Shown: positions 1-64,000 of the stretch, in pieces
Position numbering within the stretch: position 1 is the first letter of the stretch
Layout of the letters: every line of letters starts with the position of its first letter
Sequence record: PQ462667.1
Origin: Escherichia phage HMD-P3
Strand: one strand, 5' to 3'
DNA: 64,000 nt
Program-made: the position numbers and the translations under genes
The notes under the pieces: model-generated
Told to the model about the DNA's origin: nothing
The model's database searches: none
The model's input: the letters and a program-made list of their open reading frames with translations, nothing else

Positions 1-1
1 C

Positions 2-223
2 GTCGTTTTTGATAGCTTTTACAGCTTTCGCCGCTTTTGGTTTTGCTGGTTTATTTGCTTCTAACCAATCACAAATCGCGGTCGAGTGTTTCGTTGTATC
101 GTAGACCGCTTTTGATATATCGTCGCAGACTTCCAGCTTAGTAGCGCGCAGACGTTTACCGTAGAAATTAAAATCAGCGGCCAGCTTCAGGATAACGGTT
201 TGTTTTTCTGCGGAAAAAATCAT
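2..223 (-). CDS. hypothetical protein, partial (ORF runs off the window start)
   Basis: Minus-strand ORF with ATG at 221-223 and no stop down to position 2; upstream GGAG-type leader (ccctttaatggagtttta) shared with the next three genes. Confidence 0.4.
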   Translation of the reverse strand, partial: MIFSAEKQTVILKLAADFNFYGKRLRATKLEVCDDISKAVYDTTKHSTAICDWLEANKPAKPKAAKAVKAIKND

Positions 224-319
224 GATAATAAAACTCCATTAAAGGGATTAAAAAACGTTTGTTATTGGCAATATTGCCAAATATAACGCCTCGAATAATA
301 GGCGTTATAATTTGCAACA

Positions 320-532
320 TTAATTTAAAGGCATCAGGCTAGAACTAACACCACAAACAACGGCGGCAATAAAACAAATCAGACCTAAACGCTTTGCCAG
401 CCTAGATTTACGTTTAAAATAATACGAATCTAAATCATTTTGAAAATATGCGAACAATAGCGAGGCCGCCATAATAAATAAGCCTAGAATCAATGATTCA
501 GTAGGATAAAAGATCATTTTTAAAAACTCCAA
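320..532 (-). CDS. small membrane protein (two hydrophobic segments)
   Basis: 70-aa ORF with hydrophobic stretches; same conserved GGAG leader upstream. Confidence 0.5.
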   Translation of the reverse strand: MEFLKMIFYPTESLILGLFIMAASLLFAYFQNDLDSYYFKRKSRLAKRLGLICFIAAVVCGVSSSLMPLN

Positions 533-575
533 TTAAAGGGAAATTATAGTGGGGAATAATCCCCACTAGTTAAAT

Positions 576-983
576 TTATTCACCTGCGGCCTGTTTTACC
601 TCATCGGCAACGCCTAACAACTGCGCCACGGCGTCCAGCGTTTCCAGCTTCGCGCTTTCAAGGCTTGCCAGATCATCGGCGTCCTTGATAATGCCGGAAT
701 CGATAGCGTGCTTTGCAATTACTCGTACATAGTGAGCTTTACGGATTGAGCTGCCGCCGCCTACTTTGCGTGGCTTGTCGCTTTTTTGATATGCTTTCGC
801 GCTGGTCAATTTCGAACGAACTGACACGGGAGAAGTCGCGCCAACTGCTTTCGCGATCTCTTTCAGGCCGTCGCTATTTGCGAATTCTAAACCGTTTTCG
901 TTGATTAACTGCTGATACATGGTAACAGCCTGCTGAGTGTTTTCTTCGTTCCAGGAAAATTTTGCGGTTTTTGCGTTGGTCAT
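576..983 (-). CDS. hypothetical protein
   Basis: 135-aa ORF; conserved leader ttaattggagtttatacc directly upstream of the ATG. Confidence 0.55.
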   Translation of the reverse strand: MTNAKTAKFSWNEENTQQAVTMYQQLINENGLEFANSDGLKEIAKAVGATSPVSVRSKLTSAKAYQKSDKPRKVGGGSSIRKAHYVRVIAKHAIDSGIIKDADDLASLESAKLETLDAVAQLLGVADEVKQAAGE

Positions 984-1084
984 GGTATAAACTCCAATTA
1001 ATTTAATTTAAGGGATTAAATGATTAACATAATGTTAATCGTTATATGCCCCGAACTACTGGGGCATATAAAGTTAACACTAAT

Positions 1085-1336
1085 TTATAATACAGCTTCC
1101 CATTTTTCGTTGCGTTGAACAACCTTTACAACGTCGCCAGACTTTACGCGAACGTTATAAATCGGCTTGCCGTTGTTACTGCGCTCATTTTCAGCGTATA
1201 CCGCGTCAATTGTATCGAACGGCATGAGCGCCGCGCCTTTAATACGTTCGGCTTTTCCGGTTAATTCGTCCGTTTTAGTAACGAAAGGAATAAAAACGGA
1301 TTGACCAATTTTAGGCGCGGTAATAACGTTTTTCAT
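1085..1336 (-). CDS. hypothetical protein
   Basis: 83-aa ORF; same leader motif upstream. Confidence 0.5.
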   Translation of the reverse strand: MKNVITAPKIGQSVFIPFVTKTDELTGKAERIKGAALMPFDTIDAVYAENERSNNGKPIYNVRVKSGDVVKVVQRNEKWEAVL

Positions 1337-1370
1337 GGTATAAACTCCAAGTTATTTGTGGATTGTTCCG

Positions 1371-1400
1371 CATTATCTGCTAGAAAATACTAGCAGATAA
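1371..1400. promoter_or_regulatory. perfect 12-bp inverted repeat with 6-nt spacer (operator-like palindrome)
   Basis: attatctgctag-aaaata-ctagcagataat, about 35 nt upstream of the 1085..1336 start; no T-run, so not a typical terminator. Confidence 0.4.
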
Positions 1401-2159
1401 TAAGAAAAAATCCGCTCGCCATTATAAAATCAATTTAAGGAACTCCACGCGGGCCGCTATATCCCAGTTAGGGGGCGGGGCACATTATGGTAAGTACCGA
1501 CCGTCAAATTGTATCAAGTTATCGCTCTTATCGAACTGGGCACATCTTAAAGCCTATCGGCTAGATTGTCAAATAGTTTTTTCGTTTTCTTTTAAGTTAG
1601 GATTTTCCCAACTGAATAACATTTCGCAAAATATTTTCCCATCTTTATGATGGTACGCTATTTCGCTTCCGTGGTTCGCGCAAAAACTGATCACCGCTTC
1701 AGCTTGTTCTACCGTGATATTGTTAGCCGTTTCTTTGATTTTCATATCGTCGATTCCTTATAATGAATAAGTTTACCGCCGATAGGCTTTAAGATATACC
1801 CAATTTTTTTAAAGAGCGCAGCGGTAAACTTCCCGCCGTGTAGTTCGTCATTGCCGCCCTACGAGATAAATAATAACAAACAACGAAAAAGGCGCAACCT
1901 TATATTTGTAAAGAAATGTAAAGACAAACACCACCGGACACCGTGCGGCGACCTGGGCGCGGCGCGTTAAAATTAAAAGAAACGGGCGCGCGAATACCAC
2001 AAAATAGGGCAGATAAGCAAGTAATTTTTTCATTTATATTTGCTTTGCCCTACTTGACAAAATCTAAAAAGCTCGTGGCAGCGATAAACGGCCTATCCCT
2101 TTATGATTGGATGGCCAAAAACTTTATTGCGTTCTAGGGCGTTTTAGGCGCATTCTAGC

Positions 2160-2640
2160 CTTGTTGATAACTTATCCCCAAAAGCAAAAATGAAATTTTC
2201 CTATTTATCCACTTGACTTTTATTTTCCAGTGGATAACTACTTATTTTATAAAATTAATTAATTGACTTTTATTTGTTAGTATGCATCGGAAAGATAGCA
2301 GACTAATAATTGCTGGGATGATAATCATGCTGGTGGATTGTAACGGCTTAAACTATTAGCAGACTATTAATCACGGAAAATCTCATTAGCCAACTAACTA
2401 TTTCATGATATATAATATACTTATAAATTAATGAGAAATAATAACTATAAGAAATCATCACCAATATAATAACTATAAGAAATCATCACCATTATAATAA
2501 TAACGATAAGAAACTATCGGCCTAAGTGAGAACCACTATCATTTAAGTTATCCACAACGTTATCCACAGCACAAAATAATTTGACACGATAGGCGGCGAT
2601 ATGAGGGCTTTTACACAGACTTATCCACAGGTTATCCTAC
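2160..2640. promoter_or_regulatory. cluster of DnaA-box-like 9-mers
   Basis: Three perfect TTATCCACA at about 2548, 2560 and 2621 plus 1-mismatch variants near 2163, 2173, 2205 and 2231; region is ORF-free. Confidence 0.55.
2438..2517. repeat. iteron-like tandem direct repeat (28-bp period, about 2.8 copies)
   Basis: ataataactataagaaatcatcacca at about 2438 and 2466, degenerate third copy about 2494-2517. Confidence 0.6.
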
Positions 2641-2922
2641 TGTATAAATATACAGGGTAAAAAGGCAGTGTTAACGACTGCAATCAATTTTAAGCGGCCT
2701 AAAACGCTTTCTAACGAGCTAAACGATGCGGGGTAATATTAAAGTAAAGCCGCGACACGGCGCCCTGGTGGCTTCGCCGTGTTTTGCTCGTTATTACACC
2801 GCTGCGCGGTTATCATAAAATTAGGCGTTAGGCAAGGAAAATAAAAAGGTAAATTAATCTTTGCCTATGCTAGAAAATTACCGTTATCATTCACTCACCA
2901 ATTAACGAGGGAGGCCGAACAA

Positions 2923-3900
2923 ATGAGGCTTTATAAACCTGATAATGCCACCGTTTTAAAAGGTGCGCTGCGTAACCTGCTGGATGGTAGCAGAACAACC
3001 AGCATTAAGCACTTTGTTAACAAGGCCGAAGATATTCACCAAAATTTTTTTGATGATTTCGACGCCTATGATATGAGTAGTTTTTTGCAACTATATAAGC
3101 AAGGGGCAACGCTTGTTTTATATAATCGGGATAATCACCTGCTCACTAGTCGGGGGCCGGATACTGATTTCATAATCGTAAAAGGCAACACAGTAAAAGC
3201 CTATGATACTGGGGCGGGCTTAGAAGTTTTCACAATAGTAAACTATGAGGCTAATGATAATGATCTTTATGACGTAGAAAATTTTCTTGATTCATTTTGG
3301 CGTTATTTATCAGTTGGCTGGAATCGGTCAATTGGTGACGGGTATCGTCTGGCGGCTGTAATGGCCTTTGATGATGATGGCAATTTTTTGCTACCGTCGG
3401 AAATATACCCCTACATATATGATGGAGATATAGAAAGCGCGGGCTTTTCTTTCTGGAAGGAGAAAGATCAGCCCATTGACAACACGGAAAAACATGCTGT
3501 AAATTCTAGCACTCAAACTACTGAAAACAAAGGAAAAAATGCCATGACCAAGATCTCTAATATCGTTGCCGCCAATAAGTCTGCCGTTGTAAACGCTGCA
3601 AAACTGGAAGCGGGTAAAATTGCACTAACTCAAATCACGAAAGTAGCGGCTAAAAAAGCACCGTTCATGATCAAAGGTTATATCGATACGCCGATTGGTC
3701 GTGTAGTGATCGCTAACCTGCTGAGTGTAGCGGTTGACCAGTACGCCCCGAGTAACCAGAAAGCGAAAGCGGTAGCGGGGGCGGCTATGGAAGCGGCAAT
3801 GTTAGAAATGGTGCAAAGTTTTAACATCGCTGAGATGATCGATGAAATGGTAAAAGGTATCGATATTTCTACTTTTACCGTTAACACCGAAAACGAGTAA
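2923..3900 (+). CDS. hypothetical protein (325 aa)
   Basis: Long ORF with strong SD (gagggagg) 7 nt upstream; followed by a hairpin and T-run. Confidence 0.7.
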   Translation: MRLYKPDNATVLKGALRNLLDGSRTTSIKHFVNKAEDIHQNFFDDFDAYDMSSFLQLYKQGATLVLYNRDNHLLTSRGPDTDFIIVKGNTVKAYDTGAGLEVFTIVNYEANDNDLYDVENFLDSFWRYLSVGWNRSIGDGYRLAAVMAFDDDGNFLLPSEIYPYIYDGDIESAGFSFWKEKDQPIDNTEKHAVNSSTQTTENKGKNAMTKISNIVAANKSAVVNAAKLEAGKIALTQITKVAAKKAPFMIKGYIDTPIGRVVIANLLSVAVDQYAPSNQKAKAVAGAAMEAAMLEMVQSFNIAEMIDEMVKGIDISTFTVNTENE

Positions 3901-3928
3901 TAACTAGCCTATTGTAAAGTTTTGTAAA

Positions 3929-3954
3929 GGTCGCCTTTTATGGTGGCCTTTTTT
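3929..3954 (+). terminator. rho-independent terminator candidate
   Basis: ggtcgcc-ttttat-ggtggcc stem (with G-U pairs) followed by tttttt; a TATAAT hexamer follows at about 3957. Confidence 0.5.
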
Positions 3955-4018
3955 GCTATAATGCCTTTACACCGTTTGAGGACGGTTGAAAATTTTCCCA
4001 AAAATTTGGAGGCTTAAA

Positions 4019-4249
4019 ATGGTTGCTTTTTCTTCTTCTGACGCTCTTTTCACTGGTAAAGGCTGGGTATCAAATCGCTGGATTATTCAAGAAATGGTGC
4101 AAGAATACGGCATCGCTAAAACTTATAATACCATTCAGGCGCTTTATGATAATGATCAAATCGATCAGCAAACGGCGGGCTTTTTACTGGATACCCTGAA
4201 GGCGGAACACTGTACCAAAAAACAAGCCGCTAAAATTGTTTTAATGTAA
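4019..4249 (+). CDS. hypothetical protein (start moved to the ATG behind GGAGG)
   Basis: In-frame ATG at 4019 preceded by ggaggcttaaa; the track start at 3986 is a TTG without an RBS. Confidence 0.55.
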   Translation: MVAFSSSDALFTGKGWVSNRWIIQEMVQEYGIAKTYNTIQALYDNDQIDQQTAGFLLDTLKAEHCTKKQAAKIVLM

Positions 4250-4297
4250 TTAATAACGGGGCGTTACTTTCGCCCCACTAACTAGGGAGTATTACAA

Positions 4298-4480
4298 ATG
4301 ATTATTTTTCGGGCTATTCTGGCGGGTATCTTGGGCGCTATTTTGACCCTTTTCGCCACCGCTTATGGTATTCAAGATTCTTATTGTGGTTTGGTAAACA
4401 CAAAACCTATGGTTATTATTGGCGCGGGCGTCGCTGTATTTTCTTATCTGCTGGGCTGCATGACTAGTAAAGGAGAATAA
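4298..4480 (+). CDS. small membrane protein
   Basis: 60 aa, two hydrophobic segments; RBS ctagggag. Confidence 0.55.
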   Translation: MIIFRAILAGILGAILTLFATAYGIQDSYCGLVNTKPMVIIGAGVAVFSYLLGCMTSKGE

Positions 4481-4482
4481 AA

Positions 4483-4695
4483 ATGATCCGCAACGTTTCT
4501 CTTGCACGTTCGAAAGGCTTTAAGCTGGTGGACGCTAACACGTTCGAGCGTCCAGATTGTAAAATCGAATATGTAGCACGTAATAAAAATGCCTTTCGTG
4601 TTACCGAGAAAAAATTTGATAAGCGCGGCAACGTGATCATTGAAACGGTTAGGCACTTTGCCACCTTTTACGCTGCGTTTCGTGGGGTACTATGA
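4483..4695 (+). CDS. hypothetical protein
   Basis: RBS aaaggagaa; tightly packed with neighbours. Confidence 0.55.
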   Translation: MIRNVSLARSKGFKLVDANTFERPDCKIEYVARNKNAFRVTEKKFDKRGNVIIETVRHFATFYAAFRGVL

Positions 4696-4823
4696 AAAGC
4701 GTTATTGTTGTTCTCCTTGCAATGGCTGGCGGTTTTATCGCCACCTTATTTAAGAATGATCCCATTTCGTTGGGTATCTTTATGCTTTTATCTGGATACC
4801 TGATCGGGAGGATATGCAAATGA
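4692..4823 (+). CDS. small membrane protein (43 aa, below the ORF-track cutoff)
   Basis: ATGA overlap with the upstream stop; hydrophobic product MKSVIVVLLAMAGGFIATLF; hand translation. Confidence 0.4.
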   Translation: MKSVIVVLLAMAGGFIATLFKNDPISLGIFMLLSGYLIGRICK

Positions 4824-5164
4824 TCATTTACGAGGGCAATCGTTTTGTTGCTAATTGCCGCCCGGCATTGTTAGCAAACTATTTGAACCAGCTTTCGCCA
4901 GCTTATAAGGGCGTTATTAATATTTACGAGGGAAAGGCGCATTATAAAATCAATGCGGTCGTTGCCCGTGAACTAGCGTTTCAATTTTTAACCTTTGCAT
5001 CTTGCGACGTTCAGGTTATGGGTGAGGCATTAATTGCAGAAAATGAGGATGATTTTATTAATATTTTTCGCAAGGTATGCACCGAGCGCCTGATAATGAA
5101 AGGCGCATATATTCAATCCACGGCTGATAGTATTGAAACAGCGTTTCGAAAGGTGGCGCAATGA
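4814..5164 (+). CDS. hypothetical protein
   Basis: 116-aa ORF; gggagg RBS. Confidence 0.55.
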   Translation: MQMIIYEGNRFVANCRPALLANYLNQLSPAYKGVINIYEGKAHYKINAVVARELAFQFLTFASCDVQVMGEALIAENEDDFINIFRKVCTERLIMKGAYIQSTADSIETAFRKVAQ

Positions 5165-5376
5165 ATGAAATTACTTGGAATATGTTGCTGAAGGTTAAAC
5201 GGGTAAAATTAACACAGGATTTATGGGGAGTAGGTAAAACAGGGGATGTATTCACTGTGTTTAAAGACGCTCATCATAGGTTTATAAGAAGGAATAACAA
5301 TACCGGTACAGCGTTTTATTTAATTGATTTAATCAAATTACACGGTGAGGATATTTTCAAACTAGAATATGAGTAA
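5161..5376 (+). CDS. hypothetical protein
   Basis: ATGA start/stop overlap with the upstream gene. Confidence 0.5.
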   Translation: MNEITWNMLLKVKRVKLTQDLWGVGKTGDVFTVFKDAHHRFIRRNNNTGTAFYLIDLIKLHGEDIFKLEYE

Positions 5377-5431
5377 CTATATAATTTTGGCGTATTGCAA
5401 TGAGATAGCCAACTAATAACGGGGCGTTATT

Positions 5432-5626
5432 ATGAGCAATAAAATTATTGTAACCAAAACCAGTACAATGGTTGATATTTTTTACGTGCCCGATACGCCG
5501 GAAAACCGACAAGCGGTTGAGCGTGGGGAATATGATAAAGTGATTTATGATCACGATGGTTATTATCAGTATTTAGTGGATTCCTACGGGGAGGAGGAAA
5601 AAATCACGCATCGACTACCAGACTAA
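5432..5626 (+). CDS. hypothetical protein
   Basis: 64-aa ORF preceded by the taataacggggcg element also seen at about 4250. Confidence 0.5.
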   Translation: MSNKIIVTKTSTMVDIFYVPDTPENRQAVERGEYDKVIYDHDGYYQYLVDSYGEEEKITHRLPD

Positions 5627-5665
5627 TAATCATGGGGCGCAACTATCTGGGAGTGCCCCCAATTT

Positions 5666-5690
5666 TCAAATGAGAATGATTCTCATTTGA
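5666..5690. repeat. perfect 25-bp palindrome tcaaatgagaatgattctcatttga
   Basis: Read directly; founding copy of the AAATGAGAAT repeat family. Confidence 0.8.
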
Positions 5691-5889
5691 CCGCGCCCGC
5701 TATGGTTAGCCTGCTAATGGTTAGGGTGTTACGTGTCGCCTTGTGTGATCGTTAGCGTGCTAACTAATTTTCAAGCCTCCTCCAATTTTGCCCTTGTTTT
5801 AGTATCCCCACCAAAATTAAACGCGTTAGAATGCGATCTAGGACGTTTTAGCGGTATATTAGAACTATTCACTGCGTAGGAATACTGTA

Positions 5890-5995
5890 TATTTATCCAG
5901 TAGGATAAGCTGTGGATAAGTCTGTTGATAACGCTTCAAAATGGCTAGAATTTTGTCAAGTCAAATCGTGCTGTTGATAAGTCTGGGGATAACTT
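5890..5995. promoter_or_regulatory. second DnaA-box cluster
   Basis: tgtggataa (perfect, reverse orientation) at about 5921, plus ttatccag, tgttgataa (twice) and ggggataac. Confidence 0.5.
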
Positions 5996-6017
5996 AAATA
6001 ACAGTGTTTCTCACTTC

Positions 6018-6180
6018 CGTTCTTAAATGCGAATCATTATCATTCGCATTCCACTTTTTAAATGAGAATCATTCCACTTTCTAAATGAGATTGATTCTCG
6101 TTTCACTTTCTAAATGCGAATTATTATCATTCTCATTCCGCTTTTTAAATGAGAATGATTCTTATTATCATTCGTATTTA
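6018..6180. repeat. about 6 direct or partly palindromic copies of the ctttttaaatgagaatcatt family
   Basis: Copies at about 6023, 6051, 6073, 6098, 6125 and 6143; ORF-free. Confidence 0.7.
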
Positions 6181-6206
6181 GCGCAGGGCAATTGCCCTGC
6201 GCTTTT
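6181..6206. terminator. GC-rich perfect hairpin (gcgcagggc-aatt-gccctgcgc) followed by TTTT
   Basis: 22-bp palindrome then a T-run; could terminate transcripts from either direction. Confidence 0.55.
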
Positions 6207-6943
6207 GTGCAAATCCGACATTGCTCCACGGGTGTTACGTGCGGGCATGTATGTGCAAATCCGACAATTTTTGGCAGTGTGCAAATCTGACCCGAAAAAT
6301 TTTTATAGTGTGCAAATCCGACAATGAATTTTCCTAAAAACTCCAGCAATCCGATGCTGCGCATCAATCCTGTGGAATTAACTAGAATATGTGCAAATCC
6401 GACATGGGTTTATTTGTGCGAATCCGACAAGATTTTTATGACTTCGATGAGAGGGTGTGTGATTGTGTGAGTTTAGGGAGAAGATGAGAGAGTGAGAGAA
6501 AATTAGGGGAACTACGGAAGGGGCGCATGTTTGGTGCAGGGCACCAGATTTGCGGGGATTTTGGGGAAGAGTTGAGAAGATTTGAGTTAATTTGAGATTA
6601 GTGGAGATAAAGTAAAATTTTATTAGCAAAATGGGGCAAAATAACTTGACAAGTGAAAATTTCTGTGGCTCTAAAAACTCAGGCAATCATGGGCCTTCGG
6701 CCCGAAATAATGCTGCTATTTTCAGGAGATTATGTGTTCCTAAAAACTTAGGTAATTGTGCAAATCCGACCATAAATTTCTAGAAACACAATGTGCAAAT
6801 CCGACAGTAATTTCTGGAAATGTGTTTTCAAAAAATGTCTCCTAGAAATAACCGCCCTCCCCATAACCGCCCTGTATAGGAAAACCGGCCTAGGATATTT
6901 ATAGTAGATGAAAAACTGCCCTAGAACATGTGCAAATCCGATT
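6206..6943 (+). repeat. nine same-orientation copies of the 15-mer TGTGCAAATCCGACA
   Basis: Copies at about 6206, 6252, 6278, 6309, 6390, 6415, 6757, 6792 and 6929 (four with one or two substitutions); irregular spacing. Confidence 0.8.
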
Positions 6944-7351
6944 TAAAGTTCAGTGTAAACCCTAGAGTTAGTGTTCAACTATTCCTAGAAACTTAGGAGT
7001 CTAGAAGAAAGTGTTGTGCCATCCTAGCAGATGAGCGGCAACAGGTGTATCATCTTAAACACAGATATTGCCTTTAAATATTTTTTAGTTATTTAAAAGT
7101 AAATATACCCCCATTTCATGAGAGTTAGCCCCTCTAGGCGCGTGCGATTTGATACATCCTCCTAAGTCTCGGTGTGGAAGAACAATTGACGAGAACCTGC
7201 GAGCAGAACCGTCATCAAGTGTTTTCCTACGAGGAATGATGTAAATCTACGGCCTAGAGGTAAAAACAAGTTGATGTTTTTAATCTATGAGATTATTATA
7301 ACACATTATTCTCACGAATGTCAAGCAGATTTCGTTATTTTTAAATTTTCG

Positions 7352-8189
7352 TCATGAGTTTGGAGTTGGGTAAACTTTTATACAACCTTGACTTAATAGA
7401 TACTCTTCTGCCTCTACAGCTTTAATGTTGAATATCTCTTTTGCTCCATCGAATTTATAATGGTTAGCAAATTTATTTTCGAAAAATTTATGTGCTTGAT
7501 GTTCTATTCTGTAAGCGAGTTCTTTCGATCCTTTTAATGATACGGCGACCACCGAGATCTACACCTGAGGAAACACTCTTTCCCTACACGACGCTCTTCC
7601 GATCTTGATGTTCTATTCTGTAAGCGAGTTCTTTCGATCCTTTCTTATATTGGTAGATACCAAATACTTCCATATCTTCGAAACCCGGCACACGCAATTT
7701 ATCATACTCTAGATTCTTAAACCTTTGATGTGGCTCTCTAGAGACTCCAATCTTTGTCTTTAATTTTTTCCTAGACTGATCTTTATTAGAGAAGATATAG
7801 AGATATGTGGGAAATTGAACATCTTCATCTACTTCTGGCTTCTCGACAGGTGTATTAAGGTTGCTTTCTCTAGCACACTGTAAACAGCCGTGCCCATCTA
7901 GGTGGGATCTAGCAGTTTGCATAAAGTATCCTTTATGCTTATAGCACCATATCTCTACTAACTGATTGGCTGTCTTATAATTAACTTTTTCATACCCATA
8001 TTCTTCTTTCTGGACTTTTAAAGCTTTCCTAATAAAGATAAGGTTTAAGGCCTCTTGTTGGAAGTCAGGGTGAAGTTGCCTAATCTTCGTTATATTAGTA
8101 GAGCCATTTGACTTCAAAAAGTTTTTAAGAGGAAACCTCCGGGCTTCCTCTCGTAGCTTTTTATTAATTTCAGTACGTAAATCATCCAT
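7352..8189 (-). CDS. HNH-like (Cys/His-rich) homing-endonuclease-family protein, reading frame broken by the adapter artefact
   Basis: Track ORFs 7352..7552 and 7584..8189 share the duplicated peptide KGSKELAYRIEHQ; paralog of 10216..10659; motif CYKHKGYF...TARSHLDGHGCLQC. Confidence 0.6.
7536..7605 (+). other. Illumina P5/TruSeq adapter with 8-nt index CTGAGGAA (sequencing artefact)
   Basis: Exact AATGATACGGCGACCACCGAGATCTACAC-CTGAGGAA-ACACTCTTTCCCTACACGACGCTCTTCCGATCT; flanked by a direct duplication of about 40 bp (7494-7535 and 7606-7645). Confidence 0.95.
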
Positions 8190-8907
8190 CTTTATTAACC
8201 TTCAGAATAACCCCTTTTGACGCCATGAAAAGGAATGTTGCTAGGTAAGATGACTCGGAATTTAGCGCAGAATAATCTACACTTCCCCTAGGTCTAGTTT
8301 CTTGTTTAGTGTCAAGAATTGTTGATATATCAAACTTAACAGACTTAGCAACTTTTCTAGCTTGTTCAGGATCACGTAAAACTTCAAAGTGAGCAGCATC
8401 TAGAATAGGGTTAGATGTTGTTGAGTCATCAACTATACTTAGATGAACCTGCGCAAGTGTAGATACGATTCCTAGCTTTAATTCAGATAGAGAAGAATAA
8501 GGTGGTTCTACTTTCTTTGTAAGCCTAGGGAGATGATCGTATTTACATTGCTTTTGAGGAATCATCAAAATGTTAGGATAACATTCTAGACATGACTTTG
8601 CATTTCCTTCTTTAAAATACGGTAGTTCTTTATCTGCAAAGACGTGGAATGAGTCTGCTGAAAATCCTTTAATAGTAGGATCAACAGTTTGAATCAGACG
8701 ACGTAAACTAATATAAGAAGGTGCTAGAGTAACTTCTCCTGCATCTTTATTATATTTAGGTTGTCCACTAGCATTAATATATGCAGGATAAAACTCTGCA
8801 CAAAATGCTACTGCATGTGCCTCTAACTCATTAAGCTGAGAAACACATTTCCCATTACAAGCTCTAGCTAACTTAATAATCTCTGCTAAATTCTTTTTAA
8901 TACTCAT
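8182..8907 (-). CDS. hypothetical protein (241 aa)
   Basis: Long AT-rich ORF, start/stop overlap with neighbours. Confidence 0.6.
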   Translation of the reverse strand: MSIKKNLAEIIKLARACNGKCVSQLNELEAHAVAFCAEFYPAYINASGQPKYNKDAGEVTLAPSYISLRRLIQTVDPTIKGFSADSFHVFADKELPYFKEGNAKSCLECYPNILMIPQKQCKYDHLPRLTKKVEPPYSSLSELKLGIVSTLAQVHLSIVDDSTTSNPILDAAHFEVLRDPEQARKVAKSVKFDISTILDTKQETRPRGSVDYSALNSESSYLATFLFMASKGVILKVNKDG

Positions 8908-9527
8908 TAACTACCTCTCTTGTCCTCATTAATAGCAGCTCCCAACGCCTCCATAATAGCATCCTCTAAACTTCCATGTTTACTAGGATTATTAAAATGA
9001 ATAGTACAAACAGAACTCCTAGAAACTCCAGCATCCGCAGGTGCTACGCTTCGCATATCAGATTCAAAAGCTTCTTGAGTATGTTTTAACTGCACAGAAG
9101 GGCCGTAATCTTCCGCAAATTTATATGACTGCGTACTACTTACCACACCCCCACAAGGAACATTGTGCATATCTGACATTAATCTTTTATCGGAGTTATT
9201 CAGCATTGAGATTGTCCCTGACTGCCACGGATCTCTAATAGTCACTGGAGTACTAGGGCGGTTCACCTCAGTCTTCACAAGTTTGTACCCTGCATCGATT
9301 AATGCGTTAATTAGATTATCAGCCGGGATGCGAGCCTTGCCAAAAATCTCACGAGCGTTGTTGAGCCTGCCTTCAAAACCTTTACATGCTCTAATATTAG
9401 TGTGTGCAAAGGTTAGCTTCATAGATTTGAATTGTACAGTAGCAGTTAAATCTTTAAAGCTATAATCCCATGTATTCAGTTCATGGTCTGGTACTACTTG
9501 AATAGGTTGTTGTACATTAAAAGTCAT
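8907..9527 (-). CDS. hypothetical protein (206 aa)
   Basis: Long ORF, translationally coupled to neighbours. Confidence 0.6.
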   Translation of the reverse strand: MTFNVQQPIQVVPDHELNTWDYSFKDLTATVQFKSMKLTFAHTNIRACKGFEGRLNNAREIFGKARIPADNLINALIDAGYKLVKTEVNRPSTPVTIRDPWQSGTISMLNNSDKRLMSDMHNVPCGGVVSSTQSYKFAEDYGPSVQLKHTQEAFESDMRSVAPADAGVSRSSVCTIHFNNPSKHGSLEDAIMEALGAAINEDKRGS

Positions 9528-9712
9528 TATTTATTCTCCAGTTTGTCTAACAGTTTATGGGCTGCGATGTTATATTGTTTAAGTTCACGATTAAGGATTT
9601 GGTTCTCACTCTTTAGCTCTAGATTCTTATTATTAAGAATACTGCAGATTAGTAGAAGTGCTAGTATTAGTAACAGAGAACCTACGAGCATTAAAAGAAA
9701 AAGAGTTTCCAT
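9527..9712 (-). CDS. small membrane protein with coiled-coil tail
   Basis: N-terminal hydrophobic helix LLMLVGSLLLILALLLI. Confidence 0.5.
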   Translation of the reverse strand: METLFLLMLVGSLLLILALLLICSILNNKNLELKSENQILNRELKQYNIAAHKLLDKLENK

Positions 9713-9957
9713 TATTTAACTCCCATGTAACGTTTGAGATACACAATGAAGTCTTCTGCTGTATGCGCTGTGCTACCTTGAGATACGAATAGCTTGAGAG
9801 CTTCACGTTGTAGTTTTAGACCCGCTACCTCACCACGTAATTTTACTAGATCTTCTGCTAGTTCTCTAGCTCTACGCATAATAGCAAAAGATACAAGTAC
9901 TACGATGAATAACATAACTACTAAAATAATTGCTATGATTTCCATATTAACATCCAA
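9712..9957 (-). CDS. small membrane protein
   Basis: Hydrophobic helix IIAIILVVMLFIVVLV. Confidence 0.5.
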   Translation of the reverse strand: MDVNMEIIAIILVVMLFIVVLVSFAIMRRARELAEDLVKLRGEVAGLKLQREALKLFVSQGSTAHTAEDFIVYLKRYMGVK

Positions 9958-10223
9958 CTTTTATCACACATTTGGGCATGCTCTATCAATTCATTCATTG
10001 ATATACTGGCATCATAAATACTCTCTAGTATATCCCTTCTGTCAAATTCGTCAACCAAATATTCTACGTTATTTATTACTACTTTATACAGATCTGGGAC
10101 TAGTGAGCATGTATTTGGTATTGGGCGACTGCTTAAGTCTATTTCATTATAGCCCCACGTTGTTTTAAATAGTTTGTTACTAAGTGCTGCTAATGGATTT
10201 GACCATATAATATAGCTACTCAC
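9933..10223 (-). CDS. hypothetical protein
   Basis: 96-aa ORF. Confidence 0.45.
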   Translation of the reverse strand: MSSYIIWSNPLAALSNKLFKTTWGYNEIDLSSRPIPNTCSLVPDLYKVVINNVEYLVDEFDRRDILESIYDASISMNELIEHAQMCDKSWMLIWKS

Positions 10224-10659
10224 TATTTATCTCCATTCTTAACTTTGAAAACTTATTATACCAAACTATATGATTATCGTCAATTACAAATTTATGATAA
10301 CATGCTGGCACGGTGTAGGTTCCATAATCCGTGACACGCTGCACAACCTTGTGTGCACACAGTCGACAACCATGCCCTTCTAAATGAGATCTAGCAGTTT
10401 GCCAGTAATAACCATCATGGTCCTGGCAATAGATCTCGACTTGCTGTTGCATTGTTTTATAATTTACACGCTCATACCCAAAGAAAGCTCCATGAGCTGC
10501 AATAGCTTTCTTGATAAATATAAGATTTAGTGCTTCTTGCTGAAAGTCGGGATGTAGCTGCTTAATCTTAGTTCTATTAATAGATCCATCTGATTTGATA
10601 AACCTATTTATTGGGAAGTTGTTAGCTTCCTCGATTAGTAATTCATTTACTTTTTCTCT
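10216..10659 (-). CDS. HNH-like homing-endonuclease-family protein (paralog of 7352..8189)
   Basis: Shared block NxxKIxQLHPDFQQEALNLIFI...QTARSHLxGHGC; start moved to the internal Met (MREKVNELL) to avoid overlap with 10664..10888. Confidence 0.6.
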   Translation of the reverse strand, partial: REKVNELLIEEANNFPINRFIKSDGSINRTKIKQLHPDFQQEALNLIFIKKAIAAHGAFFGYERVNYKTMQQQVEIYCQDHDGYYWQTARSHLEGHGCRLCAHKVVQRVTDYGTYTVPACYHKFVIDDNHIVWYNKFSKLRMEINSE

Positions 10660-10663
10660 CATA

Positions 10664-10888
10664 TTAGATATTCTCACACCTAAGATAGAAACATTCGTAA
10701 GCATCACCAGTAAACTCTTTATCTTGTAGTATACACTTAGCCTGGTCTTCTGGTACTCCAGCATCTAATAATTGTTGTTTACTTGGCTTTTCAGCGAATA
10801 CCTTTACAAAATATTCACCATCCTGATTGTATTCATTTATATCTCTAGTGAGGACATATACTTGCATTTGAAGTTCCTTGAAACACAA
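10664..10888 (-). CDS. hypothetical protein
   Basis: 74-aa ORF. Confidence 0.45.
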   Translation of the reverse strand: MCFKELQMQVYVLTRDINEYNQDGEYFVKVFAEKPSKQQLLDAGVPEDQAKCILQDKEFTGDAYECFYLRCENI

Positions 10889-10921
10889 AAGGCCAGAACA
10901 ATTAAGTCCTGGCCTCTAGAA

Positions 10922-11293
10922 TTAATGAAGTTGTTTACCACTTCTTAACATAGTGGCCGTTTCCATAAGATTTAACGTTGTATCACGCTTTTTGATTTGT
11001 TTGTCGAGTTCATCGGTACGTTTGCCAATGTAAGCGTTAATAGCCATATTCATAGCTGAGGCGAGATCTTCTTTGGTTATCTCTTCATCATCTAAAGCTA
11101 ATTTAGCCAAAGAATCGAAAGTACTAGAAAGTCCTATAAGGTCAGAAGCTTCCCCAGCCAAAATAGGGTTAACATTATCTATTGTTACTTCTAGCATGGA
11201 GTTAACAATATCTTCTCCGTCTACTAGACCAGATTCAATATTACTCTCCCATTCCTTCATCTGCTCCAGCAATGGATTTTTCTTTTCTGTCAT
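10922..11293 (-). CDS. hypothetical acidic protein
   Basis: Start moved to the Met preceded by aggaaacc. Confidence 0.5.
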   Translation of the reverse strand: MTEKKNPLLEQMKEWESNIESGLVDGEDIVNSMLEVTIDNVNPILAGEASDLIGLSSTFDSLAKLALDDEEITKEDLASAMNMAINAYIGKRTDELDKQIKKRDTTLNLMETATMLRSGKQLH

Positions 11294-11702
11294 GGTAGAG
11301 GTTTCCTGTGTCAGTTGGTAAGAAGGACGATTGAGCTTTAGGCGGATGTTGTTTAGCAATCCAGTTAAGAATCAGCACACGACTAGGAACAATATCAGTG
11401 TTGTACCAGAAATCATGAACCCATTGACGAGCATCCTCAAACTTACCAAATTTATACGCTTTCTTAAACAATTTAAATCCAAAACAATCCGGTGTAAAGT
11501 CTACTTCACGATACTGAATTACTTTAGAACCAGTTAGGTCTTGGATCGCTGCATTAATTTCTGTATGAGAGAATTTTGTTTCGTGAAACTTATTAAAGAA
11601 TCGGTAGTTGAAGCGTCCGTTCGTTTCGACAAATAACTGGATAAAGAGATCGTTAAATTGGTTATCAAACCAGTAATTCTGTAGTTGTTGTAGTGCTGTC
11701 AT
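11241..11702 (-). CDS. hypothetical protein
   Basis: 153-aa ORF. Confidence 0.55.
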   Translation of the reverse strand: MTALQQLQNYWFDNQFNDLFIQLFVETNGRFNYRFFNKFHETKFSHTEINAAIQDLTGSKVIQYREVDFTPDCFGFKLFKKAYKFGKFEDARQWVHDFWYNTDIVPSRVLILNWIAKQHPPKAQSSFLPTDTGNLYHDRKEKSIAGADEGMGE

Positions 11703-11899
11703 TTACGAACTCCGTTAATTGCCATAATGATGCCTTCATACATAAAAGGAAGTAGTTCAGAAGTGTAGAAGATATTTTCCGTTATTCCTAGATGTCGAAA
11801 AAGTATATTAAATAATGTTGTTAGAAATACAATCTGAGGCAGTAATACAAAATACTCAGTTACAATCTTTGGTGCCTGATAAACAAGACGTTTTATCAT
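11699..11899 (-). CDS. small membrane protein
   Basis: Hydrophobic segment. Confidence 0.45.
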   Translation of the reverse strand: MIKRLVYQAPKIVTEYFVLLPQIVFLTTLFNILFRHLGITENIFYTSELLPFMYEGIIMAINGVRK

Positions 11900-11998
11900 T
11901 GTTTTTAAGTCTCCTTATTACTTTGGCCTGCTCCACAATAATAAAAACTGCAAGCACTAATAGTGCTATTAGCCCCGCAGTAATTGGTACTAAATCAA

Positions 11999-12325
11999 TC
12001 ATGGGAGACGCCATACGTAATTAGCTGTCTGTAGGATCTTAGGTGTGTCATTATGATACATTACTACAGACTTTGGTGAATAGCTATCAGCTAGTTCTTT
12101 ACGAATCATTTCACACTCTTCACCAGTATCAATATTTTTAACTATCACTTTCATATTAAGCGGTGTTAATACAGAAAGTGGTTTCCAGGAGTCCTCAATC
12201 TCAATTCCTACCTTTTTCTCGATTAACATGAGAACTTCTAATGTATCATCTGGAATACTAATATTATTATTCACAAACTGTAATATCTCATGTAAGGTAT
12301 TTAATTCATTAAAATTAAGCTTCAT
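11999..12325 (-). CDS. hypothetical protein
   Basis: 108-aa ORF. Confidence 0.5.
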   Translation of the reverse strand: MKLNFNELNTLHEILQFVNNNISIPDDTLEVLMLIEKKVGIEIEDSWKPLSVLTPLNMKVIVKNIDTGEECEMIRKELADSYSPKSVVMYHNDTPKILQTANYVWRLP

Positions 12326-12560
12326 CTTTAAGAATATCCTCTACCATATCACAAGACTGTTGCAATTCATTCGCAATTCGTTTAATATCGGTTTTTGTTA
12401 CTTTACCAACTAACATCACCAGTAGCATAGAAAAGATAATAAGTGGAACTGGAATAACAAATAAAGCTACCTTAACAACATTCTTTGGCGTCCATGTGTG
12501 GTATTTAGTAACCAGTACACCAACCACAATTAGATAAAACGCTAGAATAAACATCATCAT
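12315..12560 (-). CDS. small membrane protein
   Basis: Two hydrophobic helices. Confidence 0.5.
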   Translation of the reverse strand: MMMFILAFYLIVVGVLVTKYHTWTPKNVVKVALFVIPVPLIIFSMLLVMLVGKVTKTDIKRIANELQQSCDMVEDILKDEA

Positions 12561-12838
12561 TTTTTAATCTCCGTAATTATCTGTGCACGCATTACTTTAT
12601 TAGGTAATTTTGTATTCCCAGCTATTGCTTCAATATTGTTTAGTTTTTCTTTTAGAATATCTGAGCGTCTTTGTGCTAGTTCAATATCTTGTTCTTGTTC
12701 TATTAAGCGGCAGTGAAGTCCACTATTAGTAGTAAGCATACTCTCTATATTTTTTCGTATGCTTACAATACCAATAATCCCACCTATAGCTACTAGTGTC
12801 ATAAGCACTAGCAATCCAATGAGAATTTCAGTTAACAT
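12557..12838 (-). CDS. small membrane/coiled-coil protein
   Basis: N-terminal transmembrane helix, then coiled coil. Confidence 0.5.
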   Translation of the reverse strand: MLTEILIGLLVLMTLVAIGGIIGIVSIRKNIESMLTTNSGLHCRLIEQEQDIELAQRRSDILKEKLNNIEAIAGNTKLPNKVMRAQIITEIKK

Positions 12839-13001
12839 TAAATACCTCTACATTTTTCGTTATCCGGGACTAATTTACACATTTCTACATTTAACTCGTG
12901 GAGAGATTTGTCTACCTCAGTTAATCGCATGTTAAGAGCAACCATATTATATATTAATACTCCTATAAGGAATGACAGTATTGAAATTGATACTCTTTCC
13001 A

Positions 13002-13271
13002 TTATTTCTTACCTTTCAGTTGCTTAACTTCACGCTCAAAAGATGCTGCACGACGTTCAGCAGTCGCCTGATGTTCTTTCGCAAAACGTGCTTCCTGTTT
13101 TGCAAGGTTGAACGCCATAGCATTCTTATTCAGGGAATCATACATCTTTTTCATTGCCGGAATAGACATCTTCATGAGCTGGCCTTCAAAACCCTGCATG
13201 TCGAGGAGAATTGCCAGAACGTTAGCCATTTCGATTTTTGTCATGTTTTCCATTAGAATTTCCTCTCTCAT
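13002..13271 (-). CDS. hypothetical protein
   Basis: 89-aa ORF directly downstream of a T5-type early promoter/leader. Confidence 0.55.
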   Translation of the reverse strand: MREEILMENMTKIEMANVLAILLDMQGFEGQLMKMSIPAMKKMYDSLNKNAMAFNLAKQEARFAKEHQATAERRAASFEREVKQLKGKK

Positions 13272-13285
13272 TAATTTATGAACTT

Positions 13286-13314
13286 ATTATACAGAATTTT
13301 AAGGCTTAAAGCAA
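13286..13314 (-). promoter_or_regulatory. T5-type early promoter (TTGCTT-N17-TATAAT) with conserved leader
   Basis: Minus-strand reading: ttgctttaagccttaaaattctgtataat, then aagttcataaattaatgagagagga-ATG. Confidence 0.6.
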
Positions 13315-13331
13315 CTGAATTTTTTAATTAC

Positions 13332-13763
13332 TTACCAATCGTTAACAACGCCGGAGAACTCAGAAGCAAAAACTTTTTCAAATTTCTCTGCAATTTCAGG
13401 ATGATCTTTGCAGATCAGCTCAATACAGGCTTCTGGAGTCATCCCTTCATCTTCAGGATCACCATAGTATTTATCCCAAAGATCATCAGGAATGATATGC
13501 TCCGCCAAATCTTGGAAAGAGATTAACTGATAACGTTCTGCCTCCTCAGCGATAAGAATTTCGCACAGATCTTTATCTATATCGCTACGATAATCCGCAA
13601 TTAATAGGGCATTGCAAGCATGACATTCCCAGACCATCAAACGTTCAGAGATAGGGTTAGACTTATCCTGAACGTAAGACTGGAACAAGGTTCGGAAAGT
13701 TGCCTTAACTTGTTCAAACTTATCTGCTGCTGCGAAAACTAGAGCTTTATCAACTTTGTTCAT
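13332..13763 (-). CDS. hypothetical acidic protein
   Basis: 143-aa ORF with promoter/leader module upstream. Confidence 0.55.
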   Translation of the reverse strand: MNKVDKALVFAAADKFEQVKATFRTLFQSYVQDKSNPISERLMVWECHACNALLIADYRSDIDKDLCEILIAEEAERYQLISFQDLAEHIIPDDLWDKYYGDPEDEGMTPEACIELICKDHPEIAEKFEKVFASEFSGVVNDW

Positions 13764-13930
13764 TTTGATTCCTTCTCATCAATTTATAAAGTAATTATAC
13801 AGAAACTTAAGCATTTTAGCAAATAAAACTTTTAATTAAAATGCCTAATCCCGTGCCAATAGCAATACAAATGATTATAAGTATTGCTATCGCTTGTATG
13901 ATTCGTTTAATAATAGCCTCAGCTATATAC

Positions 13931-14521
13931 TTAGACATTTATATCACCACGTAATACAGCAGCTACATCTTCCCCTATTTGTAATACTTCGCCGGTAGTA
14001 CAATTAACTACTCTATCATAGCTAGTAAACTTACCAGACACAATATCCTCTAGTGGAACTGGAGTTTTACTCATTTCAAATGAGACATTAATATAACGTG
14101 GGTCACGTAAAGAAATAGTATGTACATGTCCGTGAATATTTAGTTTACCACGAAGTTCATTGGGGTGCAAAGGGCAGTGAGATAACCAAAACTTTTTGCC
14201 ACCTCCAGTCTGTTTACCTAGAGCCTGAATATCATCATAAACTTCCACTAAGTCCCTAATACTCAGTCCTTGACGCTCCGCATCATGATTACCCATAATC
14301 AGTTGATTAGGAACATTGTGGATAACCGACTTTAATTTGGCCAAGCCTTCACGACCTACTGCAATATCTCCTAGCAAAATAAGTTTTGTTCGCTTACCAA
14401 TATTCTTGGACAAAGTATCTAAAATATACTCATCGTGTTCTTTCATGTTCTTAAACCACGGACGGAAACGTAACGCTCCAGGGTGATCTAGGTGCAAGTC
14501 TGACCAGAATTTAACTTTCAT
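13931..14521 (-). CDS. calcineurin-like metallophosphoesterase
   Basis: Motifs SDLHLDH, GDIAVG, GNHD, GHVH. Confidence 0.7.
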   Translation of the reverse strand: MKVKFWSDLHLDHPGALRFRPWFKNMKEHDEYILDTLSKNIGKRTKLILLGDIAVGREGLAKLKSVIHNVPNQLIMGNHDAERQGLSIRDLVEVYDDIQALGKQTGGGKKFWLSHCPLHPNELRGKLNIHGHVHTISLRDPRYINVSFEMSKTPVPLEDIVSGKFTSYDRVVNCTTGEVLQIGEDVAAVLRGDINV

Positions 14522-14837
14522 TACTCTTTTCCTTATTCTGTATTAAACTATCAGCCCAAGAGGTTAACACTTTGGTTTTAAACTCCTCTGGAGTCTCTCC
14601 TTCCTTAAGGTCTACCTCATTAAGGTAGGTAGTAAGCCTTGTTTCTATCTCTATTTCAGCAGGAGAATTAAAACAAAAATTGACTGCTATTCCAGAATAT
14701 ATTACTCCGGTATCTCCTTTGACGAAAGCATTAACTAATGCCCTCCAACGAAGGGCATCAATACGCATTGCTCGTAATTCTTCTTGTACTTCTTTCATTC
14801 TATCATTCATTAAAGAATCCTCTGTACACCGCAGCAA
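14511..14837 (-). CDS. hypothetical protein
   Basis: 108-aa ORF. Confidence 0.5.
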   Translation of the reverse strand: MLRCTEDSLMNDRMKEVQEELRAMRIDALRWRALVNAFVKGDTGVIYSGIAVNFCFNSPAEIEIETRLTTYLNEVDLKEGETPEEFKTKVLTSWADSLIQNKEKSNES

Positions 14838-15685
14838 TTATTTTTATCTGTGGTAAATGTGGTGATTTTGCCCGTTTCATCATTAACTTGCGCAACCGTC
14901 AACTGCCCGTTGAAAACACCGCCAGTATCAAGATAAACACGGTTTTTATAAAGAAGTGGGTAAGGAACCCCAGTGTGTCCGTGGAACACAAAATCTACCC
15001 CCTTAACTTCTGGCACTTCTACCATGTATTTTTCTTTAAATCCTGCATAACGCTGGAAATATGGGTGTTCCTCACCATTTTTGGACAAGTAGAAGCCTAT
15101 TTCTTGGATTACATCTCGATCCCATAAATATGGTTCAACATGGTATCCCGTATGGTCATGTGGGTCTTCCTTAGCTGCTTCTACTTGCGCAATAAGATTA
15201 TCCCATACTGGGGTTTCTACTTCATTACCGCATTCTTTGTACGTAAAAGGTACACCACCATGAACAACACCAAATTTCTTACCACGATGTCTAACAGTTA
15301 GGAATACTGGCATTTTTTCAGCCATATCTTCGGCAATATTTTTAATGGTGTCTGCATCTAGTTCATTCATAGCCCACATACCACCATTATACATCCAATT
15401 AGCCCAATCTCCCACAATCATAAATTGGTCATGATTACCCCGGACACTGATAAAGCGTGGATTATATAGGAATTTGGCTAAAACTTGTAAGTTTTGTGTA
15501 CCTCGGTCAATTAAGTCACCAACACATACTACGCAATCTTTTTTGCTATTATACCCCGCTAATTTCAGCGCATCTTCTAGCAAATCGTTGCATCCATGAA
15601 TATCACCAACGAAAAACAAGTTGGCCTCATCCGGCACTACTAGAGTTTTATGTACATTGAATTCTTTTTTCATAATTATTCCCAA
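14810..15685 (-). CDS. serine/threonine protein phosphatase (PPP family, lambda-phosphatase-like)
   Basis: Motifs GDIHG, GDLIDRG, GNHD. Confidence 0.8.
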   Translation of the reverse strand: MGIIMKKEFNVHKTLVVPDEANLFFVGDIHGCNDLLEDALKLAGYNSKKDCVVCVGDLIDRGTQNLQVLAKFLYNPRFISVRGNHDQFMIVGDWANWMYNGGMWAMNELDADTIKNIAEDMAEKMPVFLTVRHRGKKFGVVHGGVPFTYKECGNEVETPVWDNLIAQVEAAKEDPHDHTGYHVEPYLWDRDVIQEIGFYLSKNGEEHPYFQRYAGFKEKYMVEVPEVKGVDFVFHGHTGVPYPLLYKNRVYLDTGGVFNGQLTVAQVNDETGKITTFTTDKNNCCGVQRIL

Positions 15686-15921
15686 ATAACAGTTAAAATA
15701 GTTGTGCCATAATCATTAGATAGTTGGAGAGTATAACCCTCTTTATAGAGGGCTTTTATAGCTTCATAACTAATTTCATCACGATTAAACTGTACAAAAG
15801 AGCCTCCAATCTCCACAGAAGAAACTATTCTCTTTTTAACATACTTATATGGTTTCTTTCTGCTATTAATAAGTGCAGCTCTATTTATCCTGGCTAAACG
15901 TTTTGCTTGTTCCGCTAACAT
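15676..15921 (-). CDS. hypothetical protein
   Basis: 81-aa ORF. Confidence 0.45.
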   Translation of the reverse strand: MLAEQAKRLARINRAALINSRKKPYKYVKKRIVSSVEIGGSFVQFNRDEISYEAIKALYKEGYTLQLSNDYGTTILTVIWE

Positions 15922-16018
15922 TTAATCCTCCAATCAATTTATATAAGTATTATACCAAAATTTTTAGCAAAAAGCAAGTAAAATAAAAGCCTGATCAGCT
16001 AAGATCAGGCTTTGTTTA

Positions 16019-16309
16019 TTAGTCCTCTGGATTATCATCCAGGAAATTTTTAATAGCTTCGTGCATAGTTTCTTTACGAAGCTGACGTCCAATCAGAATA
16101 TGATTAGCTTCTACTCGACCATTAGGTAAGCGATCCGCCAGAACTACTACAGGAACTTGGCGCACACCAAATTTCTGCATTAATTCTGTATTATCAGTCT
16201 CTTTATGGATTTCCAAATTATAGTCACTGACTACTTTATCAAATACTGGCTCAAACATTTTGCAAGGATTGCAAGTGGAACCTTTCAATAGATATACTAA
16301 TTTACTCAT
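16019..16309 (-). CDS. thioredoxin/glutaredoxin-fold redoxin-like protein
   Basis: CxxC motif (CNPC) near the N-terminus, size about 10 kDa. Confidence 0.5.
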   Translation of the reverse strand: MSKLVYLLKGSTCNPCKMFEPVFDKVVSDYNLEIHKETDNTELMQKFGVRQVPVVVLADRLPNGRVEANHILIGRQLRKETMHEAIKNFLDDNPED

Positions 16310-16733
16310 AGTTATTAATGGCCTCTAAGAAGTTTCTCATAGTTTTTACGGTTGCGGTGCTTAGATCAAGATTTACACCCAAACACTCGGTTAATGCCTC
16401 CTGATAAGGAGCCTTCAATCTGCCTTCTGGGACTTCTACCTTTTTATACTCTTTATTTTTGACCTTTTTAATCATAGTCTCTAGTACAAGAAGCGGTAAT
16501 TTAGCACCTTCAATATCAGTACCCAAAAGTTCAGTTAAAATTTTATTAAGATCAAGACGAGTTAACTTTTTGCCCTTAGACATAGATGCACCTACCTTTG
16601 TATCAATAGATTTTTCCGCTTTCTTTTCGAGCTTTTTGTACTCAGGAGAGTCATGATCACGGAGTGCAATGTTTAGCTCGTAATGTGGTATACGAAAATG
16701 TTCCGCCATTTGAGTATAGAAACGATCAGACAT
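16302..16733 (-). CDS. hypothetical protein
   Basis: 143-aa ORF. Confidence 0.5.
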   Translation of the reverse strand: MSDRFYTQMAEHFRIPHYELNIALRDHDSPEYKKLEKKAEKSIDTKVGASMSKGKKLTRLDLNKILTELLGTDIEGAKLPLLVLETMIKKVKNKEYKKVEVPEGRLKAPYQEALTECLGVNLDLSTATVKTMRNFLEAINNYE

Positions 16734-16808
16734 AATATATACCTCTCTTAACTAATTTATGTATATATTATATAATAACTAGGGCTAAAAGTCAACTACT
16801 TTTTTATC

Positions 16809-17225
16809 TTAATCTACTACATGTATAAATCTTTTCCTAACTAGATACATAGTTATTGGGTAAATTGAGTACATAAGTATCGGGGAGAAAAGGGTGAAAT
16901 ACGCTGTAACTCCCCCAGCTAACATCAAAGGTATTAATGCTAGAGTAAGGGCCATAAGAATCATGCCGAATGAAACAGCCAAAGCTATGGATACTGGATT
17001 CTCTAGTTCCATCCATAGCCAACAGTACTTCGTATCTCCATGGCAATTGTATTTACAAACGCCGAATGAACCCATAATTATATACTCTAGTCCTTGAATA
17101 ATCTTTATTAATAAGTTATTTCTGGTAACTAGTGCAATGATAGTAAAGATTATCAGTGCAACGAATACTACTAGACTTATTTTCCAGATACCTAGCAGCA
17201 TCATAGTGAATAGTTCTGCAAACAT
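16809..17225 (-). CDS. integral membrane protein
   Basis: Four hydrophobic segments. Confidence 0.5.
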   Translation of the reverse strand: MFAELFTMMLLGIWKISLVVFVALIIFTIIALVTRNNLLIKIIQGLEYIIMGSFGVCKYNCHGDTKYCWLWMELENPVSIALAVSFGMILMALTLALIPLMLAGGVTAYFTLFSPILMYSIYPITMYLVRKRFIHVVD

Positions 17226-17304
17226 GGCTTTCTCCTATCTTTAGAAAATTATTAAAGCCCCCTTTTGCCTAAAAAGGCGGGAATATTCCCGCCTCAGTTA
17301 TTAA

Positions 17305-17718
17305 TTAAACTAGTTCTACATGACCGCCATCATAGGTACCACGTTTTATTTCGTCGTGATAGTCTCCCGAAGCATTCCAATCAGCACCAAAACGAAGTTT
17401 AATACCTAGTTCTTTACCTGCTTGTTCAAAAGCCTTTTTAACTGCCCAAAATGCTTCTAAGTCGTTCCAATCAATCTTGCCATTAATGTATGGAGCAAAA
17501 TCAAGAGCATCCCCAGTAATATGCTTGCTTTTACTAGGATCTTTTAAAAATGAAGTACCATTAGCAATATTCTGGGCACTTTGTGCTACTGTACGAATAC
17601 CTTGTACGATCGTAAAATCATATGGAGATAATTCTAAAGCTCTACGAGCTACTTTTTGTAACTCTGGCTTAACAGTAGCTAACTGTTTTTCGCTATTTTT
17701 ACCAAATTTAAAACTCAT
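17305..17718 (-). CDS. lys: endolysin, L-alanyl-D-glutamate peptidase (M15 zinc peptidase, T5 Lys-like)
   Basis: 137 aa; M15 H...D...H signature (HITGDALD...GGHVE); agrees with my recollection of the T5 endolysin. Confidence 0.85.
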   Translation of the reverse strand: MSFKFGKNSEKQLATVKPELQKVARRALELSPYDFTIVQGIRTVAQSAQNIANGTSFLKDPSKSKHITGDALDFAPYINGKIDWNDLEAFWAVKKAFEQAGKELGIKLRFGADWNASGDYHDEIKRGTYDGGHVELV

Positions 17719-18371
17719 ATTGATCTACCTAAAGATCTCTGTTGTGGGGAACAGAGCTTTGTTAAGTACTCGTTAAATTTCTCAGAATCGGCTGCATCTA
17801 CAGGATTATCTTTCCAAGCAATACCAATATATCCAGCATAGATATTGTTTAGATTGAAATACGGACAAGTGTATATGTAATTAAAAGTAACGTTCTTAAA
17901 CGCAGGTATATTTAACCCCATGTATTTATTTACTTTTACACTTAAGTCCGAGGCGTAGTTAAAGCCGTCTAAGTGTCGTCTATATAGCTCAGACGTTTTA
18001 TTTACTGCTTTATCGGCCAAGTCAGCCCTATCTAATTGCGCATTGCTTTCCCATGCAATAATGTTAGAATAATCATTAACGGCTTCGGGTTTATACTTGA
18101 CAACAAAAACAGCATCCGCACCCGTTTGGGAAAAAAGAACCATGCTCTTTTCTCTAGCTACGTTAGGAAAATTACTTATCCTTTGAGTTTGAACATCCTG
18201 TAGAACCGCAGACGTGGAGAAAGTCTTTAAGAATGACATCACCTCACTAGTATTACTAACAAATAAGAAAATAATGACAGCAACTAAGATAGTTAGCAGA
18301 CGTTTAAGAAGCGATGCTGGATCTTTCGCTTCTTGGAGCAGTACCGTTAATAATTGTAAGAACTTTTCCAA
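17715..18371 (-). CDS. putative holin
   Basis: Immediately upstream of and overlapping the endolysin; transmembrane helix ILVAVIIFLFV. Confidence 0.5.
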   Translation of the reverse strand: MEKFLQLLTVLLQEAKDPASLLKRLLTILVAVIIFLFVSNTSEVMSFLKTFSTSAVLQDVQTQRISNFPNVAREKSMVLFSQTGADAVFVVKYKPEAVNDYSNIIAWESNAQLDRADLADKAVNKTSELYRRHLDGFNYASDLSVKVNKYMGLNIPAFKNVTFNYIYTCPYFNLNNIYAGYIGIAWKDNPVDAADSEKFNEYLTKLCSPQQRSLGRSI

Positions 18372-18527
18372 TTGTAACCTCCTCTAACCAGTACCATTAT
18401 ACTAATTTTGGAGGAAAATTACAATGTGTTTTTAAAGATCACTTCTGGAGCATAAAATTTTGTCGTTGTCAAGAAGAATTTTAGATAAAAGAAAAGCCAG
18501 GGTCGTTAAACCCTGGCTTAAAACTAC

Positions 18528-19127
18528 TTACTCTTTGTTGTGCTCCTCGAATTGAGGTAACTGGGCTTTATTATATTGCTCAGATCGATATTTTGCCAAG
18601 ATTTCAATACGCTTATGGATTTCTTTGCTATCTAGATAGATATTTTTATTGTCTTTTACCATCTCGTCGATTTCGTCTATTGAGAAGAACGGATAGTAGA
18701 CATCTAGCATCATATCTTCTACGAACTTGTTGTAAGATTCATAGGCTTTCTTGATTTCTTGACCCTTCTCACAGAATCCGCCAGAGAACGTGTGTCCCAT
18801 TAGCGTAGCATGTGGATGTACTACCCACCCATGGCAGGATAGGAAAATTGTGCAGTAAGCAGAAGCACTAGGACCAACCAGATGCCCTATAACTGTTCCA
18901 CGGCAATTAGCAATTAAGTTAGATAACTGTGCAGCAGTATCAACATAACCACCCGGGCCATTAATCATCAGATTAATTTCGTCATCCTCATGTGCCTGCA
19001 TAAGTACCATTGATAAATCACGGTATTCATCCGGCGGGCCTAATTCTTCATCAAAGAAAAAGGTATACTCGTTAGATTGGCGAATGGAGTGAAACAGGTT
19101 AGTCTTTTCTTCTTTTTTATTAGTCAT
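18528..19127 (-). CDS. ClpP-like serine protease
   Basis: NGPGG motif and GPSAS serine-containing segment resembling ClpP. Confidence 0.5.
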   Translation of the reverse strand: MTNKKEEKTNLFHSIRQSNEYTFFFDEELGPPDEYRDLSMVLMQAHEDDEINLMINGPGGYVDTAAQLSNLIANCRGTVIGHLVGPSASAYCTIFLSCHGWVVHPHATLMGHTFSGGFCEKGQEIKKAYESYNKFVEDMMLDVYYPFFSIDEIDEMVKDNKNIYLDSKEIHKRIEILAKYRSEQYNKAQLPQFEEHNKE

Positions 19128-19139
19128 AGCGATCCTTGA

Positions 19140-19892
19140 TTATCCAACTAGTGGTTCTAGCTCTAAGTCACAGAAGTTATAAACTTCTAGTTTAAGATTA
19201 TTGATACCATCGAATTTATTAACTAATTCGTGAGTAATATATTTTGCAGGAATACCACTTTCAGATGGATGATCTGATTTAATAGTGAACTTCTGCTCAG
19301 CGGGTACTACATTTACTATCAAAGAATCCATATCTAAATGGTTTGTTTCTCTGAGTAACTCTCCTTCGTTGGGGAATCTAACATCTGTTATTACGGCGAC
19401 GTCTGGGTCGTCTTTAGCGATGGATTGCTCCAGAATTATGAGCCAAATGCGTTCATGCACCAGCTGCCTTCCTAGCTCTGTCCCTACGAGCTGTAACATT
19501 TTTCTCGGAGAAATAAATAAACTATAAAGTCCGTCTTCTTTATTCTCTGAGATAAGTTGTTGAGGATTAAGGTATTTTTCCTCAAAAATAGGCCAAACGT
19601 ACGAGAAGTCTTCAAACTTATCGATACCGTACTTAAACCACACATCTCTGGCTCGCTCCAATTGAGATTGTGTGACCGTAAACCATTGGTCAATCTCTTT
19701 TCCCCTGCGCTCTCCTAGAAACTCTGGAGTTACACCGAGGATTACGGATGCAAGTTCATAAACGGGCTTAGCAAAACTATAACGACGGGATAAACACGTT
19801 GGATACGTGTCATTACACCAATCGATAATTAATTTTGCAACGGTATCTTTTCCCGAACCAGCTTCACCATGTAAACCGACTAATACTGACAT
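19140..19892 (-). CDS. dnk: deoxynucleoside monophosphate kinase
   Basis: Walker A GEAGSGKDT at the N-terminus; 250 aa as for T5 dNMP kinase. Confidence 0.75.
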   Translation of the reverse strand: MSVLVGLHGEAGSGKDTVAKLIIDWCNDTYPTCLSRRYSFAKPVYELASVILGVTPEFLGERRGKEIDQWFTVTQSQLERARDVWFKYGIDKFEDFSYVWPIFEEKYLNPQQLISENKEDGLYSLFISPRKMLQLVGTELGRQLVHERIWLIILEQSIAKDDPDVAVITDVRFPNEGELLRETNHLDMDSLIVNVVPAEQKFTIKSDHPSESGIPAKYITHELVNKFDGINNLKLEVYNFCDLELEPLVG

Positions 19893-20245
19893 TAATCTTT
19901 CCTATTGTTAATTGGTGGATAATATACTAAACAACGTTTTTCTTGCAAATCCTGACGATAGAAGCAAACCATACCTGTCAGTCGTGAAATATATGAATAT
20001 TCTGCCTCACGGCATTTTGCCAACATATTCCAATCTTTATATGGTACAACAACTACTACGCCATCTTCTCCATTTGTAGCTAATTTCTTTTCAAACTTAA
20101 AGTCAAAGCTACAAGGTTGGAGTCCTTTAGGCCAATCTACATGAGCTGTTGGTAACTCATGTGAGGGTTCTGGCTTTATTTCTTGCGCACAGCCTGTGAT
20201 TGTGATTGCGGCTGCGAGCAGTATTCCACACTTCCAGAAAGACAT
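19892..20245 (-). CDS. putative o-spanin (outer-membrane lipoprotein, Rz1-like)
   Basis: Signal peptide with lipobox ITGC; 5' end overlaps the 3' end of the upstream gene by 70 nt. Confidence 0.5.
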   Translation of the reverse strand: MSFWKCGILLAAAITITGCAQEIKPEPSHELPTAHVDWPKGLQPCSFDFKFEKKLATNGEDGVVVVVPYKDWNMLAKCREAEYSYISRLTGMVCFYRQDLQEKRCLVYYPPINNRKD

Positions 20246-20619
20246 GCTAATCTCTCCTCAAATTCTTTACTCTGCTTTTTAGCATTTAATGTTACCAATC
20301 CAGGCTTTGCAGCTATAATGTCTTGACGACTAAGTGCTTTATCAAGCTGACTAATCTTTTTGTCTAGATCTGCTTGCGAAATATTATTCATTGTGAAATA
20401 CTGATTCATTCTAGTCTCACGAAGTTCGCTTTCAGCTTTCACTTTATTAAGTGAAGTCTCTAGAGAAGAAATCTTTTTAGTAGCTACCGCAAGATCTCCC
20501 GCCAAAGTCTCCACTTTATTTACTAAGTGATAAGCACCGAATCCGATGCCTATCGCTAGACCTGCTCCCAGGATATACCACTTACCTTTCCATAGAGAAC
20601 CGATAAAGTTTTTTATCAT
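20176..20619 (-). CDS. putative i-spanin (Rz-like)
   Basis: N-terminal transmembrane helix YILGAGLAIGIGFGAY, then coiled coil. Confidence 0.5.
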   Translation of the reverse strand: MIKNFIGSLWKGKWYILGAGLAIGIGFGAYHLVNKVETLAGDLAVATKKISSLETSLNKVKAESELRETRMNQYFTMNNISQADLDKKISQLDKALSRQDIIAAKPGLVTLNAKKQSKEFEERLACLSGSVEYCSQPQSQSQAVRKK

Positions 20620-21296
20620 CTTTTCATATTCCTGAATGACGTAACCGTATCAAATCCATGTGCTGCTAGACGGTCTTTATCTGATACAGTAATCATATCA
20701 GGCTCGCCCGTCCCTAACACGCCCCAGATATATTGCTCGATCATCTGGTGCAAACGGTATAAGTTACTTTCAATTTCCTGCCACGGAATACCTGATAGGT
20801 GTAGACGCGGATTAGTTATAATCTTGAAGTATTTATTGCTATCTTTATCATTTGGAACTAATGAATCTAGAACTGCTAGCGGTACTCTTAGCTCAGATAA
20901 GGCTTCTTTAGCTTTCGGGGTAACTTCTTCTTGCCACGATAAGATCGACTCTTTTGGCTTCCCTCTGTTTATGTCTAGCAAAGAAAACCCTGTTGACCAT
21001 CCCTTCTCATCTAAAATTTCTAACGCCTTGTCCAGGCTGAAGGTTTTTACTTGGGTATCCAGTACATCAATGTGGTATAACCAGTAAATCTCCCCAGCTA
21101 GGAAGAAAGGCAAAATTTTAAAGTAGCCAATCTTCCCCTCAATACGAGCAATCCTACGTTCTTGCATGATCATATAGTTGCCCTCATCTGGGGCTTTTAT
21201 TGTTAGCTCTTCAGTTTTACGTTCCCAAACACGATCTGCGTCAAATAAACTGTTCTGCAAATCATACACATCTACGAATTTAGAGATGATTCTCAT
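20616..21296 (-). CDS. hypothetical protein (226 aa)
   Basis: Long ORF. Confidence 0.55.
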   Translation of the reverse strand: MRIISKFVDVYDLQNSLFDADRVWERKTEELTIKAPDEGNYMIMQERRIARIEGKIGYFKILPFFLAGEIYWLYHIDVLDTQVKTFSLDKALEILDEKGWSTGFSLLDINRGKPKESILSWQEEVTPKAKEALSELRVPLAVLDSLVPNDKDSNKYFKIITNPRLHLSGIPWQEIESNLYRLHQMIEQYIWGVLGTGEPDMITVSDKDRLAAHGFDTVTSFRNMKR

Positions 21297-21450
21297 ATTT
21301 AATCCTCTTGCCTCAATCTATGAGTATATTATACAAAAGTTTGGGCATCTAAGCAACTAAAATTTTATTATAAAAATAGCCCAGTCGCAAAAGTGCAGGC
21401 TGGGCTTTGTCATTATTTGCTTTTGCTAGTAAGTTGATTTAGCATCAATC

Positions 21451-21831
21451 TTATGTAATATTAGTTTCTCTAGCTTTGTGTAGTACCCCTGCATTTCTCC
21501 ACAATTTGATGTCAGCAACTGTTTCTTTATAAGGAGCTATGGTAAAACCTAGTGGGCCAGCACCAAATAATCCTAAGAATCCTATTGCACGCATGTAGAA
21601 TAAACATTCTTCGCCTGTCATTTCTTCAACTGCTTTTCTTTGTTTTTCGTTTTCAAACCCGTGCTCCTTGTTGTCTATACGAAGGTGTTTAATGAACCAT
21701 TCAGCAGAATATTCATCTAAGTGTCTAAGTATAGCTATTGCATATCCAGCGCCAATTAAAAACCAAGCGGTAACAAGAATTAGTACTATAGTCATATAAT
21801 CTCCAGTTAAGGTCAGCGACCAACTCACCAC
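21451..21831 (-). CDS. membrane protein
   Basis: Hydrophobic segments. Confidence 0.5.
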   Translation of the reverse strand: MVSWSLTLTGDYMTIVLILVTAWFLIGAGYAIAILRHLDEYSAEWFIKHLRIDNKEHGFENEKQRKAVEEMTGEECLFYMRAIGFLGLFGAGPLGFTIAPYKETVADIKLWRNAGVLHKARETNIT

Positions 21832-21906
21832 TTACCGCACTAAGGGGGCACGACTCCCTTATCCGTAACAGTTGCAGGTGACGCAACTCGGTCCTACGCG
21901 AGTTCT

Positions 21907-22191
21907 TTAGGTATTCTGCATTTCAGCTTTAAATTTTTTCATATTACGAGTCTTTCTATAAAAGAAAAACACAGATGTTGGGCCTAGAAGAATATCCACA
22001 ATAAATATCATAGATCTAGCACATCTGAGTAATGTTTTATCATCAAGAGGAGGCAGATCTAACGGTCGAGTTTTATGTATAACGTATAATATTACATCTT
22101 TATTCTTAGAAACATACAGATCATCAACCAAGCTGTAAATAGCTACTATAGATCCAATGACGAACCAAAGAGCAAATGGAGAGATAATCAT
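21907..22191 (-). CDS. small membrane protein
   Basis: Hydrophobic N-terminus. Confidence 0.45.
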   Translation of the reverse strand: MIISPFALWFVIGSIVAIYSLVDDLYVSKNKDVILYVIHKTRPLDLPPLDDKTLLRCARSMIFIVDILLGPTSVFFFYRKTRNMKKFKAEMQNT

Positions 22192-22484
22192 TTCAGATCC
22201 TTTTCATTAATTAGAATATTAGTAAACAGTGGAGTAACTCCTAGACTCATAGTAGGTCCAAACGTATTCATGGCTACCCACAATTGCATAGTGATCATCC
22301 CATCTTTAATCTCTGGATCTTTATATTCTTCGATACGTTTTTTGGCAAAGGCAACTACATCTGGAGTACTACCGTTCTTTACAACATGATCATGCCAAAA
22401 CTGAGCGTTTTCACTCCGTAGGAATGTTAAAACATCCTTAGTTGCTGGAATCTGCACTGTGCTATTGATGTTTAGTCTTTTCAC
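22188..22484 (-). CDS. hypothetical protein
   Basis: 98-aa ORF. Confidence 0.45.
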   Translation of the reverse strand: MKRLNINSTVQIPATKDVLTFLRSENAQFWHDHVVKNGSTPDVVAFAKKRIEEYKDPEIKDGMITMQLWVAMNTFGPTMSLGVTPLFTNILINEKDLK

Positions 22485-22881
22485 GTTCTTCTCTCCGACG
22501 TTTGCGTTCTTTCATCATATGAGCTGCTACAACTTCATGGTAGTAGTCATTAATGTTACCTTCTGGTAAGAAATGCTTAATAGTCTCTAACTGACAAATA
22601 ACTCGATGAAGATGGTTATTTGGTAGACATAATTTTATACCTGCAACAAATCCAGAGAAGCCTGGAATACTGAACATGGGTTGGGCTTCTGCTCTACCTT
22701 CAGAGTTGATATTAAGCTCAATTGAGATACCCATTTTCATACTATAAAGCTGGCAATATTCTCCATTACCAGACCTTGACCAAACAGTGAAATCCTCATC
22801 AATTTGATCTTGAATTTCCGTAATTGCAAATTTAATTCTAGGGTCTAAATTATTCATCTTCACCTTCAAAGTCGCAATCAT
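22462..22881 (-). CDS. hypothetical protein
   Basis: 139-aa ORF. Confidence 0.5.
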   Translation of the reverse strand: MIATLKVKMNNLDPRIKFAITEIQDQIDEDFTVWSRSGNGEYCQLYSMKMGISIELNINSEGRAEAQPMFSIPGFSGFVAGIKLCLPNNHLHRVICQLETIKHFLPEGNINDYYHEVVAAHMMKERKRRREEREKTKHQ

Positions 22882-23155
22882 AACGACAAGTAAAAGAACT
22901 GGAGCTATTAGTACGTTGAGTGGTTATTTCACCACGTTTGCTAATAGTAACGGCTGGAGTAGAGAAGTTTTTATTAGTATAGATCTCTACTTTACCATTA
23001 CGTTCCTTAACATCACGAACTTTACCATACTCGGTAATAATGCCGTTCTGTTGGACTTTAACATTACCATTTTTCATAGAAACTTTGGTAGATGCCAGAG
23101 AACCGAAACTAACTGTGGAGATCATCAGTGCAATAATAAACTTATTCATCTTCAT
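22850..23155 (-). CDS. secreted/periplasmic protein (signal peptide)
   Basis: Start moved to MKMNKFIIALMISTVSFGSLAS. Confidence 0.5.
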   Translation of the reverse strand: MKMNKFIIALMISTVSFGSLASTKVSMKNGNVKVQQNGIITEYGKVRDVKERNGKVEIYTNKNFSTPAVTISKRGEITTQRTNSSSSFTCRYDCDFEGEDE

Positions 23156-23423
23156 CCTCCCCACTACAATCACGACATACATCATAATCGTTGAAAGAAC
23201 GTTCGTGAGCTTCACACCACCAAGAACAAGAATCGCAGAGAAACATTTCGGTTTTCTCTAGTGCTTGGCCTAAAAGATCATCAGCTTCCTCAGCAGTAAT
23301 CTTCAATCCGCACACATCTGCCACACGTTCTTTAATTAAACGACCTGCTTCGTGGTAAGACATACAGGTTCCCGCAACATCATGTTCAAGAACATGAACA
23401 GCACAGTCTAGACGAGTTTTCAT
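23142..23423 (-). CDS. Cys-rich zinc-finger-like protein
   Basis: CDSCSWWC...CRDCSGED; promoter/leader module upstream. Confidence 0.5.
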   Translation of the reverse strand: MKTRLDCAVHVLEHDVAGTCMSYHEAGRLIKERVADVCGLKITAEEADDLLGQALEKTEMFLCDSCSWWCEAHERSFNDYDVCRDCSGEDEDE

Positions 23424-23499
23424 TTCAAACCTCTCTCATCAATTTATAAACATATTATAGCAAGAAAAGAGAGGTTTAGCAAATGAATTATTTCAGAAT

Positions 23500-23847
23500 T
23501 TAGTCATAGCACCACCATAATCCACGCTTACGCATGTCATGATCGCGATTATAATCATAATTTTCTGGATCTTTCATCACGCGGTGGAGTTCTTGACGAT
23601 TCCCTTGACGAACCATTTTATTAGAATGCCACTTAACATTCTTACTAATAGAATTCCAGTTATAACCATCCTTTTTCTCATTACGAATGGTTGCTTCCTT
23701 CATTTCCTGTTCTACATCATCCCAGGATTTAGCATAAATAACACGAATCCAGTAGCCATTTTCTTTGAGGAAAGAATATTCTTGAGAGAAGTGTTCTTTA
23801 GACTTCCACCACTGATCACCAGATTGTCTACGATAAGTACGGCTCAT
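23500..23847 (-). CDS. hypothetical basic protein
   Basis: 115-aa ORF. Confidence 0.5.
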   Translation of the reverse strand: MSRTYRRQSGDQWWKSKEHFSQEYSFLKENGYWIRVIYAKSWDDVEQEMKEATIRNEKKDGYNWNSISKNVKWHSNKMVRQGNRQELHRVMKDPENYDYNRDHDMRKRGLWWCYD

Positions 23848-23968
23848 ATTACCTCCATTAAGTCTTTTAAATTAACCTAATGTGGGTGAATTTTATTATA
23901 CATAAACTATTTTCCTGTATACAGAAAAACCCCAGACTACTTATTCAATAGCTGGGGTTTGTTATTAA

Positions 23969-24283
23969 TTACAGATCGGGGCGTTCATCTTCGAAACAGC
24001 CTGAGCTAATTCCTTCTCCGAATCCTACAAAGCCATCAAATTCATCATTTGAGATGCCCATAATCATTGCTTCCATTTTCCTAATCTCCGAGATTTTCAT
24101 GCCTGCTTTACTATTCTTATAGTACTTGCGAGGGTTCCCACACATCCAACAAGAACAGATGCAAGGAGTAGTAGTGATAATACCTAACCGCTTAGGGCTT
24201 TCTTCATGTGGAAAGACTGTCCAGTACTTCTTGCGGTTGTTCTTCACACGTTGCCGGTGATGACGTCTTAATGCTCGATCCAC
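23969..24283 (-). CDS. Cys-rich protein
   Basis: CICSCWMCG cluster. Confidence 0.45.
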   Translation of the reverse strand: MDRALRRHHRQRVKNNRKKYWTVFPHEESPKRLGIITTTPCICSCWMCGNPRKYYKNSKAGMKISEIRKMEAMIMGISNDEFDGFVGFGEGISSGCFEDERPDL

Positions 24284-24364
24284 ACATTTCTCCTAAAACT
24301 TGGGAGATAAACGGAGTTTGCTCGACTACCTTGCGTAGCTGGGAGAAATCGTATCCAAACCCCA

Positions 24365-24733
24365 TTACATCGCCTGAGTAAATGTACGACTAATAACGTC
24401 GTTCTGTTGTTCACGAGTCAGTGCATTAAATCGAACAGCGTAGCCAGAGACACGGATGGTCAACTGAGGATATTTTTCAGGATGTTTCTGCGCATCCAAA
24501 AGCTGATCACGGCTTAACACATTGACATTTAGGTGCTGACCACCTTCGATTTGAGGGGCGACTTCCACTTTGACTTCACGGAAGGCTTCGGGATCGAATT
24601 GTGGTGTGATACCTTCTAGATCTTCAACTAGAACTTTCTGTTTAAGTTCACCATTGTCGGAGTATAGCTGAATAATCTGATTTTCATGAACAAGGTTAAT
24701 TACGCCAGATTTAAGATTTTGATATGCTTTCAT
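24365..24733 (-). CDS. grcA: autonomous glycyl-radical cofactor (GrcA/YfiD-like)
   Basis: C-terminal [29 protein letters not shown], near-identical to the E. coli YfiD glycyl-radical motif. Confidence 0.85.
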
Positions 24734-24756
24734 TAGATCTCCCCGATGTTAGAATT

Positions 24757-24832
24757 TGGTAGTTAGTAGTGGATTTGAACCACTGTAGTCGCTCCGTATG
24801 AAGGAGGTGCATAACCACTCTGCCAACTAACT
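24757..24832 (-). tRNA. tRNA, anticodon CAT (Met or Ile2)
   Basis: Hand fold: acceptor agttagt/actaact, T-loop ttcaaat, anticodon loop ttCATac, encoded CCA. Confidence 0.6.
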
Positions 24833-24928
24833 ATTATGTTTTATTAGGCTAAGTAAGTATTCTTTATACTCTCTAGTCCAATTAGCTTTTTTAAACTTTC
24901 CTGGACGCATAGTCTTAATTCCTAAATT

Positions 24929-25005
24929 TGGTACTCCGGGAGGGATTTAAACCCCCGATCTCTCGGTTATCAGCCGAGTGCTTTAGATCGCTAAGCTACC
25001 GAAGC
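24929..25005 (-). tRNA. tRNA-Ile (GAT)
   Basis: Anticodon arm ctcgg-ctGATaa-ccgag; T-arm and CCA present. Confidence 0.7.
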
Positions 25006-25006
25006 A

Positions 25007-25234
25007 TTAACATTTCACAGCAGAACGTTTGCCATTTCTAGGTGCACCTGGAAGTCGTGCACGTTCTGCCATTCTTCGCTTAATCTTTGAGATATTTTCT
25101 AGTGTTTGTTCTTCAGGCTTAATACCTGAAACACTACACCACTGATTACCATCCCATGCGGTAATGATCATAACACCATTACCCATAATCTTTTCTGTGA
25201 AAGTAATTCTCATTATAGCAACTCGTCTAAGCAA
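25007..25234 (-). CDS. hypothetical protein
   Basis: 75-aa ORF. Confidence 0.45.
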   Translation of the reverse strand: MLRRVAIMRITFTEKIMGNGVMIITAWDGNQWCSVSGIKPEEQTLENISKIKRRMAERARLPGAPRNGKRSAVKC

Positions 25235-25506
25235 GAGGTATATTTAAGTTTACCATCTTTATCTACTTTGATTTCGACTTCCGCTCGTGGTACTTGACGA
25301 ACTACACCATGAATCATCTTATAGCGAATGCCTTTAGCTGGTTCACGATCTTTTGGAAATACTTGCTTAACCGTTACTACTTTATACCCTTCACGCGGTG
25401 TTAACACTACTACTTGATCACCTTCTTTGATCTTCCAAGAGCTAGGAAATTCATAGGTATAGCGTTGACCACCAGTTTGGAACACAACAGAAAGATAACG
25501 TTTCAT
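25213..25506 (-). CDS. hypothetical protein
   Basis: 97-aa ORF with promoter/leader module upstream. Confidence 0.5.
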   Translation of the reverse strand: MKRYLSVVFQTGGQRYTYEFPSSWKIKEGDQVVVLTPREGYKVVTVKQVFPKDREPAKGIRYKMIHGVVRQVPRAEVEIKVDKDGKLKYTSCLDELL

Positions 25507-25573
25507 TTGGTTTCCCTCTCATTAATTTATATAAATATTATAACAATAAATAAGAGAGAAAGCAAATGAATTT

Positions 25574-25741
25574 TTAATAAAGTTTAGTCACTTCATAAAC
25601 TATACTACGAGATTCTTTATTACGTTGTATTAAATTAGCATATGCTTCTTCAGCTTCATTTTTAGTATTAAAGTCTATAACGTGAGAGGTATTAGCTCTG
25701 TTTGATTGGCTATACCAGATAACTACTAGGAGTTTAAACAT
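25574..25741 (-). CDS. hypothetical small protein
   Basis: Start moved to an internal Met to avoid overlap with the tRNA 3' end. Confidence 0.35.
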   Translation of the reverse strand: MFKLLVVIWYSQSNRANTSHVIDFNTKNEAEEAYANLIQRNKESRSIVYEVTKLY

Positions 25742-25755
25742 ACTAATCCTTAAAT

Positions 25756-25842
25756 TGGTGCTGGGCACAGGATTCGAACCTGCAACGGGATTACTCCTCC
25801 TGATTACAAATCAGGTGCATTCAACCATTCTGCCAACCCAGC
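25756..25842 (-). tRNA. tRNA with long variable arm, anticodon ambiguous (loop UUUGUAA)
   Basis: Acceptor gctgggt/gcccagc, T-arm gcagg-ttcgaat-cctgt, 15-nt variable arm; UGU by standard numbering, GUA if shifted. Confidence 0.6.
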
Positions 25843-26007
25843 AGAACCCGTTATTTCAACGGGATTTCTTTTTCAATAACAGAAGACTTATCAGTCATAA
25901 CTGTCATTGCCATTTGTTGTAGAAATTCAAAGGTGAAGGCTACACGTTCTTCACCAATCTCTACTTCTACACGTTTCTTTTGTTTATCGATCTTAACTTT
26001 TAGGTTA

Positions 26008-26229
26008 TCAGCCATCTTCTGGTTCTCGTTGCTGCACTACTTCTAGCCAGTCTGGTAGAAGAAACTTTGTACGAAATTCTTCGTAAGTTTCTTTGGGATA
26101 AAAGCTAAAACCTCCTTTCTCGTCATTCAGGATAACAGAGCCGTCAGTCTGTTCGTATGCTCGGTATGTTTCTCCAATAACAATAACTCGTTTATCGGTA
26201 CTTTTATTACGAAATTCAAAAACGTGCAT
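26008..26229 (-). CDS. hypothetical protein
   Basis: 73-aa ORF. Confidence 0.45.
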   Translation of the reverse strand: MHVFEFRNKSTDKRVIVIGETYRAYEQTDGSVILNDEKGGFSFYPKETYEEFRTKFLLPDWLEVVQQREPEDG

Positions 26230-26246
26230 AATGTTTCCTTAAAAAT

Positions 26247-26321
26247 TGGTGCGGGATACGAGAGTCGAACTCGTGTCTACTGGTTGGAAGCCAGTTATTC
26301 TAGCCACTGAACTAATCACGC
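26247..26321 (-). tRNA. tRNA-Gly (TCC)
   Basis: Anticodon arm actgg-ctTCCaa-ccagt; T-arm acgag-ttcgact-ctcgt; CCA. Confidence 0.65.
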
Positions 26322-26327
26322 GTAAAT

Positions 26328-26402
26328 TGGCAGGAAAGTAGGGATTCGAACCCTAACTAAGAGATTCAAAATCTCCAGTGCTAACCATTACACTACTTTC
26401 CA
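26328..26402 (-). tRNA. tRNA-Gln (TTG)
   Basis: Anticodon loop ttTTGaa; 3' end ...GCCA as in E. coli tRNA-Gln. Confidence 0.6.
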
Positions 26403-26408
26403 ATTGTT

Positions 26409-26484
26409 TGGCTGGGATGCCACGGATCGAACGTGGAACCTTCGATGTCAGAAATCGACGATCTGCCAATTGATCTACACCCCA
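26409..26484 (-). tRNA. tRNA-Gln (CTG)
   Basis: Acceptor tggggtg, anticodon arm tcgat-ttCTGac-atcga, T-arm ccacg-ttcgatc-cgtgg, 3' AGCCA. Confidence 0.65.
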
Positions 26485-26500
26485 ATAATTTCATCTCATT

Positions 26501-26695
26501 CTACGGAAAAATTGTTGTTGGCTCAGATTCTTCCAAACGTTTGCCTTCATGATCTACTCGAATAACTCCGCATCCTTCGCAAATCACAACAGCACCGTAG
26601 CCTTCTTTAACTTCTGCTTCTGTAATCAAACCAGAAAGATCACCAGTATCTTTACCCCACATATCAATGGAGCATTGTTTGCAGAAATCAGCCAT
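26501..26695 (-). CDS. zinc-ribbon protein
   Basis: CKQC...CEGC. Confidence 0.45.
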   Translation of the reverse strand: MADFCKQCSIDMWGKDTGDLSGLITEAEVKEGYGAVVICEGCGVIRVDHEGKRLEESEPTTIFP

Positions 26696-26720
26696 ATTTT
26701 ATTTCCTATTTAAGTTAATT

Positions 26721-26797
26721 TGGGGTGGCTAGTGGAATTCGAATCCACATAGGCCTGATTCACAATCAGGATCATTAACCAATTATGATATAGCCAC
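26721..26797 (-). tRNA. tRNA-His (GTG)
   Basis: Anticodon arm cctga-ttGTGaa-tcagg; discriminator C. Confidence 0.65.
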
Positions 26798-27165
26798 AAT
26801 TGAAAACTCGCAGGGTTAGCGAAACCTCCCTCAATTAGCATGTTCTAGAATACTAATCAAGTTATCTCCTATTGCACGCAGCTCAAGACGAGTACGAATT
26901 TTCAATTGTGGCGGCTCTCCGAAACTCTTCTACTCTAGCCTTAGCAGCTTACTCCCGAACGCATGTCGGGGAAGTCTTACTAAGAGCATCAAATAGCACC
27001 GTTACACTTTGAGCCATAGATATATCAAGAAGTAGAAGGACTTGAACCTTCACGAGATAGACCATTTATCTCAGCCGCTTTATGAGGTATGTTGTAGGGA
27101 GTGGATGTTCCCTATAAACCTTTTAGGCAGCCCCGTCTACCGATTCCGGCATACTTCAAGAACTT

Positions 27166-27348
27166 TTATAAACCAGCAGAAGCCTCATTTAAAGCATCAA
27201 CAATAGCCTGTTGTTGCGTCCATCCTCTACCAGTAGAATTAACATGTGGAAGATATACTTCCCAATAACCGTCCTCTAGTAAGGTTATTTGTGCACTAAA
27301 CTCTGTGCCATCAGTTAGTGTAACCTTCACAGTTTTTGTTAAAGACAT
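27166..27348 (-). CDS. hypothetical protein
   Basis: 60-aa ORF. Confidence 0.4.
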   Translation of the reverse strand: MSLTKTVKVTLTDGTEFSAQITLLEDGYWEVYLPHVNSTGRGWTQQQAIVDALNEASAGL

Positions 27349-27364
27349 ATATTATCCTATAAGT

Positions 27365-27454
27365 TGGCAGAAGATAATGGAGTCGAACCATCACCGTATC
27401 GCTACAGCGGGCTGGTTTTCAAGACCAGTTACGTACCACTACGTCCTATCTTCT
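27365..27454 (-). tRNA. tRNA-Ser (TGA)
   Basis: Long variable arm; anticodon arm ctggt-ctTGAaa-accag; discriminator G. Confidence 0.7.
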
Positions 27455-27467
27455 AGTATTTATTGTA

Positions 27468-27815
27468 CTAATAGTCACTCGTACTAGTGAAGTTTTCTAC
27501 TTTTCCACAAATTTTACAAGTCCTACGATGGTAGTAGGTAATTTTTACTTTAGACCAGCCATCGTGATCATTACCTAGGTTTTCTGTTACTCCCCAAGTA
27601 TGAGAACACTCATTTTCAATTTGCTTAGTAAGAGCGTTATAGCGAGTATAAAACTCCTCCTGAGCAATAGCAAATTCTTTCTGTAGTTTATCACGAGCAA
27701 TAATAGCACGTTCCAGATATGTTAAATCAGGCATTCCAGCTTTTTCAGCAGCATCTATAATCTTATCTTCATCTAAAGATGCTAAAAACTCTAGAGCTTT
27801 ATCTTTTGCTAGCAT
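27468..27815 (-). CDS. zinc-finger-containing protein
   Basis: CSHTWG...CKICGKV. Confidence 0.5.
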   Translation of the reverse strand: MLAKDKALEFLASLDEDKIIDAAEKAGMPDLTYLERAIIARDKLQKEFAIAQEEFYTRYNALTKQIENECSHTWGVTENLGNDHDGWSKVKITYYHRRTCKICGKVENFTSTSDY

Positions 27816-27834
27816 TATTATTACCTCAAATGTT

Positions 27835-27925
27835 TGGCGGAAGAGGAGAGATTTGAACTCTCAAGCCGTTTTACCAGTCAGCCACTTTCCAAGCGGTTTT
27901 CGTCGCCAATTCGATTTGCTCTTCC
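27835..27925 (-). tRNA. tRNA-Ser (GGA)
   Basis: Long variable arm; anticodon loop ttGGAaa; 3' GCCA. Confidence 0.6.
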
Positions 27926-28037
27926 AATAATAAGATGATGCCTCTATCACGCCAGGCAGTTACGCCTCGCTGGGATTCGAACCCATTAAAACAGCTCAAC
28001 CGAGATAGTAGGTTTAATTTACTCTGACCATCAAATT

Positions 28038-28120
28038 TGGTGCTTGCGGAGGGACTCGAACCCACACGAATTAACACGAACTCCTAAGGATCGCGCGTCT
28101 ACCAATTACGCCACGCAAGC
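28038..28120 (-). tRNA. tRNA-Leu (TAG)
   Basis: 5' gcttgcgtggcgtaattggtagac resembles E. coli tRNA-Leu; anticodon loop ctTAGga. Confidence 0.6.
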
Positions 28121-28606
28121 AATTATTTCTTCAAGTGGAGCATGAACCCACTCATTATTTCTAGATGAAAAAGAACTTAGGATTTCTTTTTCTTTGAGTT
28201 CATAATTATCTACTAGTTTATAATACTCTAATACATAGTCCCGAAAAGGGGAGTATGTTTGATAGGTATTTAATCTAGTCTCAGCATCTTTGGCTGCTCC
28301 TACTTTAAACCAGCCTGGAAAAGCTGGATTAGATATTATATAAATATATCCCAGCTTATTATTTATATTATTGATATAACAGTAAAGCTGTACTACTCTT
28401 AGGGATCTTTGATAGCTATGCTCTAGTCTCTTTTGGTATGTATTTGACTTCTTATCCTTACTAGGATTGGCCTTTCTAACTATATACCCATTATACCATA
28501 GAGCTATTTGCATGTAATTACTAGCGGTTACGTCTAGTTTGTTATTGTGGAGGAATATTTCTAACTCATTTAAGTTATCTTTTCTCCCATTTTTAGCTAT
28601 CTTCAT
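28106..28606 (-). CDS. T5orf172/GIY-YIG-like domain protein (homing-endonuclease-like)
   Basis: GYIYIISNPAFPGWFKVGAA...YQTYSPFRDY; paralog of 31392..31937. Confidence 0.65.
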   Translation of the reverse strand: MKIAKNGRKDNLNELEIFLHNNKLDVTASNYMQIALWYNGYIVRKANPSKDKKSNTYQKRLEHSYQRSLRVVQLYCYINNINNKLGYIYIISNPAFPGWFKVGAAKDAETRLNTYQTYSPFRDYVLEYYKLVDNYELKEKEILSSFSSRNNEWVHAPLEEIIACVA

Positions 28607-28624
28607 ACTACATACCCTTTAATT

Positions 28625-28700
28625 TGGTGGACAGTAGGAGAGTCGAACTCCTCACTCCTGAGTGCAAGTCAGGTATTTTCCCCAGATAAACTAACCGCCC
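28625..28700 (-). tRNA. tRNA-Ala (TGC)
   Basis: G3-U70 pair in the acceptor stem; anticodon arm cctga-ctTGCac-tcagg. Confidence 0.7.
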
Positions 28701-28985
28701 AAACTCTTTAGTTTACTAAGGCTATTAGCTCGGCGTAACTACAGCACCTTCGCTTCAAGCGGAAGGAACCGCGTCATCTCGCAAACCCGATACACTATTC
28801 AGTTGCCGCTGAATCTAGTGGACTAATCTAGAACTTCTCCCGAATCATAGGGATCGTGCTTTTTGGCAGCCAGTCCTAGGTCGAGCTAATACCTTAGTGA
28901 ACTATGATGAGGATTTCTCCTCATCAATTTATATAAATATTATAACAAGAAATTAAGCATCAAGCAACTGCATTTTTCTTGAAAT

Positions 28986-29064
28986 TGGTGGGTCGCCTGG
29001 GACTCGAACCCAGAACCTTCCGATTAAAAGTCGGATGCTACTAAACCTATTGAGCTAGCAACCC
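28986..29064 (-). tRNA. tRNA-Lys (TTT)
   Basis: Anticodon arm tccga-ctTTTaa-tcgga; T-arm ctggg-ttcgagt-cccag. Confidence 0.7.
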
Positions 29065-29073
29065 AAAATAACT

Positions 29074-29151
29074 TGGTAGCGGGTTCCAGTACTGCCCTGG
29101 ACTTACTTAGCTTATGAGACTAAGAAGAACTCTATGCCTCCCACCCGCAAT
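29074..29151 (-). tRNA. tRNA-like element, anticodon CAT, with non-canonical T-loop (GGCAGUA) and unpaired 1:72
   Basis: Anticodon arm ttagt-ctCATaa-gctaa, D-stem gagg/cttc, T-stem tccag/ctgga, CCA encoded. Confidence 0.35.
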
Positions 29152-29155
29152 TGTT

Positions 29156-29231
29156 TGGTCAGTGCGGCAGGACTCGAACCTGCGACCCGAAGCATCCAAG
29201 GCTCCCACGCTACCAACTGCGCTACGCACTG
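29156..29231 (-). tRNA. tRNA-Pro (TGG)
   Basis: 76 nt; anticodon loop ctTGGat; T-arm gcagg-ttcgagt-cctgc. Confidence 0.7.
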
Positions 29232-29240
29232 TTAATTCTT

Positions 29241-29438
29241 TTATTGTGGAGGAATATTAATAATTCGTCCATCTACACAATAAACGGTACTAGGAATCGT
29301 ACTATATATGTAGAAATTCTTTATATTACTCTCTCCGCCACAGAAATTTTTAGCAAATTCATACTCTTTATTAATGGTTGAGTCAAATTTAAAACAACCA
29401 GTAAGTAGGAATACAGATAGTAATAAAACTTTCTTCAT
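29241..29438 (-). CDS. small lipoprotein
   Basis: MKKVLLLSVFLLTGC (signal peptide with lipobox). Confidence 0.5.
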   Translation of the reverse strand: MKKVLLLSVFLLTGCFKFDSTINKEYEFAKNFCGGESNIKNFYIYSTIPSTVYCVDGRIINIPPQ

Positions 29439-29891
29439 TTAGCTTTCCTTCTCTTCACTTTATAAGATATATTATACAGAGAATTAAGCAGAATAGCAAA
29501 TGAATTTTTAATAAATTTACTTATTGTGTAGGCCACCTGGAGGCTACCAACCCCACGGCTGACAAAGAAGTTTGCGAGACCTCTCTTAAATGCCAGAATA
29601 GACCCGCCGATCTATCGGAACCTACATAATAAGTAAACTTTATAGTGTCATTCTAGACAGGACTCGAACCTGTTATCACTTGTGCGGACTTACGAGAACC
29701 ATTCTTTCACTCGAATCGAACGAGCTTCTGCCCTCGCCAAGCTGGTTTCCCCATCAACCACGCTAGAATGTTTGATTATTTTCAGTGCAAGAGTCCGAGT
29801 CTTGGACACGACCGCTTCGCAAGTACATAGGCAGCTTATCATGAGTCAGCACTTCCGAATTGCTAGCCCCGTGTTCTGCACTGAAATTTTG

Positions 29892-30239
29892 TTAATTTAA
29901 CAGTAAAGTACGATCTACTTCACCATTAATTGTTCGGCATTCTTCTGGGATCTCTGGTGTAGCCTTATATTCCCACCACTCAGAACCGTCATATTCACCA
30001 CGTTCTAACCAAGTTCCGTCAGTAAACCATACATTACCATAAAGCAATTGCCCACCATAACCAGAATCATATTTAAAGTCTAGATTATTTAGAAAATCTT
30101 CAATATCTTTTTCTGTATAACCTACGGGCAATACCCAAACTTCTTTGTCCCCATAATAACCGAATTCTATCTTAATACACTTAACTTCAGAATTAGTATT
30201 CTTTAGGGCAAGTAACAACTCTTCTTTAGCATTAATCAT
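29892..30239 (-). CDS. hypothetical protein
   Basis: 115-aa ORF. Confidence 0.5.
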   Translation of the reverse strand: MINAKEELLLALKNTNSEVKCIKIEFGYYGDKEVWVLPVGYTEKDIEDFLNNLDFKYDSGYGGQLLYGNVWFTDGTWLERGEYDGSEWWEYKATPEIPEECRTINGEVDRTLLLN

Positions 30240-30265
30240 AGCATATTTCTCGTGCTAGTTTAATT

Positions 30266-30342
30266 TGGCGCGACCGATGGGATTTGAACCCACATTCCCT
30301 CCCGTGACAGGGGAGTACCATTACCAAGCCAGCCCCGGTCGC
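30266..30342 (-). tRNA. tRNA-Asp (GTC)
   Basis: Anticodon loop ctGTCac; discriminator G. Confidence 0.7.
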
Positions 30343-30351
30343 ATAATTCAT

Positions 30352-30537
30352 TTACTCAGCTTTGAGTTTTTCAATAGCTGCATTAAGTTCCTTAAGAAAC
30401 TCTTTCCGTACATTAAGCTCTCGAATACTCATTAAAAGATCAGCCTTTCGAGCTTCAATATCTTTTTGTCGGCACTTAATGTTATTAGCTGTGTTATCAC
30501 GATGAACTTCTAACTGTGCAATTACATTCTTGGACAT
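30352..30537 (-). CDS. small coiled-coil protein
   Basis: 61-aa ORF. Confidence 0.4.
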   Translation of the reverse strand: MSKNVIAQLEVHRDNTANNIKCRQKDIEARKADLLMSIRELNVRKEFLKELNAAIEKLKAE

Positions 30538-30639
30538 GCTTGTTTCCTCAGTTATTAATGAAAATGGTATCTGTGGCTGAATTCGATGTCAGCAATGATA
30601 GCTGGTTGGCTACCGGCTTACTTAACTCTACACAGAATT

Positions 30640-30722
30640 TGGCGGGCCGTGTAGGATTCGAACCTACGTTGTCTTTCGACACGGATTAACAATCCGCCAC
30701 CAAACCGCTTGGCTAACGACCC
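30640..30722 (-). tRNA. tRNA, anticodon GTT (Asn?) with unusually long variable region
   Basis: Anticodon arm gcgga-ttGTTaa-tccgt; T-arm gtagg-ttcgaat-cctac; 83 nt. Confidence 0.5.
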
Positions 30723-30730
30723 TAAAAATT

Positions 30731-30806
30731 TGGACGACCGCATGAGATTTGAACTCACATAAAAAGGATTTGCAATCCTTCGCCTAAGCCATTCAGCCAA
30801 CGGTCG
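30731..30806 (-). tRNA. tRNA-Cys (GCA)
   Basis: Anticodon arm aagga-ttGCAaa-tcctt; discriminator U as in tRNA-Cys. Confidence 0.7.
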
Positions 30807-30875
30807 ATTTATCTTGTTCTGCCATGTTGCTTCTCCAGTTCAATTTATGTAATTATTATACAGAACTTTTGTAAA

Positions 30876-31163
30876 CTAAGCAACTACATTTTTTAAGAAT
30901 TTGATGCCTTTCTTTTTCTTCTTATATTTCCACGTTAAGGGATTCTGTCGATTATGAACGCTTGAGATCTTCGTCTCATCAAAGTTCTTCAATATCATGT
31001 AATCACAAGATAGTTGTTCTAGTGGAATGTGATCACCGTCAAAAGCATATACATAAGGCTGTTGACTAGCACGATAATGATAGACTTTGTTAATTCTACG
31101 TTTCAGCGACTTATCCGCGCAGTAAATAAAGAAATTTTCAGGATGCATCAGCAGCTCCTTCAA
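30876..31163 (-). CDS. hypothetical protein
   Basis: 95-aa ORF. Confidence 0.45.
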   Translation of the reverse strand: MKELLMHPENFFIYCADKSLKRRINKVYHYRASQQPYVYAFDGDHIPLEQLSCDYMILKNFDETKISSVHNRQNPLTWKYKKKKKGIKFLKNVVA

Positions 31164-31165
31164 AT

Positions 31166-31240
31166 TGGTGCACCCTGTTCGTATCGAACGAACCTCTCAA
31201 GCTCTTCAGGCAAGCGCTAATCCATCTCAGCTAAAGGTGC
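31166..31240 (-). tRNA. tRNA, probable Phe (GAA)
   Basis: Acceptor, D-stem and T-arm (gttcg-ttcgata-cgaac) are good; anticodon stem has two mismatches in my reading. Confidence 0.5.
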
Positions 31241-31246
31241 AAATTT

Positions 31247-31322
31247 TGGCAAACCTACTAGGACTCGAACCTAGACCGTACGGTTTTGGAGACCGACATG
31301 CTGTCCAGTAACACTCTAGGAA
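31247..31322 (-). tRNA. tRNA, probable Trp (CCA)
   Basis: Anticodon loop ctCCAaa and T-arm ctagg-ttcgagt-cctag are good; acceptor pairing poor in my reading. Confidence 0.4.
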
Positions 31323-31331
31323 TGCAGAAAT

Positions 31332-31406
31332 TGGTACACCCACGGAGAATTGAACTCCGATTCTCAGATTGAAATCCTGATGTCCTAACCATTAGACGAT
31401 AGGTGC
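31332..31406 (-). tRNA. tRNA-Glu (TTC)
   Basis: D-arm tcgtctaatggttaggaca resembles E. coli tRNA-Glu; anticodon loop atTTCaa. Confidence 0.6.
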
Positions 31407-31937
31407 ATTAACTATTTCTTTATTAACTTTCTGTACTAAATGTTCCAAGCCAGAAAGTTTATTAATTTGTTCAAATATTTTATTTAGTTTTCTCTGAGGC
31501 AACTTAACCCATTCATGGTCCCTATCTTGATAGAGGCTATGGACAAACTTTTCGCCTTCCTTTCTATCAAACCAGAAAGACCAGTGTAGCATTGTATAGT
31601 CCCTAAAAGGGCTATATGTTTGATAGTTTGCTAAGCGTTTCTTTGGGTTAGCTGACATACCAATCTTAAAATAATTGGGCCAGGCCTTATTTGCTATAAA
31701 ATATATGAAGCCTTCTTTTATGGGAAGTTTATTTTCTTGCTTAAATTTAATTAAGGATAAGCACAATAGTTTAACATTATATCTAAGATCTCCTAAGGAG
31801 ACTTTCTTAGCCTTTGTATTACTTAACTCTAAGTAAACTTTCGAGCATTCAACTATTAAATCTGGAGTTATATCAAACTCCTTAGTTTTTGTTATTATCT
31901 GTCTTTTTTGAAGCTCATTTATTAACTTATTGTGCAT
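31392..31937 (-). CDS. T5orf172/GIY-YIG-like domain protein (homing-endonuclease-like)
   Basis: GFIYFIANKAWPNYFKIGMS...YQTYSPFRDY; paralog of 28106..28606. Confidence 0.65.
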   Translation of the reverse strand: MHNKLINELQKRQIITKTKEFDITPDLIVECSKVYLELSNTKAKKVSLGDLRYNVKLLCLSLIKFKQENKLPIKEGFIYFIANKAWPNYFKIGMSANPKKRLANYQTYSPFRDYTMLHWSFWFDRKEGEKFVHSLYQDRDHEWVKLPQRKLNKIFEQINKLSGLEHLVQKVNKEIVNAPIV

Positions 31938-31955
31938 ATTACTTCCTTAGTAATT

Positions 31956-32036
31956 TGGTGGGGGATGGAGGACTCGAACCTCCGCGTGATATACCCGGTC
32001 TACAGCCAGGCGCCGTCGCCACTGAGCCAATCCCCC
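31956..32036 (-). tRNA. tRNA-Tyr (GTA)
   Basis: Acceptor gggggat; anticodon arm cctgg-ctGTAga-ccggg; long variable arm. Confidence 0.65.
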
Positions 32037-32225
32037 ATATTTGAATGAAAAGTAAGTCGGTTAAACTCAAGGTGGAATATTTCAGGATTTCCTGACTTTA
32101 CCCCTAAAGGCAACTCGCCTAATTACTTCTCATTCAGATATGTTTCCAAATTAGATAAATATTATATCAAGTTTTATAGTATTGGGCAAGTCAAATTTTA
32201 AAGAACTTGCCCAATGCTGTATTAG

Positions 32226-32501
32226 TTAGTCGAACTTAGGAGTGACAGTTAAGGAGAACGGAAGTTCAAAAACTTCTTCGCCCTCATCACTAACAGTGAT
32301 TACACGACCTTTAAGTTCAGACATTGAAATATCAATATCAGCTTTTGCATCTGGAGCCATGCCAGCTTCAACACATTTAGCTTTAATTTCCGGCAGAAGT
32401 TCTACATCGTAGAAATAAAGCCATTCAATCTCACCTTCCCAGCCTTCCCAGGATTTACAGATTGCACTTTCAATACCAGCTGCTATAACACGATTTTGCA
32501 T
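32226..32501 (-). CDS. hypothetical protein
   Basis: 91-aa ORF with promoter/leader module upstream. Confidence 0.5.
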   Translation of the reverse strand: MQNRVIAAGIESAICKSWEGWEGEIEWLYFYDVELLPEIKAKCVEAGMAPDAKADIDISMSELKGRVITVSDEGEEVFELPFSLTVTPKFD

Positions 32502-32591
32502 TCGTTAACTCCTTCATCAATTTATACAACTATTATACCAGAAATTTAAAGCAAAAGGCAAGTACATTTTTAAAAATTCTGTTTGGAGGAG

Positions 32592-32798
32592 CTAAACTCC
32601 AGATTCTTCAGCCAAGTCTAGACTAATAAGAGATATAGCCATAATTGCCGCTCCATGTTCTTTTTCTCCAGTCTCTTTAGCTAGAGTTATAATGTCAAGA
32701 AATTGCTTATGAAAATCTGCAACCTCTTGAGTTATACCTGCCTCAGCAATCATGCCTTTAAGCATGAAACGTTGTGCTGTAATTTCAGGATTAGCCAT
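32592..32798 (-). CDS. hypothetical protein
   Basis: 68-aa ORF. Confidence 0.4.
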   Translation of the reverse strand: MANPEITAQRFMLKGMIAEAGITQEVADFHKQFLDIITLAKETGEKEHGAAIMAISLISLDLAEESGV

Positions 32799-32973
32799 GT
32801 TGTTTCTCCAGTTTCATCTTTAATAATCTACAAATAAAATCAATGTCTTCATCCGTGCCTAGATCTCTGTCTTCAAGAGTTGCCTTGAAGTTTTTAGTCA
32901 ATTCCATGAGGATAACTTCCCTAGAACGACGTGTTGGCGGAGGTGGATGTCTATACATCTTATTTCCTTAATT

Positions 32974-33050
32974 TGGTAGGGGTGGTGGGATTCGAACCCA
33001 CAAAACCTGAATTTTAAGTCCAGTACCTATGCCAATTCGATTACACCCCC
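32974..33050 (-). tRNA. tRNA, anticodon TAA (Leu-UAA-like) with short variable arm
   Basis: Anticodon arm ctgga-ctTAAaa-ttcag; T-arm gtggg-ttcgaat-cccac; 77 nt. Confidence 0.5.
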
Positions 33051-33151
33051 ATGTAATCAGTTTATTAGTTGATACATATTATAGCCTAGTGAAAATCCTA
33101 CTACTAGTCCTACAAACCAACCAATATAATAATCTTTTAGTTTCACAGGTA

Positions 33152-33337
33152 TTATCCTCGTTCAATATCTAGGGAAATACCGCAGTTAGGATTAATACCT
33201 GTACCCTTGCAATTTGGGCAAACCCAGATATTGCAAAAAGTATCTCCTGCTTCTGCATCAGAACTTTCACCAATTCCCCTACACTCAGGGCAGGCACATT
33301 CTTCTAGCTCTTGCTTGAGTTCTTGAAACTTAGACAT
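33152..33337 (-). CDS. zinc-ribbon protein
   Basis: CPECRG...CPNCKG. Confidence 0.45.
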   Translation of the reverse strand: MSKFQELKQELEECACPECRGIGESSDAEAGDTFCNIWVCPNCKGTGINPNCGISLDIERG

Positions 33338-33346
33338 AAAGTCTCC

Positions 33347-33535
33347 TTAGTCAATTACTTTTGAGGCTTCAAGGTAGTCGATATAGTGTACGTTTTCTAC
33401 CGTAATCATATAATCAGCCACTTTATCCATAGCTTGGGCTTCAGAGGTAGCTCTGGCTAACCTATATCCTTTTTTATATTCATCCGGGTATTCTCTATCT
33501 TGAATAAACACAACATAAACTATATATAGATCCAT
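33347..33535 (-). CDS. hypothetical protein
   Basis: 62-aa ORF. Confidence 0.4.
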   Translation of the reverse strand: MDLYIVYVVFIQDREYPDEYKKGYRLARATSEAQAMDKVADYMITVENVHYIDYLEASKVID

Positions 33536-33553
33536 TTGTGACCTCTATTTAAT

Positions 33554-33631
33554 TGGTGGCTCCCCGAGGATTCGAACCTACGTACCTTCCGGTTATGAGC
33601 CGGGTGCTCATACCATATGAGCTTGAGAACC
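33554..33631 (-). tRNA. tRNA, anticodon CAT (Met or Ile2)
   Basis: Acceptor ggttctc/gggagcc (G-U pairs), D-stem gctc/gagc, anticodon loop ctCATaa. Confidence 0.55.
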
Positions 33632-33637
33632 AAAATC

Positions 33638-33726
33638 TGGCGGAAGAAGTGGGAATCGAACCCACAAGGCTATATTTCAAACCGACAGATTAGCAATCTG
33701 CTGCAATACCGTTATGCTATTCTTCC
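33638..33726 (-). tRNA. tRNA-Ser (GCT)
   Basis: Long variable arm; anticodon arm gcaga-ttGCTaa-tctgt; T-arm gtggg-ttcgatt-cccac. Confidence 0.65.
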
Positions 33727-33747
33727 GAATTTATAAGATATATTATA

Positions 33748-34317
33748 TTAGAAATTTAGCTTCATAGCAAGAAAATTTTTCAAGTTTTCGGTAGACATCT
33801 CATCCACATCTACAGGAGAAACAAATCCATTTAATTGTCTAGCAAACTTTTCACCAGCAGGATCGTTGTCCCCAACAGCTACTAATTTGAAAGGTAATAA
33901 TTTCAGTTGCTTTAATAACGCTTTTCCTGGAGAAGAACCCAGCATTGCCAGGGCTGGATAACCAGCATTATGTAATGCAACTGCCTTAAATACAGATTCA
34001 GCAATCAATACTACTTTTTCATCTCCATTGAGAGTTTCTAGTCCCCATACACACTGTGTAGTGGAGTAGGTAAAATATTTAGCCTCAAAGGGGCACTTAC
34101 CATGCCCTTTTGGAGCAGAAGGATTATACGTCTGATAGCCCCGCAACATCCCAGAGAAGTCATACAATGGGACTGTTAGCCACCCTTCCGGGCTTAACCA
34201 GCAATGATATTTATCTGTATCAAATCCTCTAGATAAGAGGTGCTGTGTTAGCTCATCAACATTCATATTTGGTTCCTCTCTCAAATTTATAGATATATTA
34301 TACAGAGAATTTAGCAT
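33748..34317 (-). CDS. Toprim-domain-like protein (189 aa)
   Basis: VVLIAESVFKA ... LVAVGDNDPAGEKFA matches the Toprim E...DxD layout; call by motif only. Confidence 0.45.
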   Translation of the reverse strand: MLNSLYNISINLREEPNMNVDELTQHLLSRGFDTDKYHCWLSPEGWLTVPLYDFSGMLRGYQTYNPSAPKGHGKCPFEAKYFTYSTTQCVWGLETLNGDEKVVLIAESVFKAVALHNAGYPALAMLGSSPGKALLKQLKLLPFKLVAVGDNDPAGEKFARQLNGFVSPVDVDEMSTENLKNFLAMKLNF

Positions 34318-34441
34318 TCAAGCAATCAAATTTTTTAACTTTTTAGAGGAAAATCATAGGGCACTTAAGGGTAGCAGATAAGTGGTGAGGACCAAAATTT
34401 GTGACTCCACTAAAAATCCGGGGGCAATTTTTAAAGACCCC

Positions 34442-34470
34442 TTGACATTTTTGTTGGGGTAGTGTAAAGT
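34442..34470 (+). promoter_or_regulatory. sigma70-like promoter (TTGACA-N17-TAAAGT) for the plus-strand island
   Basis: Read directly upstream of 34533; differs from the TTGCTT/TATAAT early module. Confidence 0.45.
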
Positions 34471-34532
34471 ATATGTTATGGATGAGTGATCAAAGAGACA
34501 CACATTTTCTATATACTAGGAGGTGTCAAAAA

Positions 34533-35525
34533 ATGACAGAAGAAGTAGCTAAGAGTCCTGAGACCGTCGCTAGCGTTGCAGCAGAACTGCACCGTCACGA
34601 GGAATCAGATAAGAAAAAGTGGGAGAAGGTCAGAGCCTACGAAGAAAAACATCGTGAACACGATGAAGATGATGAAGAAGATGACGATGATGAACATTGT
34701 CATAAATATGGAAAACATAAAATGCAAGAACCAGTAAACGTATTCACTAGTGGCTTCCCTGGCCTAATGGGCGGTTACCCAGCAAACGCAGGTGCTTTTG
34801 GTGGTGAAGGTATGGGTCTATTCGGAGCTATCCTAATCGGTGCTCTATTAACAGGCGGATTCGGTGGTTTCGGTGGATTCGGTGGACGTGGTGTAGTTGG
34901 TGATGGTAGCGCAGTTGATGCAGTGCTTCAGAATCAAGATACCGCTAGTATTCTAGCAGCTATTAACACTACTCGTACAGAAGCTAATCAGGGTACTGGA
35001 GCTGTTTTAAGCGCAGTTAATAATGGTTTTAGCCAGACATCCCAAAACCAGAGCCGTGATACTCAGTCTGTACTAACTACGATCTATGGTACGGGTGCTA
35101 ATCTGTCTAATCAAATCTGCCAGGAAACTCGCAACGTTATTCAGGGTCAGTTCGATCTTTCTCGCCAGATTGATCAATCTTTCGCAGCTAACCAGATAGC
35201 TCGTGCACAAGATAAGTTTGATTCTGCACAGATCGCTTTCCAGCAGACTTTACAAACTAATAACCAGTTTGCAGCTGTTCAGGCTCAGATGTGTGCTAAC
35301 CAGAACTCTCTGGAACGTCAGATCGCTGAATGTTGCTGTGAACTTCAGACTGCGATCGCTGGTGTAACTACTGCACGTATCCAGGACGAGTTAGACGCAT
35401 GTCGCCTACGTGAAGCAATCGCTGCGGGTAGTGGTGCTAACGGTCAGGTAATTAATCAAATCGCTTTAAGTCTTGGTGCTATCACTCAGACTCTGGCTGG
35501 TCTGCAGGCTAAACTGCCGGCTTAA
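34533..35525 (+). CDS. acidic N-terminus / glycine-zipper hydrophobic segment / Q,N,S,T-rich protein
   Basis: Start moved to the ATG behind taggaggtg; DEDDEEDDDDEH tract, GMGLFGAILIGALLTGGFGGFGGFGG, long polar low-complexity tail, CCCE; E. coli-like codon usage. Confidence 0.65.
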   Translation: MTEEVAKSPETVASVAAELHRHEESDKKKWEKVRAYEEKHREHDEDDEEDDDDEHCHKYGKHKMQEPVNVFTSGFPGLMGGYPANAGAFGGEGMGLFGAILIGALLTGGFGGFGGFGGRGVVGDGSAVDAVLQNQDTASILAAINTTRTEANQGTGAVLSAVNNGFSQTSQNQSRDTQSVLTTIYGTGANLSNQICQETRNVIQGQFDLSRQIDQSFAANQIARAQDKFDSAQIAFQQTLQTNNQFAAVQAQMCANQNSLERQIAECCCELQTAIAGVTTARIQDELDACRLREAIAAGSGANGQVINQIALSLGAITQTLAGLQAKLPA

Positions 35526-35546
35526 TATTAAGGGGAGGAGCCCATT

Positions 35547-35963
35547 ATGAGTAAATATGGTTTTGTAAATAACGGACTTAATCAAAGTATGGGCTCCCAG
35601 CAGCCCATTCCAGGTCTGGATAACCCCTACTTACAACAGTTGCAACAGCGTTTAGCAGAAGCGCAACAGATGCAGCAACAACTCCAGCAAAATCCTAGAA
35701 GTGTGAGTCCTATACAAATGATGCAGCAAATGAGCGGGCAGTCGCAAATGCCTCAACAAATGCAGCAACAGATGCCGCAGCAGCAAGTTCAGCAACAAAC
35801 CCAACAACCGCAGGTTTCTGCGGAAGGACAGGCAGTACTAGCCCTTTTCGAAGACTTCGCAAAGACAGAGGATGGGAAGCAGCTTGTATCACTTATGGGT
35901 AAGTTTAATAGCTTCTGCCAAAGCCAAATTGCAAAAGCTCAAAATAGCGGTGATAACTCCTAA
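35547..35963 (+). CDS. glutamine-rich protein
   Basis: Q-rich runs (QQLQQRLAEAQQMQQQLQQ, MPQQMQQQMPQQQVQQQTQQPQ); RBS aaggggagga. Confidence 0.6.
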   Translation: MSKYGFVNNGLNQSMGSQQPIPGLDNPYLQQLQQRLAEAQQMQQQLQQNPRSVSPIQMMQQMSGQSQMPQQMQQQMPQQQVQQQTQQPQVSAEGQAVLALFEDFAKTEDGKQLVSLMGKFNSFCQSQIAKAQNSGDNS

Positions 35964-35972
35964 GGAGGAATT

Positions 35973-36167
35973 ATGTGTTGCAGAAAATCTGTTTCGTGCT
36001 GCCCAATGCCTGTAGCACGTTGTTGCTCTCCAGCAATGTTTACGCAAATACCGGCGTTCAATCCGTTTGCCTTTAAGCCTACTCTTATCCTGCCCCCTAG
36101 AGTAGATTTTCAGTCAAGATTGGCCTCCCGTATGGGTGGTTGCTGTACACCGAGAGTGTGGTTCTAA
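35973..36167 (+). CDS. Cys-rich small protein
   Basis: MCCRKSVSCCPMPVARCC...GGCC; RBS aaggagga. Confidence 0.5.
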   Translation: MCCRKSVSCCPMPVARCCSPAMFTQIPAFNPFAFKPTLILPPRVDFQSRLASRMGGCCTPRVWF

Positions 36168-36180
36168 ACCAAAAAACAAA

Positions 36181-36213
36181 AGCCCCTGCCGAAAGGTAAG
36201 GGGCTTTTTCTTT
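36181..36213 (+). terminator. rho-independent terminator
   Basis: gcccct-gccgaaaggta-aggggc followed by ttttt. Confidence 0.65.
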
Positions 36214-36217
36214 TGCC

Positions 36218-36259
36218 TTAAATACAGAAAAGCCCGCGCTCTCAGAGGAAACGCGGGCT
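36218..36259 (-). terminator. rho-independent terminator (convergent)
   Basis: agcccgcg-ctctcagaggaaa-cgcgggct with a T-run on the minus strand (plus aaatacagaaa). Confidence 0.6.
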
Positions 36260-36283
36260 TGGTTAGAAGATTACGTGTAACTA

Positions 36284-37231
36284 TTACTTGTTACGCATAT
36301 CCATGATCATTTGACCATCGTAGCCAGTACCTACCACAGTCTGAGGCACACCACCTTGATACTTCTGAGCACGAATCATTTCAACTTCCAGTTGCTTCCA
36401 GCGAATCATCTCAGGAGTAATGGTACGTTGCAATGCGGCGTTAGCTTCAGCTTCTTTTTTAGCTGCGTACAGTTTAGCATCTGCGTCACGTTCATTAGCA
36501 ATAGCTTGGTTGTTGCGAGCTTCACGATCTGCTTCTGCTTGTTTAACTTTTTGCTGTGCTTCCTGTTCAACGCGGGCAAGTTCAGCTTTCGCAGCGTTAA
36601 CTTGCTCTTCACGAACTTTGGTATTCTGTACCTGTTCCATGATTACCGGTGGCAAAGTAATATCCTGAAGAAACACCTGCTTAACTGTGTAACCATATGG
36701 GCGTGCATACTCTTCAACTTCCTGTTGAATTGCAGTTTGCAATTGAGCCTGAATTTTAGCATCAAACAAATCTTGTGCTTTAGGTACAGACTTACCAAAC
36801 TCACGAATAGTAGACAGTAATTTTTCAGTTACATATTTGTCTAATGCTTGATCCTGGGTACCTGCATTAATACGGTTAATCGGTGCCTTAGAACCATCAA
36901 ACTGCAACATAACAGTCAGGTCAACAGTGGATTTAAACTTATCCTGACTAGGAACCTGAAGTTTATCTAATTTTAGAGCAATATCTTTAGTACTAAAAGT
37001 ATCGAAAGAAGCAAAAGGATTTACAATATGAAAGCCGGGTAATACTGGGCTAGGGTCAACTTTACCCAGGAAAGTCTGGGTTTTAACAGTACCGTCTTGG
37101 ACAACAGTATAAGAGTTAAGAGCCAGAACTAAACCTACCAAACCAACTGCAGCACCAATACCCCAACGTTTGATATTACGCATTAATTTTTGCTCATAAG
37201 TCAGTTCTTTAGTGTTTTTAGTAGCAAACAT
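36284..37231 (-). CDS. SPFH/band-7 (prohibitin/HflC-like) membrane protein
   Basis: N-terminal transmembrane helix WGIGAAVGLVGLVLAL, central domain, C-terminal Ala/Glu/Gln-rich coiled coil. Confidence 0.55.
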   Translation of the reverse strand: MFATKNTKELTYEQKLMRNIKRWGIGAAVGLVGLVLALNSYTVVQDGTVKTQTFLGKVDPSPVLPGFHIVNPFASFDTFSTKDIALKLDKLQVPSQDKFKSTVDLTVMLQFDGSKAPINRINAGTQDQALDKYVTEKLLSTIREFGKSVPKAQDLFDAKIQAQLQTAIQQEVEEYARPYGYTVKQVFLQDITLPPVIMEQVQNTKVREEQVNAAKAELARVEQEAQQKVKQAEADREARNNQAIANERDADAKLYAAKKEAEANAALQRTITPEMIRWKQLEVEMIRAQKYQGGVPQTVVGTGYDGQMIMDMRNK

Positions 37232-37265
37232 ATATTTCCTTTGTTTTAGTTACAGTTAATAAAAT

Positions 37266-37340
37266 TGGCCGAGGTGACAGGATTCGAACCTGCATAAAGG
37301 AATTTAGAAGACTCCTGCCTCTCCCTTAGACTACACCTCG
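37266..37340 (-). tRNA. tRNA-Arg (TCT)
   Basis: Perfect acceptor cgaggtg/cacctcg; anticodon arm ggagt-ctTCTaa-attcc. Confidence 0.6.
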
Positions 37341-37844
37341 TTTAAGTATTTTTAAGAACTCTCGTAAAAACTCTTAAAAATACAGACGATACCGGGAGAG
37401 TCATAAGTCTCACTCATTAAGTATTTCAAGACAAAATACGGTAACGTCTACTATTTTCCAGTTTAAGTCAGGGTGACTTAGTGGTTATGTCCTGCGGTAT
37501 ATTGAGGACTCGGTTAGGCTCGGGGTCATGACTTCCCGCCTTTTGCTGCTACTCAACAGGAGTTATCGCGAATTACCTGTGCTATTGTGCACCATTAGTG
37601 ACATCTCTCATGCCAGCATTTCCCACTTTGTGGATAGCTTGAAAAACTACTCCGATATGGAGAAAGAACTTCACTATCCTAGAATACCTTCTAAAGTTCT
37701 TCTTTAGCCTGGACATAGTTAAATCGTAATAAAACTATTCAGCAGACTGGTTGGTTAGTCTGGAACCAACTACCGCGTGGTTTAGGCAGTGCGCAACTAA
37801 CCTCGGAAGCTTTTACTTTAAAAGCATCAGTTATCCAGTTCTTA

Positions 37845-37920
37845 CCGACCATAGGATTCGAACCTACATCTTCCACCAGTTACGGCTTGATAATACCAAT
37901 TATACTAGGACGGCAGTGTT
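37845..37920 (-). tRNA. tRNA-like element, no encoded CCA, anticodon not resolved
   Basis: T-arm gtagg-ttcgaat-cctat and 6/7-bp acceptor found; anticodon arm not convincingly foldable by hand. Confidence 0.3.
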
Positions 37921-38174
37921 ACTACATAAGTGATTTCCACACCCCACTATTTATAAATTAGAGAAGAGTTTAGGGGAGAGGTTTCAGACGCCTCATTTTA
38001 CACGTTCTAGCCACTAACCGGGATTGCCGCCCCCTGTGTACTAGTTTTACAACTAACCCACCGACTCTATTCAATGCGCTTCGGTTGGGATTATGCATTC
38101 AGCGTAATCGGCTCGCTGTTCCCTAATTTATGAATATATTATACAGAATTTAAAGGCATTTAGCAAATAAATTT

Positions 38175-38618
38175 TTAATTAAATTCGCCAGCAATCTGAG
38201 CAGCAGTACCACCATCATAACGCCCAGGAAATTCTTCCTTAATCGCTTTCATCAGCATACCTTTTGTAATTCCAGGGTTTAGCTTAACTAATTCTGCAAA
38301 GTATTTACGAATCTCAGTATCAGATAACTGAGGAGGCAGATACTCCTGCAACCACTTATTTAGAATGTATTCATACTGAGCAGACTGCAAGCTATAGCTA
38401 TCAAGATCTTGACCATGAAGTTTAGCTTTCATCTGGTTAATGCTTTTTAGTTGAGCTTTGAGATAAGACACAAATTGTTCAGAAGTGATGAAATCTTTAT
38501 CAATACGCTGAAGATCCCCGATTATGGTCTGATAACTTTTAGCGACTTCTTTATCAGAACCATTAAACTTAGAATCCTGCAAAGCTCTACGCAAAACATC
38601 TAAAATATTCTCTTCCAT
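38175..38618 (-). CDS. hypothetical protein
   Basis: 147-aa ORF. Confidence 0.55.
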   Translation of the reverse strand: MEENILDVLRRALQDSKFNGSDKEVAKSYQTIIGDLQRIDKDFITSEQFVSYLKAQLKSINQMKAKLHGQDLDSYSLQSAQYEYILNKWLQEYLPPQLSDTEIRKYFAELVKLNPGITKGMLMKAIKEEFPGRYDGGTAAQIAGEFN

Positions 38619-38788
38619 TATTTCATTCCTAGCGCTTGGTTAAAAGATTGTTCTGTCATAACTGCTGAGACTTTGGCGAAATCAAACTTTTTAGGGTTCG
38701 TAGTGATTTCAGCAACGTTAGAAGTTTTAACAGTTTTCGTAGTACGAATACCGCGAGTGTTAACACCAATAATTACAACTGATTTCAT
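38618..38788 (-). CDS. small protein (56 aa, below the ORF-track cutoff)
   Basis: Hand translation MKSVVIIGVNTRGIRTTK...; TAATG overlap with the downstream gene; promoter/leader module upstream. Confidence 0.4.
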   Translation of the reverse strand: MKSVVIIGVNTRGIRTTKTVKTSNVAEITTNPKKFDFAKVSAVMTEQSFNQALGMK

Positions 38789-38856
38789 ACTTCGCTTCCT
38801 CTCATTAATTTATGGAAGTATTATACGGAAATTTAAGTAGTTAAGCAAGTAAATTT

Positions 38857-39324
38857 TTAAGTTTTAGTGACAACAGGTTTATAGAATGTATGTCCCTTAA
38901 TTTTAGTTGTTTTCTTAAATTTCTTTGTCCAGTAAGGTTTATCTTTACCACTATGGAAGTATAGTGCTCCATGTGTAGGATCTTGTGGTAAATCAACGTA
39001 GTATATCACTCTAGCTAAATTCTTAGCGGTTTGCCAAGCCTCATCAGTTTTATCAACTTTTGGTCTCTTAGATACCCAAGAGAACTGGTTAGACTGATAT
39101 ACTACTTTACAGTAGGAATCTGGGAATTTACCGGAGTTTACACGGTTTTTAGTAACATGTGCAATCGCCGTCATTCCCTTTATGCCCTCACCACGACTTT
39201 CGAAATAGATATTTTTAGCAATGCAATCTATTTCTTTTGCATCGTGCGATGCCTGACTACTAAAGCTGAAGGTAAGGGCAGCTACTAAAAGCAAAGCTGC
39301 CTTCATTCTTTTTACTCCTGCCAA
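38857..39324 (-). CDS. secreted cell-wall hydrolase (SleB/CwlJ Hydrolase_2-like)
   Basis: Signal peptide; NIYFESRGEGIKGMTAIAHVTKNRV ... QFSW. Confidence 0.65.
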   Translation of the reverse strand: MAGVKRMKAALLLVAALTFSFSSQASHDAKEIDCIAKNIYFESRGEGIKGMTAIAHVTKNRVNSGKFPDSYCKVVYQSNQFSWVSKRPKVDKTDEAWQTAKNLARVIYYVDLPQDPTHGALYFHSGKDKPYWTKKFKKTTKIKGHTFYKPVVTKT

Positions 39325-39629
39325 TCATATTCAACACGATTGGGATTTTCTTTATACCCTAAGTCAAGCAAATCATTACGCATATTTTGCTTAGCTACTG
39401 GGTTCGAGGTTACTAGTACCACTTTCTTTGGTCTCTGCCCAAATTCTAATAGTAAACGAAGAATTTGATAACCTTCCATACCATCTACAGCCAAGTCATT
39501 ATCCATATAAACGAAATGGCCTGTGGTATCAGTTTTATTCAGAAACTCTACAGCGGCTTCTGGGGTTCGAATGATAATGTCCATTCCGTGAAGATTACGC
39601 ACATCATCAATCAAAATATGAAAAGTCAT
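39312..39629 (-). CDS. hypothetical protein
   Basis: 105-aa ORF with promoter/leader module upstream. Confidence 0.5.
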   Translation of the reverse strand: MTFHILIDDVRNLHGMDIIIRTPEAAVEFLNKTDTTGHFVYMDNDLAVDGMEGYQILRLLLEFGQRPKKVVLVTSNPVAKQNMRNDLLDLGYKENPNRVEYDWQE

Positions 39630-40071
39630 AATAGCCTCGTTTCATCAATTTAAAAATATATTATACATATAATTTAGTAGATTAGCAAATACATTTTTAA
39701 ATTGTGAAACTAGTAAACCGATAAACAGCCTAGAGGCGCCACAGGCCATACCTTATGAGCCATGTACCTTTGATCTAGGGTTTTAATCATCAACGAATAC
39801 TTTGCATCTTTTAGCTTTAGAAGTTTAGAAGTTTGAGTTCTTTAAACTTTTCAGCTTTCATACTTAAATGTTGATCTTTGAAGTTGTGTCGGTAATATCA
39901 ACGACGCTTTGTTTTTACGTGTCAGCTTAAAAGGCTGGTGTAATAAACATAATCTCCAATAGATTATACTTTATAGTATGGTCAGCGGTCCTATTTAACC
40001 TCGTATTTCAACCGCTGCTGCGAGGTAAGATGCTTGGGCTTTCGTCTACCGATTTACTAGCTTTTAAATTA

Positions 40072-40710
40072 TTACTCTACTTCAATGAAGGTAGAGGCGT
40101 TAGACTCGGACAGAACAAAGTCAACATTTGTTGCAAAGTCCTGATATTCCTCGTCATGCTGCTTAATCAGCTTTTCCAGTTCCAGCGGATCAATCAAGAA
40201 TGGAGTATTCTTGAGTTCCAGCAGGTTGAGCTGCATTTTAACTTCATCTTCGGAAGTTTTCTTATCGCGAGTAGCCATGCTATCCTGCAAACGCTCATAT
40301 TTAGCATCAAACTGTGCTTTCTGCGTATTAAACTTAACCGTAGCGGCATGGAACTGCTTACGCATGTTAGCAAGCAGTTGAGCTTTAAGTTCCATAGAAC
40401 GCTTAGCTTCAATTGCTTCCGCAACAGTCATCTTACGAGAGCCAATCTCAACGATTGTTTCTGCATTGCTCTTAATCAGAGCAGATTTGATACTATCACG
40501 CTTAGACATCATATCCAGCAGAGACTGGAAATCAGTCTTAATACGAGTAGACAGATCGGCTACTTCGATTGCAGCGCCAACTACAACCTGGTTTTTATCC
40601 TTACCTTCACCAACAGCGATCAGAAGCTGCTGTTCAGTAGCTTTACGGATTTTAGCTTCCAGAGATTTGATAGTTGCCAGAGCACGAGTTTTAGAAATAC
40701 GAGTAGTCAT
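40072..40710 (-). CDS. hypothetical coiled-coil protein
   Basis: 212-aa ORF. Confidence 0.55.
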   Translation of the reverse strand: MTTRISKTRALATIKSLEAKIRKATEQQLLIAVGEGKDKNQVVVGAAIEVADLSTRIKTDFQSLLDMMSKRDSIKSALIKSNAETIVEIGSRKMTVAEAIEAKRSMELKAQLLANMRKQFHAATVKFNTQKAQFDAKYERLQDSMATRDKKTSEDEVKMQLNLLELKNTPFLIDPLELEKLIKQHDEEYQDFATNVDFVLSESNASTFIEVE

Positions 40711-40763
40711 TATTTGCTTCCTTATATGAAGTTTGAGATTTGAATTTGTTTGAATTTGGTCTA

Positions 40764-40946
40764 TTACAGACCAATTGCCAGCAGAGTGCGCAGAACAGTA
40801 TCGTTACTGTTATCAATTTTAGGATTAGCACGATTTAGTAGATTAAAGATTTTCTGGATACCTGATTGACGTTCAGCCATACGACGGATACCCAGATTAC
40901 GAGTAGCTTTCTTACCATTTTTACGAACATTTTTAGATACTGGCAT
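40764..40946 (-). CDS. small basic protein
   Basis: 60-aa ORF with promoter/leader module upstream. Confidence 0.45.
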   Translation of the reverse strand: MPVSKNVRKNGKKATRNLGIRRMAERQSGIQKIFNLLNRANPKIDNSNDTVLRTLLAIGL

Positions 40947-41016
40947 ATTTGTTTTCCTTTTATTGTTTTCTCAAATTTATGAATATATTATACAGAATTT
41001 TGGAGCCGGAAGCAAA

Positions 41017-41718
41017 TCAAATTTTCATTTTTTCGATCATAGCTGCAACACAATAGCTCTCAACTAAGGCATCAAATGCAGGATCATGCTTAACCGGATA
41101 AATCCCATAACGAATAGTGTCCATCTTCTCCATTTTAGCTATTGCCCAGCTAATACCTTCGGTCTCTAGAGCTTTATAACTGTATCCAGCTTGCATCCAG
41201 AGATTACGAAGAGATCGAACATTGCCCAAATTCCAGAATTTCCACGGAACTACTTCTTCATTGGTTCCAGCATGGAACGTGTTTGCAGAGTAGATAGTCA
41301 TATCAAACTCTGGGCCATTGCCATAATACAAAGCATTTTCGCCTAGAGCCAACTCCATAATATTTTTAGCCATAGAGAAGGCAGCATAGTTTGAGCCAAG
41401 TTTATTAGTGCAATGATGTTTACCATTTTGGAAGGCAATCAGTTTTGGATTACGCTCGTTCATAGCTTCCATAATGTGGATAGCAGACGGGCTATTTTTA
41501 GCTTGATCCATCCAGAATGCTAGAGTAGATGCTGTAACTTTGGCACCAGAATTAAGTTGATCTTGCACATCCAAAGTAACAAATACTAGATCAGGGTCTT
41601 TATCAATCCCATGCATAGCTACAAAAGCGAAAGAAGGCATTGCGATATGAGTAGTACCACAATCTCCTGGAGTTCCTAGAGATTCAATATCTAGCATACC
41701 AAATGGTTTTACTTTCAT
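41017..41718 (-). CDS. putative DEDD-family 3'-5' exonuclease
   Basis: N-terminal MLDIESLG (Exo I D-x-E). Confidence 0.45.
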   Translation of the reverse strand: MKVKPFGMLDIESLGTPGDCGTTHIAMPSFAFVAMHGIDKDPDLVFVTLDVQDQLNSGAKVTASTLAFWMDQAKNSPSAIHIMEAMNERNPKLIAFQNGKHHCTNKLGSNYAAFSMAKNIMELALGENALYYGNGPEFDMTIYSANTFHAGTNEEVVPWKFWNLGNVRSLRNLWMQAGYSYKALETEGISWAIAKMEKMDTIRYGIYPVKHDPAFDALVESYCVAAMIEKMKI

Positions 41719-41746
41719 AAGTTATCCTTTATTGTGTAGAAAACTA

Positions 41747-41968
41747 TTAAAGAGCTGTCTCTTTAATAGACTCCCACTTCTTGGGGTCTTTAAAACCAGG
41801 GAGCATATCCTCACTGACATCCCAGTTCTCCTCCATATAGAGGTCATCTAAGTCTAACTCACCCACTGCTAAATCCATTACCTCATGACTAGAAAGTCGT
41901 GTATAATCCCTAGCGGACTTATGAGTGCTAGCACGGTTAAAATCATTCTTTGCTACAAAATTACGCAT
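41747..41968 (-). CDS. hypothetical acidic protein
   Basis: 73-aa ORF. Confidence 0.45.
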   Translation of the reverse strand: MRNFVAKNDFNRASTHKSARDYTRLSSHEVMDLAVGELDLDDLYMEENWDVSEDMLPGFKDPKKWESIKETAL

Positions 41969-42009
41969 AGTTTCTCCGATTAAGAGGGGCTTTCGCCCCT
42001 ATTTATCTA

Positions 42010-42525
42010 TTACTTCGCTTTACGCTTGCGAGCTGGTTTAGCAGATTTACGAGCAGAATCACCCGTGAACTTAATGCCTACACCGTAACACAGAGCACGA
42101 ACATTATCTTTACTATACTCTACACCAAAGATATTTGGCTTAACAGAACCAAACTGTCCACGAGTATCACGCAATACATCTGCTGTTGGTTTACGCTTCT
42201 GGTTAACTGCCTTCTCATAGTCTTTCATAGACATACCATTACGAGAGAACAATTCAGCCCCAGCGTTGAAGCTCAGGGAAACTGGGACAGATTTGTGGCC
42301 GTAATTTTCTACATACATAACCATTTTGTAGGATTTACGGGTGGCATTTTTAGCTTTAGGCTTCTGACGAATCGGAGCCGGATTATTCAGTGCTTGCGCA
42401 GCCTGAGCATCGGTAGGATGCTTACGCAGGTGACGTTCCAGACGAGCTTTGCGATTAGCCTCAGTCTTCGGGAAAGTTTTAACTGCCGGAGCTGCTTGAG
42501 TTTTTGCGTTTTTCTGCTTAGCCAT
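42010..42525 (-). CDS. basic, Lys/Arg-rich putative nucleic-acid-binding protein
   Basis: Basic N- and C-termini. Confidence 0.5.
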   Translation of the reverse strand: MAKQKNAKTQAAPAVKTFPKTEANRKARLERHLRKHPTDAQAAQALNNPAPIRQKPKAKNATRKSYKMVMYVENYGHKSVPVSLSFNAGAELFSRNGMSMKDYEKAVNQKRKPTADVLRDTRGQFGSVKPNIFGVEYSKDNVRALCYGVGIKFTGDSARKSAKPARKRKAK

Positions 42526-42608
42526 TATTTGTTTTCCTTTTTGTTTATCAATTTATGAAGTATATTATACGAGAATTTGAAGCGTTTAGCAAATGAATTT
42601 TTTAAAAA

Positions 42609-42887
42609 TTATCTACCAACCATCTTAGCTTGTTCGGCATCTGAGACATATTGATACGCCCCTTTATTATACGCTGGAGCAGTACACATTTTCTTACGCT
42701 CAATCTCTTCTTGAGCTTTTCTTTCGCGTTCAGCTAACTCTTCGTCCAGATAAACTAAACGTTGCTCTGGAGGAGGTGGAAGACGTGTTTCTGGCTCACC
42801 AATATTAGCCTTTCTTATTTGACGAGGTGATTGTGCACGTTTTCTCAATGGCTTAAATCCTAATGAATTTGAGTTATAAATCCGCAT
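42609..42887 (-). CDS. hypothetical protein
   Basis: 92-aa ORF. Confidence 0.45.
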   Translation of the reverse strand: MRIYNSNSLGFKPLRKRAQSPRQIRKANIGEPETRLPPPPEQRLVYLDEELAERERKAQEEIERKKMCTAPAYNKGAYQYVSDAEQAKMVGR

Positions 42888-42963
42888 AAAGCCCTCCTCA
42901 CTTTCAATATGAATATTATACTAAATTAGAGGGCTTTAAGCAAGTGAATTTTTAATTTATTTA

Positions 42964-43440
42964 TTACATCTCAGCCATTTCAGCTTCAGTAATAACTGTA
43001 TTACACAATGCATCTACAGCTTCATTACCACTAATACCAGAATGTCCTTTGACCTTAATAAAGGTAGGGTTAGTGTTATGAAAGTTGATATACTGCTGTG
43101 TTAATTTAAATGCTTCCTGCCAAAGTTCTAGATTAAGAGGAACTTCACCATCTGCTTTCTTCCATCCTTTCCTTTGCCAAGAAAACATCCAACTTTCCAT
43201 GCCATTTTTGCAATAAGCAGAGTCAGTATAGATAGCAATTGGTCTATTATCTTTTTTAACAGACCAACGTAGAGCTTCTACAATAGCTGTGAGTTCCATC
43301 TCATTATTTGTAGTTTTAGGATTATAACCAGATTTAGAACCTAAACGATCGTCGTTATCATCATAGACAATAAAACCCCAAGCACCTGGACCTGGATTAG
43401 ACTTACAAGCACCATCTGTGTAAATGTGGAAAACGCTCAC
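42964..43440 (-). CDS. rnh: ribonuclease H
   Basis: IYTDGAC...TNNEMEL...YTDS...GHSG RNase HI motifs. Confidence 0.85.
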   Translation of the reverse strand: MSVFHIYTDGACKSNPGPGAWGFIVYDDNDDRLGSKSGYNPKTTNNEMELTAIVEALRWSVKKDNRPIAIYTDSAYCKNGMESWMFSWQRKGWKKADGEVPLNLELWQEAFKLTQQYINFHNTNPTFIKVKGHSGISGNEAVDALCNTVITEAEMAEM

Positions 43441-43985
43441 TTATTAAGTTCCTCTACTGGTGGGTAATAGTTGGTATAGAAATCTTCTATAACTGCTTCG
43501 CTACCATGAAGTGTTTTTCTTAGTTCATTAGCCTTTATGACCGCACTTTCTAGATCTAAGTAGTCAAAAACACCCCCGTAAATATTTTTACCATTATTAT
43601 CAATTACCTGTACTTGCCATTTCTGTAGTTGTTTGTTCCAGTGTACACCTAGATATCCAGATTTACTCGATGCGGTACAATTTCTATTATTAGACTGGCT
43701 TGTAGCTTCTCTTAGATTTATCCACCTATTATCTGACCTAATTCTATTTTTGTGGTCTATTAAATCAGGTATTGATCCTGTCATGTATAGAAAGGCTAAC
43801 CTATGTGCTAAATAATCTATTTTATCTATCTTAATAGTTATATAGCCATCTTTTCTTAGGTATCCAGCGGGCGAACCTGCTTTTCCTCCCCTACCACGAC
43901 TCACCTTATTAGTAAATATACCAGTATCTGGATCATAGATTAGTATTTCTTTTAATCTTTCTTGGCTAGGTAGCTTTTTACTCAT
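43437..43985 (-). CDS. HNH homing endonuclease
   Basis: YLAHRLAF...DHKNRIRSDNRWINLR...QSNNRN. Confidence 0.65.
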   Translation of the reverse strand: MSKKLPSQERLKEILIYDPDTGIFTNKVSRGRGGKAGSPAGYLRKDGYITIKIDKIDYLAHRLAFLYMTGSIPDLIDHKNRIRSDNRWINLREATSQSNNRNCTASSKSGYLGVHWNKQLQKWQVQVIDNNGKNIYGGVFDYLDLESAVIKANELRKTLHGSEAVIEDFYTNYYPPVEELNK

Positions 43986-44361
43986 CTAACCATCCTATGT
44001 CTATACTAAGTAGTGCTTTTATTCCTGTAATACCTGTACCATAAGTATTATATCGAATAGCACTTCTGCTCTTTACTTCAAGTATATTTTCATGCTCTGT
44101 ATTTTCTAGAATTTCTGTAGATATACCTAAATATCCTAATTGATCTTCCTCGTCCCAACCCATATCTTCTAGAAGATTTAGACGTAACTCTACCTTCTCA
44201 TCTCCATTTCCTACAGAGTAGTGGTCTTCTAAAGTCCTGAATTTAGAAGTGATAGAATCTAGTATTAATAATACCTGTTCCTTAGTAATAGTTTCTTTAT
44301 CACCCTGTAAGTAATTGGAGTAATTCAGAAGGGCTTGTTCTAATTCAATTTCTTTACTCAT
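43978..44361 (-). CDS. hypothetical acidic protein
   Basis: 127-aa ORF. Confidence 0.5.
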   Translation of the reverse strand: MSKEIELEQALLNYSNYLQGDKETITKEQVLLILDSITSKFRTLEDHYSVGNGDEKVELRLNLLEDMGWDEEDQLGYLGISTEILENTEHENILEVKSRSAIRYNTYGTGITGIKALLSIDIGWLDE

Positions 44362-44374
44362 TTTATTATCCTTT

Positions 44375-44434
44375 TGTACTTATTGAGTATATTATATTTG
44401 AAATTGTACTCAATAAGCGAGTACAATTTCAAAT
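44375..44434. promoter_or_regulatory. nested inverted repeats overlapping a promoter -10 region
   Basis: 16-bp perfect IR atttgaaattgtactc / gagtacaatttcaaat (about 44395-44434) plus 11-bp IR cttattgagta / tactcaataag (about 44379-44417); terminator-like hairpin agccccgaagggct at about 44441. Confidence 0.5.
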
Positions 44435-44460
44435 ATAATAGCCCCGAAGGGCTACTTAAG

Positions 44461-45300
44461 TTAAGAGGACATCTTAGCTTTAAGAGCTGGATGTGGATCA
44501 TATCCTTCCAGCTTGAAAGACCAGGCCGCAGTATTATTCTCTAATAAATCATAAAGATCTACAAATTCTGGCATTACTAGAGCTGGCAAAGGACGTGGTT
44601 TACGTTTCAATTGCTCCTCTACTTGCCCTATATGATCACTATAAATATGTGTATCTCCACCACTAAAGATGAGATAACGAGGTTTTAATCCAGTCAGTTT
44701 TGCTAGGATATGTGTTAGTAAAGCATAACTAGCAATATTGAAAGGTAGACCTAGAAAACAGTCTACAGAACGTTGTGTCCATTTAAGATCTAAGTATCCA
44801 TCATTACTTACGTAACATTGGAAACCATAGTGACACGGTGGTAATGCCATCTTATCCAGTTCAGCTACGTTCCATGCAGATACTAGGTGTCTACGACCAT
44901 GTGGATTATTCTTGAGACCCTCAATGAGTTCTAGGATCTGATCTCGTCCACCAAAGTTGCGCCATTGTTTACCATATACTGGCCCCAGATTACCTCTGTC
45001 ATAACCCATGCTTATGGCTTGGTCTTCATAATTTGGAGTCCAGATAGTCCACTGTCCTTCGTCACGCCCAAATGTGAATACTCGTAGATCATGGAGATTT
45101 GTAGATCCAGATAAAAACCATAGGAGTTCTCCAACTACCGATTTCCAAGCTAGACGTTTAGTGGTTACAGCTGGAAATCCTTCACGTAGATCGAACTTAG
45201 CATAGGAATCGAAAATCGAAACTGTGCCTGTCCCCGTACGATCGTTACGTGGTTCACCTAGTAAAATTACATCTGTTAGAATTTTTAAATATTGTTGCAT
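44461..45300 (-). CDS. thyA: thymidylate synthase
   Basis: PCH active-site cysteine; DCFLGLPFNIASYALL. Confidence 0.9.
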   Translation of the reverse strand: MQQYLKILTDVILLGEPRNDRTGTGTVSIFDSYAKFDLREGFPAVTTKRLAWKSVVGELLWFLSGSTNLHDLRVFTFGRDEGQWTIWTPNYEDQAISMGYDRGNLGPVYGKQWRNFGGRDQILELIEGLKNNPHGRRHLVSAWNVAELDKMALPPCHYGFQCYVSNDGYLDLKWTQRSVDCFLGLPFNIASYALLTHILAKLTGLKPRYLIFSGGDTHIYSDHIGQVEEQLKRKPRPLPALVMPEFVDLYDLLENNTAAWSFKLEGYDPHPALKAKMSS

Positions 45301-45833
45301 TAATAAGTAACCAATTCCTGTACAAATCGCAGGCTGTTATCACTGTTTGCGCCAGTTGCGTAAACTAAACGAGTAGATTCATAGTTGTAATCTAGAATCG
45401 TATTATCCAGATGTACATCTGCCTCTAGTTTTTGATTACTAAAGATTGTGGATACGAAAGCACTTTCAATATGACCATGAATATACATTTCGTACAGTAA
45501 TGTTGCGCCACCTAAAACCACTGTCTGTTGATCTTTTAAGAATGTAGGTAATGTATCCCCAATCTTAGAAATTGGAGTGTAAATACCATGTTTAATATCA
45601 TCAGGCAGAGGACGATCCGCACGAATAAAGAGGTCAGATTCTCCAATCATACGTTGCCGAACAACTTCTGGAAGTGCTAAATAAGTACCCGCACCAATGA
45701 TGATGTTATCTGGGTTCAACACGTCCAGTTGAGAGTAGAAAGCATCTAGTTCTTCTTTGAAGGAACCCCATGGAAGTTTACCTCGGAGGCCGAACTCCCC
45801 ATTCGGCCCAACTGCATATAATGCCGTTATCAT
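45300..45833 (-). CDS. frd: dihydrofolate reductase
   Basis: AVGPNGEFGLRGKLPW N-terminal motif; ATGA overlap with thyA. Confidence 0.75.
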   Translation of the reverse strand: MITALYAVGPNGEFGLRGKLPWGSFKEELDAFYSQLDVLNPDNIIIGAGTYLALPEVVRQRMIGESDLFIRADRPLPDDIKHGIYTPISKIGDTLPTFLKDQQTVVLGGATLLYEMYIHGHIESAFVSTIFSNQKLEADVHLDNTILDYNYESTRLVYATGANSDNSLRFVQELVTY

Positions 45834-46975
45834 AAGAAATCTCCAAATTCATTGCCCAGATCTTTCAGAGTATCAGTAGAGGTCTCAGTTACCTGACCTA
45901 CACGGTATGCTGCACCAATCTGGATTTCTTGTGGAGCAGGCTGTAGAGAAGTAGTATCCAACCAGTTCATGATCCACGGAATAGGGTTTTTGGTAATTAC
46001 TGGTAAGTGACTAGGCCATTCTACACCAATGTGCATAAATGCGTTACGTCCCACAAAGTACAAATACTCTTCTAGAAGTTCTGCGTTCAAACCAATCAGG
46101 CTACGACCTTTGAAAATGAAATGACCCCATTCAATTTCAGTTTTCAGAGTTTTCAGGAGCTGTGCTGGTGCTTTAGCCACTGCTTCATCTACCAGATCTT
46201 TGTCAAATTGCTGAAACATAATCTGGATGATTGCTTTGGACATCTGAGTATGCAGAGCTTCATCTTTAGCGATTAATTGCAGATTTTTAGCAATACCTTG
46301 CAGAATATCGTTCTCTGCTAATGCAAAGGTACATGCAAAGGATGCGTAAAACTGCATTGCTTCCAGACCATAGATCGCAAAGTAAGCGTCTAATAGTTTA
46401 GCCTGAGTTTCACGTTTAACTTCAGGGAACTCAGTTTCTGGGTATGTATTGTCGCCACGATGATCGCGTACTGCGATGAAATACTGACCTAACTGGTACA
46501 GTTCATCGAATAGTTCAACAGAATCAGCGATGCGTGCGAATGCTTCTTGGTTTTTGGTTACAGAATCAATAAATTCTGCTGGATCAGTTAACACATTACG
46601 AATAATATTGCTATAAGCACGACTATGCAGATCTTCAAAATAGCTCCACTGCTTGAGCATACCTTCCAATTCTGGACGACTTACAAGCGGCATAATAGCT
46701 GCTTCAGGAGCACGACTGATAAAGGAGTCGGTTTGGGTTTGCCATGCTAAGTTCAGGAGTGTAATTTCCTGAATTTCACGCGGAAGGTTAGGCCATTGTT
46801 TCTTATCTGCTTCCAGACTGATTTCAGTTTCAGTCCAAAATTGAGAGCGTTGCAGTAGTGCCAGACGTTCTAGTTCTGGATGTGCTACACGTACGTAATC
46901 TGCGATACCGAGAGAATCTCCCAGGAAAAGGTCAGCGTTAGTATGATCCCAATTCAGGTTTAGTAAAGTAGTCAT
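45830..46975 (-). CDS. nrdB: ribonucleotide reductase class Ia small subunit
   Basis: Di-iron ligand pattern (...EALH...), 381 aa. Confidence 0.85.
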   Translation of the reverse strand: MTTLLNLNWDHTNADLFLGDSLGIADYVRVAHPELERLALLQRSQFWTETEISLEADKKQWPNLPREIQEITLLNLAWQTQTDSFISRAPEAAIMPLVSRPELEGMLKQWSYFEDLHSRAYSNIIRNVLTDPAEFIDSVTKNQEAFARIADSVELFDELYQLGQYFIAVRDHRGDNTYPETEFPEVKRETQAKLLDAYFAIYGLEAMQFYASFACTFALAENDILQGIAKNLQLIAKDEALHTQMSKAIIQIMFQQFDKDLVDEAVAKAPAQLLKTLKTEIEWGHFIFKGRSLIGLNAELLEEYLYFVGRNAFMHIGVEWPSHLPVITKNPIPWIMNWLDTTSLQPAPQEIQIGAAYRVGQVTETSTDTLKDLGNEFGDFL

Positions 46976-47006
46976 TGATTTTCCTCTTTCTCACTATTTC
47001 AGGAAT

Positions 47007-47035
47007 ATTATAGCAAATCTGGTAGAGATTAGCAA
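47007..47035 (-). promoter_or_regulatory. T5-type promoter (TTGCTA-N17-TATAAT) for nrdB
   Basis: Minus-strand reading: ttgctaatctctaccagatttgctataat. Confidence 0.55.
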
Positions 47036-47045
47036 GTAAAATTTC

Positions 47046-47075
47046 AAAGAAAAAGGAGACCCGAAGATCTCCTTG
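47046..47075. terminator. hairpin with flanking A- and T-runs between nrdA and nrdB
   Basis: aaaaaggagacccgaagatctccttgttttt. Confidence 0.5.
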
Positions 47076-47081
47076 TTTTTA

Positions 47082-49412
47082 TTAAATAGTACAACCACCG
47101 GATGCACAACCGGCTGCTTCTTCTCCAGCACCTCCACCATTTGCGGTATTGAAGTTAGCATAATACCAAGTTTTCCACCCATACTTAACAGCAGTCATGA
47201 AATCACGAACTACTACTGGGCCAGGAATGATTTCATTCTCAAACTTGGTGTAGTCATAGTACATATTCGTACTGATAGACTGACTGAAGAATTTCTGCAT
47301 AGTTGCTACCCATTTGATCCACTCGATACGATCTACATCATAAGCCAGTTTATAGCTCATTAACGTTTCCCAATCGGTTGCGCCTGGAGCAATTGCAATT
47401 ACTTTATTTACTGCACTACCTTTAATAGATACAATCTTACGGGGTGGTTCGATAGAGTTAGTAACACCTAACAGAACAGAAGAACTTTCCCCTGGCATCT
47501 GAGCAGTCAGAACAGAGTTACGCATACCATATTTCAGAATATCTGCACGCAGAGACTCCCAATCCATTTCTAGACCTACGGATACCAGTTCATCAACAGT
47601 TTTCTTGTACGTGTCGATTACCAGAATTCCTTTAGATGGTTTAGTACGATCAAACCACTCACATGCACCCTGTTCTTTAGCTAGGCGTACAGAGGCTTTA
47701 TGCAGGAAGTAAGACAGTTTTTCAGCTTCACGGTGAATCCAGTTACGGGCTTCAATACCTTCATAAGCCAGACCTTCTGCCGCCATTGCACCTGCTGCGT
47801 TCATCAGGCCAATACCAACATTACGACGTTTCTTAGCCGTATATTCCATAGTTGGGAACGGATAATCCTGAATTTCAATAATTGTATCAACGAATTTCAG
47901 GAGGATGTAGCAAGTTTTTTCCCACTCAGCCAAAGATTCCATGCGCCCAAGTACAACACCACCTAAGTTACACAGAGATACTTCACCAATATCCTCCGGC
48001 TTCATTTGATCAAGCTGCTCTTTTGTCTTGTACAGCTCTGTAATGTGATGGAACGGGCGTGTAGGCTGAGTAATTTCAACACAAAGGTTTGTCATACGGA
48101 TCGGATCAAGGAAGTTACCGTGACGATTAGATTCCCCGATGTGATGAGCATACATACGTCCTGTTTCCATTCGGATACGTAGCCAAGTATCTAGGATTTC
48201 TTTTGCAGAGACTTTAGGAGCTGCTGGAACTGTTTTTCCTTCGTGGTCGATCTTTGTAAGAGATGCCACACGTTTCTCCGCTGCCACGTAGATTTCTTCA
48301 AATTTAGCCTCGTCATCACTATAAAACGCTTCATGAACTTCTGGAGCATAGAAGTATGACATTAGCGTAATATCTTCGTTTTTCAGATAACGTTTTAACA
48401 AAAGATTGTTGAAGCTCAGAGAGTAATCCATCTTATCGATTTTATTCTCATCTGTAGCACGTTGTTGCTTAACCTGCATCAATTGAATGATTTCAGGGTC
48501 GAAGTATGGATAAGACACTGTAGCAGAACCACCACGAGTTTGCTGAGTATTGGCCTTTACTGAGCGGTCAATGTGTCGATAATATGGCAGTTTTCCGGAA
48601 TGCGGGAATGCCCCATTTCGCACCGGATCAGCAATTGATCGGCTTTCAAGATGATACCCGATTCCCGCTCTGGCTGCGACCATTTTGAAGACGATGTGCT
48701 CGGCGGTGTCGATTGAATCCAACGTGTCAGTGGAATCCACGAGGCAGCAACTAGCAAATCCACGGTCACTAGAGCGCAGACCAACCAGTGGCGGCGTAGG
48801 AACGTTAATTTTGTGGAGCGACATTGCGTTGTAGAGGTCGATTGCATCTAGAATTGTCCAGTTAGGTTGAGATAGCATCGCCATTGCCATACCCATGTAG
48901 GCAAACTGCGGAGTTTCATAAATTTCACCAGTGGCTATGTTACGGCGGGAATACTTATCAAAGAACTGCTTCAGCCCACCACTAGTAAAAAGACGGTCAC
49001 GATCATGGTCGATAACCTGATTCAGAGCTTCAAATTGCTCATCGGTAATCCATGCACTCATGTCTTCCCATGCACCTACGCTAACCATATGGTCATGGAA
49101 GAAACGCAGAGAAGGCGGTTCGAAGGAATCATAAAGGCGTTTACGCATTTGCGCAAGACGTAATTCCTTTGCTGGCACATCATATGCTGGATTATCTTTG
49201 ATAAGACTTTCAGCAGCTTTAATTAATGCATCCATCAGAGTGTCGGAATCTACAACCCCTTTAGGCAGAGTTTTTTGAGCAGCCATAGTAATGGCTGACC
49301 AACTTACATCAACTGTTTTGCAACCATACTCTGCCCAACCATTGATTTTTTCAGGAGCAAAGTCTTCTACAGTACCGTCACGTTTAATTACTTTTTCAAT
49401 GCGATGGCTCAT
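47082..49412 (-). CDS. nrdA: ribonucleotide reductase class Ia large subunit
   Basis: Start moved to MSHRIEKVIKRDG (ATP-cone, RBS aaaggaaag); active-site region NLCVEI...; 776 aa. Confidence 0.9.
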   Translation of the reverse strand: MSHRIEKVIKRDGTVEDFAPEKINGWAEYGCKTVDVSWSAITMAAQKTLPKGVVDSDTLMDALIKAAESLIKDNPAYDVPAKELRLAQMRKRLYDSFEPPSLRFFHDHMVSVGAWEDMSAWITDEQFEALNQVIDHDRDRLFTSGGLKQFFDKYSRRNIATGEIYETPQFAYMGMAMAMLSQPNWTILDAIDLYNAMSLHKINVPTPPLVGLRSSDRGFASCCLVDSTDTLDSIDTAEHIVFKMVAARAGIGYHLESRSIADPVRNGAFPHSGKLPYYRHIDRSVKANTQQTRGGSATVSYPYFDPEIIQLMQVKQQRATDENKIDKMDYSLSFNNLLLKRYLKNEDITLMSYFYAPEVHEAFYSDDEAKFEEIYVAAEKRVASLTKIDHEGKTVPAAPKVSAKEILDTWLRIRMETGRMYAHHIGESNRHGNFLDPIRMTNLCVEITQPTRPFHHITELYKTKEQLDQMKPEDIGEVSLCNLGGVVLGRMESLAEWEKTCYILLKFVDTIIEIQDYPFPTMEYTAKKRRNVGIGLMNAAGAMAAEGLAYEGIEARNWIHREAEKLSYFLHKASVRLAKEQGACEWFDRTKPSKGILVIDTYKKTVDELVSVGLEMDWESLRADILKYGMRNSVLTAQMPGESSSVLLGVTNSIEPPRKIVSIKGSAVNKVIAIAPGATDWETLMSYKLAYDVDRIEWIKWVATMQKFFSQSISTNMYYDYTKFENEIIPGPVVVRDFMTAVKYGWKTWYYANFNTANGGGAGEEAAGCASGGCTI

Positions 49413-49562
49413 TTGGCTTTCCTTTTTATAGTTATCAGGATTTAAGGAATATTCTACTTTATTATCGGTCATTAGGCAAATAAAATTTTCTGATAGAAAA
49501 GGCCCGAGTATTTTCATACCCAGGCCCTATATATTACCAGTCTAGCTTTTTAGCTTATTCAA

Positions 49563-49847
49563 TTACTTTAGCTCTCTAGCTACTTCTTTTAATAGAATAT
49601 CTATGGAGGTGCTCAGCTCGTTATAATTGAATGGTTTATTTGGATTTGAGGTTACAATTTTCCACGCTAGGGTTGTCTTAGGACTTTCTTCCCCTTCCTT
49701 ACGTGTAATCATATTAGCAGCACTCAGTGAAGTACGATGTATTTTAGTTTTACGGCTCAGATGAACGACGTTTCCCATATTACACCTTCCCCATGTCTTT
49801 AAAAATATCATAGAATGCTTTAGACTCAACAGAACGAACGTTATCAA
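49563..49847 (-). CDS. hypothetical protein
   Basis: 94-aa ORF. Confidence 0.45.
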   Translation of the reverse strand: MITFVLLSLKHSMIFLKTWGRCNMGNVVHLSRKTKIHRTSLSAANMITRKEGEESPKTTLAWKIVTSNPNKPFNYNELSTSIDILLKEVARELK

Positions 49848-50541
49848 TCAATTCGATCATTGAGAATGGGGCATTTTCGTATTTCTCATAGACTTCCATA
49901 AGGAGCGCTAGACCTGAGTCACCTTTAATGTCTTTCTGAGCTATATCTCCGCAGATAATTAAACGGCAGTCTTGCCCTACACGAGTTAGGAGACAAATCA
50001 TTGCCTCAACGGAAATATTCTGAGCTTCATCGACAATTACATAGGAGTTGTTGAAAGTTCTGCCACGAGCATGTTCGATAGCCAAAAATTTAATTTTCTG
50101 ACGTTCGACATATCCTTTATATGCATGATCGCCGATGGCCCATTTCATACCATCAGCTATTGGCTCCAACCAAGGCTCTAGCTTTTCCGCTAGATCACCA
50201 GGAAGCATACCAAGAGACTTACCTAGAGGTTCATTAGGACGTACGAGGATCACTTGCTCAATATCTGAGTGAATGTCTACGAGTTCCTGAGCTGCAAGAA
50301 CGGACGGAATAAAGGTTTTACCAGTACCTGGCTCACCTATACCTACAGTCACTGTGTTGTTCTTGATCATATTGATATATGATTTTTGCTCGCGGTTTTT
50401 ACCTACTAGGGATTTAGCAACTGGGTTAGCGTAATCAGTAGAAAAATCAGCCTGAATTACGTTATTCTCATATTTGTTGCCACGCTTTCTTGAACCATTG
50501 CGGTTCTCTCTTTTTTGACGTGCTTTTCCCATAAATAACAC
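49780..50541 (-). CDS. phoH: PhoH-like ATPase
   Basis: Walker A GEPGTGKTF; PhoH-like size and layout. Confidence 0.8.
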   Translation of the reverse strand: MLFMGKARQKRENRNGSRKRGNKYENNVIQADFSTDYANPVAKSLVGKNREQKSYINMIKNNTVTVGIGEPGTGKTFIPSVLAAQELVDIHSDIEQVILVRPNEPLGKSLGMLPGDLAEKLEPWLEPIADGMKWAIGDHAYKGYVERQKIKFLAIEHARGRTFNNSYVIVDEAQNISVEAMICLLTRVGQDCRLIICGDIAQKDIKGDSGLALLMEVYEKYENAPFSMIELIDNVRSVESKAFYDIFKDMGKV

Positions 50542-50605
50542 TCCTATAGTGTACTTCGCTAACAGAGGATCAACAAAAAGATCTTGTTTATCAACTTACA
50601 AATAT

Positions 50606-50634
50606 ATTATACCAATATATACAGTAAAAAGCAA
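50606..50634 (-). promoter_or_regulatory. T5-type promoter (TTGCTT-N17-TATAAT) for phoH
   Basis: Minus-strand reading: ttgctttttactgtatatattggtataat. Confidence 0.55.
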
Positions 50635-50826
50635 CTACAATTTTAAATAAGCCTATGATATTGCATTTAAATAAAAAATTTGCTTGCTTTTAACGTGAGA
50701 TGTGTGATACTAGATAATCATTTTATATCGCGTGCACGAGTGCGTGATTATACAATTTTTAATAGAGATTGGCAAATAAAATTTTTTGACTCAGATCATG
50801 TTACAGAACTTTATAGTAAAATATTG

Positions 50827-50855
50827 TTGACATCCGCCCTCGAATGAGTTATAAT
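50827..50855 (+). promoter_or_regulatory. consensus sigma70 promoter (TTGACA-N17-TATAAT) for nrdD
   Basis: ttgacatccgccctcgaatgagttataat, 30 nt upstream of the ATG. Confidence 0.7.
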
Positions 50856-50884
50856 AGTAGTCTTAGTTAGAGAAGGAGAGTATA

Positions 50885-52759
50885 ATGAATCGCAATGAAG
50901 AACTAAAGTATAAAGAAATGCAGGCGTTAATTAGAAACTGCAAAGAGATTATCGAAGGGTCAGCAGATGAAGAGCTGCTGTTTAATAATGCTAATAAACC
51001 CTCAGAACGTTTCCCTACACAAAGGGATATGCTTGCAGGTGAATTGAGTAAGTATCTGATTCTAGAAGAAATGCCAATTCAGATTCGAAATGCTCATATG
51101 ATTGGGGATATTCATTTCCATGATGCTGATTATGCTGCATTAGGCATGACTAACTGTTGTCTGGTAGCTCTGGAAGATATGCTGAAGAATGGTATGAAGG
51201 TTGGTAATGCTGAAATTAGCACTCCAAACTCTATCACTACTGCGGCGGCTATTACTGCTCAGATTATCACTCAGGTTAGCTCTCATCAGTATGGTGGTAC
51301 TTCTGTAGATCGCCTTGATGAAGTATTAGCCCCTTATGTTCGTAAATCCTATGACAAAAATCATGCGTTTGCAAAACGTTGGACTAAGGATGAAGCCAAA
51401 GCATCAGTAATGGCTACGGAGATGACTGAAAAGGAAGTCTATGATGCCTGTCAGGGTCTAGAGTATGAAATCAATACGATGTTCAACTCTAACGGTCAGA
51501 GTCCATTTATTACCTTTGGTTTTGGTCTAGGAACTTCTTGGGAAGCACGTCTAGTACAGAAAGCAATACTGAAAGTACGCATGGATGGTTTAGGTATCAA
51601 TAAACGTACAGCTATCTTCCCGAAACTGGTATTTGTACTTCGTGATGGAGTAAATATGAAACCAGGAGATGTTAATTATGACATCAAGAAGTTAGCTATG
51701 AAATGTACTGCTGAACGTATGTATCCAGACTATATCAGCTATGATAAGGTTGTGGAAGTTACTGGGGACTACAAAGTTTCTATGGGTTGTCGTTCATTCC
51801 TAGCTGCTACAGAAGATGGTGAAACTGCCGGTCGTAATAACTTAGGTGTTGTTTCTGTAAACTTGCCTAGAATTGCTATCGAAGCTGAAGGAAATATTGA
51901 CCTATTCTTTGATTTGCTTGAGCTACGTGTAGATACAGCGTTAAAAGCGTTGGAGTGGAGAGTTGATCGCTTAAAATACATTCAAGCTAAAGCTGCACCC
52001 ATCCTGTATATGTCAGGAGCCTTTGGACTGCGCTTGGAGCCTGATGAATATGTATTCGATCATTTCTATAACCGTGCTTCTGTATCTCTAGGGTATATTG
52101 GTTGCCATGAAATGCTACAGTTTATGTTTGGCAAAGATGTAGACACAATGTCCGAGACCTGCATCAAGTTTGTTCAGCGTGTATTGCAGTACATGCGGGA
52201 TAGAGTCGATCAGAAGAAGGAAGAAACTAAATTAGGTTATAGCCTGTATGCTACACCATCAGAATCCCTATGTGACCGTTTTTGTCGTCTAGACCGTGAA
52301 TATTTCCCAGAGCATGAAGATATTCTGTCCAAAGGATACTACACTAACTCGCACCACCTTGATGTAGAACGTAAAGTTGCTCCCAATGTGAAATTTGATT
52401 ATGAATCTAACTTTACTCCGATTGCTTCTGGTGGGTGCATTTCCTATGTAGAACTACCGGATATGAAACGATTCCCAGATGCACTGGAATGGGTTATTAA
52501 TTATGCTGCTAGTAAGGTTCATTACTTCGGTATTAATACCCCAGTGGATTCTTGTGGTAAATGTGGATTCTTAGGTGAAACAATAGCATCCGAAGATGGA
52601 TTTAAGTGCCCTATCTGTGGTAATCATGACCCCGAAACTCTTGAAGTAACTCGTCGAGTTTGTGGGTATCTTGGAAATCCGGGTGCTCGTCCATTTAACC
52701 CCGGCAAACAGCACGAGGTGATGGGCAGAGTGAAGCATCAGGATATTCGAGCTAAGTAA
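50885..52759 (+). CDS. nrdD: anaerobic ribonucleoside-triphosphate reductase (class III)
   Basis: C-terminal glycyl-radical motif RVCGYLG and Zn ribbon CGKCGF...CPICG. Confidence 0.9.
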   Translation: MNRNEELKYKEMQALIRNCKEIIEGSADEELLFNNANKPSERFPTQRDMLAGELSKYLILEEMPIQIRNAHMIGDIHFHDADYAALGMTNCCLVALEDMLKNGMKVGNAEISTPNSITTAAAITAQIITQVSSHQYGGTSVDRLDEVLAPYVRKSYDKNHAFAKRWTKDEAKASVMATEMTEKEVYDACQGLEYEINTMFNSNGQSPFITFGFGLGTSWEARLVQKAILKVRMDGLGINKRTAIFPKLVFVLRDGVNMKPGDVNYDIKKLAMKCTAERMYPDYISYDKVVEVTGDYKVSMGCRSFLAATEDGETAGRNNLGVVSVNLPRIAIEAEGNIDLFFDLLELRVDTALKALEWRVDRLKYIQAKAAPILYMSGAFGLRLEPDEYVFDHFYNRASVSLGYIGCHEMLQFMFGKDVDTMSETCIKFVQRVLQYMRDRVDQKKEETKLGYSLYATPSESLCDRFCRLDREYFPEHEDILSKGYYTNSHHLDVERKVAPNVKFDYESNFTPIASGGCISYVELPDMKRFPDALEWVINYAASKVHYFGINTPVDSCGKCGFLGETIASEDGFKCPICGNHDPETLEVTRRVCGYLGNPGARPFNPGKQHEVMGRVKHQDIRAK

Positions 52760-52801
52760 GCTAATCAGCCGGGTTGCTAGTCGACCTGGCTTTTATTTTA
52801 T

Positions 52802-52830
52802 TTGCTTTCAGCCAAAAATTTATATATAAT
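52802..52830 (+). promoter_or_regulatory. T5-type promoter (TTGCTT-N17-TATAAT) with conserved leader
   Basis: tttgctttcagccaaaaatttatatataat, then agatttataaatttgagaggag-ATG. Confidence 0.6.
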
Positions 52831-52858
52831 AGATTTATAAATTTGAGAGGAGAAAGAT

Positions 52859-53239
52859 ATGGAATTAAAGCCCTATATAGTTGAATCTACATGTGGTAGT
52901 TTCCATCTGGGTGTGGATAATATTGCTGAGGCTGTCTTTGCTGCTACAGGTGATTACTCGCATATAGAGGGTGTTGCATACCCTACCATTATTGGCGATT
53001 GGGTGGGAACAAATCTAGATGTATCGCCTTATAACCCATATTGCTTGTTTGATGAAGACAGAGATGAAGTAAAATGTAATCTTGAATTTGTGTATAATAG
53101 AGTGTTAAAAGTGTACCAACGTAGCCCCAATGGGTACGAAGATATTACTTGGAGTATTAAACAGTATCTTAAAGATATATACTCTAGTTTTTCTGACGAA
53201 GACCTAGAAACAGTTGCAGTGGAGTTTAATAATGACTAA
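52859..53239 (+). CDS. hypothetical acidic protein
   Basis: 126-aa ORF behind the promoter/leader module. Confidence 0.55.
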   Translation: MELKPYIVESTCGSFHLGVDNIAEAVFAATGDYSHIEGVAYPTIIGDWVGTNLDVSPYNPYCLFDEDRDEVKCNLEFVYNRVLKVYQRSPNGYEDITWSIKQYLKDIYSSFSDEDLETVAVEFNND

Positions 53240-53438
53240 GAATGTGAAACACCTTAAATATCGCTTAATTTACAACGGACGTATGGAAACAGAAGATCTG
53301 GCCCAGTTAGCTATTAATTCTAATGAGGTTACAGTACGCGCGCTGGCAATTGAAAAGTTGCGTGCCTCTTATGAAAATCGTGTTATGGAACTAGAGGAGA
53401 AACTTTATGGCATTCTCGAAGCCGATGCTACCAGATAA
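53214..53438 (+). CDS. hypothetical protein
   Basis: 74-aa ORF. Confidence 0.45.
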   Translation: MQWSLIMTKNVKHLKYRLIYNGRMETEDLAQLAINSNEVTVRALAIEKLRASYENRVMELEEKLYGILEADATR

Positions 53439-53628
53439 GGGTTTAAACGCCGCTTTGGAAAACGCATTAATGCAGCGCTGGGAAACTGGCTATAAGGATG
53501 GTGTTGAATCCTGCGCTACTATGCTAGAAGTTATTGCTAATACCTTAATGGAGAAAGGCAATAAAGAATTAGCTGAGCTATTAGACAGTATTGGGCAAAA
53601 CTTCAGAGAACAGGTGAAAAATGCGTAG
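53407..53628 (+). CDS. hypothetical protein
   Basis: 73-aa ORF. Confidence 0.45.
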   Translation: MAFSKPMLPDKGLNAALENALMQRWETGYKDGVESCATMLEVIANTLMEKGNKELAELLDSIGQNFREQVKNA

Positions 53629-54436
53629 ATTAATTATTATTAGTGGTGCAGGTTTGAGTGTTGAAAGTGGTGTACGAGCTTTTCGTACTGATACTGCTAG
53701 CGGTAAAGCATTGTGGGATGATTATGATCTAGAAGAAGTATGTAATATTCATGCCTTTCGCGGTAATTTTTATCATAAAACCCATATGTTTTACAACAAG
53801 CGTCGTGAAGAACTAAAAACTGTTGAACCCAATCTTGCGCATTTGCGTATTGGTGAATGGTATAAACAATATCCAGGTCAAATAGTAAACTTGACTACCA
53901 ATGTTGATGACCTTATTGAGCGTGCTGGCGTTCCACATAGTGACATTCTGCACATTCACGGATATTTAAAAGAGGTTGTTGTAGCTGATAACTACAATAG
54001 TAGCAATAAACGGATTATTGATGTAGGATACAATTCTATTGATCCAGATGATTATAAATGGGTTAAACCTAATGTAATCTTCTTTGGAGAGCATGCTCCA
54101 GCATATGCGGAGATGTACAATGTTTTTGATGGTATTACCAGTCAAGATATGATCATTGTGGTTGGTTGCTCCAACCAAGTAATTAACTTCTACTGGGAAT
54201 TATTTCCTGTTCTTAATTTGACTGCTGCTAAGCTAATGGTTGTTAACTACTATGATAGTGCCCTAGCGGTGGAACCGGGCTATCAAGGTATGACTCGTAG
54301 TGAGATGTATCAACTGGAAGAACGTGGTATCCCTTACTGGAGTAAAGGTGCGGTAGATGCTTTCAGTGATCCTGATTTTATTGCTCGTGTAGAAGCTCAT
54401 TTAGGGGGTAGACCTTATGTATCAGGAACTAAGTAA
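53621..54436 (+). CDS. Sir2-family NAD-dependent deacylase-like protein
   Basis: IISGAGLSVESGVRAFR (sirtuin Rossmann motif), NVDDL, IFFGE. Confidence 0.7.
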   Translation: MRRLIIISGAGLSVESGVRAFRTDTASGKALWDDYDLEEVCNIHAFRGNFYHKTHMFYNKRREELKTVEPNLAHLRIGEWYKQYPGQIVNLTTNVDDLIERAGVPHSDILHIHGYLKEVVVADNYNSSNKRIIDVGYNSIDPDDYKWVKPNVIFFGEHAPAYAEMYNVFDGITSQDMIIVVGCSNQVINFYWELFPVLNLTAAKLMVVNYYDSALAVEPGYQGMTRSEMYQLEERGIPYWSKGAVDAFSDPDFIARVEAHLGGRPYVSGTK

Positions 54437-54929
54437 TACTCCAATTATTTTTCTAGACATTGATGGGGTGCTCAATTCGAGCATCTCCCACCATCATGCA
54501 CCTGATAATGAAAAGATTTTCTTTGGAAGTGACTGGGTTTTCAAACCGCTTCTCAAGGCTTTTCAGGACTTTATTCGTCCTTCTCCAATAATGATTGTTG
54601 GAGTATCATCTTGGTTCTCTGTCAGAAATGAGATGGAGAACGTTCAGATTATGACCGGATTAGGTCTTATCGATCGCTTTCTTGGTACAACGGATTTTAC
54701 TGGTGGTGGATTATCTAGGGGTAATTCTGTTCTTCGTTTCGTCGAAAAGCATAAGCTCAAACATTGGTGTGTACTTGATGATGCGGGTGCTATGATGTAT
54801 CAGTATCCAACGGTTATAGTCAACGGTAGAACTGGGATAAATCTTCAAGATTTAAAAGCTGTTAGCTATATGCTAGAATTTAGCCCAGATCTTGAAATGT
54901 GTAAATCCTTACAACAATTTAAGGTGTAA
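54417..54929 (+). CDS. HAD-superfamily phosphatase-like protein
   Basis: N-terminal IIFLDIDGVLN (HAD motif I). Confidence 0.5.
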   Translation: MYQELSNTPIIFLDIDGVLNSSISHHHAPDNEKIFFGSDWVFKPLLKAFQDFIRPSPIMIVGVSSWFSVRNEMENVQIMTGLGLIDRFLGTTDFTGGGLSRGNSVLRFVEKHKLKHWCVLDDAGAMMYQYPTVIVNGRTGINLQDLKAVSYMLEFSPDLEMCKSLQQFKV

Positions 54930-54931
54930 AT

Positions 54932-55360
54932 ATGTTCAATAATGTATTCTCTAAAGAAGCTAACCCAATTTTGGTTAACTTTTGGCGTACTCTCCCGGCT
55001 AGCCTGTATAATGAGGCTATTAACTCCTTGAAAATATGGTGTGAGAATAACGAAATCTCTTTTGCTTTTAAAGATGATGTTGATGAGGCCCCTTGTATTG
55101 GTTTAAGTGTGCAGGTAGAGGAGGGTCTTGAAGAGATTGTCGGCTGGAAAGAGTTAGATGAAATGGGCTTAGTTTTTGCGTTAAACTATAAGCTGTTTAT
55201 GCCTGCTAAGCATCGCCTCGTTGTTAACTATAAAACTAGTGAATCTCCTGGTTTTCAGGTTAATGAACGTTATGGTTGGTCTTACTCACCGGAAGAAGTA
55301 AATGAGGGGATTCAGAAACTTCGACGTTTCGGGTATATAATCCCAGGTTTAACTGCTTAA
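54932..55360 (+). CDS. hypothetical protein, paralog A
   Basis: Shares PCIG...W.EL...GL..ALN and C-terminal G(Y/I)..PGL(T/S) with 55370..55759. Confidence 0.55.
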   Translation: MFNNVFSKEANPILVNFWRTLPASLYNEAINSLKIWCENNEISFAFKDDVDEAPCIGLSVQVEEGLEEIVGWKELDEMGLVFALNYKLFMPAKHRLVVNYKTSESPGFQVNERYGWSYSPEEVNEGIQKLRRFGYIIPGLTA

Positions 55361-55369
55361 GGAGGCAGA

Positions 55370-55759
55370 ATGGAACAAGTATATTGGCGTCAGATTGACC
55401 CTAGTTTGGTGAAACGTGCGGAGAAGCTGCTACAACGTTGGTTGGGGGTAAGACAAGCCTCCTTTACTTTTCCGGAACAGCAAATAGATGACCCCTGCAT
55501 TGGTGTTTTCCTGTCTGGATATGCCGGGGAATGGGAATTGGATTGGAATGAATTGTCTGCTATGGGCTTGATTGTTGCCCTAAACTTCTCTATATTCCAT
55601 CCACGTGGTTTGGCCATATGTCGTGTGCCGGATGATGGTTGTTCGCCCCATCTTTTACAGGTGGAAGATGATATTTGGGAGTACACTCCAGATATTCTCA
55701 AAGAAGCTAAAGAACAATTAAACCGTGTTGGGATCTATGTTCCGGGGTTAAGTGACTAA
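55370..55759 (+). CDS. hypothetical protein, paralog B
   Basis: Tandem paralog of 54932..55360. Confidence 0.55.
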   Translation: MEQVYWRQIDPSLVKRAEKLLQRWLGVRQASFTFPEQQIDDPCIGVFLSGYAGEWELDWNELSAMGLIVALNFSIFHPRGLAICRVPDDGCSPHLLQVEDDIWEYTPDILKEAKEQLNRVGIYVPGLSD

Positions 55760-55785
55760 TGATTTTTATTAGCTGAACTCTGATT

Positions 55786-55812
55786 ACCGAGTCATTTTGG
55801 CTCGGTTTTCTC
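55786..55812 (+). terminator. rho-independent terminator
   Basis: ccgag-tcattttgg-ctcgg followed by ttttc. Confidence 0.6.
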
Positions 55813-55853
55813 TATGCTCAAGGACACTGATAGCACCTTTGGGAAAATTTTAC

Positions 55854-55882
55854 TTGCAGGATGCCCAAAATCTTGATATAAT
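55854..55882 (+). promoter_or_regulatory. T5-type promoter (TTGCAG-N17-TATAAT) heading a 650-nt leader
   Basis: ttgcaggatgcccaaaatcttgatataat. Confidence 0.5.
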
Positions 55883-56515
55883 ATTTATATTGAATTGAGA
55901 GACATTAGTAAAAATTGATTTTGCTAATTTTTCTTGTTTACAATCCGCGATACGGAACAGTTAGGCTGCCCCATTAAGGGTTGTTTTAACTGTTACGTGT
56001 TAGTTTTTAAACAAATAATTAATAGAATACTTAGCGATCTACATCCCGTAGGAACCCTGGTAAGGCCTCGAAGCAACCTAGTGTGAGGTGGTTGTGAAGT
56101 GAGACGGGAAGAGTGAAAAACTCTGAGAAGTGATGACGTAAGGTATACTGCATCTAGTATGAGCTAGTATATGAAGCATTAGGTGAGCAAATCTGGCTTA
56201 GCGGCCATCCTCAAGGATTTGTGCGGTATAGTGAAGCGGCAGTGTAGCGTGAAAGGGGAAGTTGCCACCCCCCTTCAGTATTTGCGATTAATTGTTGAGA
56301 AATTGACAGTAACAGTTGTTCTATTCTTTCTGAATAGTCCTAAAGAAAACTTATTTCATTTCCAACACAGGAGTATTGTTGTGTTCTCAATCCTACAAGG
56401 TCATGCAGGATTTCATCGCGATTTAGCCACAGGCAATTGGCGGGAAGTTAAAGCAGAAAACTATCTTTTTGCTAAAAGATTTTCCTCAAAGCATCCTGAA
56501 GGTAAACCAGCTTCA

Positions 56516-59170
56516 ATGCCCTTCAAGTTTGATGTAATTGATGAAGTTGATCCTCAAACCCTAGTAGAAATGCTCCCTCTTATGAGACGTTTAACGTCTG
56601 ACCCTCATATCGTTGCGGTACGAGGTCGATGTCTTGCACCTAAAAATAATGTGCGACGTAAGAAGGGCAACTTTAATGTATCTAACCCAAGTCATATAAT
56701 TGCAATGGACGTGGATGGTATTGTAGATACAGGTGGTTGTAACAAGTTTGATCTTGTTGGCATGGCTCGACATATTATTAGAATGTTAAATAGTATTAGT
56801 GAGGATATGTTTCCTCTTGATGCAGGGTTTATCGCTCATGCATCGTCTTCGGCTGGGCTAAAACCAGGTATCCGAATGCACTTAATACTAGAATCTAATG
56901 TTAAAGTAACTCAGGGTCAAATCAAATTCTTATTTACATCTATCAACGAAAGTAGTAGACAAAAGTATGGCTTTGATATTGCCGACTTAGCTTATTACTC
57001 TTCCGTACAGCTCCATTATTTTGCAGATCCGTTATTTACTGATGGTATAGTAGATCCGTTTAAAGCGGAGGGTGCTTCACGTCTGGTATTTGTTAAGGGT
57101 TCTAAGGTAAACTTACCCAATAATCTGGTTGATTATGAAACAACTAGAGGTGAGTTTAAAGAGGAGTTTTACTCTTTACTCGACCAAATTAAGGGTAAAA
57201 AAGCTGCCTCTGATAAAGTAGAGGAAACTATCAGCGAACTAGAAGAAGCTGAGGATGGAGTGTACCTACGTATCATACCTAAACTCTATCACAGAGCTTT
57301 AGAGGATGGTGTTGATTTTGCGTGGCTAGAAAAAGAAATCCGTCCAGCCTTATCAGAATATATTGCAACTAAAGATAATAGTCGTAATATTCAAGATTAC
57401 TTTAATAACGGTCGTAAACAGGCTCTGAAAGCGTTTGTTAATAATTCTAAACGCGATATACCTGATGTTTTAAAAGGTATTCCACTTAAAAAGCTAGAAA
57501 CTAATTCTTTAGAAACTGATAACTTCTTGAAATTAAATACTGTACCACCAGAAGGTTATATGACTTTTGTAAAAGCAAGTCTAGGTACAGGTAAAACTAC
57601 GGCGGTTGTGCGTTGGTTAGATTCAGGAGTTATTAAGGGTAATTTCTTAGCAATTACCAATACTCGAGCACTGGTATCTTCAAATGCTAAGAAATTTAGT
57701 GCAGGACAATATGATAAGTCTGTAGATATGCTTAATTTTAAGCGTGGCGCTATTGACCGTATGTCCACAACTATTCACTCTTTGCATAAGTTCAAGAGTT
57801 TTATTGGTCAAATCGATGCAATCTTTATCGATGAATGTGATGCTGTAATGAATGACCTATTATTCGCCCCGGTTGTTAAACAACGTCGTGAATGTATTCA
57901 GGTTCTTCGGGATATTCTTGCAACTGCAAAAATCATTATATTATCTGATGGGGATATTAGTGCTGAAACAATTGAAGCATATGGTTCTTTGATTGAGTTT
58001 GATAAACCGGTTGCATTTTATAATCACCACCGTAAGATGCTGTCAAAAGCTCATGCTTATGAATTCCCTGATGAATCCAGTATTTGGGTTGCACTTCAGA
58101 CTTCTCTAGAGATGGGTGAGAAGTCTATCCTAGTATCTGACTGTGGTCCAGATGAACTGAATGAGAAGGGTATGGCATTGCGTCGTAATACGGGTGCGTT
58201 AGTTAAGGAAATCCACTCAAACTCTACGTCTGATGTAGATATTCGACGTATTCTGGATTACACAACTAATGAGCTAATTGACCAACAAATTGATTGCTTA
58301 TTATGTAGTCCATCCGTAACGAGTGGTGTTGACTTTAACTATTTTGATAACGTATTCGTTATCACTAGAACCTCAAACCAAGCGCCAAACATGCGTTTTC
58401 AAGCAATCAGGCGCGACCGTGGCGCTCAGAACATTTATTATTTTATTGATAAATCTACGAGTGGATTCTCCGCAGGTTCTGAACAATATAACATTGATGA
58501 AGGTTGGCTGGAGTTAGCACAGCAATTATACGCACGTCGTAGGGAGCTGGAATCTAGGAACTATACTAGTACTTTACGTTATTACTTGCTTGATCAGGGT
58601 GCAACTATTGATATTTTCAGTGAAAGCTGGGGAACTATCGAAGGTGCAGGAAAAGAGTATACGGAAGAGCGAATCAAAGCTATTTTGTATTCAACTCCTG
58701 ATTATTGTGCTCCACGCCATGCAGATGCGTATGAGGCTAAACTACTTCTTGTTCGCTATTATCATCTTGAGTCTATTAAAGATGTAACAGTTGAGCACGT
58801 TGAACAATATATCAAGGATAAACCGAATGATCGAGCTGCATTCTTCCATAAGATGCACGAGATGTTCTGGGAAGATATTAAGAAGTGTTCAAATGTCACT
58901 ATCAAACCATTCATAGAAGCTCTGAAAGGTAAGAAGAAAGATTTCTTCCTTAAAACAGGTCAGAGTGCTAACCCAAAATATGCAAGAATGTATCTTGGTA
59001 TGATGGGTATTGGTAAGGATATGAACACTGAAAATATTGTAGACTGGTACAGAACCTATTGTAAAATCGAGTGTATGCCAATCCCGTATAAGTTTATGAC
59101 TGATGAGGAGAAACATATGCATGATGAAGCAATGGCAGAGCTAGGTGCTAGAAATGACAGTGAAGAATAA
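56516..59170 (+). CDS. large P-loop NTPase / helicase-like protein (putative replication initiator)
   Basis: Walker A ASLGTGKTT and Walker B IFIDECD; start moved to MPFKF because the first 111 codons of the track ORF lie in a C-poor leader; the true start is uncertain. Confidence 0.65.
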   Translation: MPFKFDVIDEVDPQTLVEMLPLMRRLTSDPHIVAVRGRCLAPKNNVRRKKGNFNVSNPSHIIAMDVDGIVDTGGCNKFDLVGMARHIIRMLNSISEDMFPLDAGFIAHASSSAGLKPGIRMHLILESNVKVTQGQIKFLFTSINESSRQKYGFDIADLAYYSSVQLHYFADPLFTDGIVDPFKAEGASRLVFVKGSKVNLPNNLVDYETTRGEFKEEFYSLLDQIKGKKAASDKVEETISELEEAEDGVYLRIIPKLYHRALEDGVDFAWLEKEIRPALSEYIATKDNSRNIQDYFNNGRKQALKAFVNNSKRDIPDVLKGIPLKKLETNSLETDNFLKLNTVPPEGYMTFVKASLGTGKTTAVVRWLDSGVIKGNFLAITNTRALVSSNAKKFSAGQYDKSVDMLNFKRGAIDRMSTTIHSLHKFKSFIGQIDAIFIDECDAVMNDLLFAPVVKQRRECIQVLRDILATAKIIILSDGDISAETIEAYGSLIEFDKPVAFYNHHRKMLSKAHAYEFPDESSIWVALQTSLEMGEKSILVSDCGPDELNEKGMALRRNTGALVKEIHSNSTSDVDIRRILDYTTNELIDQQIDCLLCSPSVTSGVDFNYFDNVFVITRTSNQAPNMRFQAIRRDRGAQNIYYFIDKSTSGFSAGSEQYNIDEGWLELAQQLYARRRELESRNYTSTLRYYLLDQGATIDIFSESWGTIEGAGKEYTEERIKAILYSTPDYCAPRHADAYEAKLLLVRYYHLESIKDVTVEHVEQYIKDKPNDRAAFFHKMHEMFWEDIKKCSNVTIKPFIEALKGKKKDFFLKTGQSANPKYARMYLGMMGIGKDMNTENIVDWYRTYCKIECMPIPYKFMTDEEKHMHDEAMAELGARNDSEE

Positions 59171-59387
59171 AAAATGGGAAACAAGGAAGTTCCCAGTAAA
59201 AGAACGTAAAGTTCCTGTTTACGACACTTCGGAAAAGCTATGTAGGGTGGTACCGCATAGATTAGTTGGCATCCCTAACATATCCGAGTGGTTACTTAAA
59301 CAACGGAAAACAAACGTGTCTCTTCGCATCGGCTTTGAGTTAGATAAAGTCTATGCTGAACTTGCTTCTTTGCTCAAGGAATCGTAA
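59145..59387 (+). CDS. hypothetical protein
   Basis: 80-aa ORF. Confidence 0.4.
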   Translation: MLEMTVKNKKWETRKFPVKERKVPVYDTSEKLCRVVPHRLVGIPNISEWLLKQRKTNVSLRIGFELDKVYAELASLLKES

Positions 59388-59395
59388 AAATTTAT

Positions 59396-59424
59396 TTGCT
59401 TTCAGGAAAATTTTTCTGTATAAT
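59396..59424 (+). promoter_or_regulatory. T5-type promoter (TTGCTT-N17-TATAAT) with conserved leader
   Basis: ttgctttcaggaaaatttttctgtataat, then agatttataaatttgagagaggag. Confidence 0.6.
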
Positions 59425-59455
59425 AGATTTATAAATTTGAGAGAGGAGTTTAAAT

Positions 59456-60160
59456 ATGGCTGGTTCTCGTAGAAAGAAACACATTCATGAAATCCCGGAT
59501 GAAGTCTTTAAAAAGGTTATAGAGCATCTGGAGAACGGTGGTACTAAGAAAGCAGCATGTGAAATGCTCGGCGTATCGTCCAATCCAACTATGGAAAGGA
59601 TGATTGAAGAATGGCAAGACCGCCAGATCCAAGTTGCCGAAATGAAGAAAAAGAAACGTGGCACACTTATTGAAGGCATCGAGTTAGCTAACGTTATTGA
59701 GCAGTATTTATCTGGTGATTCTTTTGAAGAAATTGCCGATCGTAATTATCGCTCTGTAGCAATGGTTAAATCTGTTCTGGAACGATACGGTGCTCTACTT
59801 CGTTTGAATGATATTGTAGATCCATTGAATCCTCCGATTATTCCTGATGATGCTGTAGCAGAAGAATTTGCAGTTGGTGAACTTGTTTGGGTTCCTGGAT
59901 ACCAGTGTATCGGTGAAATCAAAAAAGCAATGGATAATCCTGTTGGTTGCTACCGTGTATGGCTTCTATCAGAAGGCAAACAACAGAACGTCCATTATAT
60001 GAATTACGAGCTGGCTTCTGTTAAACATCTGGAAAAGTTAGGGGTAGACGTAAAATCTCTGGGGTATAAATGGACTCGTGAAGAAATTATTACGTTGATT
60101 AACGAAGCTGTTAAGGCTGCCCTGAAACTTGATAAAGAAAAAGGAAAACGCCGTGAGTAA
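59456..60160 (+). CDS. putative DNA-binding protein (helix-turn-helix-like N-terminus)
   Basis: GGTKKAACEMLGVSSNPTMERMI resembles an HTH. Confidence 0.5.
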   Translation: MAGSRRKKHIHEIPDEVFKKVIEHLENGGTKKAACEMLGVSSNPTMERMIEEWQDRQIQVAEMKKKKRGTLIEGIELANVIEQYLSGDSFEEIADRNYRSVAMVKSVLERYGALLRLNDIVDPLNPPIIPDDAVAEEFAVGELVWVPGYQCIGEIKKAMDNPVGCYRVWLLSEGKQQNVHYMNYELASVKHLEKLGVDVKSLGYKWTREEIITLINEAVKAALKLDKEKGKRRE

Positions 60161-60383
60161 ACTAACAGATTTGCTTAAAGATGGAGATGTAAAATATCTC
60201 CAGCGTGATAGTTGGGAAAATAATAAATACTTTACAGTGGTTTTAGAATTTAACGTAGGGCAGGGTACAGTGACCGAACATGTGTGGGAGAACGGTATGG
60301 AATCCCCACTTATCCGTCAAGTAAACCTTACCCTAGACGAGGCTCTGGCCGACGATTGGGAGATCATTGAGCTAGATGTGTAG
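60129..60383 (+). CDS. hypothetical protein
   Basis: 84-aa ORF. Confidence 0.45.
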   Translation: MIKKKENAVSKLTDLLKDGDVKYLQRDSWENNKYFTVVLEFNVGQGTVTEHVWENGMESPLIRQVNLTLDEALADDWEIIELDV

Positions 60384-60489
60384 CAATTACAGAAAAATTT
60401 CAGTTGCTTAATCCTATAATTCTTGATATAATATTCTCATAGTTTGAAAGAACTATTCTGTTTAATTCTTAATTAAGGAAATATAAAAT

Positions 60490-60900
60490 ATGACTACTCC
60501 AACTCAGTGGACTGATGAACTGTTCGAAAAAATGTCTTCCGAATACGTTGCTCGTATGGAGCAATTCCCAGAGGATGAACGTCCGGGTGTTAGCATGGAA
60601 ATTGTTAGCGAAATTGCCCAGGAAAATGGTGTAACTCCGAACGGTTTTCGTATGAAGCTGACTAAAGCAGGTTTGTATATCAAGAAAGCTGCTGGCTCTG
60701 CTTCTAAATCTAGCGCATCTACTGGAGAAAAAGCTTCTGGTGGTTCTCGTACTTCCAAAGCCCAGGCGCATGCAGATCTTCGTTCAGCGTTCTCTGATGC
60801 TGGCCTAGCACCAGATTTTCTGGATGATGCAATTATCGACAAACTGACCGGTAAAGCGGCTGCTCATCTGGCAGAAGCAATCCGAGCTATCACTAAGTAA
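60490..60900 (+). CDS. hypothetical protein
   Basis: 136-aa ORF; promoter ttgctt...tataat at about 60404-60432; E. coli-like codon usage. Confidence 0.55.
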   Translation: MTTPTQWTDELFEKMSSEYVARMEQFPEDERPGVSMEIVSEIAQENGVTPNGFRMKLTKAGLYIKKAAGSASKSSASTGEKASGGSRTSKAQAHADLRSAFSDAGLAPDFLDDAIIDKLTGKAAAHLAEAIRAITK

Positions 60901-60936
60901 TTTTTAGATAAATCCACCAACAAAAGGAACACAGTT

Positions 60937-61233
60937 ATGACCAAAGCTGAAATTATCGCACAATGTGAAAAATTTGGTGAGTTTTATCTTCATTACGAGA
61001 AACTTCGTCAGAAAGGAACCACGTACCTTCAGGGTACGATGGAATTTGATCCAGCCCAAGATAAATATCTGGCTGAGCGTATTAAACGTGAACGTATTCG
61101 TAAAGCGAAAGATGATGAAATCCTTGTCTTCTCTCGTACTAATGATAGCTTCCGTTTTATTCCTGTCGAGAAAGTCCGTCGTGTGACTAGCCTCCAATCA
61201 GAGTTAGATCGTGCTTCTCCAGTAGGCCGATAA
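60937..61233 (+). CDS. hypothetical protein
   Basis: 98-aa ORF; RBS aaaaggaaca. Confidence 0.5.
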   Translation: MTKAEIIAQCEKFGEFYLHYEKLRQKGTTYLQGTMEFDPAQDKYLAERIKRERIRKAKDDEILVFSRTNDSFRFIPVEKVRRVTSLQSELDRASPVGR

Positions 61234-61243
61234 GAAACCAATT

Positions 61244-61266
61244 AGCCCCTATATGGGGCTTTTTGT
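61244..61266 (+). terminator. rho-independent terminator
   Basis: agcccc-tatat-ggggct followed by ttttt. Confidence 0.65.
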
Positions 61267-61283
61267 GTATTTGGGATATGTAA

Positions 61284-61592
61284 ATGAGCGAACAGGTAAA
61301 TCAAAACTATGAAGGACACGTTGATGACCAGTCCATCATACTTTGGGAGAAGGAGGGAGAACAAGTAAGATTAACAGTATCTGAATTTCGTGGGAATCTA
61401 TACATGGGTATTCGTTACTGGCTTCTTGATATTAATGATGAATGGTTTCCAACGAAATCTGGCTTCTCTTTTCCTTACACCCTAGAAACAACATCACAGC
61501 TTTTCTATGCGTTTACACAGATTCTTAGCGAATCTGAGGTTTTACATGAAGTACAGAAACGAGCTGAAGAACTCAAAGCCAAGAATGCCTAG
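61284..61592 (+). CDS. hypothetical protein
   Basis: 102-aa ORF; terminator hairpin gccaagaa-tgcctag-ttcttggc-ttttt overlaps the stop. Confidence 0.5.
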   Translation: MSEQVNQNYEGHVDDQSIILWEKEGEQVRLTVSEFRGNLYMGIRYWLLDINDEWFPTKSGFSFPYTLETTSQLFYAFTQILSESEVLHEVQKRAEELKAKNA

Positions 61593-61619
61593 TTCTTGGC
61601 TTTTTCTTTATAAATGTAT

Positions 61620-61648
61620 TTGCTTTCAACTCAGTTTTGTTATATAAT
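61620..61648 (+). promoter_or_regulatory. T5-type promoter (TTGCTT-N17-TATAAT) with conserved leader
   Basis: ttgctttcaactcagttttgttatataat, then atttatataaattgatgagaggatc. Confidence 0.6.
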
Positions 61649-61659
61649 ATTTATATAAA

Positions 61660-61866
61660 TTGATGAGAGGATCAATTATGAACATAACACTTCCAAAAAT
61701 TCAAGCAAAGTTAAACCTAGTATCAACTGCTAGAAATAACTATCTAGATAACTTTGGTGGAATCAACGATAAAGCGTACAAAGATGCGTGGTTGAAAGAA
61801 GCGCAAGAGTTAGCCGATCTCACTACTCAGTATAGTAAAGAACTACAGGTAGAAATGAATGACTAA
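61660..61866 (+). CDS. hypothetical protein
   Basis: 68-aa ORF behind the promoter/leader module. Confidence 0.5.
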   Translation: MMRGSIMNITLPKIQAKLNLVSTARNNYLDNFGGINDKAYKDAWLKEAQELADLTTQYSKELQVEMND

Positions 61867-62830
61867 TGTAAAAGACTTTATTAAACGTTGTCAAGAAGCA
61901 TATTACCAGGGAATGTCTTTAATCTCTGACGAAGAATATGATCGTCTGATTAAAAGATTTCCGTTAGAAGAAGAGATCGGGCCTAAGGGTGATATTCCAC
62001 ATCTGTATCGTATGTATTCTTTACAGAAAGTTTATTATAATCGTGGAGATAAACCTCCGTTTAACCCATTAGGTCAGGTAGAAACTGATAAGTTAGATGG
62101 TTGTGCGATTTCTCTGTTATATATTAATGGCGAATTTGTTCAAGCACTAACTCGTGGTAATGGTATTCTAGGGAACGATGTCACAAGCAACGTAAGATTG
62201 CTGAACATTCCTAAAAAGATTTCCCAAAAAGTACCTACTCAAATCACTGGTGAAGTTCTAATTACAAAAGAAGTAGAAAATAAACGTAACTTTGCCTCTG
62301 GTGCTATTAACCTCAAAGATAGTGATGATTTCGTACAGCGTATCGGAGAAGGTGGTTTAATCTTCGTTGCATACGGTATCCAGTGTTCTGGTGAATCTGT
62401 AGGTATTACAGAAACGTATTTAAAAGATATGCTTTGGCTAGAGAATGAGAACTTCTTAACAGTTGTTAATGTGCGTTCCTTCTTTAAGTGGATTCCAACG
62501 GATGGTAAAGTTGTTCGTATTAATGACAACAACAAATTCTTCCGAGAAGGCTGGACTAATAAATTTCCTCGTGGAGCATTCGCTATTAAAGAGGATGAAG
62601 AAGGTGAGATTACTACTCTTACTAAAGTTGAATGGCAGGTAGGGGCTTCTGGTAAAGTAACTCCAGTTGGTTATTTCGAACCGGTAATTATTGATGATGC
62701 TACAATTGTTAAGGCGACTCTTAATAACGTTGATTATATTAACTCTCTCGATCTAGAGATCGGTTGCCAGATTCGAGTAATTCGTGCTGGTGGTGTAATC
62801 CCGTGCATAGTAGAGCGAGTATACGATTAA
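61859..62830 (+). CDS. ligA: NAD-dependent DNA ligase, adenylation-domain subunit
   Basis: KxDG adenylation motif in ETDKLDGCAISLLY. Confidence 0.8.
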   Translation: MTNVKDFIKRCQEAYYQGMSLISDEEYDRLIKRFPLEEEIGPKGDIPHLYRMYSLQKVYYNRGDKPPFNPLGQVETDKLDGCAISLLYINGEFVQALTRGNGILGNDVTSNVRLLNIPKKISQKVPTQITGEVLITKEVENKRNFASGAINLKDSDDFVQRIGEGGLIFVAYGIQCSGESVGITETYLKDMLWLENENFLTVVNVRSFFKWIPTDGKVVRINDNNKFFREGWTNKFPRGAFAIKEDEEGEITTLTKVEWQVGASGKVTPVGYFEPVIIDDATIVKATLNNVDYINSLDLEIGCQIRVIRAGGVIPCIVERVYD

Positions 62831-62973
62831 TACATAACCCTTTGCTACCCATCTACCATATCGGAATTATAAAGTGGTTATTGACATTTTCGCCGCTTAG
62901 GTATATACTATTATCATTCAGTTGAGGGATAGAAAGTTATGGCGAGGGTAAGCAAAGTTAGTTAAAATTGTAG

Positions 62974-63002
62974 TTGCTAAATGCTTAAATACTTGCTATA
63001 AT
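62974..63002 (+). promoter_or_regulatory. T5-type promoter (TTGCTA-N17-TATAAT) for ligB
   Basis: ttgctaaatgcttaaatacttgctataat, then atttatataaattgataaggaag; a second TTGACA-N17-TATACT lies at about 62880-62908. Confidence 0.55.
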
Positions 63003-63029
63003 ATTTATATAAATTGATAAGGAAGAAAT

Positions 63030-63812
63030 TTGATGAAAATCGAAATTCCAATACAATGTCCCTCTTGTGGTTCTAAGCTAGATCTTGTCAACGGACAATT
63101 ATTCTGTCGGAATAAGTCCAACTGTCCAGCGCAATCAAGTAAGTTAATTGAGAACTTCTGTACAAAAATGAAGTTAAAGGGCTTTGGCCCAAAAACTATT
63201 GAGAAGCTGGAGCTGACGAAGATTTCAGAACTATTCTACCTAACCGAAGAAGATTTGGTTAGAGCCGTGGGTAGCAAGGTTGCCGCTAAATTAATTAGCG
63301 AATTAAATACTAAAGTTCGCGGAGACATTGACTTTGGTTCAGTTCTCGGTTCTTTAGGAATCCCTCTAATTGGAGAGGTTGCAGCAAAGAAATTATCCCA
63401 AAATTGCACTAGCTTCCACGATGTGAAGGCTGACGGCAAGGCTGGAGAAAACTATAAAACCTGGCTAAATTCCCCACAAGGCAAGGATGTTATTGAATTA
63501 CCGTGGAAATTCTCAACTGGTATCAGAGGTGCAAAAGCTAATATTATCATTACAGATGAATTAGTTGCCCAGCCAAACGGAATCGCGGTATGTATTACCG
63601 GATCTTTGCAAGATTTTGCAAATCGAACGGATGCAACAAACTATTTAGAAAGTCTAGGATATACGGTTAAGAAATCCGTTACCAAAGACGTCAAATACCT
63701 AATCTGTGAGGATGAATCAAAACGTTCTTCCTCATCTTATAAGAAAGCCGAAACGAATGGGATAGAAATCCTGTCGATTAAAGAACTATTGGAGAAAAAT
63801 AATAATGTCTAA
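63030..63812 (+). CDS. ligB: NAD-dependent DNA ligase, C-terminal subunit (Zn finger / HhH / BRCT-like)
   Basis: CPSCGSKL...C...C zinc finger at the N-terminus; separate ORF from ligA. Confidence 0.75.
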   Translation: MMKIEIPIQCPSCGSKLDLVNGQLFCRNKSNCPAQSSKLIENFCTKMKLKGFGPKTIEKLELTKISELFYLTEEDLVRAVGSKVAAKLISELNTKVRGDIDFGSVLGSLGIPLIGEVAAKKLSQNCTSFHDVKADGKAGENYKTWLNSPQGKDVIELPWKFSTGIRGAKANIIITDELVAQPNGIAVCITGSLQDFANRTDATNYLESLGYTVKKSVTKDVKYLICEDESKRSSSSYKKAETNGIEILSIKELLEKNNNV

Positions 63813-64000
63813 ACTGAACTGGAACGTAGAAGGTGTAACCGAGTCTCTGAAAGCAAAAGCCACTGCTCTGGGTGTTGCTGTAATCTCTCAAGAACAAGTA
63901 GCTGCTATCGCTGCTGAACTGGCTGCTGAAACTGGCAAAGACGTTACAGCTCGCTCTGTCGGCTCTAAACTGCGTAAAGAAGGTTTTGAAGTACAGAAAG
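63806..64000 (+). CDS. hypothetical protein, partial (runs off the window end)
   Basis: ATG overlapping the ligB stop (aataATGtctaa); open to the window end; E. coli-like codon usage. Confidence 0.5.

What the first reader, a model, noticed from the sequence alone, without database searches (positions are those of the whole stretch)
37341..38170. 830-nt noncoding transcript region inside the tRNA cluster
Between tRNA-Arg (37266-37340) and gene 38175..38618 there is no credible ORF (the only track ORF, 37751..37933, is on the wrong strand and overlaps a tRNA-like element). An early promoter at about 38120-38170 points into it, and it contains a tRNA-like element (about 37845-37920) with good T-arm and acceptor but an unresolved anticodon arm and no CCA, plus a plus-strand segment with a D-loop-like AGTGGTTAT. 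Candidate for a novel phage ncRNA or degenerate tRNA.
Basis: partly seen in the sequence, partly recalled or inferred. Interest (0 to 1): 0.55.

Follow-up and report, generated by a model that had tools for sequence, protein, structure and literature searches.

The report
Phage T5 "RNAX" structured noncoding RNA
The 830-base gap is the counterpart of phage T5's annotated but never explained "RNAX" stable RNA: a large, folded, modular noncoding RNA made together with tRNA-Arg, found in six T5-like phage genera and absent from the RNA family catalogue.

Summary
On the minus strand a near-consensus promoter (38166-38138) reads into about 790 nt with no conserved ORF, ending at tRNA-Arg (37340-37266). 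A tRNA-like element lies at 37914-37843.

It is not new as an object. It is the ortholog of T5 rnaX ("stable RNA with unknown functions"), also annotated in BF23, phage 5 and DT571/2.

It is neither a decayed tRNA nor spacer. Homologs of 640-1300 nt occur in six Demerecviridae genera, with invariant blocks separated by swappable insertions. Covariation supports a 5'/3'-closing helix, a pseudoknot, a 12-pair helix carrying the tRNA-like module, and several hairpins. Pairing is 90-95%, against 30-52% for slid controls. G.U far outnumbers A.C, which fixes the transcribed strand.

The tRNA-like element is a peripheral module. Unrelated hairpins replace it in four lineages.

No Rfam family matches apart from the tRNA model.

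Function is unknown. My best inference is a stable trans-acting folded RNA, released by RNase P cleavage at tRNA-Arg and analogous in context to GOLLD/ROOL. The existence of the RNA is already known; its structure and family-wide spread appear undescribed.

The parts
38138..38166 (-). Sigma-70-type early promoter (TTGCTA, 17-nt spacer, TATAAT), with an A/T-rich stretch upstream. It is homologous to T5 promoter P 16-17.
   Evidence: 10 of 12 consensus positions; alignment to the annotated T5 promoter.
37341..38131 (-). RNAX transcript. The predicted start is about 38131-38124. The 3' end abuts tRNA-Arg, which implies release by RNase P.
   Evidence: T5 rnaX nt 8-517 and 582-719 align to 37970-37456 and 37478-37341. 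BF23 rnaX is 97% identical.
37955..38129 (-). 5' module closed by helix P1 (38129-38119 with 37965-37955). It contains:
- hairpin P1a (38118-38100);
- a pseudoknot between the P1a loop (38111-38106) and 38066-38061;
- P1c (38059-38057 with 37976-37974);
- hairpin P1d (37994-37978).
T5 lacks the module, so P1 there is a plain hairpin. In SE24 and KFSSM an HNH endonuclease gene sits in its place.
   Evidence: 92.9% paired against 41-52% for slid controls, with 13 covarying pairs; three pseudoknot versions, CCGA:UCGG, CAGA:UCUG and CAUA:UAUG..
37935..37949 (-). Near-invariant junction block UAGUGGGGUGUGGAA. Its pairing partner is unresolved.
   Evidence: conflicting partners.
37826..37934 (-). 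P3 arm: a 12-pair helix (37934-37921 with 37839-37826) with two conserved non-canonical positions. It carries a variable tip module.
   Evidence: helix 1 is 99.7% paired and 7 of 12 pairs show changes on both sides.
37843..37914 (-). tRNA-like module at the tip of P3. It has acceptor, D and T arms (T loop UUCGAAU), a degenerate anticodon arm and no CCA.
   Evidence: 33.7 bits; not called by ARAGORN; different 'anticodons' in relatives; replaced by other hairpins in GSW6/L055, PM135, PSTCR5 and PR1.
37809..37825 (-). P4 hairpin (GCUUUU/AAAAGC).
   Evidence: helix 5 is 91% paired with 3 covarying pairs.
37542..37808 (-). Central region with conserved blocks (CUAAACCACG, AAAGAAGAACUUUAG) and predicted hairpins. 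Its consensus structure was not resolved.
37516..37541 (-). Hairpin H7. Its apical loop presents the palindrome GUCAUGAC (37532-37525).
   Evidence: the stem covaries at 5 of 8 pairs while the loop is invariant in five genera; the palindrome occurs once in the window; the extension is absent in Providencia phages.
37458..37509 (-). Hairpin H8 (37509-37489) and hairpin H9 (AAGUCA/UGACUU) enclosed by CCA/UGG.
   Evidence: all 5 H8 pairs covary; H9 is invariant.
37384..37457 (-). Tail domain. It occurs in two alternative versions among relatives, closed by AGACG/CGUCU or GACGG/CCGUC.
37346..37383 (-). Terminal 17-pair hairpin capped by a UACG tetraloop. It is nearly invariant, and its motif sits at the P3 tip in PM135.
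   Evidence: 100% paired, one-sided G.U changes.
37266..37340 (-). tRNA-Arg(UCU), co-transcribed. It follows RNAX in every genus examined.
36230..37231 (-). SPFH/Band 7 'lipoprotein' ORF (36284-37231) and an intrinsic terminator (36260-36230) that ends the transcription unit.

Best explanation
The region encodes the ortholog of phage T5 RNAX, a large modular structured noncoding RNA.

Shown:
- It lies behind a strong early-type promoter and directly upstream of tRNA-Arg.
- It has no conserved ORF.
- It belongs to a family found in six Demerecviridae genera.
- Its helices covary.
- Its 5' end is locked in helix P1 and its 3' end in a 17-pair UACG-capped hairpin.
- The tRNA-like element is an exchangeable module at the tip of helix P3.

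Inferred:
- The primary transcript runs through RNAX, tRNA-Arg and the SPFH gene.
- RNase P cleavage at the 5' end of tRNA-Arg releases RNAX.
- The two terminal helices protect RNAX from exonucleases, which would account for 'stable RNA'.
- The released RNA acts in trans as a folded particle. Its universal core (the GGGGUG junction, P3, P4) and add-on hairpins would bind a protein or RNA partner connected with tRNA or translation during host takeover.
- This is the same genomic niche as GOLLD and ROOL RNAs.
- Self-association through the palindromic H7 loop is possible but unproven.
For: Identity:
- 91-99% nucleotide identity to annotated rnaX of T5, BF23 and DT571/2, in the same position between promoter P 16-17 and tRNA-Arg.

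Distribution:
- Tequintavirus, Epseptimavirus, Sugarlandvirus, Hongcheonvirus, Novosibvirus and Priunavirus each have a 640-1300 nt stretch with no annotated or only doubtful short CDS, followed by tRNA-Arg.
- Zero matches for two family patterns in 185,579 bacterial and archaeal genomes.

Structure:
- Pairing is 90.5%, 92.9% and 94.8% in three sub-alignments, against 30-52% for slid controls.
- 18, 13 and 16 pairs show changes on both sides.
- 0 of 500 shuffles reach the observed covariation score.
- The pseudoknot has three compensatory versions.
- G.U to A.C ratios of 87:7 and 45:14 fix the strand.
- Indels are confined to helix tips.

Noncoding:
-.

Analogy:
- ROOL and GOLLD are phage-encoded, lie near tRNA islands, and GOLLD sometimes holds tRNAs in its linker (PMC12286853).
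Against: - No expression data for this phage. The basis of the T5 'stable RNA' annotation could not be read.
- The MFE z-score of the whole RNA is only -0.6.
- The central region and the partner of GGGGUG are unresolved.
- Covarying lineages are few and recombine, so the events are not independent. The A3 structure was predicted from the same alignment it was counted on.
- The 5' module, the tRNA-like module and the palindrome hairpin are each missing in some phages, so none can be essential to a shared function.
- No trans target or partner was identified, and there is no rRNA similarity or complementarity.
- A PHROG family of unknown function matches one overlapping 45-aa ORF.
Confidence: 0.6

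Rival explanations
1. Cis-acting leader. The structured RNA exists to control or assist expression of what follows it: processing of tRNA-Arg(UCU), and translation or stability of the downstream ORFs. It would have no function once cleaved off.
For: The RNAX to tRNA-Arg order is kept in all six genera. There is one promoter upstream and one terminator after the SPFH gene. The terminal hairpin sits 5 nt before the tRNA.
Against: A 640-1300 nt ornate leader is far more than tRNA processing needs. In Epseptimavirus, Sugarlandvirus, Novosibvirus and Priunavirus, 1-2 ORFs or a homing endonuclease separate the RNA from the tRNA without loss of the RNA. T5 annotators recorded it as a separate stable RNA. 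No terminator or anti-terminator, or RBS-sequestering alternative, was seen.
Confidence: 0.2
2. DNA-level element, such as a replication origin or primer transcript, a protein-binding array or a recombination hotspot, whose sequence blocks are conserved for reasons other than RNA folding.
For: There is an invariant 8-bp palindrome. Homing endonuclease genes insert here. The region is a mosaic among relatives.
Against: Compensatory changes preserve pairing, and the strong excess of G.U over A.C is strand-specific. That is expected for RNA and not for duplex DNA.
Confidence: 0.05
3. Graveyard of decayed tRNA genes. The gap would be neutral remains of tRNA genes, like other parts of the T5 tRNA region.
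For: One element scores as tRNA in Rfam. ARAGORN calls it SeC, Ser or Leu in some relatives. T-arm-like hairpins occur elsewhere in Proteus and Providencia versions.
Against: Only 72 nt are tRNA-like. The non-tRNA helices covary, and sequence blocks are invariant across genera whose flanks have diverged to about 70%. The tRNA-like part is the least conserved piece.
Confidence: 0.03
4. One or more small proteins are encoded here, for example the 45-aa ORF 37739-37876(-), which matches phrog_19105.
For: phrog_19105 hit at E=4e-35. Several genome records annotate short hypothetical proteins here.
Against: ORFs in several frames and on both strands are 'conserved' equally among near-identical genomes, and are broken by stops or indels in GSW6, YZU-L1, T5 and the Klebsiella phages. 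None hits Pfam. Indels are not multiples of three. The ORF lies over the covarying P3, P4 and T-arm helices.
Confidence: 0.03

Closest known systems
T5 rnaX / RNAX (GenBank misc_RNA T5s08, 'stable RNA with unknown functions'; also annotated in BF23, Salmonella phage 5 and DT571/2)
   Same: Orthologous sequence (91-99% identity), the same promoter, and the same position directly upstream of tRNA-Arg.
   Different: The window copy, like BF23, carries a 147-nt structured 5' module that T5 lacks. It lacks T5's 87-nt duplication in the 3' domain. Neither the public annotation nor the searchable literature gives any structure, family or function.
GOLLD and ROOL RNAs (large ornate phage and prophage RNAs)
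   Same: Comparable size (about 600-1300 nt). All are phage-encoded, sit at or in a tRNA island, and have many helices with pseudoknots. The 5' part is less conserved or dispensable. In GOLLD a tRNA sometimes sits inside a variable region, which parallels the tRNA-like module here (PMC12286853).
   Different: No match to either covariance model even at E up to 10. The sequence blocks and helices are different. The hosts are virulent phages of Enterobacterales, with no prophage or bacterial copies. Multimer formation is untested.
Stable RNAs of the phage T4 tRNA gene cluster (species 1 and 2, rnaD/rnaC; recalled from my own knowledge)
   Same: Stable non-tRNA RNAs of unknown function, co-transcribed and processed with phage tRNAs.
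   Different: The T4 RNAs are about 120-140 nt. No sequence relation was tested here. RNAX is five to ten times larger.
tRNA-like structures embedded in long noncoding RNAs and viral RNAs (for example MALAT1 mascRNA, plant virus 3' TLS; from my own knowledge)
   Same: An acceptor, T-arm and D-arm 'elbow' mimic inside a longer RNA, without decoding capacity.
   Different: Here the acceptor stem continues into a long enclosing helix (P3), there is no free CCA end, and the module is dispensable in several lineages.
HIV-1 DIS-type kissing-loop hairpins (from my own knowledge)
   Same: Hairpin H7 presents a self-complementary hexamer or octamer (UCAUGA / GUCAUGAC), preceded by unpaired purines, in an 8-10 nt apical loop.
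   Different: Dimerisation is not shown. The palindrome never varies, whereas kissing palindromes usually drift. It is absent from the Providencia phage versions.

Membership tests
T5 RNAX (rnaX) family | Nucleotide homology to annotated rnaX of T5 or BF23 | tested here: met
   97.2% identity over 100% of the query to BF23 rnaX. 91-97% identity over T5 rnaX nt 8-517 and 582-719.
T5 RNAX (rnaX) family | Position between early promoter P 16-17 (at the 3' end of the YqeY-like gene) and tRNA-Arg(UCU), on the same strand | tested here: met
T5 RNAX (rnaX) family | Accumulates as a stable RNA in infected cells | not testable with these tools
   Only the GenBank note is available. No paper was retrievable.
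tRNA (Rfam tRNA model), for the element at 37914-37843 | Score at or above the Rfam gathering threshold | tested here: met
   33.7 bits against 29.
tRNA (Rfam tRNA model), for the element at 37914-37843 | Canonical anticodon arm (5-bp stem, 7-nt loop) | tested here: not met
   18 nt are left unaligned by the model. ARAGORN makes no call in the window. Relatives give SeC(tca), Ser(act), Ser(cga), Leu(tag) or a 19-nt insertion.
tRNA (Rfam tRNA model), for the element at 37914-37843 | Free acceptor end with an encoded 3' CCA, as seen in the bona fide tRNAs of this phage that were read | tested here: not met
   The 3' flank is AAGA and pairs into helix P3. Positions 1-72 form G.U or G.A, and 5-68 is mismatched. 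tRNA-Arg and the six other window tRNAs printed all end in CCA.
tRNA (Rfam tRNA model), for the element at 37914-37843 | Retained in orthologous loci | tested here: not met
   Unrelated hairpins replace it in GSW6/L055, PM135, PSTCR5 and PR1. The D arm is deleted in L067.
GOLLD / ROOL large phage RNAs | Match to the Rfam covariance model | tested here: not met
   No hit at E up to 1 in 4 kb or at E up to 10 in the 811-nt region. No hit in five relatives.
GOLLD / ROOL large phage RNAs | Phage-encoded, near tRNA genes, several hundred nt, many covarying helices | tested here: met
   the description of these families comes from PMC12286853.
GOLLD / ROOL large phage RNAs | Homo-oligomeric assembly | not testable with these tools
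   Only a palindromic apical loop hints at it.
Other large catalytic or structural RNAs (RNase P RNA, tmRNA, group I/II introns, OLE, raiA) | Match to the Rfam model, or to ARAGORN for tmRNA | tested here: not met

The most novel reading that the evidence does not exclude
RNAX would be a previously undescribed class of large, ornate, modular phage RNA, with these features:
- a universal core of about 100 nt: the GGGGUG junction, helix P3 with fixed non-canonical pairs, and P4;
- a pseudoknotted 5' module;
- exchangeable tip modules, including a tRNA elbow mimic;
- a palindromic kissing-type loop.

It would work as a self-assembling or partner-binding RNA particle in tRNA- or translation-linked host takeover or counter-defence. 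That would make it a functional analog of GOLLD/ROOL, but in the genetically tractable T5 / E. coli system.
Probability: 0.3. Interest if true: 0.75.

Novelty: already known. Interest (0 to 1): 0.5.

Why it matters
The RNA has been annotated in T5 as 'RNAX' for about twenty years. I found no structure, no Rfam family and no function for it in any source I could search.

This analysis shows it is a conserved, covariation-supported, modular RNA of 0.64-1.3 kb, present in all six Demerecviridae genera examined. Its genomic niche (phage, tRNA island, embedded tRNA-like piece) is the same as that of GOLLD and ROOL, whose function is also unknown.

T5 and E. coli are easy to manipulate. RNAX could therefore make the open question 'what do large ornate phage RNAs do?' directly testable by deletion, complementation, pull-down and cryo-EM.

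There is a practical point too. Genome annotators currently place spurious ORFs, 'tRNA-OTHER', 'tRNA-Sec' or nothing at this locus.

Tried and rejected
- Rfam at permissive thresholds on the window and five relatives: only the tRNA model matched.
- Mimicry of, or antisense pairing to, E. coli rRNA. This was prompted by an apparent resemblance of GUCAUGAC and UGGGGUG to the 3' strand of 16S helix 44. Local alignments of both strands against 16S, 23S and 5S scored no better than shuffles.
- Small-protein coding: rejected. The phrog_19105 hit is judged to be a spurious ORF family.
- A plus-strand tRNA at the AGTGGTTAT string: none.
- Derivation of the tRNA-like module from one of the window's 22 tRNAs: no close relative.
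- A thermodynamic signal for the whole RNA: z = -0.6, uninformative.
- De novo all-against-all covariation scan: too noisy.
- Global RNAalifold on two alignments: different long-range partners for GGGGUG and for the central region, so I do not claim a full secondary structure.
- Pattern scans of IMG/VR returned only T5-like isolates plus a few contigs. The metagenome scan added nine T5-like contigs. Bacterial genomes gave nothing.
- Literature searches for RNAX, T5 stable RNAs or a T5 transcriptome found nothing relevant.
- The idea that the palindrome hairpin is universal was dropped after the Providencia phages were read.

Full report
WHAT IS IN THE SEQUENCE

The window is a T5-like phage, about 99% identical to several Salmonella and Escherichia Tequintavirus genomes. 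Genes in this part run on the minus strand.

ARAGORN finds 22 tRNAs. The last is tRNA-Arg(UCU) at 37340-37266.

Between it and the stop of the YqeY-like gene (38175-38618) there are only ORFs of 25-60 aa on both strands.

A promoter, TTGCTA-17 nt-TATAAT, lies on the minus strand at 38166-38138 and matches 10 of 12 consensus positions. The only strong minus-strand terminator lies at 36260-36230, after the SPFH/Band 7 'lipoprotein' ORF. The predicted transcription unit is therefore promoter, about 790 nt without a conserved ORF, tRNA-Arg, SPFH gene, terminator.

The Rfam tRNA model scores 33.7 bits (threshold 29) at 37914-37843 on the minus strand, but 18 nt of the anticodon arm stay unaligned. 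ARAGORN does not call the element.

The plus-strand AGTGGTTAT (37470-37478) is the complement of a conserved minus-strand block. It has no tRNA around it.

IDENTITY

The same place in the T5 reference genome is annotated as misc_RNA rnaX, 'RNAX, stable RNA with unknown functions' (40848-41566). It is preceded by 'promoter P 16-17' and abuts tRNA-Arg. BF23, Salmonella phage 5 and DT571/2 carry the same annotation.

T5 rnaX nt 8-517 and 582-719 align to window 37970-37456 and 37478-37341. BF23 rnaX is 97% identical over the full length.

Relative to T5, the window has 147 extra nt immediately after the transcription start (38117-37971). It lacks an 87-nt internal duplication that T5 has.

The object is therefore already annotated, not newly found. 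I found no paper on it in the searchable library. No Rfam family covers it apart from the tRNA model on the 72-nt element.

A FAMILY ACROSS SIX GENERA OF DEMERECVIRIDAE

Blastn and locus inspection show a stretch of 640-1300 nt at the equivalent place in six genera. In each it has either no annotated CDS or only doubtful short ones.

- Tequintavirus.
- Epseptimavirus: SE24, GSW6, 26175I, YZU-L1, STyj5-1, KFSSM, phiR2-01.
- Sugarlandvirus: Klebsiella phages IME260, RCIP0070, HS37.
- Hongcheonvirus: Pectobacterium phage DU_PP_V.
- Novosibvirus: Proteus phage PM135.
- Priunavirus: Providencia phages PSTCR5 and PR1.

In every case tRNA-Arg(UCU) follows, either directly or after one or two small ORFs or a homing endonuclease gene.

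Alignments show strictly conserved blocks separated by insertions of very different length, which is the usual signature of a structured RNA.

Two family-specific patterns have no match in 185,579 representative bacterial and archaeal genomes. In IMG/VR and in metagenomes they hit only T5-like contigs.

STRUCTURE

I tested three sub-alignments with the pair-counting tool.

(a) The arm carrying the tRNA-like element (30 sequences).
- 90.5% of cells are paired, against 35-41% when partners are slid.
- 18 pairs show changes on both sides.
- 0 of 500 shuffles reach the observed covariation score.
- The 12-pair enclosing helix P3 (37934-37921 with 37839-37826) is 99.7% paired, and 7 of its pairs covary.
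- P3 keeps two non-canonical positions (C.C or U.U, and G.G) in all genera.
- The P4 hairpin (37825-37809) also covaries.

(b) The 5' module (19 sequences).
- 92.9% paired, against 41-52% for slid controls.
- 13 covarying pairs.
- Helix P1 joins the first nucleotides of the transcript (38129-38119) to 37965-37955. In T5, which lacks the module, the same two strands form a simple hairpin.
- The loop of hairpin P1a (38111-38106) pairs with 38066-38061 to form a pseudoknot. It occurs in three compensatory versions: CCGA:UCGG, CAGA:UCUG (DU_PP_V, PM135) and CAUA:UAUG (Providencia phages).

(c) The 3' domain (12 sequences, RNAalifold structure).
- 94.8% paired, against 30-50% for slid controls.
- 16 covarying pairs.
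- All five pairs of hairpin H8 covary, and five of the eight pairs of hairpin H7.
- This structure was predicted from the same alignment, so the slid control flatters it.

In the tested helices, G.U outnumbers A.C by 87:7 and 45:14. The folded molecule is therefore the minus-strand transcript, not duplex DNA or the opposite strand.

The single-sequence centroid fold of the window RNA independently recovers P1a, P3, the T arm, P4, H7, H8, H9, the tail domain and the terminal hairpin. The overall MFE z-score, however, is only -0.6.

I could not settle the central region (37808-37542) or the partner of the invariant GGGGUG. Two alignments gave different answers.

THE tRNA-LIKE ELEMENT

It sits at the tip of P3, and its acceptor stem continues into that helix. 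It has D and T arms (T loop UUCGAAU) but no encoded CCA. Acceptor pair 1-72 is G.U or G.A, and 5-68 is mismatched. tRNA-Arg and the six other window tRNAs I read out all end in CCA.

The anticodon arm differs in every lineage. ARAGORN reads SeC(tca), Ser(act), Ser(cga), Leu(tag) or nothing. Klebsiella phages have a covarying 19-nt extension there.

The whole module is replaced by unrelated hairpins in GSW6/L055, PM135, PSTCR5 and PR1. In one metagenomic relative it has lost its D arm.

It has no close relative among the phage's own tRNAs.

It is therefore a dispensable peripheral module, a tRNA 'elbow' mimic or captured tRNA remnant. It is neither a decoding tRNA nor the essence of the locus.

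OTHER MODULES

Hairpin H7 (37541-37516) presents the palindrome GUCAUGAC in an 8-10 nt apical loop. The loop is invariant in five genera, while the stem changes completely: AGGC/GCCU, AGAC/GUCU, GUGAC/GUCAC, CCUAGAC/GUCUAGG, UAGGCA/UGCCUA. The palindrome occurs once in the 64-kb window.

This is the architecture of a kissing-loop dimerisation hairpin. Two things argue for caution. The palindrome never drifts, and the extension is missing in the Providencia phages, which keep only a short hairpin.

The 3' terminal hairpin (37383-37346) has 17 pairs capped by UACG and is nearly invariant. In PM135 the same motif (15 of 19 identical) sits at the tip of P3 instead, and H7 lies upstream of the GGGGUG block. 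Module order is therefore not fixed.

In SE24 and KFSSM an HNH homing endonuclease gene occupies the place of the 5' module.

The only part present in all six genera is the GGGGUG junction with P3, P4 and the start of the next helix.

NOT CODING

The five longest ORFs are intact only among genomes at least 95% identical. Elsewhere they are truncated, frameshifted or interrupted. None matches Pfam.

One 45-aa ORF matches phrog_19105 (unknown function). It lies over P3, P4 and the T arm, and is broken in GSW6 and YZU-L1. I regard that family as an annotation artefact.

HOW IT MOST LIKELY WORKS

Shown:
- promoter, strand, noncoding nature, fold elements, and linkage to tRNA-Arg;
- the 5' end paired in P1 and the 3' end in a long hairpin 5 nt before tRNA-Arg.

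Inferred from established tRNA processing:
- RNase P cleavage at tRNA-Arg +1 releases RNAX;
- the two terminal helices shield it from 5'-end-dependent RNase E and from 3' exonucleases, which fits the 'stable RNA' annotation.

Inferred by analogy:
- the released RNA acts in trans as a folded particle, binding a protein or RNA partner tied to tRNA or translation during early infection.

ROOL and GOLLD RNAs are likewise phage-encoded and lie near tRNA islands. GOLLD has a less conserved 5' part and sometimes carries tRNAs in its variable linker. Both assemble through kissing loops (PMC12286853).

RNAX fails the membership test for those families, since there is no covariance-model match. I claim similarity of niche, not membership.

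The main rival is a purely cis-acting leader for tRNA-Arg and the downstream gene. It fits the conserved gene order. It fits poorly with the size of the RNA, its annotation as a separate stable species, and the ORFs that separate RNA and tRNA in four genera.

DNA-level, tRNA-graveyard and small-protein readings are contradicted by the strand-specific covariation.

VERDICT

The RNA itself is already known by annotation as T5 RNAX.

What appears undescribed:
- its distribution across six Demerecviridae genera;
- its covariation-supported modular architecture;
- the peripheral status of the tRNA-like element;
- the parallel with large ornate phage RNAs.

Function remains unknown. The mechanism I give is an inference and should be tested as listed in the next steps.

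Noticed in passing
window 26799-26904, 26909-27015, 27016-27160, 28720-28891, 29525-29627, 29646-29770, 30565-30637 (all minus strand): Homologs (84-99% identity) of the seven other T5 'stable RNAs with unknown functions' (rnaIII, rnaI, rna1, rna2H, rnaIV, rna2, rna3) are all present in the tRNA region. None was analysed for structure.
   Followed up: partly
L004 674-1200 (SE24); L045 717-1199 (KFSSM); L048 2243-2803 (phiR2-01): Homing-endonuclease-type genes sit inside or next to the RNAX locus. In SE24 and KFSSM an HNH gene replaces the 5' module. In phiR2-01 a 186-aa ORF lies between RNAX and tRNA-Arg.
   Followed up: partly
L001 (T5) and L062, inside the 3' domain; window equivalent about 37458-37480: T5 and one metagenomic relative carry an 87-nt duplication that repeats the GUCACCUUGAC...AAACUGGAA block.
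   Followed up: no
window 37739-37876 (-): A 45-aa ORF matches phrog_19105 (unknown function, E=4e-35). It lies over covarying RNA helices and is broken in several relatives. It is probably a spurious protein family created by automatic annotation.
   Followed up: yes
L047 5440-5505 (PM135); L069 about 1440-1490 (PSTCR5): Proteus and Providencia phage versions contain an acceptor/T-arm-like minihelix (GGUUCAACUCC / GGUUCGAUUCC) at a different place in the RNA. Larger 5' modules of Klebsiella and Epseptimavirus versions contain GGUU(A/C)GAGA T-loop-like strings.
   Followed up: no
window 38175-38618 (-) and 36284-37231 (-): The upstream 'tRNA amidotransferase' gene matches Pfam YqeY just below the cut-off (25.4 against 27 bits). 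It is adjacent to RNAX in Tequinta-, Epseptima- and Novosibvirus but not in Sugarlandvirus. The downstream 'lipoprotein' is an SPFH/Band 7 protein.
   Followed up: partly
one search hit list (MG065692.1, OR847704.1 and others): Records named Campylobacter phage and Listeria phage carry near-identical T5-like sequence. They are probably mislabelled or contaminated submissions.
   Followed up: no
window 36174-36260: The terminator region after the SPFH gene corresponds to T5's 'efficient bidirectional terminator', next to an annotated major single-strand nick site. The nick consensus was not checked in the window.
   Followed up: no

What the first reader, a model, noticed from the sequence alone, without database searches (positions are those of the whole stretch)
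44375..44460. Nested perfect inverted repeats overlapping a promoter between thyA and the upstream gene
A 16-bp perfect inverted repeat (atttgaaattgtactc / gagtacaatttcaaat) and an 11-bp repeat (cttattgagta / tactcaataag) interlock around the -10 region of the promoter for 43978..44361, followed by a GC hairpin (agccccgaagggct) just downstream of the thyA stop. This could be an operator for a dimeric repressor, an RNase III processing hairpin separating the nucleotide-metabolism operon from downstream genes, or a terminator.
Basis: seen in the sequence. Interest (0 to 1): 0.45.

Follow-up and report, generated by a model that had tools for sequence, protein, structure and literature searches.

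The report
Terminator-promoter cassette with conserved long hairpin
The palindromes are real and lie in a roughly 75-bp regulatory cassette of a T5-like phage, made of a terminator ending the thymidylate-synthase operon and an early promoter folded inside a conserved 22-bp hairpin; it is an ordinary kind of element with one unusual feature.

Summary
The window is a T5-like phage, 98.6% identical to phage fp01 over the 801-bp query around the finding. All genes here are on the - strand, so ORF127 lies downstream of thyA, not upstream.

The inverted repeat is 22 bp and perfect, not 16 bp (44419-44440 / 44390-44411, 7-nt loop). Shuffled windows reach at most 15 bp.

Ten bases after the thyA stop lies a GC-rich UUCG-loop hairpin with a U-rich tail. 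This is an intrinsic terminator. It abuts the long hairpin.

The long hairpin encloses a T5-type sigma-70 early promoter. This promoter is the homologue of the one annotated "T5P27" in the T5 genome record:
- -35 TCGCTT, in the loop
- 18-nt spacer
- -10 TATAAT, at the base of the 3' arm
- ATACT discriminator

About 424 Tequintavirus and Epseptimavirus records match this region. The sampled loci show four upstream and six downstream gene contexts.

Both hairpins keep pairing through compensatory substitutions and paired indels. Wobble pairs favour the sense RNA.

The 11-bp repeat is real but not conserved. An operator is unlikely. RNase III cleavage, cruciform formation and neutral palindrome maintenance remain open.

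The closest analogue is the T4 "PeSL" promoter/stem-loop cassette. Interest is modest.

The parts
44461..44463 (-). thyA stop codon (TAA). This is the end of the nrdA-nrdB-frd-thyA gene run, all on the - strand.
   Evidence: ORF list; sequence
44437..44456 (-). Terminator hairpin T1. Core AGCCC-UUCG-GGGCU is 44453-44440. It extends to 8 bp (AGUAGCCC/GGGCUAUU) at -12.2 kcal/mol and is followed by an interrupted U-rich tail (AUAUUU).
   Evidence: The RNAalifold consensus gives an 8-bp stem. Covariation: C-G to G-C at one pair, and A-U / G.U / G-C at the closing pair. ARNold predicted it in the BF23 record. The simple terminator scan did not flag it.
44419..44440 (-). 5' arm of the 22-bp hairpin (sense TATTATATTTGAAATTGTACTC). 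[quoted passage not shown]
44415..44420 (-). -35 hexamer TCGCTT, straddling the stem top and the loop GCUUAUU (44412-44418). It is TTGCTT in all 20 other unique cassettes.
   Evidence: TTGCTT is the -35 in most of the other T5-type promoters in the window.
44390..44411 (-). 3' arm of the 22-bp hairpin (sense GAGTACAATTTCAAATATAATA). It equals the promoter spacer plus the -10 element.
44391..44396 (-). -10 hexamer TATAAT, 18 nt after the -35. It is followed by the discriminator ATACT (44386-44390). The inferred transcription start is near 44383-44384.
   Evidence: Klimuk et al. 2020 (PMC7472727) report that identified T5 early promoters carry an ATATT discriminator. The T5 record places 'putative early promoter T5P27' here. 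The start site is inferred, not mapped.
44379..44389 (-). Downstream copy of the 11-bp repeat (sense TACTCAATAAG). It is complementary to loop plus 3' arm top at 44407-44417. It lies in the discriminator/leader of ORF127, at the left edge of the segment absent from T5.
   Evidence: It is not conserved: 9-10 of 11 in other ORF127-bearing phages and absent with other downstream genes.
44359..44373 (-). Shine-Dalgarno AAGGA (44369-44373) and ATG (44359-44361) of ORF127
43441..44387 (-). ORF127 (phrog_26840, function unknown) plus an HNH endonuclease. This is a replacement relative to T5, where rnh follows the cassette directly. The junction falls exactly after ...TATAATATA.

Best explanation
The finding is one compact regulatory cassette of about 75 bp, read on the - strand. 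It is conserved in T5-like phages of the genera Tequintavirus and Epseptimavirus.

(1) A GC-rich hairpin with a UUCG tetraloop and a U-rich tail terminates early transcription of the nrdA-nrdB-frd-thyA block.

(2) Immediately after it, a T5-type sigma-70 early promoter restarts transcription for the downstream genes. It is the homologue of the annotated T5P27: -35 T(T/C)GCTT, 17/18-nt spacer, -10 TATAAT, ATATT/ATACT discriminator.

(3) Unusually, the region upstream of the -35 is the exact complement of the spacer plus -10. The promoter therefore sits inside a 21-23 bp A/U-rich hairpin with the -35 in its loop. This stem appears to be maintained as a structure.

The full hairpin is transcribed only by polymerases that read through the first terminator, because the promoter's own transcripts start 3' of it. 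The wobble pairs favour the sense RNA. Its most likely role is therefore on read-through RNA: a back-up terminator or insulator, and a 3' stem that separates upstream from downstream expression.

The conserved cassette also serves as the homology patch at which flanking gene modules are exchanged.

Shown: the anatomy, conservation, covariation and mosaic contexts. Inferred: termination, promoter activity, the start site and the RNA-level role.
For: Identity and context:
- The window is a T5-like phage with all local genes on the - strand.
- The same spot is annotated 'putative early promoter T5P27' in T5, 'terminator' in Lindwurm and Shivani, and both terminator and promoter in BF23.

Promoter:
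- TTGCTT-17/18-TATAAT is present in all 21 unique cassettes. The palindrome-derived TTGAAA-18-TACAAT is not.
- It belongs to a family of 13-14 T5-type promoters in the window.
- It carries the early-promoter discriminator described by Klimuk et al. 2020.

Structure:
- 98.2% of pair cells form standard pairs, against 32-48% when partners are slid.
- Five pairs change on both sides, and 0 of 500 shuffles reach the observed covariation score.
- RNAalifold independently returns the two adjacent hairpins.
- 1-nt indels occur in both arms together.

Strand:
- Sense RNA folds better than antisense in 17 of 19 unique hairpins, mean -18.1 against -14.4 kcal/mol.
- One-sided changes give G.U on the sense strand at 8-9 positions and A.C at 3-4.

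Specificity:
- Of 14 T5-type promoters in the window, only this one is structured (z = -7.8; the others range from -1.0 to +1.2).

Conservation and mosaicism:
- 424 phage records match the region. In Epseptimavirus only the cassette aligns, not the flanks.
- Three hairpin types combine with 4 upstream and 6 downstream contexts, with junctions at the cassette edges.
Against: - I found no experimental 5' or 3' end mapping for this region. Termination and initiation rest on sequence only.
- The simple terminator scan did not flag the GC hairpin. Its U-tract is interrupted (AUUAUAUUU).
- The long stem has an all-A/U base, which is poor for intrinsic termination. The U-run after it is present in only 3 of the 6 downstream contexts, and there it coincides with the promoter's own discriminator consensus.
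- The G.U versus A.C bias is modest: roughly 11-12 events against 4-5, for an approximate binomial p of 0.04-0.1. Event counts are by eye, not phylogeny-aware.
- The sequences are closely related, so shuffle controls overstate significance.
- Template-switch 'correction' within quasi-palindromes can produce compensatory-looking changes without selection for function.
Confidence: 0.55

Rival explanations
1. The long hairpin is an RNase III processing site. Read-through transcripts form a perfect dsRNA of about 22 bp (two helical turns). Host RNase III cleaves it, separating the nucleotide-metabolism mRNA from the downstream message, as happens between T7 early genes.
For: Stem length stays at 19-23 bp across all variants, despite paired indels. 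This length is atypically long for a terminator and matches the canonical minimal RNase III substrate (established knowledge). The structure is favoured on the sense RNA. The element lies between cistrons.
Against: The literature search found no report of RNase III processing of T5 mRNAs. T7-type sites usually carry internal loops. Only transcripts that escape the first terminator would contain the substrate. RNase III sequence determinants were not tested.
Confidence: 0.15
2. The palindrome acts at the DNA level. Under negative supercoiling the AT-rich inverted repeat extrudes as a cruciform and removes the -10 and upstream region from duplex form. This would make the promoter supercoil- or transcription-sensitive, as in the engineered promoter of Horwitz and Loeb 1988 (recalled from memory, not checked here).
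For: The palindrome spans the promoter precisely, from about -59 to -6, with the -35 in the loop. It is AT-rich with a short loop. Complementarity is conserved. Perfect 22-bp versions occur in several phages.
Against: A DNA cruciform needs both strands to pair, so G.T and A.C states should be equally tolerated, yet G.U on the sense strand predominates. Many variants carry 2-4 non-Watson-Crick positions, which penalise extrusion. A 51-bp element is short for extrusion in vivo.
Confidence: 0.1
3. There is no regulatory role for the long stem. It is a self-perpetuating quasi-palindrome, kept symmetrical by intramolecular template switching or gene conversion during replication. It persists because it overlaps an essential promoter, and its hairpin-prone DNA makes it a recombination hotspot.
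For: Junctions of gene-content differences fall exactly at the cassette edges. The window's private T-to-C change perfects the stem while weakening the -35, as expected from palindrome 'correction'. The 11-bp repeat looks like an inverted partial copy of the stem top.
Against: Two genera retain a full-length stem through several different substitutions and indels, while 13 sister promoters show no such structure. The sense-strand wobble bias is not predicted by a purely mutational process.
Confidence: 0.12
4. The palindrome is an operator. A dimeric phage or host repressor binds the two half-sites and occludes the promoter.
For: There is perfect dyad symmetry over the -10 and upstream region in this phage.
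Against: The half-site sequence is not conserved: G-C to A-T, G-C to T-A and T-A to C-G swaps occur, with 1-nt indels in both arms and frequent one-sided G.T asymmetry. The loop containing the -35 is asymmetric. None of the 13 sister early promoters has a similar site. The adjacent ORF127 matches only an unknown-function family and has no DNA-binding family hit.
Confidence: 0.05

Closest known systems
PeSL (promoter-early stem-loop) cassettes of T4-type phages (Arbiol et al. 2010, PMC2839356; Comeau et al. 2014, PMC4122927)
   Same: [quoted passage not shown] Both have a strong sigma-70-type early promoter with an AT-rich upstream region. Both have a stem-loop placed upstream of, or overlapping, the promoter boxes and acting as a terminator or attenuator. 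Both sit at points where closely related phages differ by insertion, deletion or replacement of small genes.
   Different: The phage family differs (Demerecviridae siphoviruses, not T4-like myoviruses). This cassette has two stem-loops: a GC-rich terminator and a second 22-bp A/U-rich stem that encloses the whole core promoter. The long hairpin is single-copy per genome, whereas PeSLs number about 50. PeSL stems are typically GGGG...CCCC. Minicircle formation was not tested.
Intrinsic (Rho-independent) terminator followed by a re-initiation promoter, as annotated in T5-like genomes (T5P27 in AY587007; terminator and promoter in BF23 OR083247)
   Same: Position and sequence are homologous to those annotated features. 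The GC hairpin, UUCG loop and U-rich tail fit the class.
   Different: Those annotations are predictions. They treat the site as either a promoter or a terminator. None records that the promoter is embedded in a covarying 21-23 bp stem.
RNase III processing hairpins between T7 early genes
   Same: Both are intercistronic hairpins of about two helical turns on the sense transcript of an early operon.
   Different: T7 sites have internal loops and their cleavage has been mapped experimentally. Here the stem is fully paired, overlaps a promoter, follows a terminator, and has no cleavage data.

Membership tests
Intrinsic (Rho-independent) terminator (GC hairpin, 44437-44456) | GC-rich stem of about 5-14 bp with a 3-8 nt loop, shortly after a stop codon | tested here: met
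   AGCCC-UUCG-GGGCU, extendable to 8 bp, -12.2 kcal/mol. The core stem starts 8 nt after the TAA.
Intrinsic (Rho-independent) terminator (GC hairpin, 44437-44456) | U-tract immediately 3' of the stem | tested here: inconclusive
   The tail AUUAUAUUU has 6 U in 9 but is interrupted. The simple scan did not call it. ARNold called the homologous site in the BF23 record.
Intrinsic (Rho-independent) terminator (GC hairpin, 44437-44456) | Transcript 3' ends at the U-tract in vivo or in vitro | not testable with these tools
   I found no 3'-end mapping for T5-like phages.
T5-type sigma-70 early promoter | -35 TTGCTT/TTGACA-like, 17+/-1 nt spacer, -10 TATAAT | tested here: met
   TCGCTT-18-TATAAT in the window. 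TTGCTT-17/18-TATAAT in the 20 other unique cassettes.
T5-type sigma-70 early promoter | ATATT discriminator after the -10 (Klimuk et al. 2020) and an AT-rich upstream region | tested here: met
   ATACT in the window (4 of 5), ATATT in T5 and in type-B cassettes, and an AT-rich 5' arm.
T5-type sigma-70 early promoter | Mapped transcription start or RNA polymerase binding | not testable with these tools
   It is only a 'putative' annotation in AY587007.
PeSL mobile regulatory cassette (T4-type phages) | Early promoter plus adjacent or overlapping stem-loop in an intergenic spacer | tested here: met
   Definition taken from PMC2839356.
PeSL mobile regulatory cassette (T4-type phages) | Associated with insertion, deletion or replacement of small genes between related phages | tested here: met
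   4 upstream and 6 downstream contexts joined at the cassette edges.
PeSL mobile regulatory cassette (T4-type phages) | Many repeated copies per genome, clustered in hyperplastic regions | tested here: not met
   The hairpin arm occurs once in the window. The 13 sister promoters lack any stem. Only the promoter consensus is repeated.
PeSL mobile regulatory cassette (T4-type phages) | Recombination between cassettes yields minicircles | not testable with these tools
   This is an experimental criterion (inverse PCR).
RNase III substrate | About 20 bp or more of uninterrupted dsRNA on a real transcript | tested here: met
   22 bp here and 19-23 bp in all variants. It is present only on read-through RNA, which is inferred.
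RNase III substrate | Permissive proximal/distal box base pairs and demonstrated cleavage | not tested
   No determinant scoring or cleavage data were available.
Operator of a dimeric repressor | Conserved half-site sequence with fixed spacing, plus a cognate DNA-binding protein | tested here: not met
   Half-sites change by compensatory swaps and paired indels. No candidate binding protein lies nearby.
Described RNA family (Rfam 15) | Match at or above a family's gathering score | tested here: not met
   Only miRNA-precursor-like noise at 16-26 bits, against thresholds of 60-230 bits.

The most novel reading that the evidence does not exclude
The promoter-enclosing hairpin is a conserved structural switch rather than a passive stem. 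It would couple the fate of read-through transcription from the nucleotide-metabolism operon to the activity of the downstream early promoter, either by RNase III cleavage or termination on RNA, or by cruciform extrusion on DNA. The same palindrome would also be the hairpin-prone linker at which Tequintavirus and Epseptimavirus exchange gene modules. That would make it a T5-family counterpart of the T4 PeSL system.
Probability: 0.15. Interest if true: 0.55.

Novelty: new member of a known kind. Interest (0 to 1): 0.3.

Why it matters
T5 early promoters are among the strongest known E. coli promoters and are widely used in expression vectors, yet how T5 insulates adjacent early transcription units is poorly mapped.

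This cassette is a compact natural terminator-promoter insulator. It has an extra stem supported by covariation and is conserved in hundreds of phages used for therapy and biocontrol. It also marks the exact junction where gene modules, including a homing-endonuclease cassette, are swapped.

If the stem has a function, it would be a simple and testable case of a promoter built inside an RNA or DNA structure. It would also extend the PeSL idea of regulatory cassettes as recombination linkers beyond T4-like phages. If it has no function, this remains a routine intergenic terminator/promoter already predicted in GenBank annotations.

Tried and rejected
- A metagenome scan with the 14-mer GGGCTATTATATTT returned 120 unrelated chance matches and no T5-like locus.
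- ThyA-based locus retrieval gave only 17 T5-like contigs. The remaining hits had ThyA identity of 54% or less, and the five I examined lack the cassette.
- A pattern scan of viral contigs added only two new cassette variants, plus two chance hits (L224, L226).
- Second copy in the genome: rejected. The '2 places' reported by BLAST are the palindrome matching itself.
- Hairpins as a general property of T5 early promoters: rejected. The 13 other promoters have z between -1.0 and +1.2.
- The TTGAAA-18-TACAAT promoter on both strands, and an antisense RNA: rejected as conserved features, because they are absent from hairpin types B and C.
- Replication origin: nothing happens in cumulative GC skew at 44.4 kb. 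The minimum is near 50 kb, where transcription diverges.
- Known RNA family: none.
- Literature searches for T5 transcript-end mapping or RNase III processing found nothing relevant.
- The 11-bp repeat as an alternative-pairing switch: rejected, because the pairing is not conserved and the promoter's own transcripts would lack the upstream partner.

Full report
**What is there**

The window is a T5-like phage. Over the 801-bp query around the finding the best match is Escherichia phage fp01 at 98.6%, and all listed hits are T5-like coliphages or Salmonella phages.

All genes around the finding are on the - strand. Running from high to low coordinates they are nrdA, nrdB, frd, thyA (44461-45300), ORF127 (43978-44361), an HNH endonuclease (43437-43985) and rnh (42964-43440). 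The finding is therefore the spacer downstream of thyA, 44362-44460, read right to left.

On the sense strand the spacer reads as follows:
- TAA, the thyA stop
- CTTAAGT
- AGCCC-TTCG-GGGCT
- ATTATATTTGAAATTGTACTC
- GCTTATT
- GAGTACAATTTCAAATATAATA
- TACTCAATAAG
- TACAAAAGGATAATAAA
- ATG

**Checking the observation**

It is the longest perfect hairpin repeat in the window. Forty dinucleotide shuffles of the window gave maxima of 9-15 bp. The arm sequence is unique in the window.

The 11-bp repeat and the GC hairpin are also exact.

The 121-nt region folds with z = -8 on the sense strand and z = -9.7 on the antisense strand. In this phage the palindrome is perfect, so the fold alone cannot tell the strands apart.

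**The promoter**

The simple scan reports TTGAAA-18-TACAAT on both strands. That is a by-product of the symmetry.

Scanning the window for the T5 early-promoter architecture found a tight family of about 13 sites, mostly on the - strand. The pattern searched was a TTGCTT- or TTGACA-like -35, a TATAAT-like -10 and an ATATT-like discriminator. The family includes a PN25-like site on the + strand.

The site in the finding is TCGCTT (44420-44415), an 18-nt spacer, TATAAT (44396-44391) and ATACT.

Klimuk et al. 2020 state that all identified T5 early promoters carry ATATT in the discriminator (PMC7472727). T5 itself has TTGCTT-18-TATAAT-ATATT at the homologous place, and its record annotates 'putative early promoter T5P27' there.

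Across 21 unique cassettes, TTGCTT-17/18-TATAAT is universal. The TTGAAA/TACAAT pair, on either strand, exists only in one hairpin type. The conserved promoter therefore has its -35 across the stem top and loop, and its -10 at the base of the 3' arm.

The window is the only sequence with TCGCTT. That T-to-C change completes the stem but weakens the -35.

**The terminator**

The GC hairpin extends to 8 bp (AGUAGCCC/GGGCUAUU, -12.2 kcal/mol) and is followed by AUAUUU.

It is conserved with a C-G to G-C swap in phage NR01. Its closing pair occurs as A-U, G.U or G-C.

The BF23 record carries an ARNold terminator prediction on it. Lindwurm and Shivani instead annotate the long hairpin as the terminator. 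The simple scan missed it, and its U-tract is interrupted. I therefore treat termination as likely but unproven.

**Comparative evidence for the long stem**

I collected 60 T5-like loci, which gave 24 distinct T5-like cassette sequences. The structural counts below use 21-22 of them.

There are three hairpin types:
- Type A: ...TTTGAAATTGTAC...
- Type B: ...TTTAAATTTCAT...
- Type C: ...TTTAAAATTTCAT...

They differ by G-C to A-T, G-C to T-A and T-A to C-G double substitutions. They also differ by C-G to U.G to U-A series and by 1-nt indels present in both arms.

On the 22-sequence alignment:
- 98.2% of cells pair, against 32-48% when partners are slid.
- Five pairs change on both sides.
- No shuffle out of 500 reaches the observed covariation score.
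- RNAalifold independently predicts the two adjacent hairpins.

None of the other 13 promoters of the family shows above-chance structure. Their z values run from -1.0 to +1.2, against -7.8 here. The stem is therefore not a by-product of the promoter consensus.

**RNA or DNA?**

Sense RNA folds better than antisense in 17 of 19 unique hairpins, mean -18.1 against -14.4 kcal/mol.

One-sided changes give G.U on the sense strand at 8-9 positions. They give A.C at 3-4 positions. One apparent C.A in NR01 actually completes a G-C pair in the terminator stem.

This favours a sense-strand RNA structure. The approximate binomial p is only 0.04-0.1, and events were counted by eye.

The promoter's own transcripts should start near 44383-44384, 3' of the stem. 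Only read-through transcripts from thyA would therefore contain the stem. This is the basis for proposing a back-up terminator or insulator role. RNase III cleavage is the main RNA-level alternative: a 22-bp stem is two helical turns, and its length is conserved at 19-23 bp.

**Conservation and mosaicism**

A 156-nt query matched 424 phage records. In Epseptimavirus only window positions 44386-44463 align, and the flanks do not.

In Sepoy and YZU-L1 the cassette follows an extra 117-aa gene rather than thyA, and it precedes different genes.

The three hairpin types combine with four upstream and six downstream contexts. The junctions lie just before AATAGCCC and exactly after TATAATATA.

Relative to T5, the window has ORF127 plus HNH (43441-44387) in place of about 65 bp of spacer.

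This is the behaviour described for T4 PeSL cassettes: an early promoter plus stem-loop that acts as a terminator and lies at sites of module shuffling (PMC2839356). The long hairpin, however, is single-copy, and this is a different phage family. It is an analogue, not a member.

**The 11-bp repeat**

Its downstream copy lies in the leader of ORF127. Complementarity to the loop and stem top is 11 of 11 only here and in fp01. It is 9-10 of 11 in other ORF127-bearing phages and is lost with other downstream genes.

It is unlikely by chance in this window, but it is not conserved. It looks like an inverted partial copy of the stem top (GTACTT[GCTT]ATTGAGTAC). I assign it no function.

**Other readings**

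- Operator: disfavoured by the covariation pattern and the asymmetric loop. No similar site exists elsewhere, and no DNA-binding neighbour was found.
- Cruciform switch: possible, but disfavoured by the strand-asymmetric wobble pattern.
- Neutral quasi-palindrome kept symmetrical by template switching: cannot be excluded, and would explain the window's private 'correcting' mutation.
- Origin of replication: no skew signal here.
- Known RNA family: none.

**Verdict**

The element is a conserved terminator-promoter cassette already predicted piecemeal in public annotations. The new detail is that the promoter is enclosed in a 21-23 bp stem supported by covariation, and that this stem marks recombination junctions. 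Interest is modest, and function awaits end mapping and stem mutagenesis.

Noticed in passing
window 43441-44387: ORF127 (phrog_26840, unknown function, very acidic) plus an HNH endonuclease replace about 65 bp of T5 spacer between the cassette and rnh. The HNH stop overlaps a GTG start of rnh, where T5 has ATG. This looks like a free-standing homing-endonuclease cassette next to thyA.
   Followed up: partly
window - strand: 50611, 42569, 40992, 39665, 38143, 34302, 33747, 29476, 23459, 21333, 16772; + strand: 52825, 59419 (coordinate of the first base of the -10): A tight family of T5-type early promoters. The pattern is AAAAATTnATTTGCT[T/A], a 17-nt spacer, TATAAT, ATATT, then nATAAATTGAG. 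The 59419 site is nearly identical to the classic PN25 promoter (identity recalled from memory). Several follow a GC hairpin directly, for example 52825 and 21333, so terminator-promoter cassettes are common here.
   Followed up: partly
window about 50000-52900: The cumulative GC skew minimum lies here, together with divergent promoters at 50611 (-) and 52825 (+). This marks the switch of transcription direction in the window.
   Followed up: no
window 44419-44420: This phage alone, among 21 unique cassettes, has TCGCTT instead of TTGCTT. The change turns a U.G into a C-G at the stem top but weakens the -35. It is the pattern expected from quasi-palindrome 'correction'.
   Followed up: partly
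window 270-321, 1360-1413, 6113-6172, 25020-25069: Other long but imperfect inverted repeats, 22-29 nt arms at 79-86% complementarity. The one at 270-321 contains TATAAT- and TTGCAA-like motifs.
   Followed up: no
window 39600-39690 (- strand): In a 95-nt fold, the promoter at 39665 pairs CAATTTAAAAATGTAT with ATATATTTTTAAATTG across the whole promoter (-21.2 kcal/mol). This was not seen when only the region from -62 to -5 was folded.
   Followed up: partly
L205 (Sepoy) 1574-1927; L212 (SCF) 480-833: Some Epseptimavirus phages carry an extra 117-aa 'membrane protein' gene between thyA and the cassette. The cassette therefore marks the end of the operon rather than the end of thyA itself.
   Followed up: partly

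What the first reader, a model, noticed from the sequence alone, without database searches (positions are those of the whole stretch)
53621..55759. Operon of Sir2-like protein, HAD-like phosphatase and two tandem paralogs
A sirtuin-fold protein (GAGLSVESGVRAFR) is translationally coupled to a HAD-motif protein (FLDIDGVLN) and then to two paralogous about 135-aa proteins (shared PCIG...ELxxMGLxxALN...PGL) with no recognisable motifs. The same phage carries an NAD-dependent ligase, so a Sir2-family enzyme may tune NAD or ADP-ribose pools, or counteract host NAD-depleting defences. The duplicated proteins may be specificity or inhibitor subunits.
Basis: partly seen in the sequence, partly recalled or inferred. 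Interest (0 to 1): 0.5.

Follow-up and report, generated by a model that had tools for sequence, protein, structure and literature searches.

The report
T5 phage sirtuin–phosphatase–DUF7415 early operon
This is the well-conserved early operon of T5-like phages (T5 genes T5.102–T5.107) encoding a zinc-less CobB-type sirtuin, a "Swiss-army-knife" HAD phosphatase and two tandem-domain DUF7415 proteins; it is real but already annotated, already predicted in print to be an NAD-dependent RNA-repair module, and still untested.

Summary
Window 53621-55759 carries four tightly packed + strand genes: a Sir2 protein (Pfam SIR2, E 2e-24), a HAD phosphatase (HAD_SAK_2, E 8e-20) and two paralogs (32% identity, E 1e-20). 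The paralogs do have a recognised family: both match Pfam DUF7415.

The window is a Tequintavirus, about 96-97% identical to many sequenced phages. The genes are T5.102 and T5.105-T5.107. The transcription unit has seven genes (52859-55759), not four.

New here:
- The sirtuin is catalytically intact, lacks the zinc cysteines, and is closest to CobB/SIRT5 deacylases. It has no PADLOC defence-model hit and no defence-type NADase among its top 50 structural neighbours.
- Each paralog is a tandem of two DUF7415 domains. The second copy keeps the family's polar signature; the first has systematically lost it.
- Across divergent T5-like phages, Sir2 and DUF7415 stay adjacent through rearrangements. 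HAD and NrdD are optional.
- The orthologous sirtuin in rV5-like phages sits inside an RNA ligase-cRec-kinase cluster.

Iyer et al. 2022 already predicted this sirtuin clade, including the T5-like Sir2+HAD arrangement, to be a KptA-like RNA 2'-phosphate remover. Tuning of NAD pools or countering NAD-depleting defences has no support. The feature is known and its function is untested. Interest is modest.

The parts
52767..52791 (+). Intrinsic terminator after nrdD. It marks the upstream boundary of the transcription unit.
   Evidence: Terminator scan. The same feature is annotated in T5 and Lindwurm.
52803..52831 (+). Sigma-70-like promoter (TTGCTT-N17-TATAAT) ahead of the first small ORF.
   Evidence: Read from the sequence. 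A promoter is annotated at the same place in T5. Coordinates are approximate.
52859..53239 (+). Small ORF 1 (126 aa, acidic), T5.100 homologue, unknown function.
   Evidence: phrog_11748, unknown function. No Pfam family.
53233..53438 (+). Small ORF 2 (about 68 aa from the ATG, pI 11), unknown function. It overlaps ORF 1 by 7 nt.
   Evidence: (phrog_5236).
53407..53628 (+). Small ORF 3 (73 aa), unknown function. It overlaps the Sir2 start by 8 nt.
   Evidence: (phrog_5827). It is not similar to the small ORF that precedes Sir2 in rV5-like phages.
53621..54436 (+). Zinc-less class-III-like sirtuin (T5.102 homologue). It carries GAGxSxxSGxxxFR, TNVD, the catalytic H113-G114, and Y58/R61, which correspond to CobB Y92/R95.
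   Evidence: Pfam SIR2 E 2.3e-24. Best PDB sequence match is E. coli CobB, E 1.8e-17. Invariant residues. AF2 model pLDDT 90. Foldseek top hits are CobB, Sir2Af1 and SIRT5. No significant PADLOC defence-model hit.
54417..54929 (+). Swiss-army-knife-type HAD phosphatase (T5.105 homologue). Motifs are intact: D14-x-D16 nucleophile motif, S64, R101, D122-D123.
   Evidence: Pfam HAD_SAK_2 E 7.6e-20. Alignment of phage homologues. No solved homologue by sequence.
54932..55360 (+). DUF7415 paralog A (T5.106 homologue): two DUF7415 domains plus a C-terminal helix. Its second domain has lost the family's polar signature.
   Evidence: Each half matches Pfam DUF7415 on its own, at 74.8 and 55.1 bits against a cut-off of 27. 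Systematic replacements at D58, N60, S63, H77, G80, A82, R85 and D100 in 29 first-copy orthologues.
55370..55759 (+). DUF7415 paralog B (T5.107 homologue): two DUF7415 domains plus a C-terminal helix. Its second domain keeps the canonical signature DWN..S..GL....N....HP.G.A..R....G.S.......D..W.Y.
55786..55806 (+). Intrinsic terminator closing the operon.
   Evidence: Terminator scan. Annotated in T5 and Lindwurm.

Best explanation
This is an early-expressed accessory operon of T5-like phages built around an NAD+-consuming sirtuin.

Most likely role, as already proposed for this sirtuin clade by Iyer et al. 2022: healing of cleaved RNA, probably tRNA.
- The sirtuin would use NAD+ to take a 2'-phosphate (or a similar anionic group) off an RNA end, as KptA/Tpt1 does.
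- Where present, the SAK-type HAD phosphatase would clear a terminal RNA phosphate or dephosphorylate the ADP-ribose-phosphate by-product.
- The DUF7415 proteins are lineage-specific partners of the sirtuin. In the two-copy form, a ligand- or partner-binding canonical copy may pair with a degenerate scaffold copy.

Shown here:
- Domain identities and intact catalytic motifs.
- Operon structure.
- Tandem-domain architecture and asymmetry of the paralogs.
- The conserved Sir2-DUF7415 adjacency.
- The RNA-repair neighbourhood of the orthologous sirtuin in rV5-like phages.

Inferred: the substrate, the chemistry on RNA, any physical Sir2-DUF7415 complex, and the role of the HAD enzyme.
For: 1. In rV5-like phages the orthologous sirtuin (50-62% identity) sits in a co-directional cluster: metallophosphoesterase, Rnl1-type RNA ligase, cRec (PF20274), P-loop kinase, Sir2, DNA ligase. 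I saw this in Vequintavirus, Mydovirus, Henunavirus and about a dozen metagenomic phage contigs.

2. In T5-like phages the neighbour is HAD_SAK_2, the standalone phosphatase family assigned to phage RNA repair (PMC7824862).

3. A further lineage (L073) has Sir2 and HAD_SAK_2 2.4 kb apart.

4. PMC9503650 section 3.7.3 describes these same configurations. It names Escherichia phage SP15, a Tequintavirus, and adds a jumbo-phage type with 2H, Nudix, cRec and PIN. It proposes the KptA-like role.

5. The catalytic His, the NAD-binding motifs and the anion-binding Y..R pair are invariant.

6. The phage carries 22 tRNA genes in this window and an SPFH/Band-7 gene beside tRNA-Arg, so it has much RNA to protect.

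7. Sir2 and long-form DUF7415 stay adjacent when gene order is inverted (L159), when HAD is moved (L155) or absent (L009, L010, L013, L070, L157), and when NrdD is absent (L010, L159).

8. A single-domain DUF7415 gene directly follows RNA ligase RnlA in Aeromonas phage Ah1, 2 kb from a HAD_SAK_2 gene.
Against: - No RNA ligase, polynucleotide kinase or cRec is in this locus or in the T5 annotation of the regions I read. Sealing would have to rely on host enzymes.
- HAD is missing next to Sir2 in about half of the divergent T5-like lineages sampled.
- In sequence and predicted fold the sirtuin is nearest to true protein deacylases (CobB, SIRT5). It keeps the FGE loop and the Y..R pair that those enzymes use for acidic acyl-lysines.
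- Phapecoctavirus-type phages carry the same sirtuin with no RNA-repair neighbours.
- The locus also lies among nucleotide-metabolism genes (nrdD, nrdAB, thy, frd). HAD_SAK_2 in T4-like phages sits between td and nrdA.1.
- The Sir2-DUF7415 link is confined to one phage family. None of the roughly 30 Sir2 loci outside the T5-like group has a DUF7415 domain.
- DUF7415 proteins are acidic (pI 4.3-4.7), which does not suggest direct RNA binding.
- No experiment exists for any of these proteins.
Confidence: 0.35

Rival explanations
1. Protein deacylase. The sirtuin is a CobB-like NAD-dependent lysine deacylase, probably preferring acidic acyl groups such as succinyl or malonyl. It would remodel host or phage protein acylation early in infection. 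HAD and DUF7415 would be unrelated early accessory proteins or modulators.
For: - Closest sequence and structural relatives are CobB, Sir2Af1 and SIRT5.
- Y58/R61 align with CobB Y92/R95 and are invariant. The FGE loop, catalytic His and NAD-binding motifs are kept.
- Many phages carry the sirtuin without RNA-repair neighbours.
- Earlier authors proposed this role for related zinc-less phage sirtuins (PMC5107563).
Against: - All four zinc cysteines of the small domain are absent.
- There are repeated, independent gene-neighbourhood links to RNA-end processing enzymes (PMC9503650).
- It does not explain the tight, rearrangement-resistant pairing with DUF7415.
Confidence: 0.3
2. Nucleotide or NAD-metabolite handling. 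The module acts on small molecules rather than macromolecules. Examples: the sirtuin makes or consumes an ADP-ribose derivative or acts as a phosphoribosyl-transferase as once proposed for CobB; HAD acts as a nucleotidase or ADP-ribose-phosphate phosphatase; DUF7415 acts as a small nucleotide-binding sensor or sponge. This includes the first reader's idea of tuning NAD/ADP-ribose pools or interfering with NAD-derived defence signals.
For: - The locus lies between nrdD and the replication genes, next to nrdAB, thy and frd.
- Single DUF7415 domains are fused to MazG-like dATP/dGTP pyrophosphohydrolase (twice) and to thymidylate kinase. They also lie beside nrdD and near nudE in T4-like phages.
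- The tiny domain has invariant polar residues (N, H, R, S, D), which is compatible with ligand binding.
- HAD_SAK_2 sits between td and nrdA.1 in Aeromonas phage Ah1.
Against: - The sirtuin does not resemble NADase-type defence sirtuins.
- A net NAD consumer would compete with the phage's own NAD-dependent ligase.
- In phiCTX-like P2 prophages DUF7415 sits in a late-operon slot between head and tail/lysis genes, unrelated to nucleotide metabolism.
- There is no structural match to the solved chains searched, which would include any deposited sponge proteins.
Confidence: 0.15
3. No joint function. The genes are independent accessory early genes kept together only by shared ancestry within one phage family. 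DUF7415 would be a free-standing small acidic anti-host or anti-defence protein.
For: - The Sir2-DUF7415 link is seen only in Demerecviridae-type phages.
- The single DUF7415 domain is a promiscuous phage domain found in many unrelated positions and fusions.
- HAD and NrdD come and go.
Against: - The adjacency survives inversion of gene order and loss or relocation of neighbours.
- The long two-domain form of DUF7415 was found only next to Sir2.
- The genes overlap or abut within one transcription unit.
Confidence: 0.2

Closest known systems
T5 genes T5.102, T5.105, T5.106, T5.107 and their orthologues in hundreds of Tequintavirus/Epseptimavirus genomes
   Same: Same genes, same order, same flanks (nrdD upstream, replication-origin-binding protein downstream). 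The region is 96-97% identical at nucleotide level to KPP2018, Lindwurm and others, and the Sir2 protein is about 94% identical to T5's.
   Different: This window lacks the two small ORFs (T5.103/T5.104) that separate Sir2 and HAD in T5 itself, so here Sir2 and HAD overlap.
Phage sirtuin-centred predicted RNA-repair systems (Iyer, Burroughs, Anantharaman, Aravind 2022, PMC9503650, section 3.7.3, configuration 3, 'Escherichia phage SP15')
   Same: Same sirtuin clade and same neighbour, a SAK-type HAD phosphatase. SP15 is a Tequintavirus. I reproduced configuration 2 (RNA ligase, cRec, kinase, MazG) in rV5-like phages.
   Different: The passages of the paper that I read do not mention the DUF7415 pair. 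In my sample DUF7415 is a more constant neighbour of the T5-like sirtuin than HAD is. The proposal is computational and untested.
E. coli CobB / human SIRT5 (class III sirtuin deacylases)
   Same: Rossmann fold, NAD-binding motifs, catalytic His, FGE loop and the Y..R acidic-acyl pocket pair. These are the best sequence and fold matches.
   Different: Only about 26-28% identity. All four zinc-binding cysteines are missing. QNID is changed to TNVD. There is an extra C-terminal segment of about 60 residues. The substrate is unknown.
KptA/Tpt1 RNA 2'-phosphotransferase
   Same: Proposed to work alike: NAD+ is attacked by a phosphate oxygen, nicotinamide leaves, and ADP-ribose cyclic phosphate is formed. 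Comparable accessory enzymes lie nearby in the related phage systems.
   Different: Unrelated fold (ART superfamily versus sirtuin). No sequence similarity. The activity has never been shown for a sirtuin.
Single-domain DUF7415 proteins of P2-like, phiCTX-like and T4-like phages (for example the P2 orf91-position protein)
   Same: Same roughly 50-residue domain with the DWN..S..GL..N..HP.G.A..R..G.S..D signature.
   Different: Those have one domain (62-94 aa) or are fused to other enzymes. The T5-like proteins have two domains plus a C-terminal helix and lie next to Sir2.

Membership tests
Sirtuin (Pfam SIR2 PF02146), class III CobB/SIRT5-like | Profile match above the curated threshold | tested here: met
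   86.8 bits against a cut-off of 24, covering profile positions 1-178 of 180. PHROG 2162 E 9.5e-120.
Sirtuin (Pfam SIR2 PF02146), class III CobB/SIRT5-like | NAD-binding GAGxSxxSGIxxFR motif, N and D of the QNID motif, catalytic His of HG | tested here: met
   G9-A10-G11, S13, S16-G17, F21-R22, N94, D96 and H113-G114 are invariant in 31 phage homologues. Q is replaced by T93.
Sirtuin (Pfam SIR2 PF02146), class III CobB/SIRT5-like | Y-x-x-R pair that binds acidic acyl groups (CobB Y92/R95, SIRT5 Y102/R105; residue numbers from established literature) | tested here: met
   FYNKRR aligns with CobB FYNARR. Y58 and R61 are invariant.
Sirtuin (Pfam SIR2 PF02146), class III CobB/SIRT5-like | Four-cysteine zinc-binding module in the small domain | tested here: not met
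   There are no cysteines in the aligned region, in any of the nine phage sequences aligned to CobB. The same was noted for other phage sirtuins in PMC5107563.
Sirtuin (Pfam SIR2 PF02146), class III CobB/SIRT5-like | Overall fold like solved deacylase sirtuins | tested here: met
   AF2 model pLDDT 90.4. Foldseek top hits are CobB (E 9e-18, target-normalised TM 0.84), Sir2Af1 and SIRT5.
Sirtuin (Pfam SIR2 PF02146), class III CobB/SIRT5-like | NAD-dependent lysine deacylase activity | not testable with these tools
   Needs an enzyme assay.
Defence-type SIR2 NADases (ThsA, DSR1/2, SIR2-HerA, SPARSA) | Match to defence-system SIR2 models or closest structural neighbours among them | tested here: not met
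   No significant PADLOC hit. None appears among the top 50 PDB fold matches.
HAD_SAK_2 (PF18143) phosphatase | Profile match above the curated threshold | tested here: met
   72.1 bits against a cut-off of 27.5, covering profile positions 1-138 of 139.
HAD_SAK_2 (PF18143) phosphatase | HAD catalytic motifs: DxD nucleophile/acid pair, S/T, K/R, acidic pair | tested here: met
   D14-I-D16, S64, R101 and D122-D123 are conserved among the phage homologues. The one exception is a protein whose annotated start cuts off the N-terminus.
HAD_SAK_2 (PF18143) phosphatase | Activity on RNA terminal phosphates | not testable with these tools
   This is a prediction from gene context in PMC7824862 and PMC9503650. 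No solved or assayed relative was found.
DUF7415 (PF24187) | Profile match above the curated threshold | tested here: met
   126 and 111.6 bits for the whole proteins. The four halves scored separately give 60.5, 55.4, 74.8 and 55.1 bits against a cut-off of 27.
DUF7415 (PF24187) | Conserved polar signature of the single-domain family (D, W, N, S, G, L, N, H, P, G, A, R, G, S, D) | tested here: met
   Met by the second domain of paralog B. Not met by paralog A or by the first domains.
Sirtuin-centred phage RNA-repair system (PMC9503650) | Member of the phage-specific sirtuin clade | tested here: met
   50-62% identical to the rV5/Mydovirus sirtuins named in the paper. The named homologues among the 120 best listed are phage proteins or hypothetical proteins from Salmonella assemblies; most carry no name.
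Sirtuin-centred phage RNA-repair system (PMC9503650) | Neighbouring RNA-end-processing enzyme (SAK-HAD, cRec, 2H, kinase, ligase) | tested here: met
   HAD_SAK_2 overlaps the Sir2 stop. No ligase, kinase or cRec is present in this locus.
Sirtuin-centred phage RNA-repair system (PMC9503650) | Removal of RNA 2'-phosphate with NAD+ | not testable with these tools
   Never assayed. Needs biochemistry.

The most novel reading that the evidence does not exclude
The zinc-less phage sirtuin works as a complex with the DUF7415 proteins. The canonical DUF7415 domain binds the substrate or an NAD-derived ligand, and the degenerate paralog acts as scaffold. The complex would carry out NAD-dependent chemistry on RNA ends (2'-phosphate removal), not on acyl-lysines. 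That would be a new catalytic use of the sirtuin fold and would define DUF7415 as a new class of sirtuin partner subunit.
Probability: 0.15. Interest if true: 0.7.

Novelty: already known. Interest (0 to 1): 0.3.

Why it matters
If the published prediction is right, this operon would show a sirtuin acting on RNA rather than protein. That would be a convergent counterpart of KptA/Tpt1 and would explain how tRNA-rich virulent phages such as T5 cope with host RNA-cleaving defences. T5 is a genetically tractable model phage, so the question can be tested directly.

The additions made here sharpen what to test: DUF7415 as the constant partner, its tandem-domain architecture, and the canonical/degenerate pairing of the two copies. 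They also correct misleading database labels. The HAD protein is labelled 'Sir2' and the DUF7415 proteins are labelled 'tail tube protein'.

As a discovery in this window, however, the locus is ordinary. It is the same as in hundreds of sequenced T5-like phages.

Tried and rejected
- **Defence-type NADase reading of the sirtuin.** Rejected: no significant PADLOC hit, and the fold neighbours are deacylases.
- **Internal duplication of DUF7415 by hhalign of the two halves.** Not significant. Scanning each half separately against Pfam settled that both are DUF7415 domains.
- **Shared small ORF upstream of Sir2 in T5-like and rV5-like phages.** No similarity.
- **DUF7415 next to Sir2 outside T5-like phages.** None in the roughly 30 such loci. 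The genome-contig scan found only one single-domain hit.
- **Structural ('tail tube') role for the paralogs.** Not supported. The genes sit in the early region between nrdD and the replication genes, behind a sigma-70-like promoter. The label appears only in some auto-annotated records.
- **NAD-rebuilding genes (NadR/PnuC, NARP3) in the one region I checked, 33.7-38.6 kb.** Not found.
- **Literature.** No paper mentions DUF7415. Burroughs and Aravind 2016 was not held. The CRISPRi-ART and transposon-mutagenesis papers say nothing on these genes.
- **A first greedy gene-caller for the P2-like loci** lost the small genes and was replaced.
Full report
**What the window is**

The 2.5 kb around the finding is 96-97% identical to many Tequintavirus genomes, including Klebsiella phage KPP2018 and Escherichia phages Lindwurm and SUT_E1520. 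In all, 457 phage records match and 220 cover at least 80% of the query. In T5 itself the genes are T5.102 (Sir2), T5.105, T5.106 and T5.107. They lie between nrdD (T5.099) and the replication-origin-binding protein (T5.108). So this is the standard early-region locus of T5-like phages.

**Checking the observation**

The four ORFs are at the stated coordinates. Pfam gives:
- SIR2 (E 2.3e-24) for the first.
- HAD_SAK_2, 'HAD domain in Swiss Army Knife RNA repair proteins' (E 7.6e-20), for the second.
- DUF7415 (E 6e-37 and 2e-32) for the last two.

The last two are paralogs: 32% identity over 125 residues, E 1e-20.

From the sequence, Sir2 and HAD overlap by 20 nt, HAD and the first DUF7415 gene are 2 nt apart, and the two DUF7415 genes are 9 nt apart with AAGGAGG before the second start.

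Terminator-like hairpins lie at 52767-52791 and 55786-55806. A TTGCTT-N17-TATAAT site lies near 52803-52831. These agree with the terminators and promoter annotated in T5 and Lindwurm. The unit therefore has seven genes. Three small ORFs of unknown function (126, about 68 and 73 aa; PHROGs of unknown function) precede and overlap into Sir2.

**The sirtuin**

- *Sequence relatives.* Its best solved relative by sequence is E. coli CobB (1s5p, E 1.8e-17), followed by Sir2Af1/2 and SIRT5. NCBIfam places it with CobB-type deacylases but far below the equivalog cut-offs. The PADLOC defence models give no significant match.
- *Conserved residues.* In alignments of 10 and 31 sequences, the following are invariant: the NAD-binding GAGxSxxSG..FR motif, N94 and D96, the catalytic H113-G114, the FGE loop, and Y58/R61. 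FYNKRR aligns with CobB FYNARR. By the established numbering, Y58/R61 are therefore the counterparts of CobB Y92/R95 and SIRT5 Y102/R105, the pair that binds acidic acyl groups.
- *Zinc module.* All four zinc cysteines are absent in the nine phage sequences aligned to CobB, and Q of QNID is T. The lack of zinc ligands in phage sirtuins, T5 included, was already noted in PMC5107563.
- *Predicted fold.* An AlphaFold model (pLDDT 90.4) is most similar to CobB (Foldseek E 9e-18, target TM 0.84), Sir2Af1 and SIRT5. No defence-type NADase appears in the top 50.

The enzyme is thus predicted to be catalytically competent.

**The HAD protein**

It covers the whole HAD_SAK_2 profile. It keeps D14-x-D16, S64, R101 and D122-D123. 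No solved relative is detectable by sequence.

RefSeq and PHROG 18062 label this protein 'Sir2'. That is an annotation error.

Iyer et al. 2021 (PMC7824862) describe the SAK family as a usually standalone linear phosphatase of phage RNA repair.

**The paralogs**

- *Architecture.* Each half of each protein matches the 53-position DUF7415 model on its own, at 60.5, 55.4, 74.8 and 55.1 bits against a cut-off of 27. Each protein is therefore a tandem of two DUF7415 domains followed by a helix and the PGL tail. My own hhalign of the halves was not significant. The AlphaFold model (pLDDT 87) shows a repeated strand-helix-strand-strand unit.
- *Distribution.* An exhaustive profile search found 165 relatives. 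Full-length two-domain forms occur only in T5-like contigs. The second domain alone is widespread, as 60-95 aa phage and prophage proteins and as a module fused to other domains: MazG-like dATP/dGTP pyrophosphohydrolase (two cases), ASCH/DUF3850 (two cases), thymidylate kinase, DUF905, DUF551 and PGDYG.
- *Positions in other phages.* It lies between head-completion gene L and tail gene X in phiCTX-like prophages. It lies just after replication gene A in a P2-like coliphage. It overlaps the end of nrdD in Jiaodavirus. It lies near nudE in Slopekvirus. It lies directly after rnlA in Aeromonas phage Ah1.
- *Signature.* The family has a strict polar signature: DWN..S..GL....N....HP.G.A..R....G.S.......D.
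- *Asymmetry of the two copies.* Across 33 second-copy and 5 single-copy T5-like orthologues the signature is kept. In 29 first-copy orthologues it is consistently replaced: D58G, N60K, S63D, H77M, G80K, A82R, R85V, D100R. Paralog B is therefore canonical. Paralog A is a conserved but degenerate copy.
- *Charge.* All are acidic, with pI 4.3-4.7.
- *Database labels.* 'Tail tube protein' labels in some GenBank records have no support.

**Which genes travel together**

I scanned 74 loci with profiles built here and looked up contigs for the most divergent two-domain DUF7415 proteins.

Arrangements seen in T5-like phages:
- NrdD, small ORFs, Sir2, HAD, DUF7415 x2: Tequintavirus, Epseptimavirus.
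- Sir2, HAD, one DUF7415: My1, L007.
- Sir2 directly followed by one DUF7415, no HAD: L009, L010 (L070 likewise has Sir2 and one DUF7415 without HAD, about 0.4 kb apart).
- Sir2, two DUF7415, no HAD: Sugarlandvirus L013, L157.
- HAD moved upstream of Sir2: L155.
- DUF7415 x2 placed before Sir2, with no NrdD and no HAD: L159.

Sir2 plus long-form DUF7415 is therefore the constant core. HAD and NrdD are facultative.

Outside this phage family, none of the roughly 30 Sir2 loci has a DUF7415 domain within 7 kb.

**The orthologous sirtuin elsewhere**

In Vequintavirus, Mydovirus, Henunavirus and related metagenomic contigs, the sirtuin (50-62% identity) lies in a co-directional cluster: metallophosphoesterase, Rnl1-type RNA ligase, cRec (PF20274), P-loop kinase, a small ORF, Sir2, ATP-dependent DNA ligase and, further on, a MazG-like pyrophosphohydrolase. 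Phapecoctavirus has the sirtuin with uninformative neighbours. Contig L073 has NrdD, NrdG, Sir2 and HAD_SAK_2 within a few kb.

**Precedent in the literature**

After deriving the idea that the sirtuin might replace KptA/Tpt1, I found it already published. Iyer et al. [quoted passage not shown]
1. Jumbo phages, with 2H, Nudix, cRec and PIN.
2. Phage V5/Mydo, with tRNA ligase, cRec, kinase, MazG and calcineurin-like phosphoesterase.
3. [quoted passage not shown]

SP15 is a Tequintavirus, so configuration 3 is this locus. The authors propose that the sirtuin removes RNA 2'-phosphates as KptA does. The passages I read do not mention the DUF7415 genes, and no held paper mentions DUF7415 at all. 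I found no experimental work on any of the four proteins.

**Weighing the explanations**

*For the RNA-repair reading:* there are three independent neighbourhood types. The phage also has heavy investment in RNA, with 22 tRNA genes in the window and an SPFH/Band-7 gene beside tRNA-Arg. From memory, that pairing is one Burroughs and Aravind linked to RNA repair.

*Against it:* T5-like phages have no RNA ligase, kinase or cRec in the locus or in the annotated regions I read. HAD is often absent. The enzyme looks in every testable respect like a class III protein deacylase. The locus is also embedded among nucleotide-metabolism genes.

I therefore give:
- RNA-repair model: 0.35.
- Plain protein deacylase: 0.30.
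- Small-molecule (NAD/ADP-ribose/nucleotide) role: 0.15.
- No joint function: 0.20.

A sirtuin consumes NAD+. The known phage counter-measures rebuild it (PMC13464706).

**Verdict**

The domain calls are right. The operon is larger than stated. The paralogs belong to a named but uncharacterised family.

The locus is already known: it has been annotated since the T5 genome, and the Sir2+HAD pairing already has a published functional prediction.

The modest additions here are the DUF7415 anatomy, the canonical/degenerate asymmetry of the two copies, and the finding that DUF7415 rather than HAD is the sirtuin's constant neighbour in this phage family.

Noticed in passing
window 52859-53628: Three small co-transcribed ORFs (126 aa acidic, about 68 aa with pI 11, 73 aa) precede Sir2 and overlap into it. 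They have no Pfam family and only unknown-function PHROGs. Their presence varies among T5-like phages.
   Followed up: partly
window 54417-54436, compared with T5 (L003 2244-2602): T5 itself and many relatives carry one or two extra small ORFs (T5.103/T5.104) between Sir2 and HAD. This window lacks them, so Sir2 and HAD overlap. This is an indel hot-spot inside the operon; several BLAST hits come as two pieces.
   Followed up: partly
window 54417-54929 and 54932-55759: Database mislabels. The HAD protein is called 'Sir2 (NAD-dependent deacetylase)' in RefSeq T5 and in PHROG 18062. The DUF7415 proteins are called 'tail tube protein', 'tail protein' or 'exonuclease' in several GenBank records.
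   Followed up: yes
window 36284-37231 (-) and 37266-37340 (-): An SPFH/Band-7 protein (T5.080 'lipoprotein' homologue) lies directly beside tRNA-Arg and, in T5, next to the stable 'RNAX'. From memory, an SPFH/Band-7 plus tRNA-like RNA pairing was predicted to be an RNA-repair scaffold (Burroughs and Aravind 2016). This may bear on the RNA-repair reading of the sirtuin operon.
   Followed up: no
window 24757-37340 (-): There are 22 tRNA genes on the minus strand, the T5 tRNA region.
   Followed up: no
window 55807-56381: A non-coding stretch of about 570 nt with promoter-like sites lies between the operon terminator and the replication-origin-binding protein gene. The 995-aa ORF listed from GTG 56183 is probably over-extended; by homology with Lindwurm the start is near 56382.
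   Followed up: partly
L075-L154 (P2-like/phiCTX-like prophage contigs); L160 2758-3210: Single-domain DUF7415 genes occupy accessory-gene slots in P2-family phages. In phiCTX-like prophages the slot lies between head-completion gene L and tail gene X, ahead of the lysis genes. In a P2-like coliphage the domain is the C-terminus of a 150-aa protein right after replication gene A.
   Followed up: partly
P0085, P0088, P0087 (metagenomic proteins): The DUF7415 domain is fused C-terminally to a MazG-like dATP/dGTP pyrophosphohydrolase (PF04447) and N-terminally to a thymidylate kinase. Two other proteins carry ASCH/DUF3850.
   Followed up: partly
L005 3968-6529 (Aeromonas phage Ah1): A T4-like phage has td, HAD_SAK_2, DUF4326 (NrdA.1), DenA, RnlA and a single-domain DUF7415 gene in a row. 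HAD_SAK_2 and DUF7415 therefore also co-localise, with an RNA ligase, outside T5-like phages and without a sirtuin.
   Followed up: partly
L073 1-2897 and L029 4171-6157: In some related contigs the nrdD reading frame is broken into two or three pieces. This suggests insertions, such as an intein, intron or homing endonuclease, in the anaerobic ribonucleotide reductase gene.
   Followed up: no
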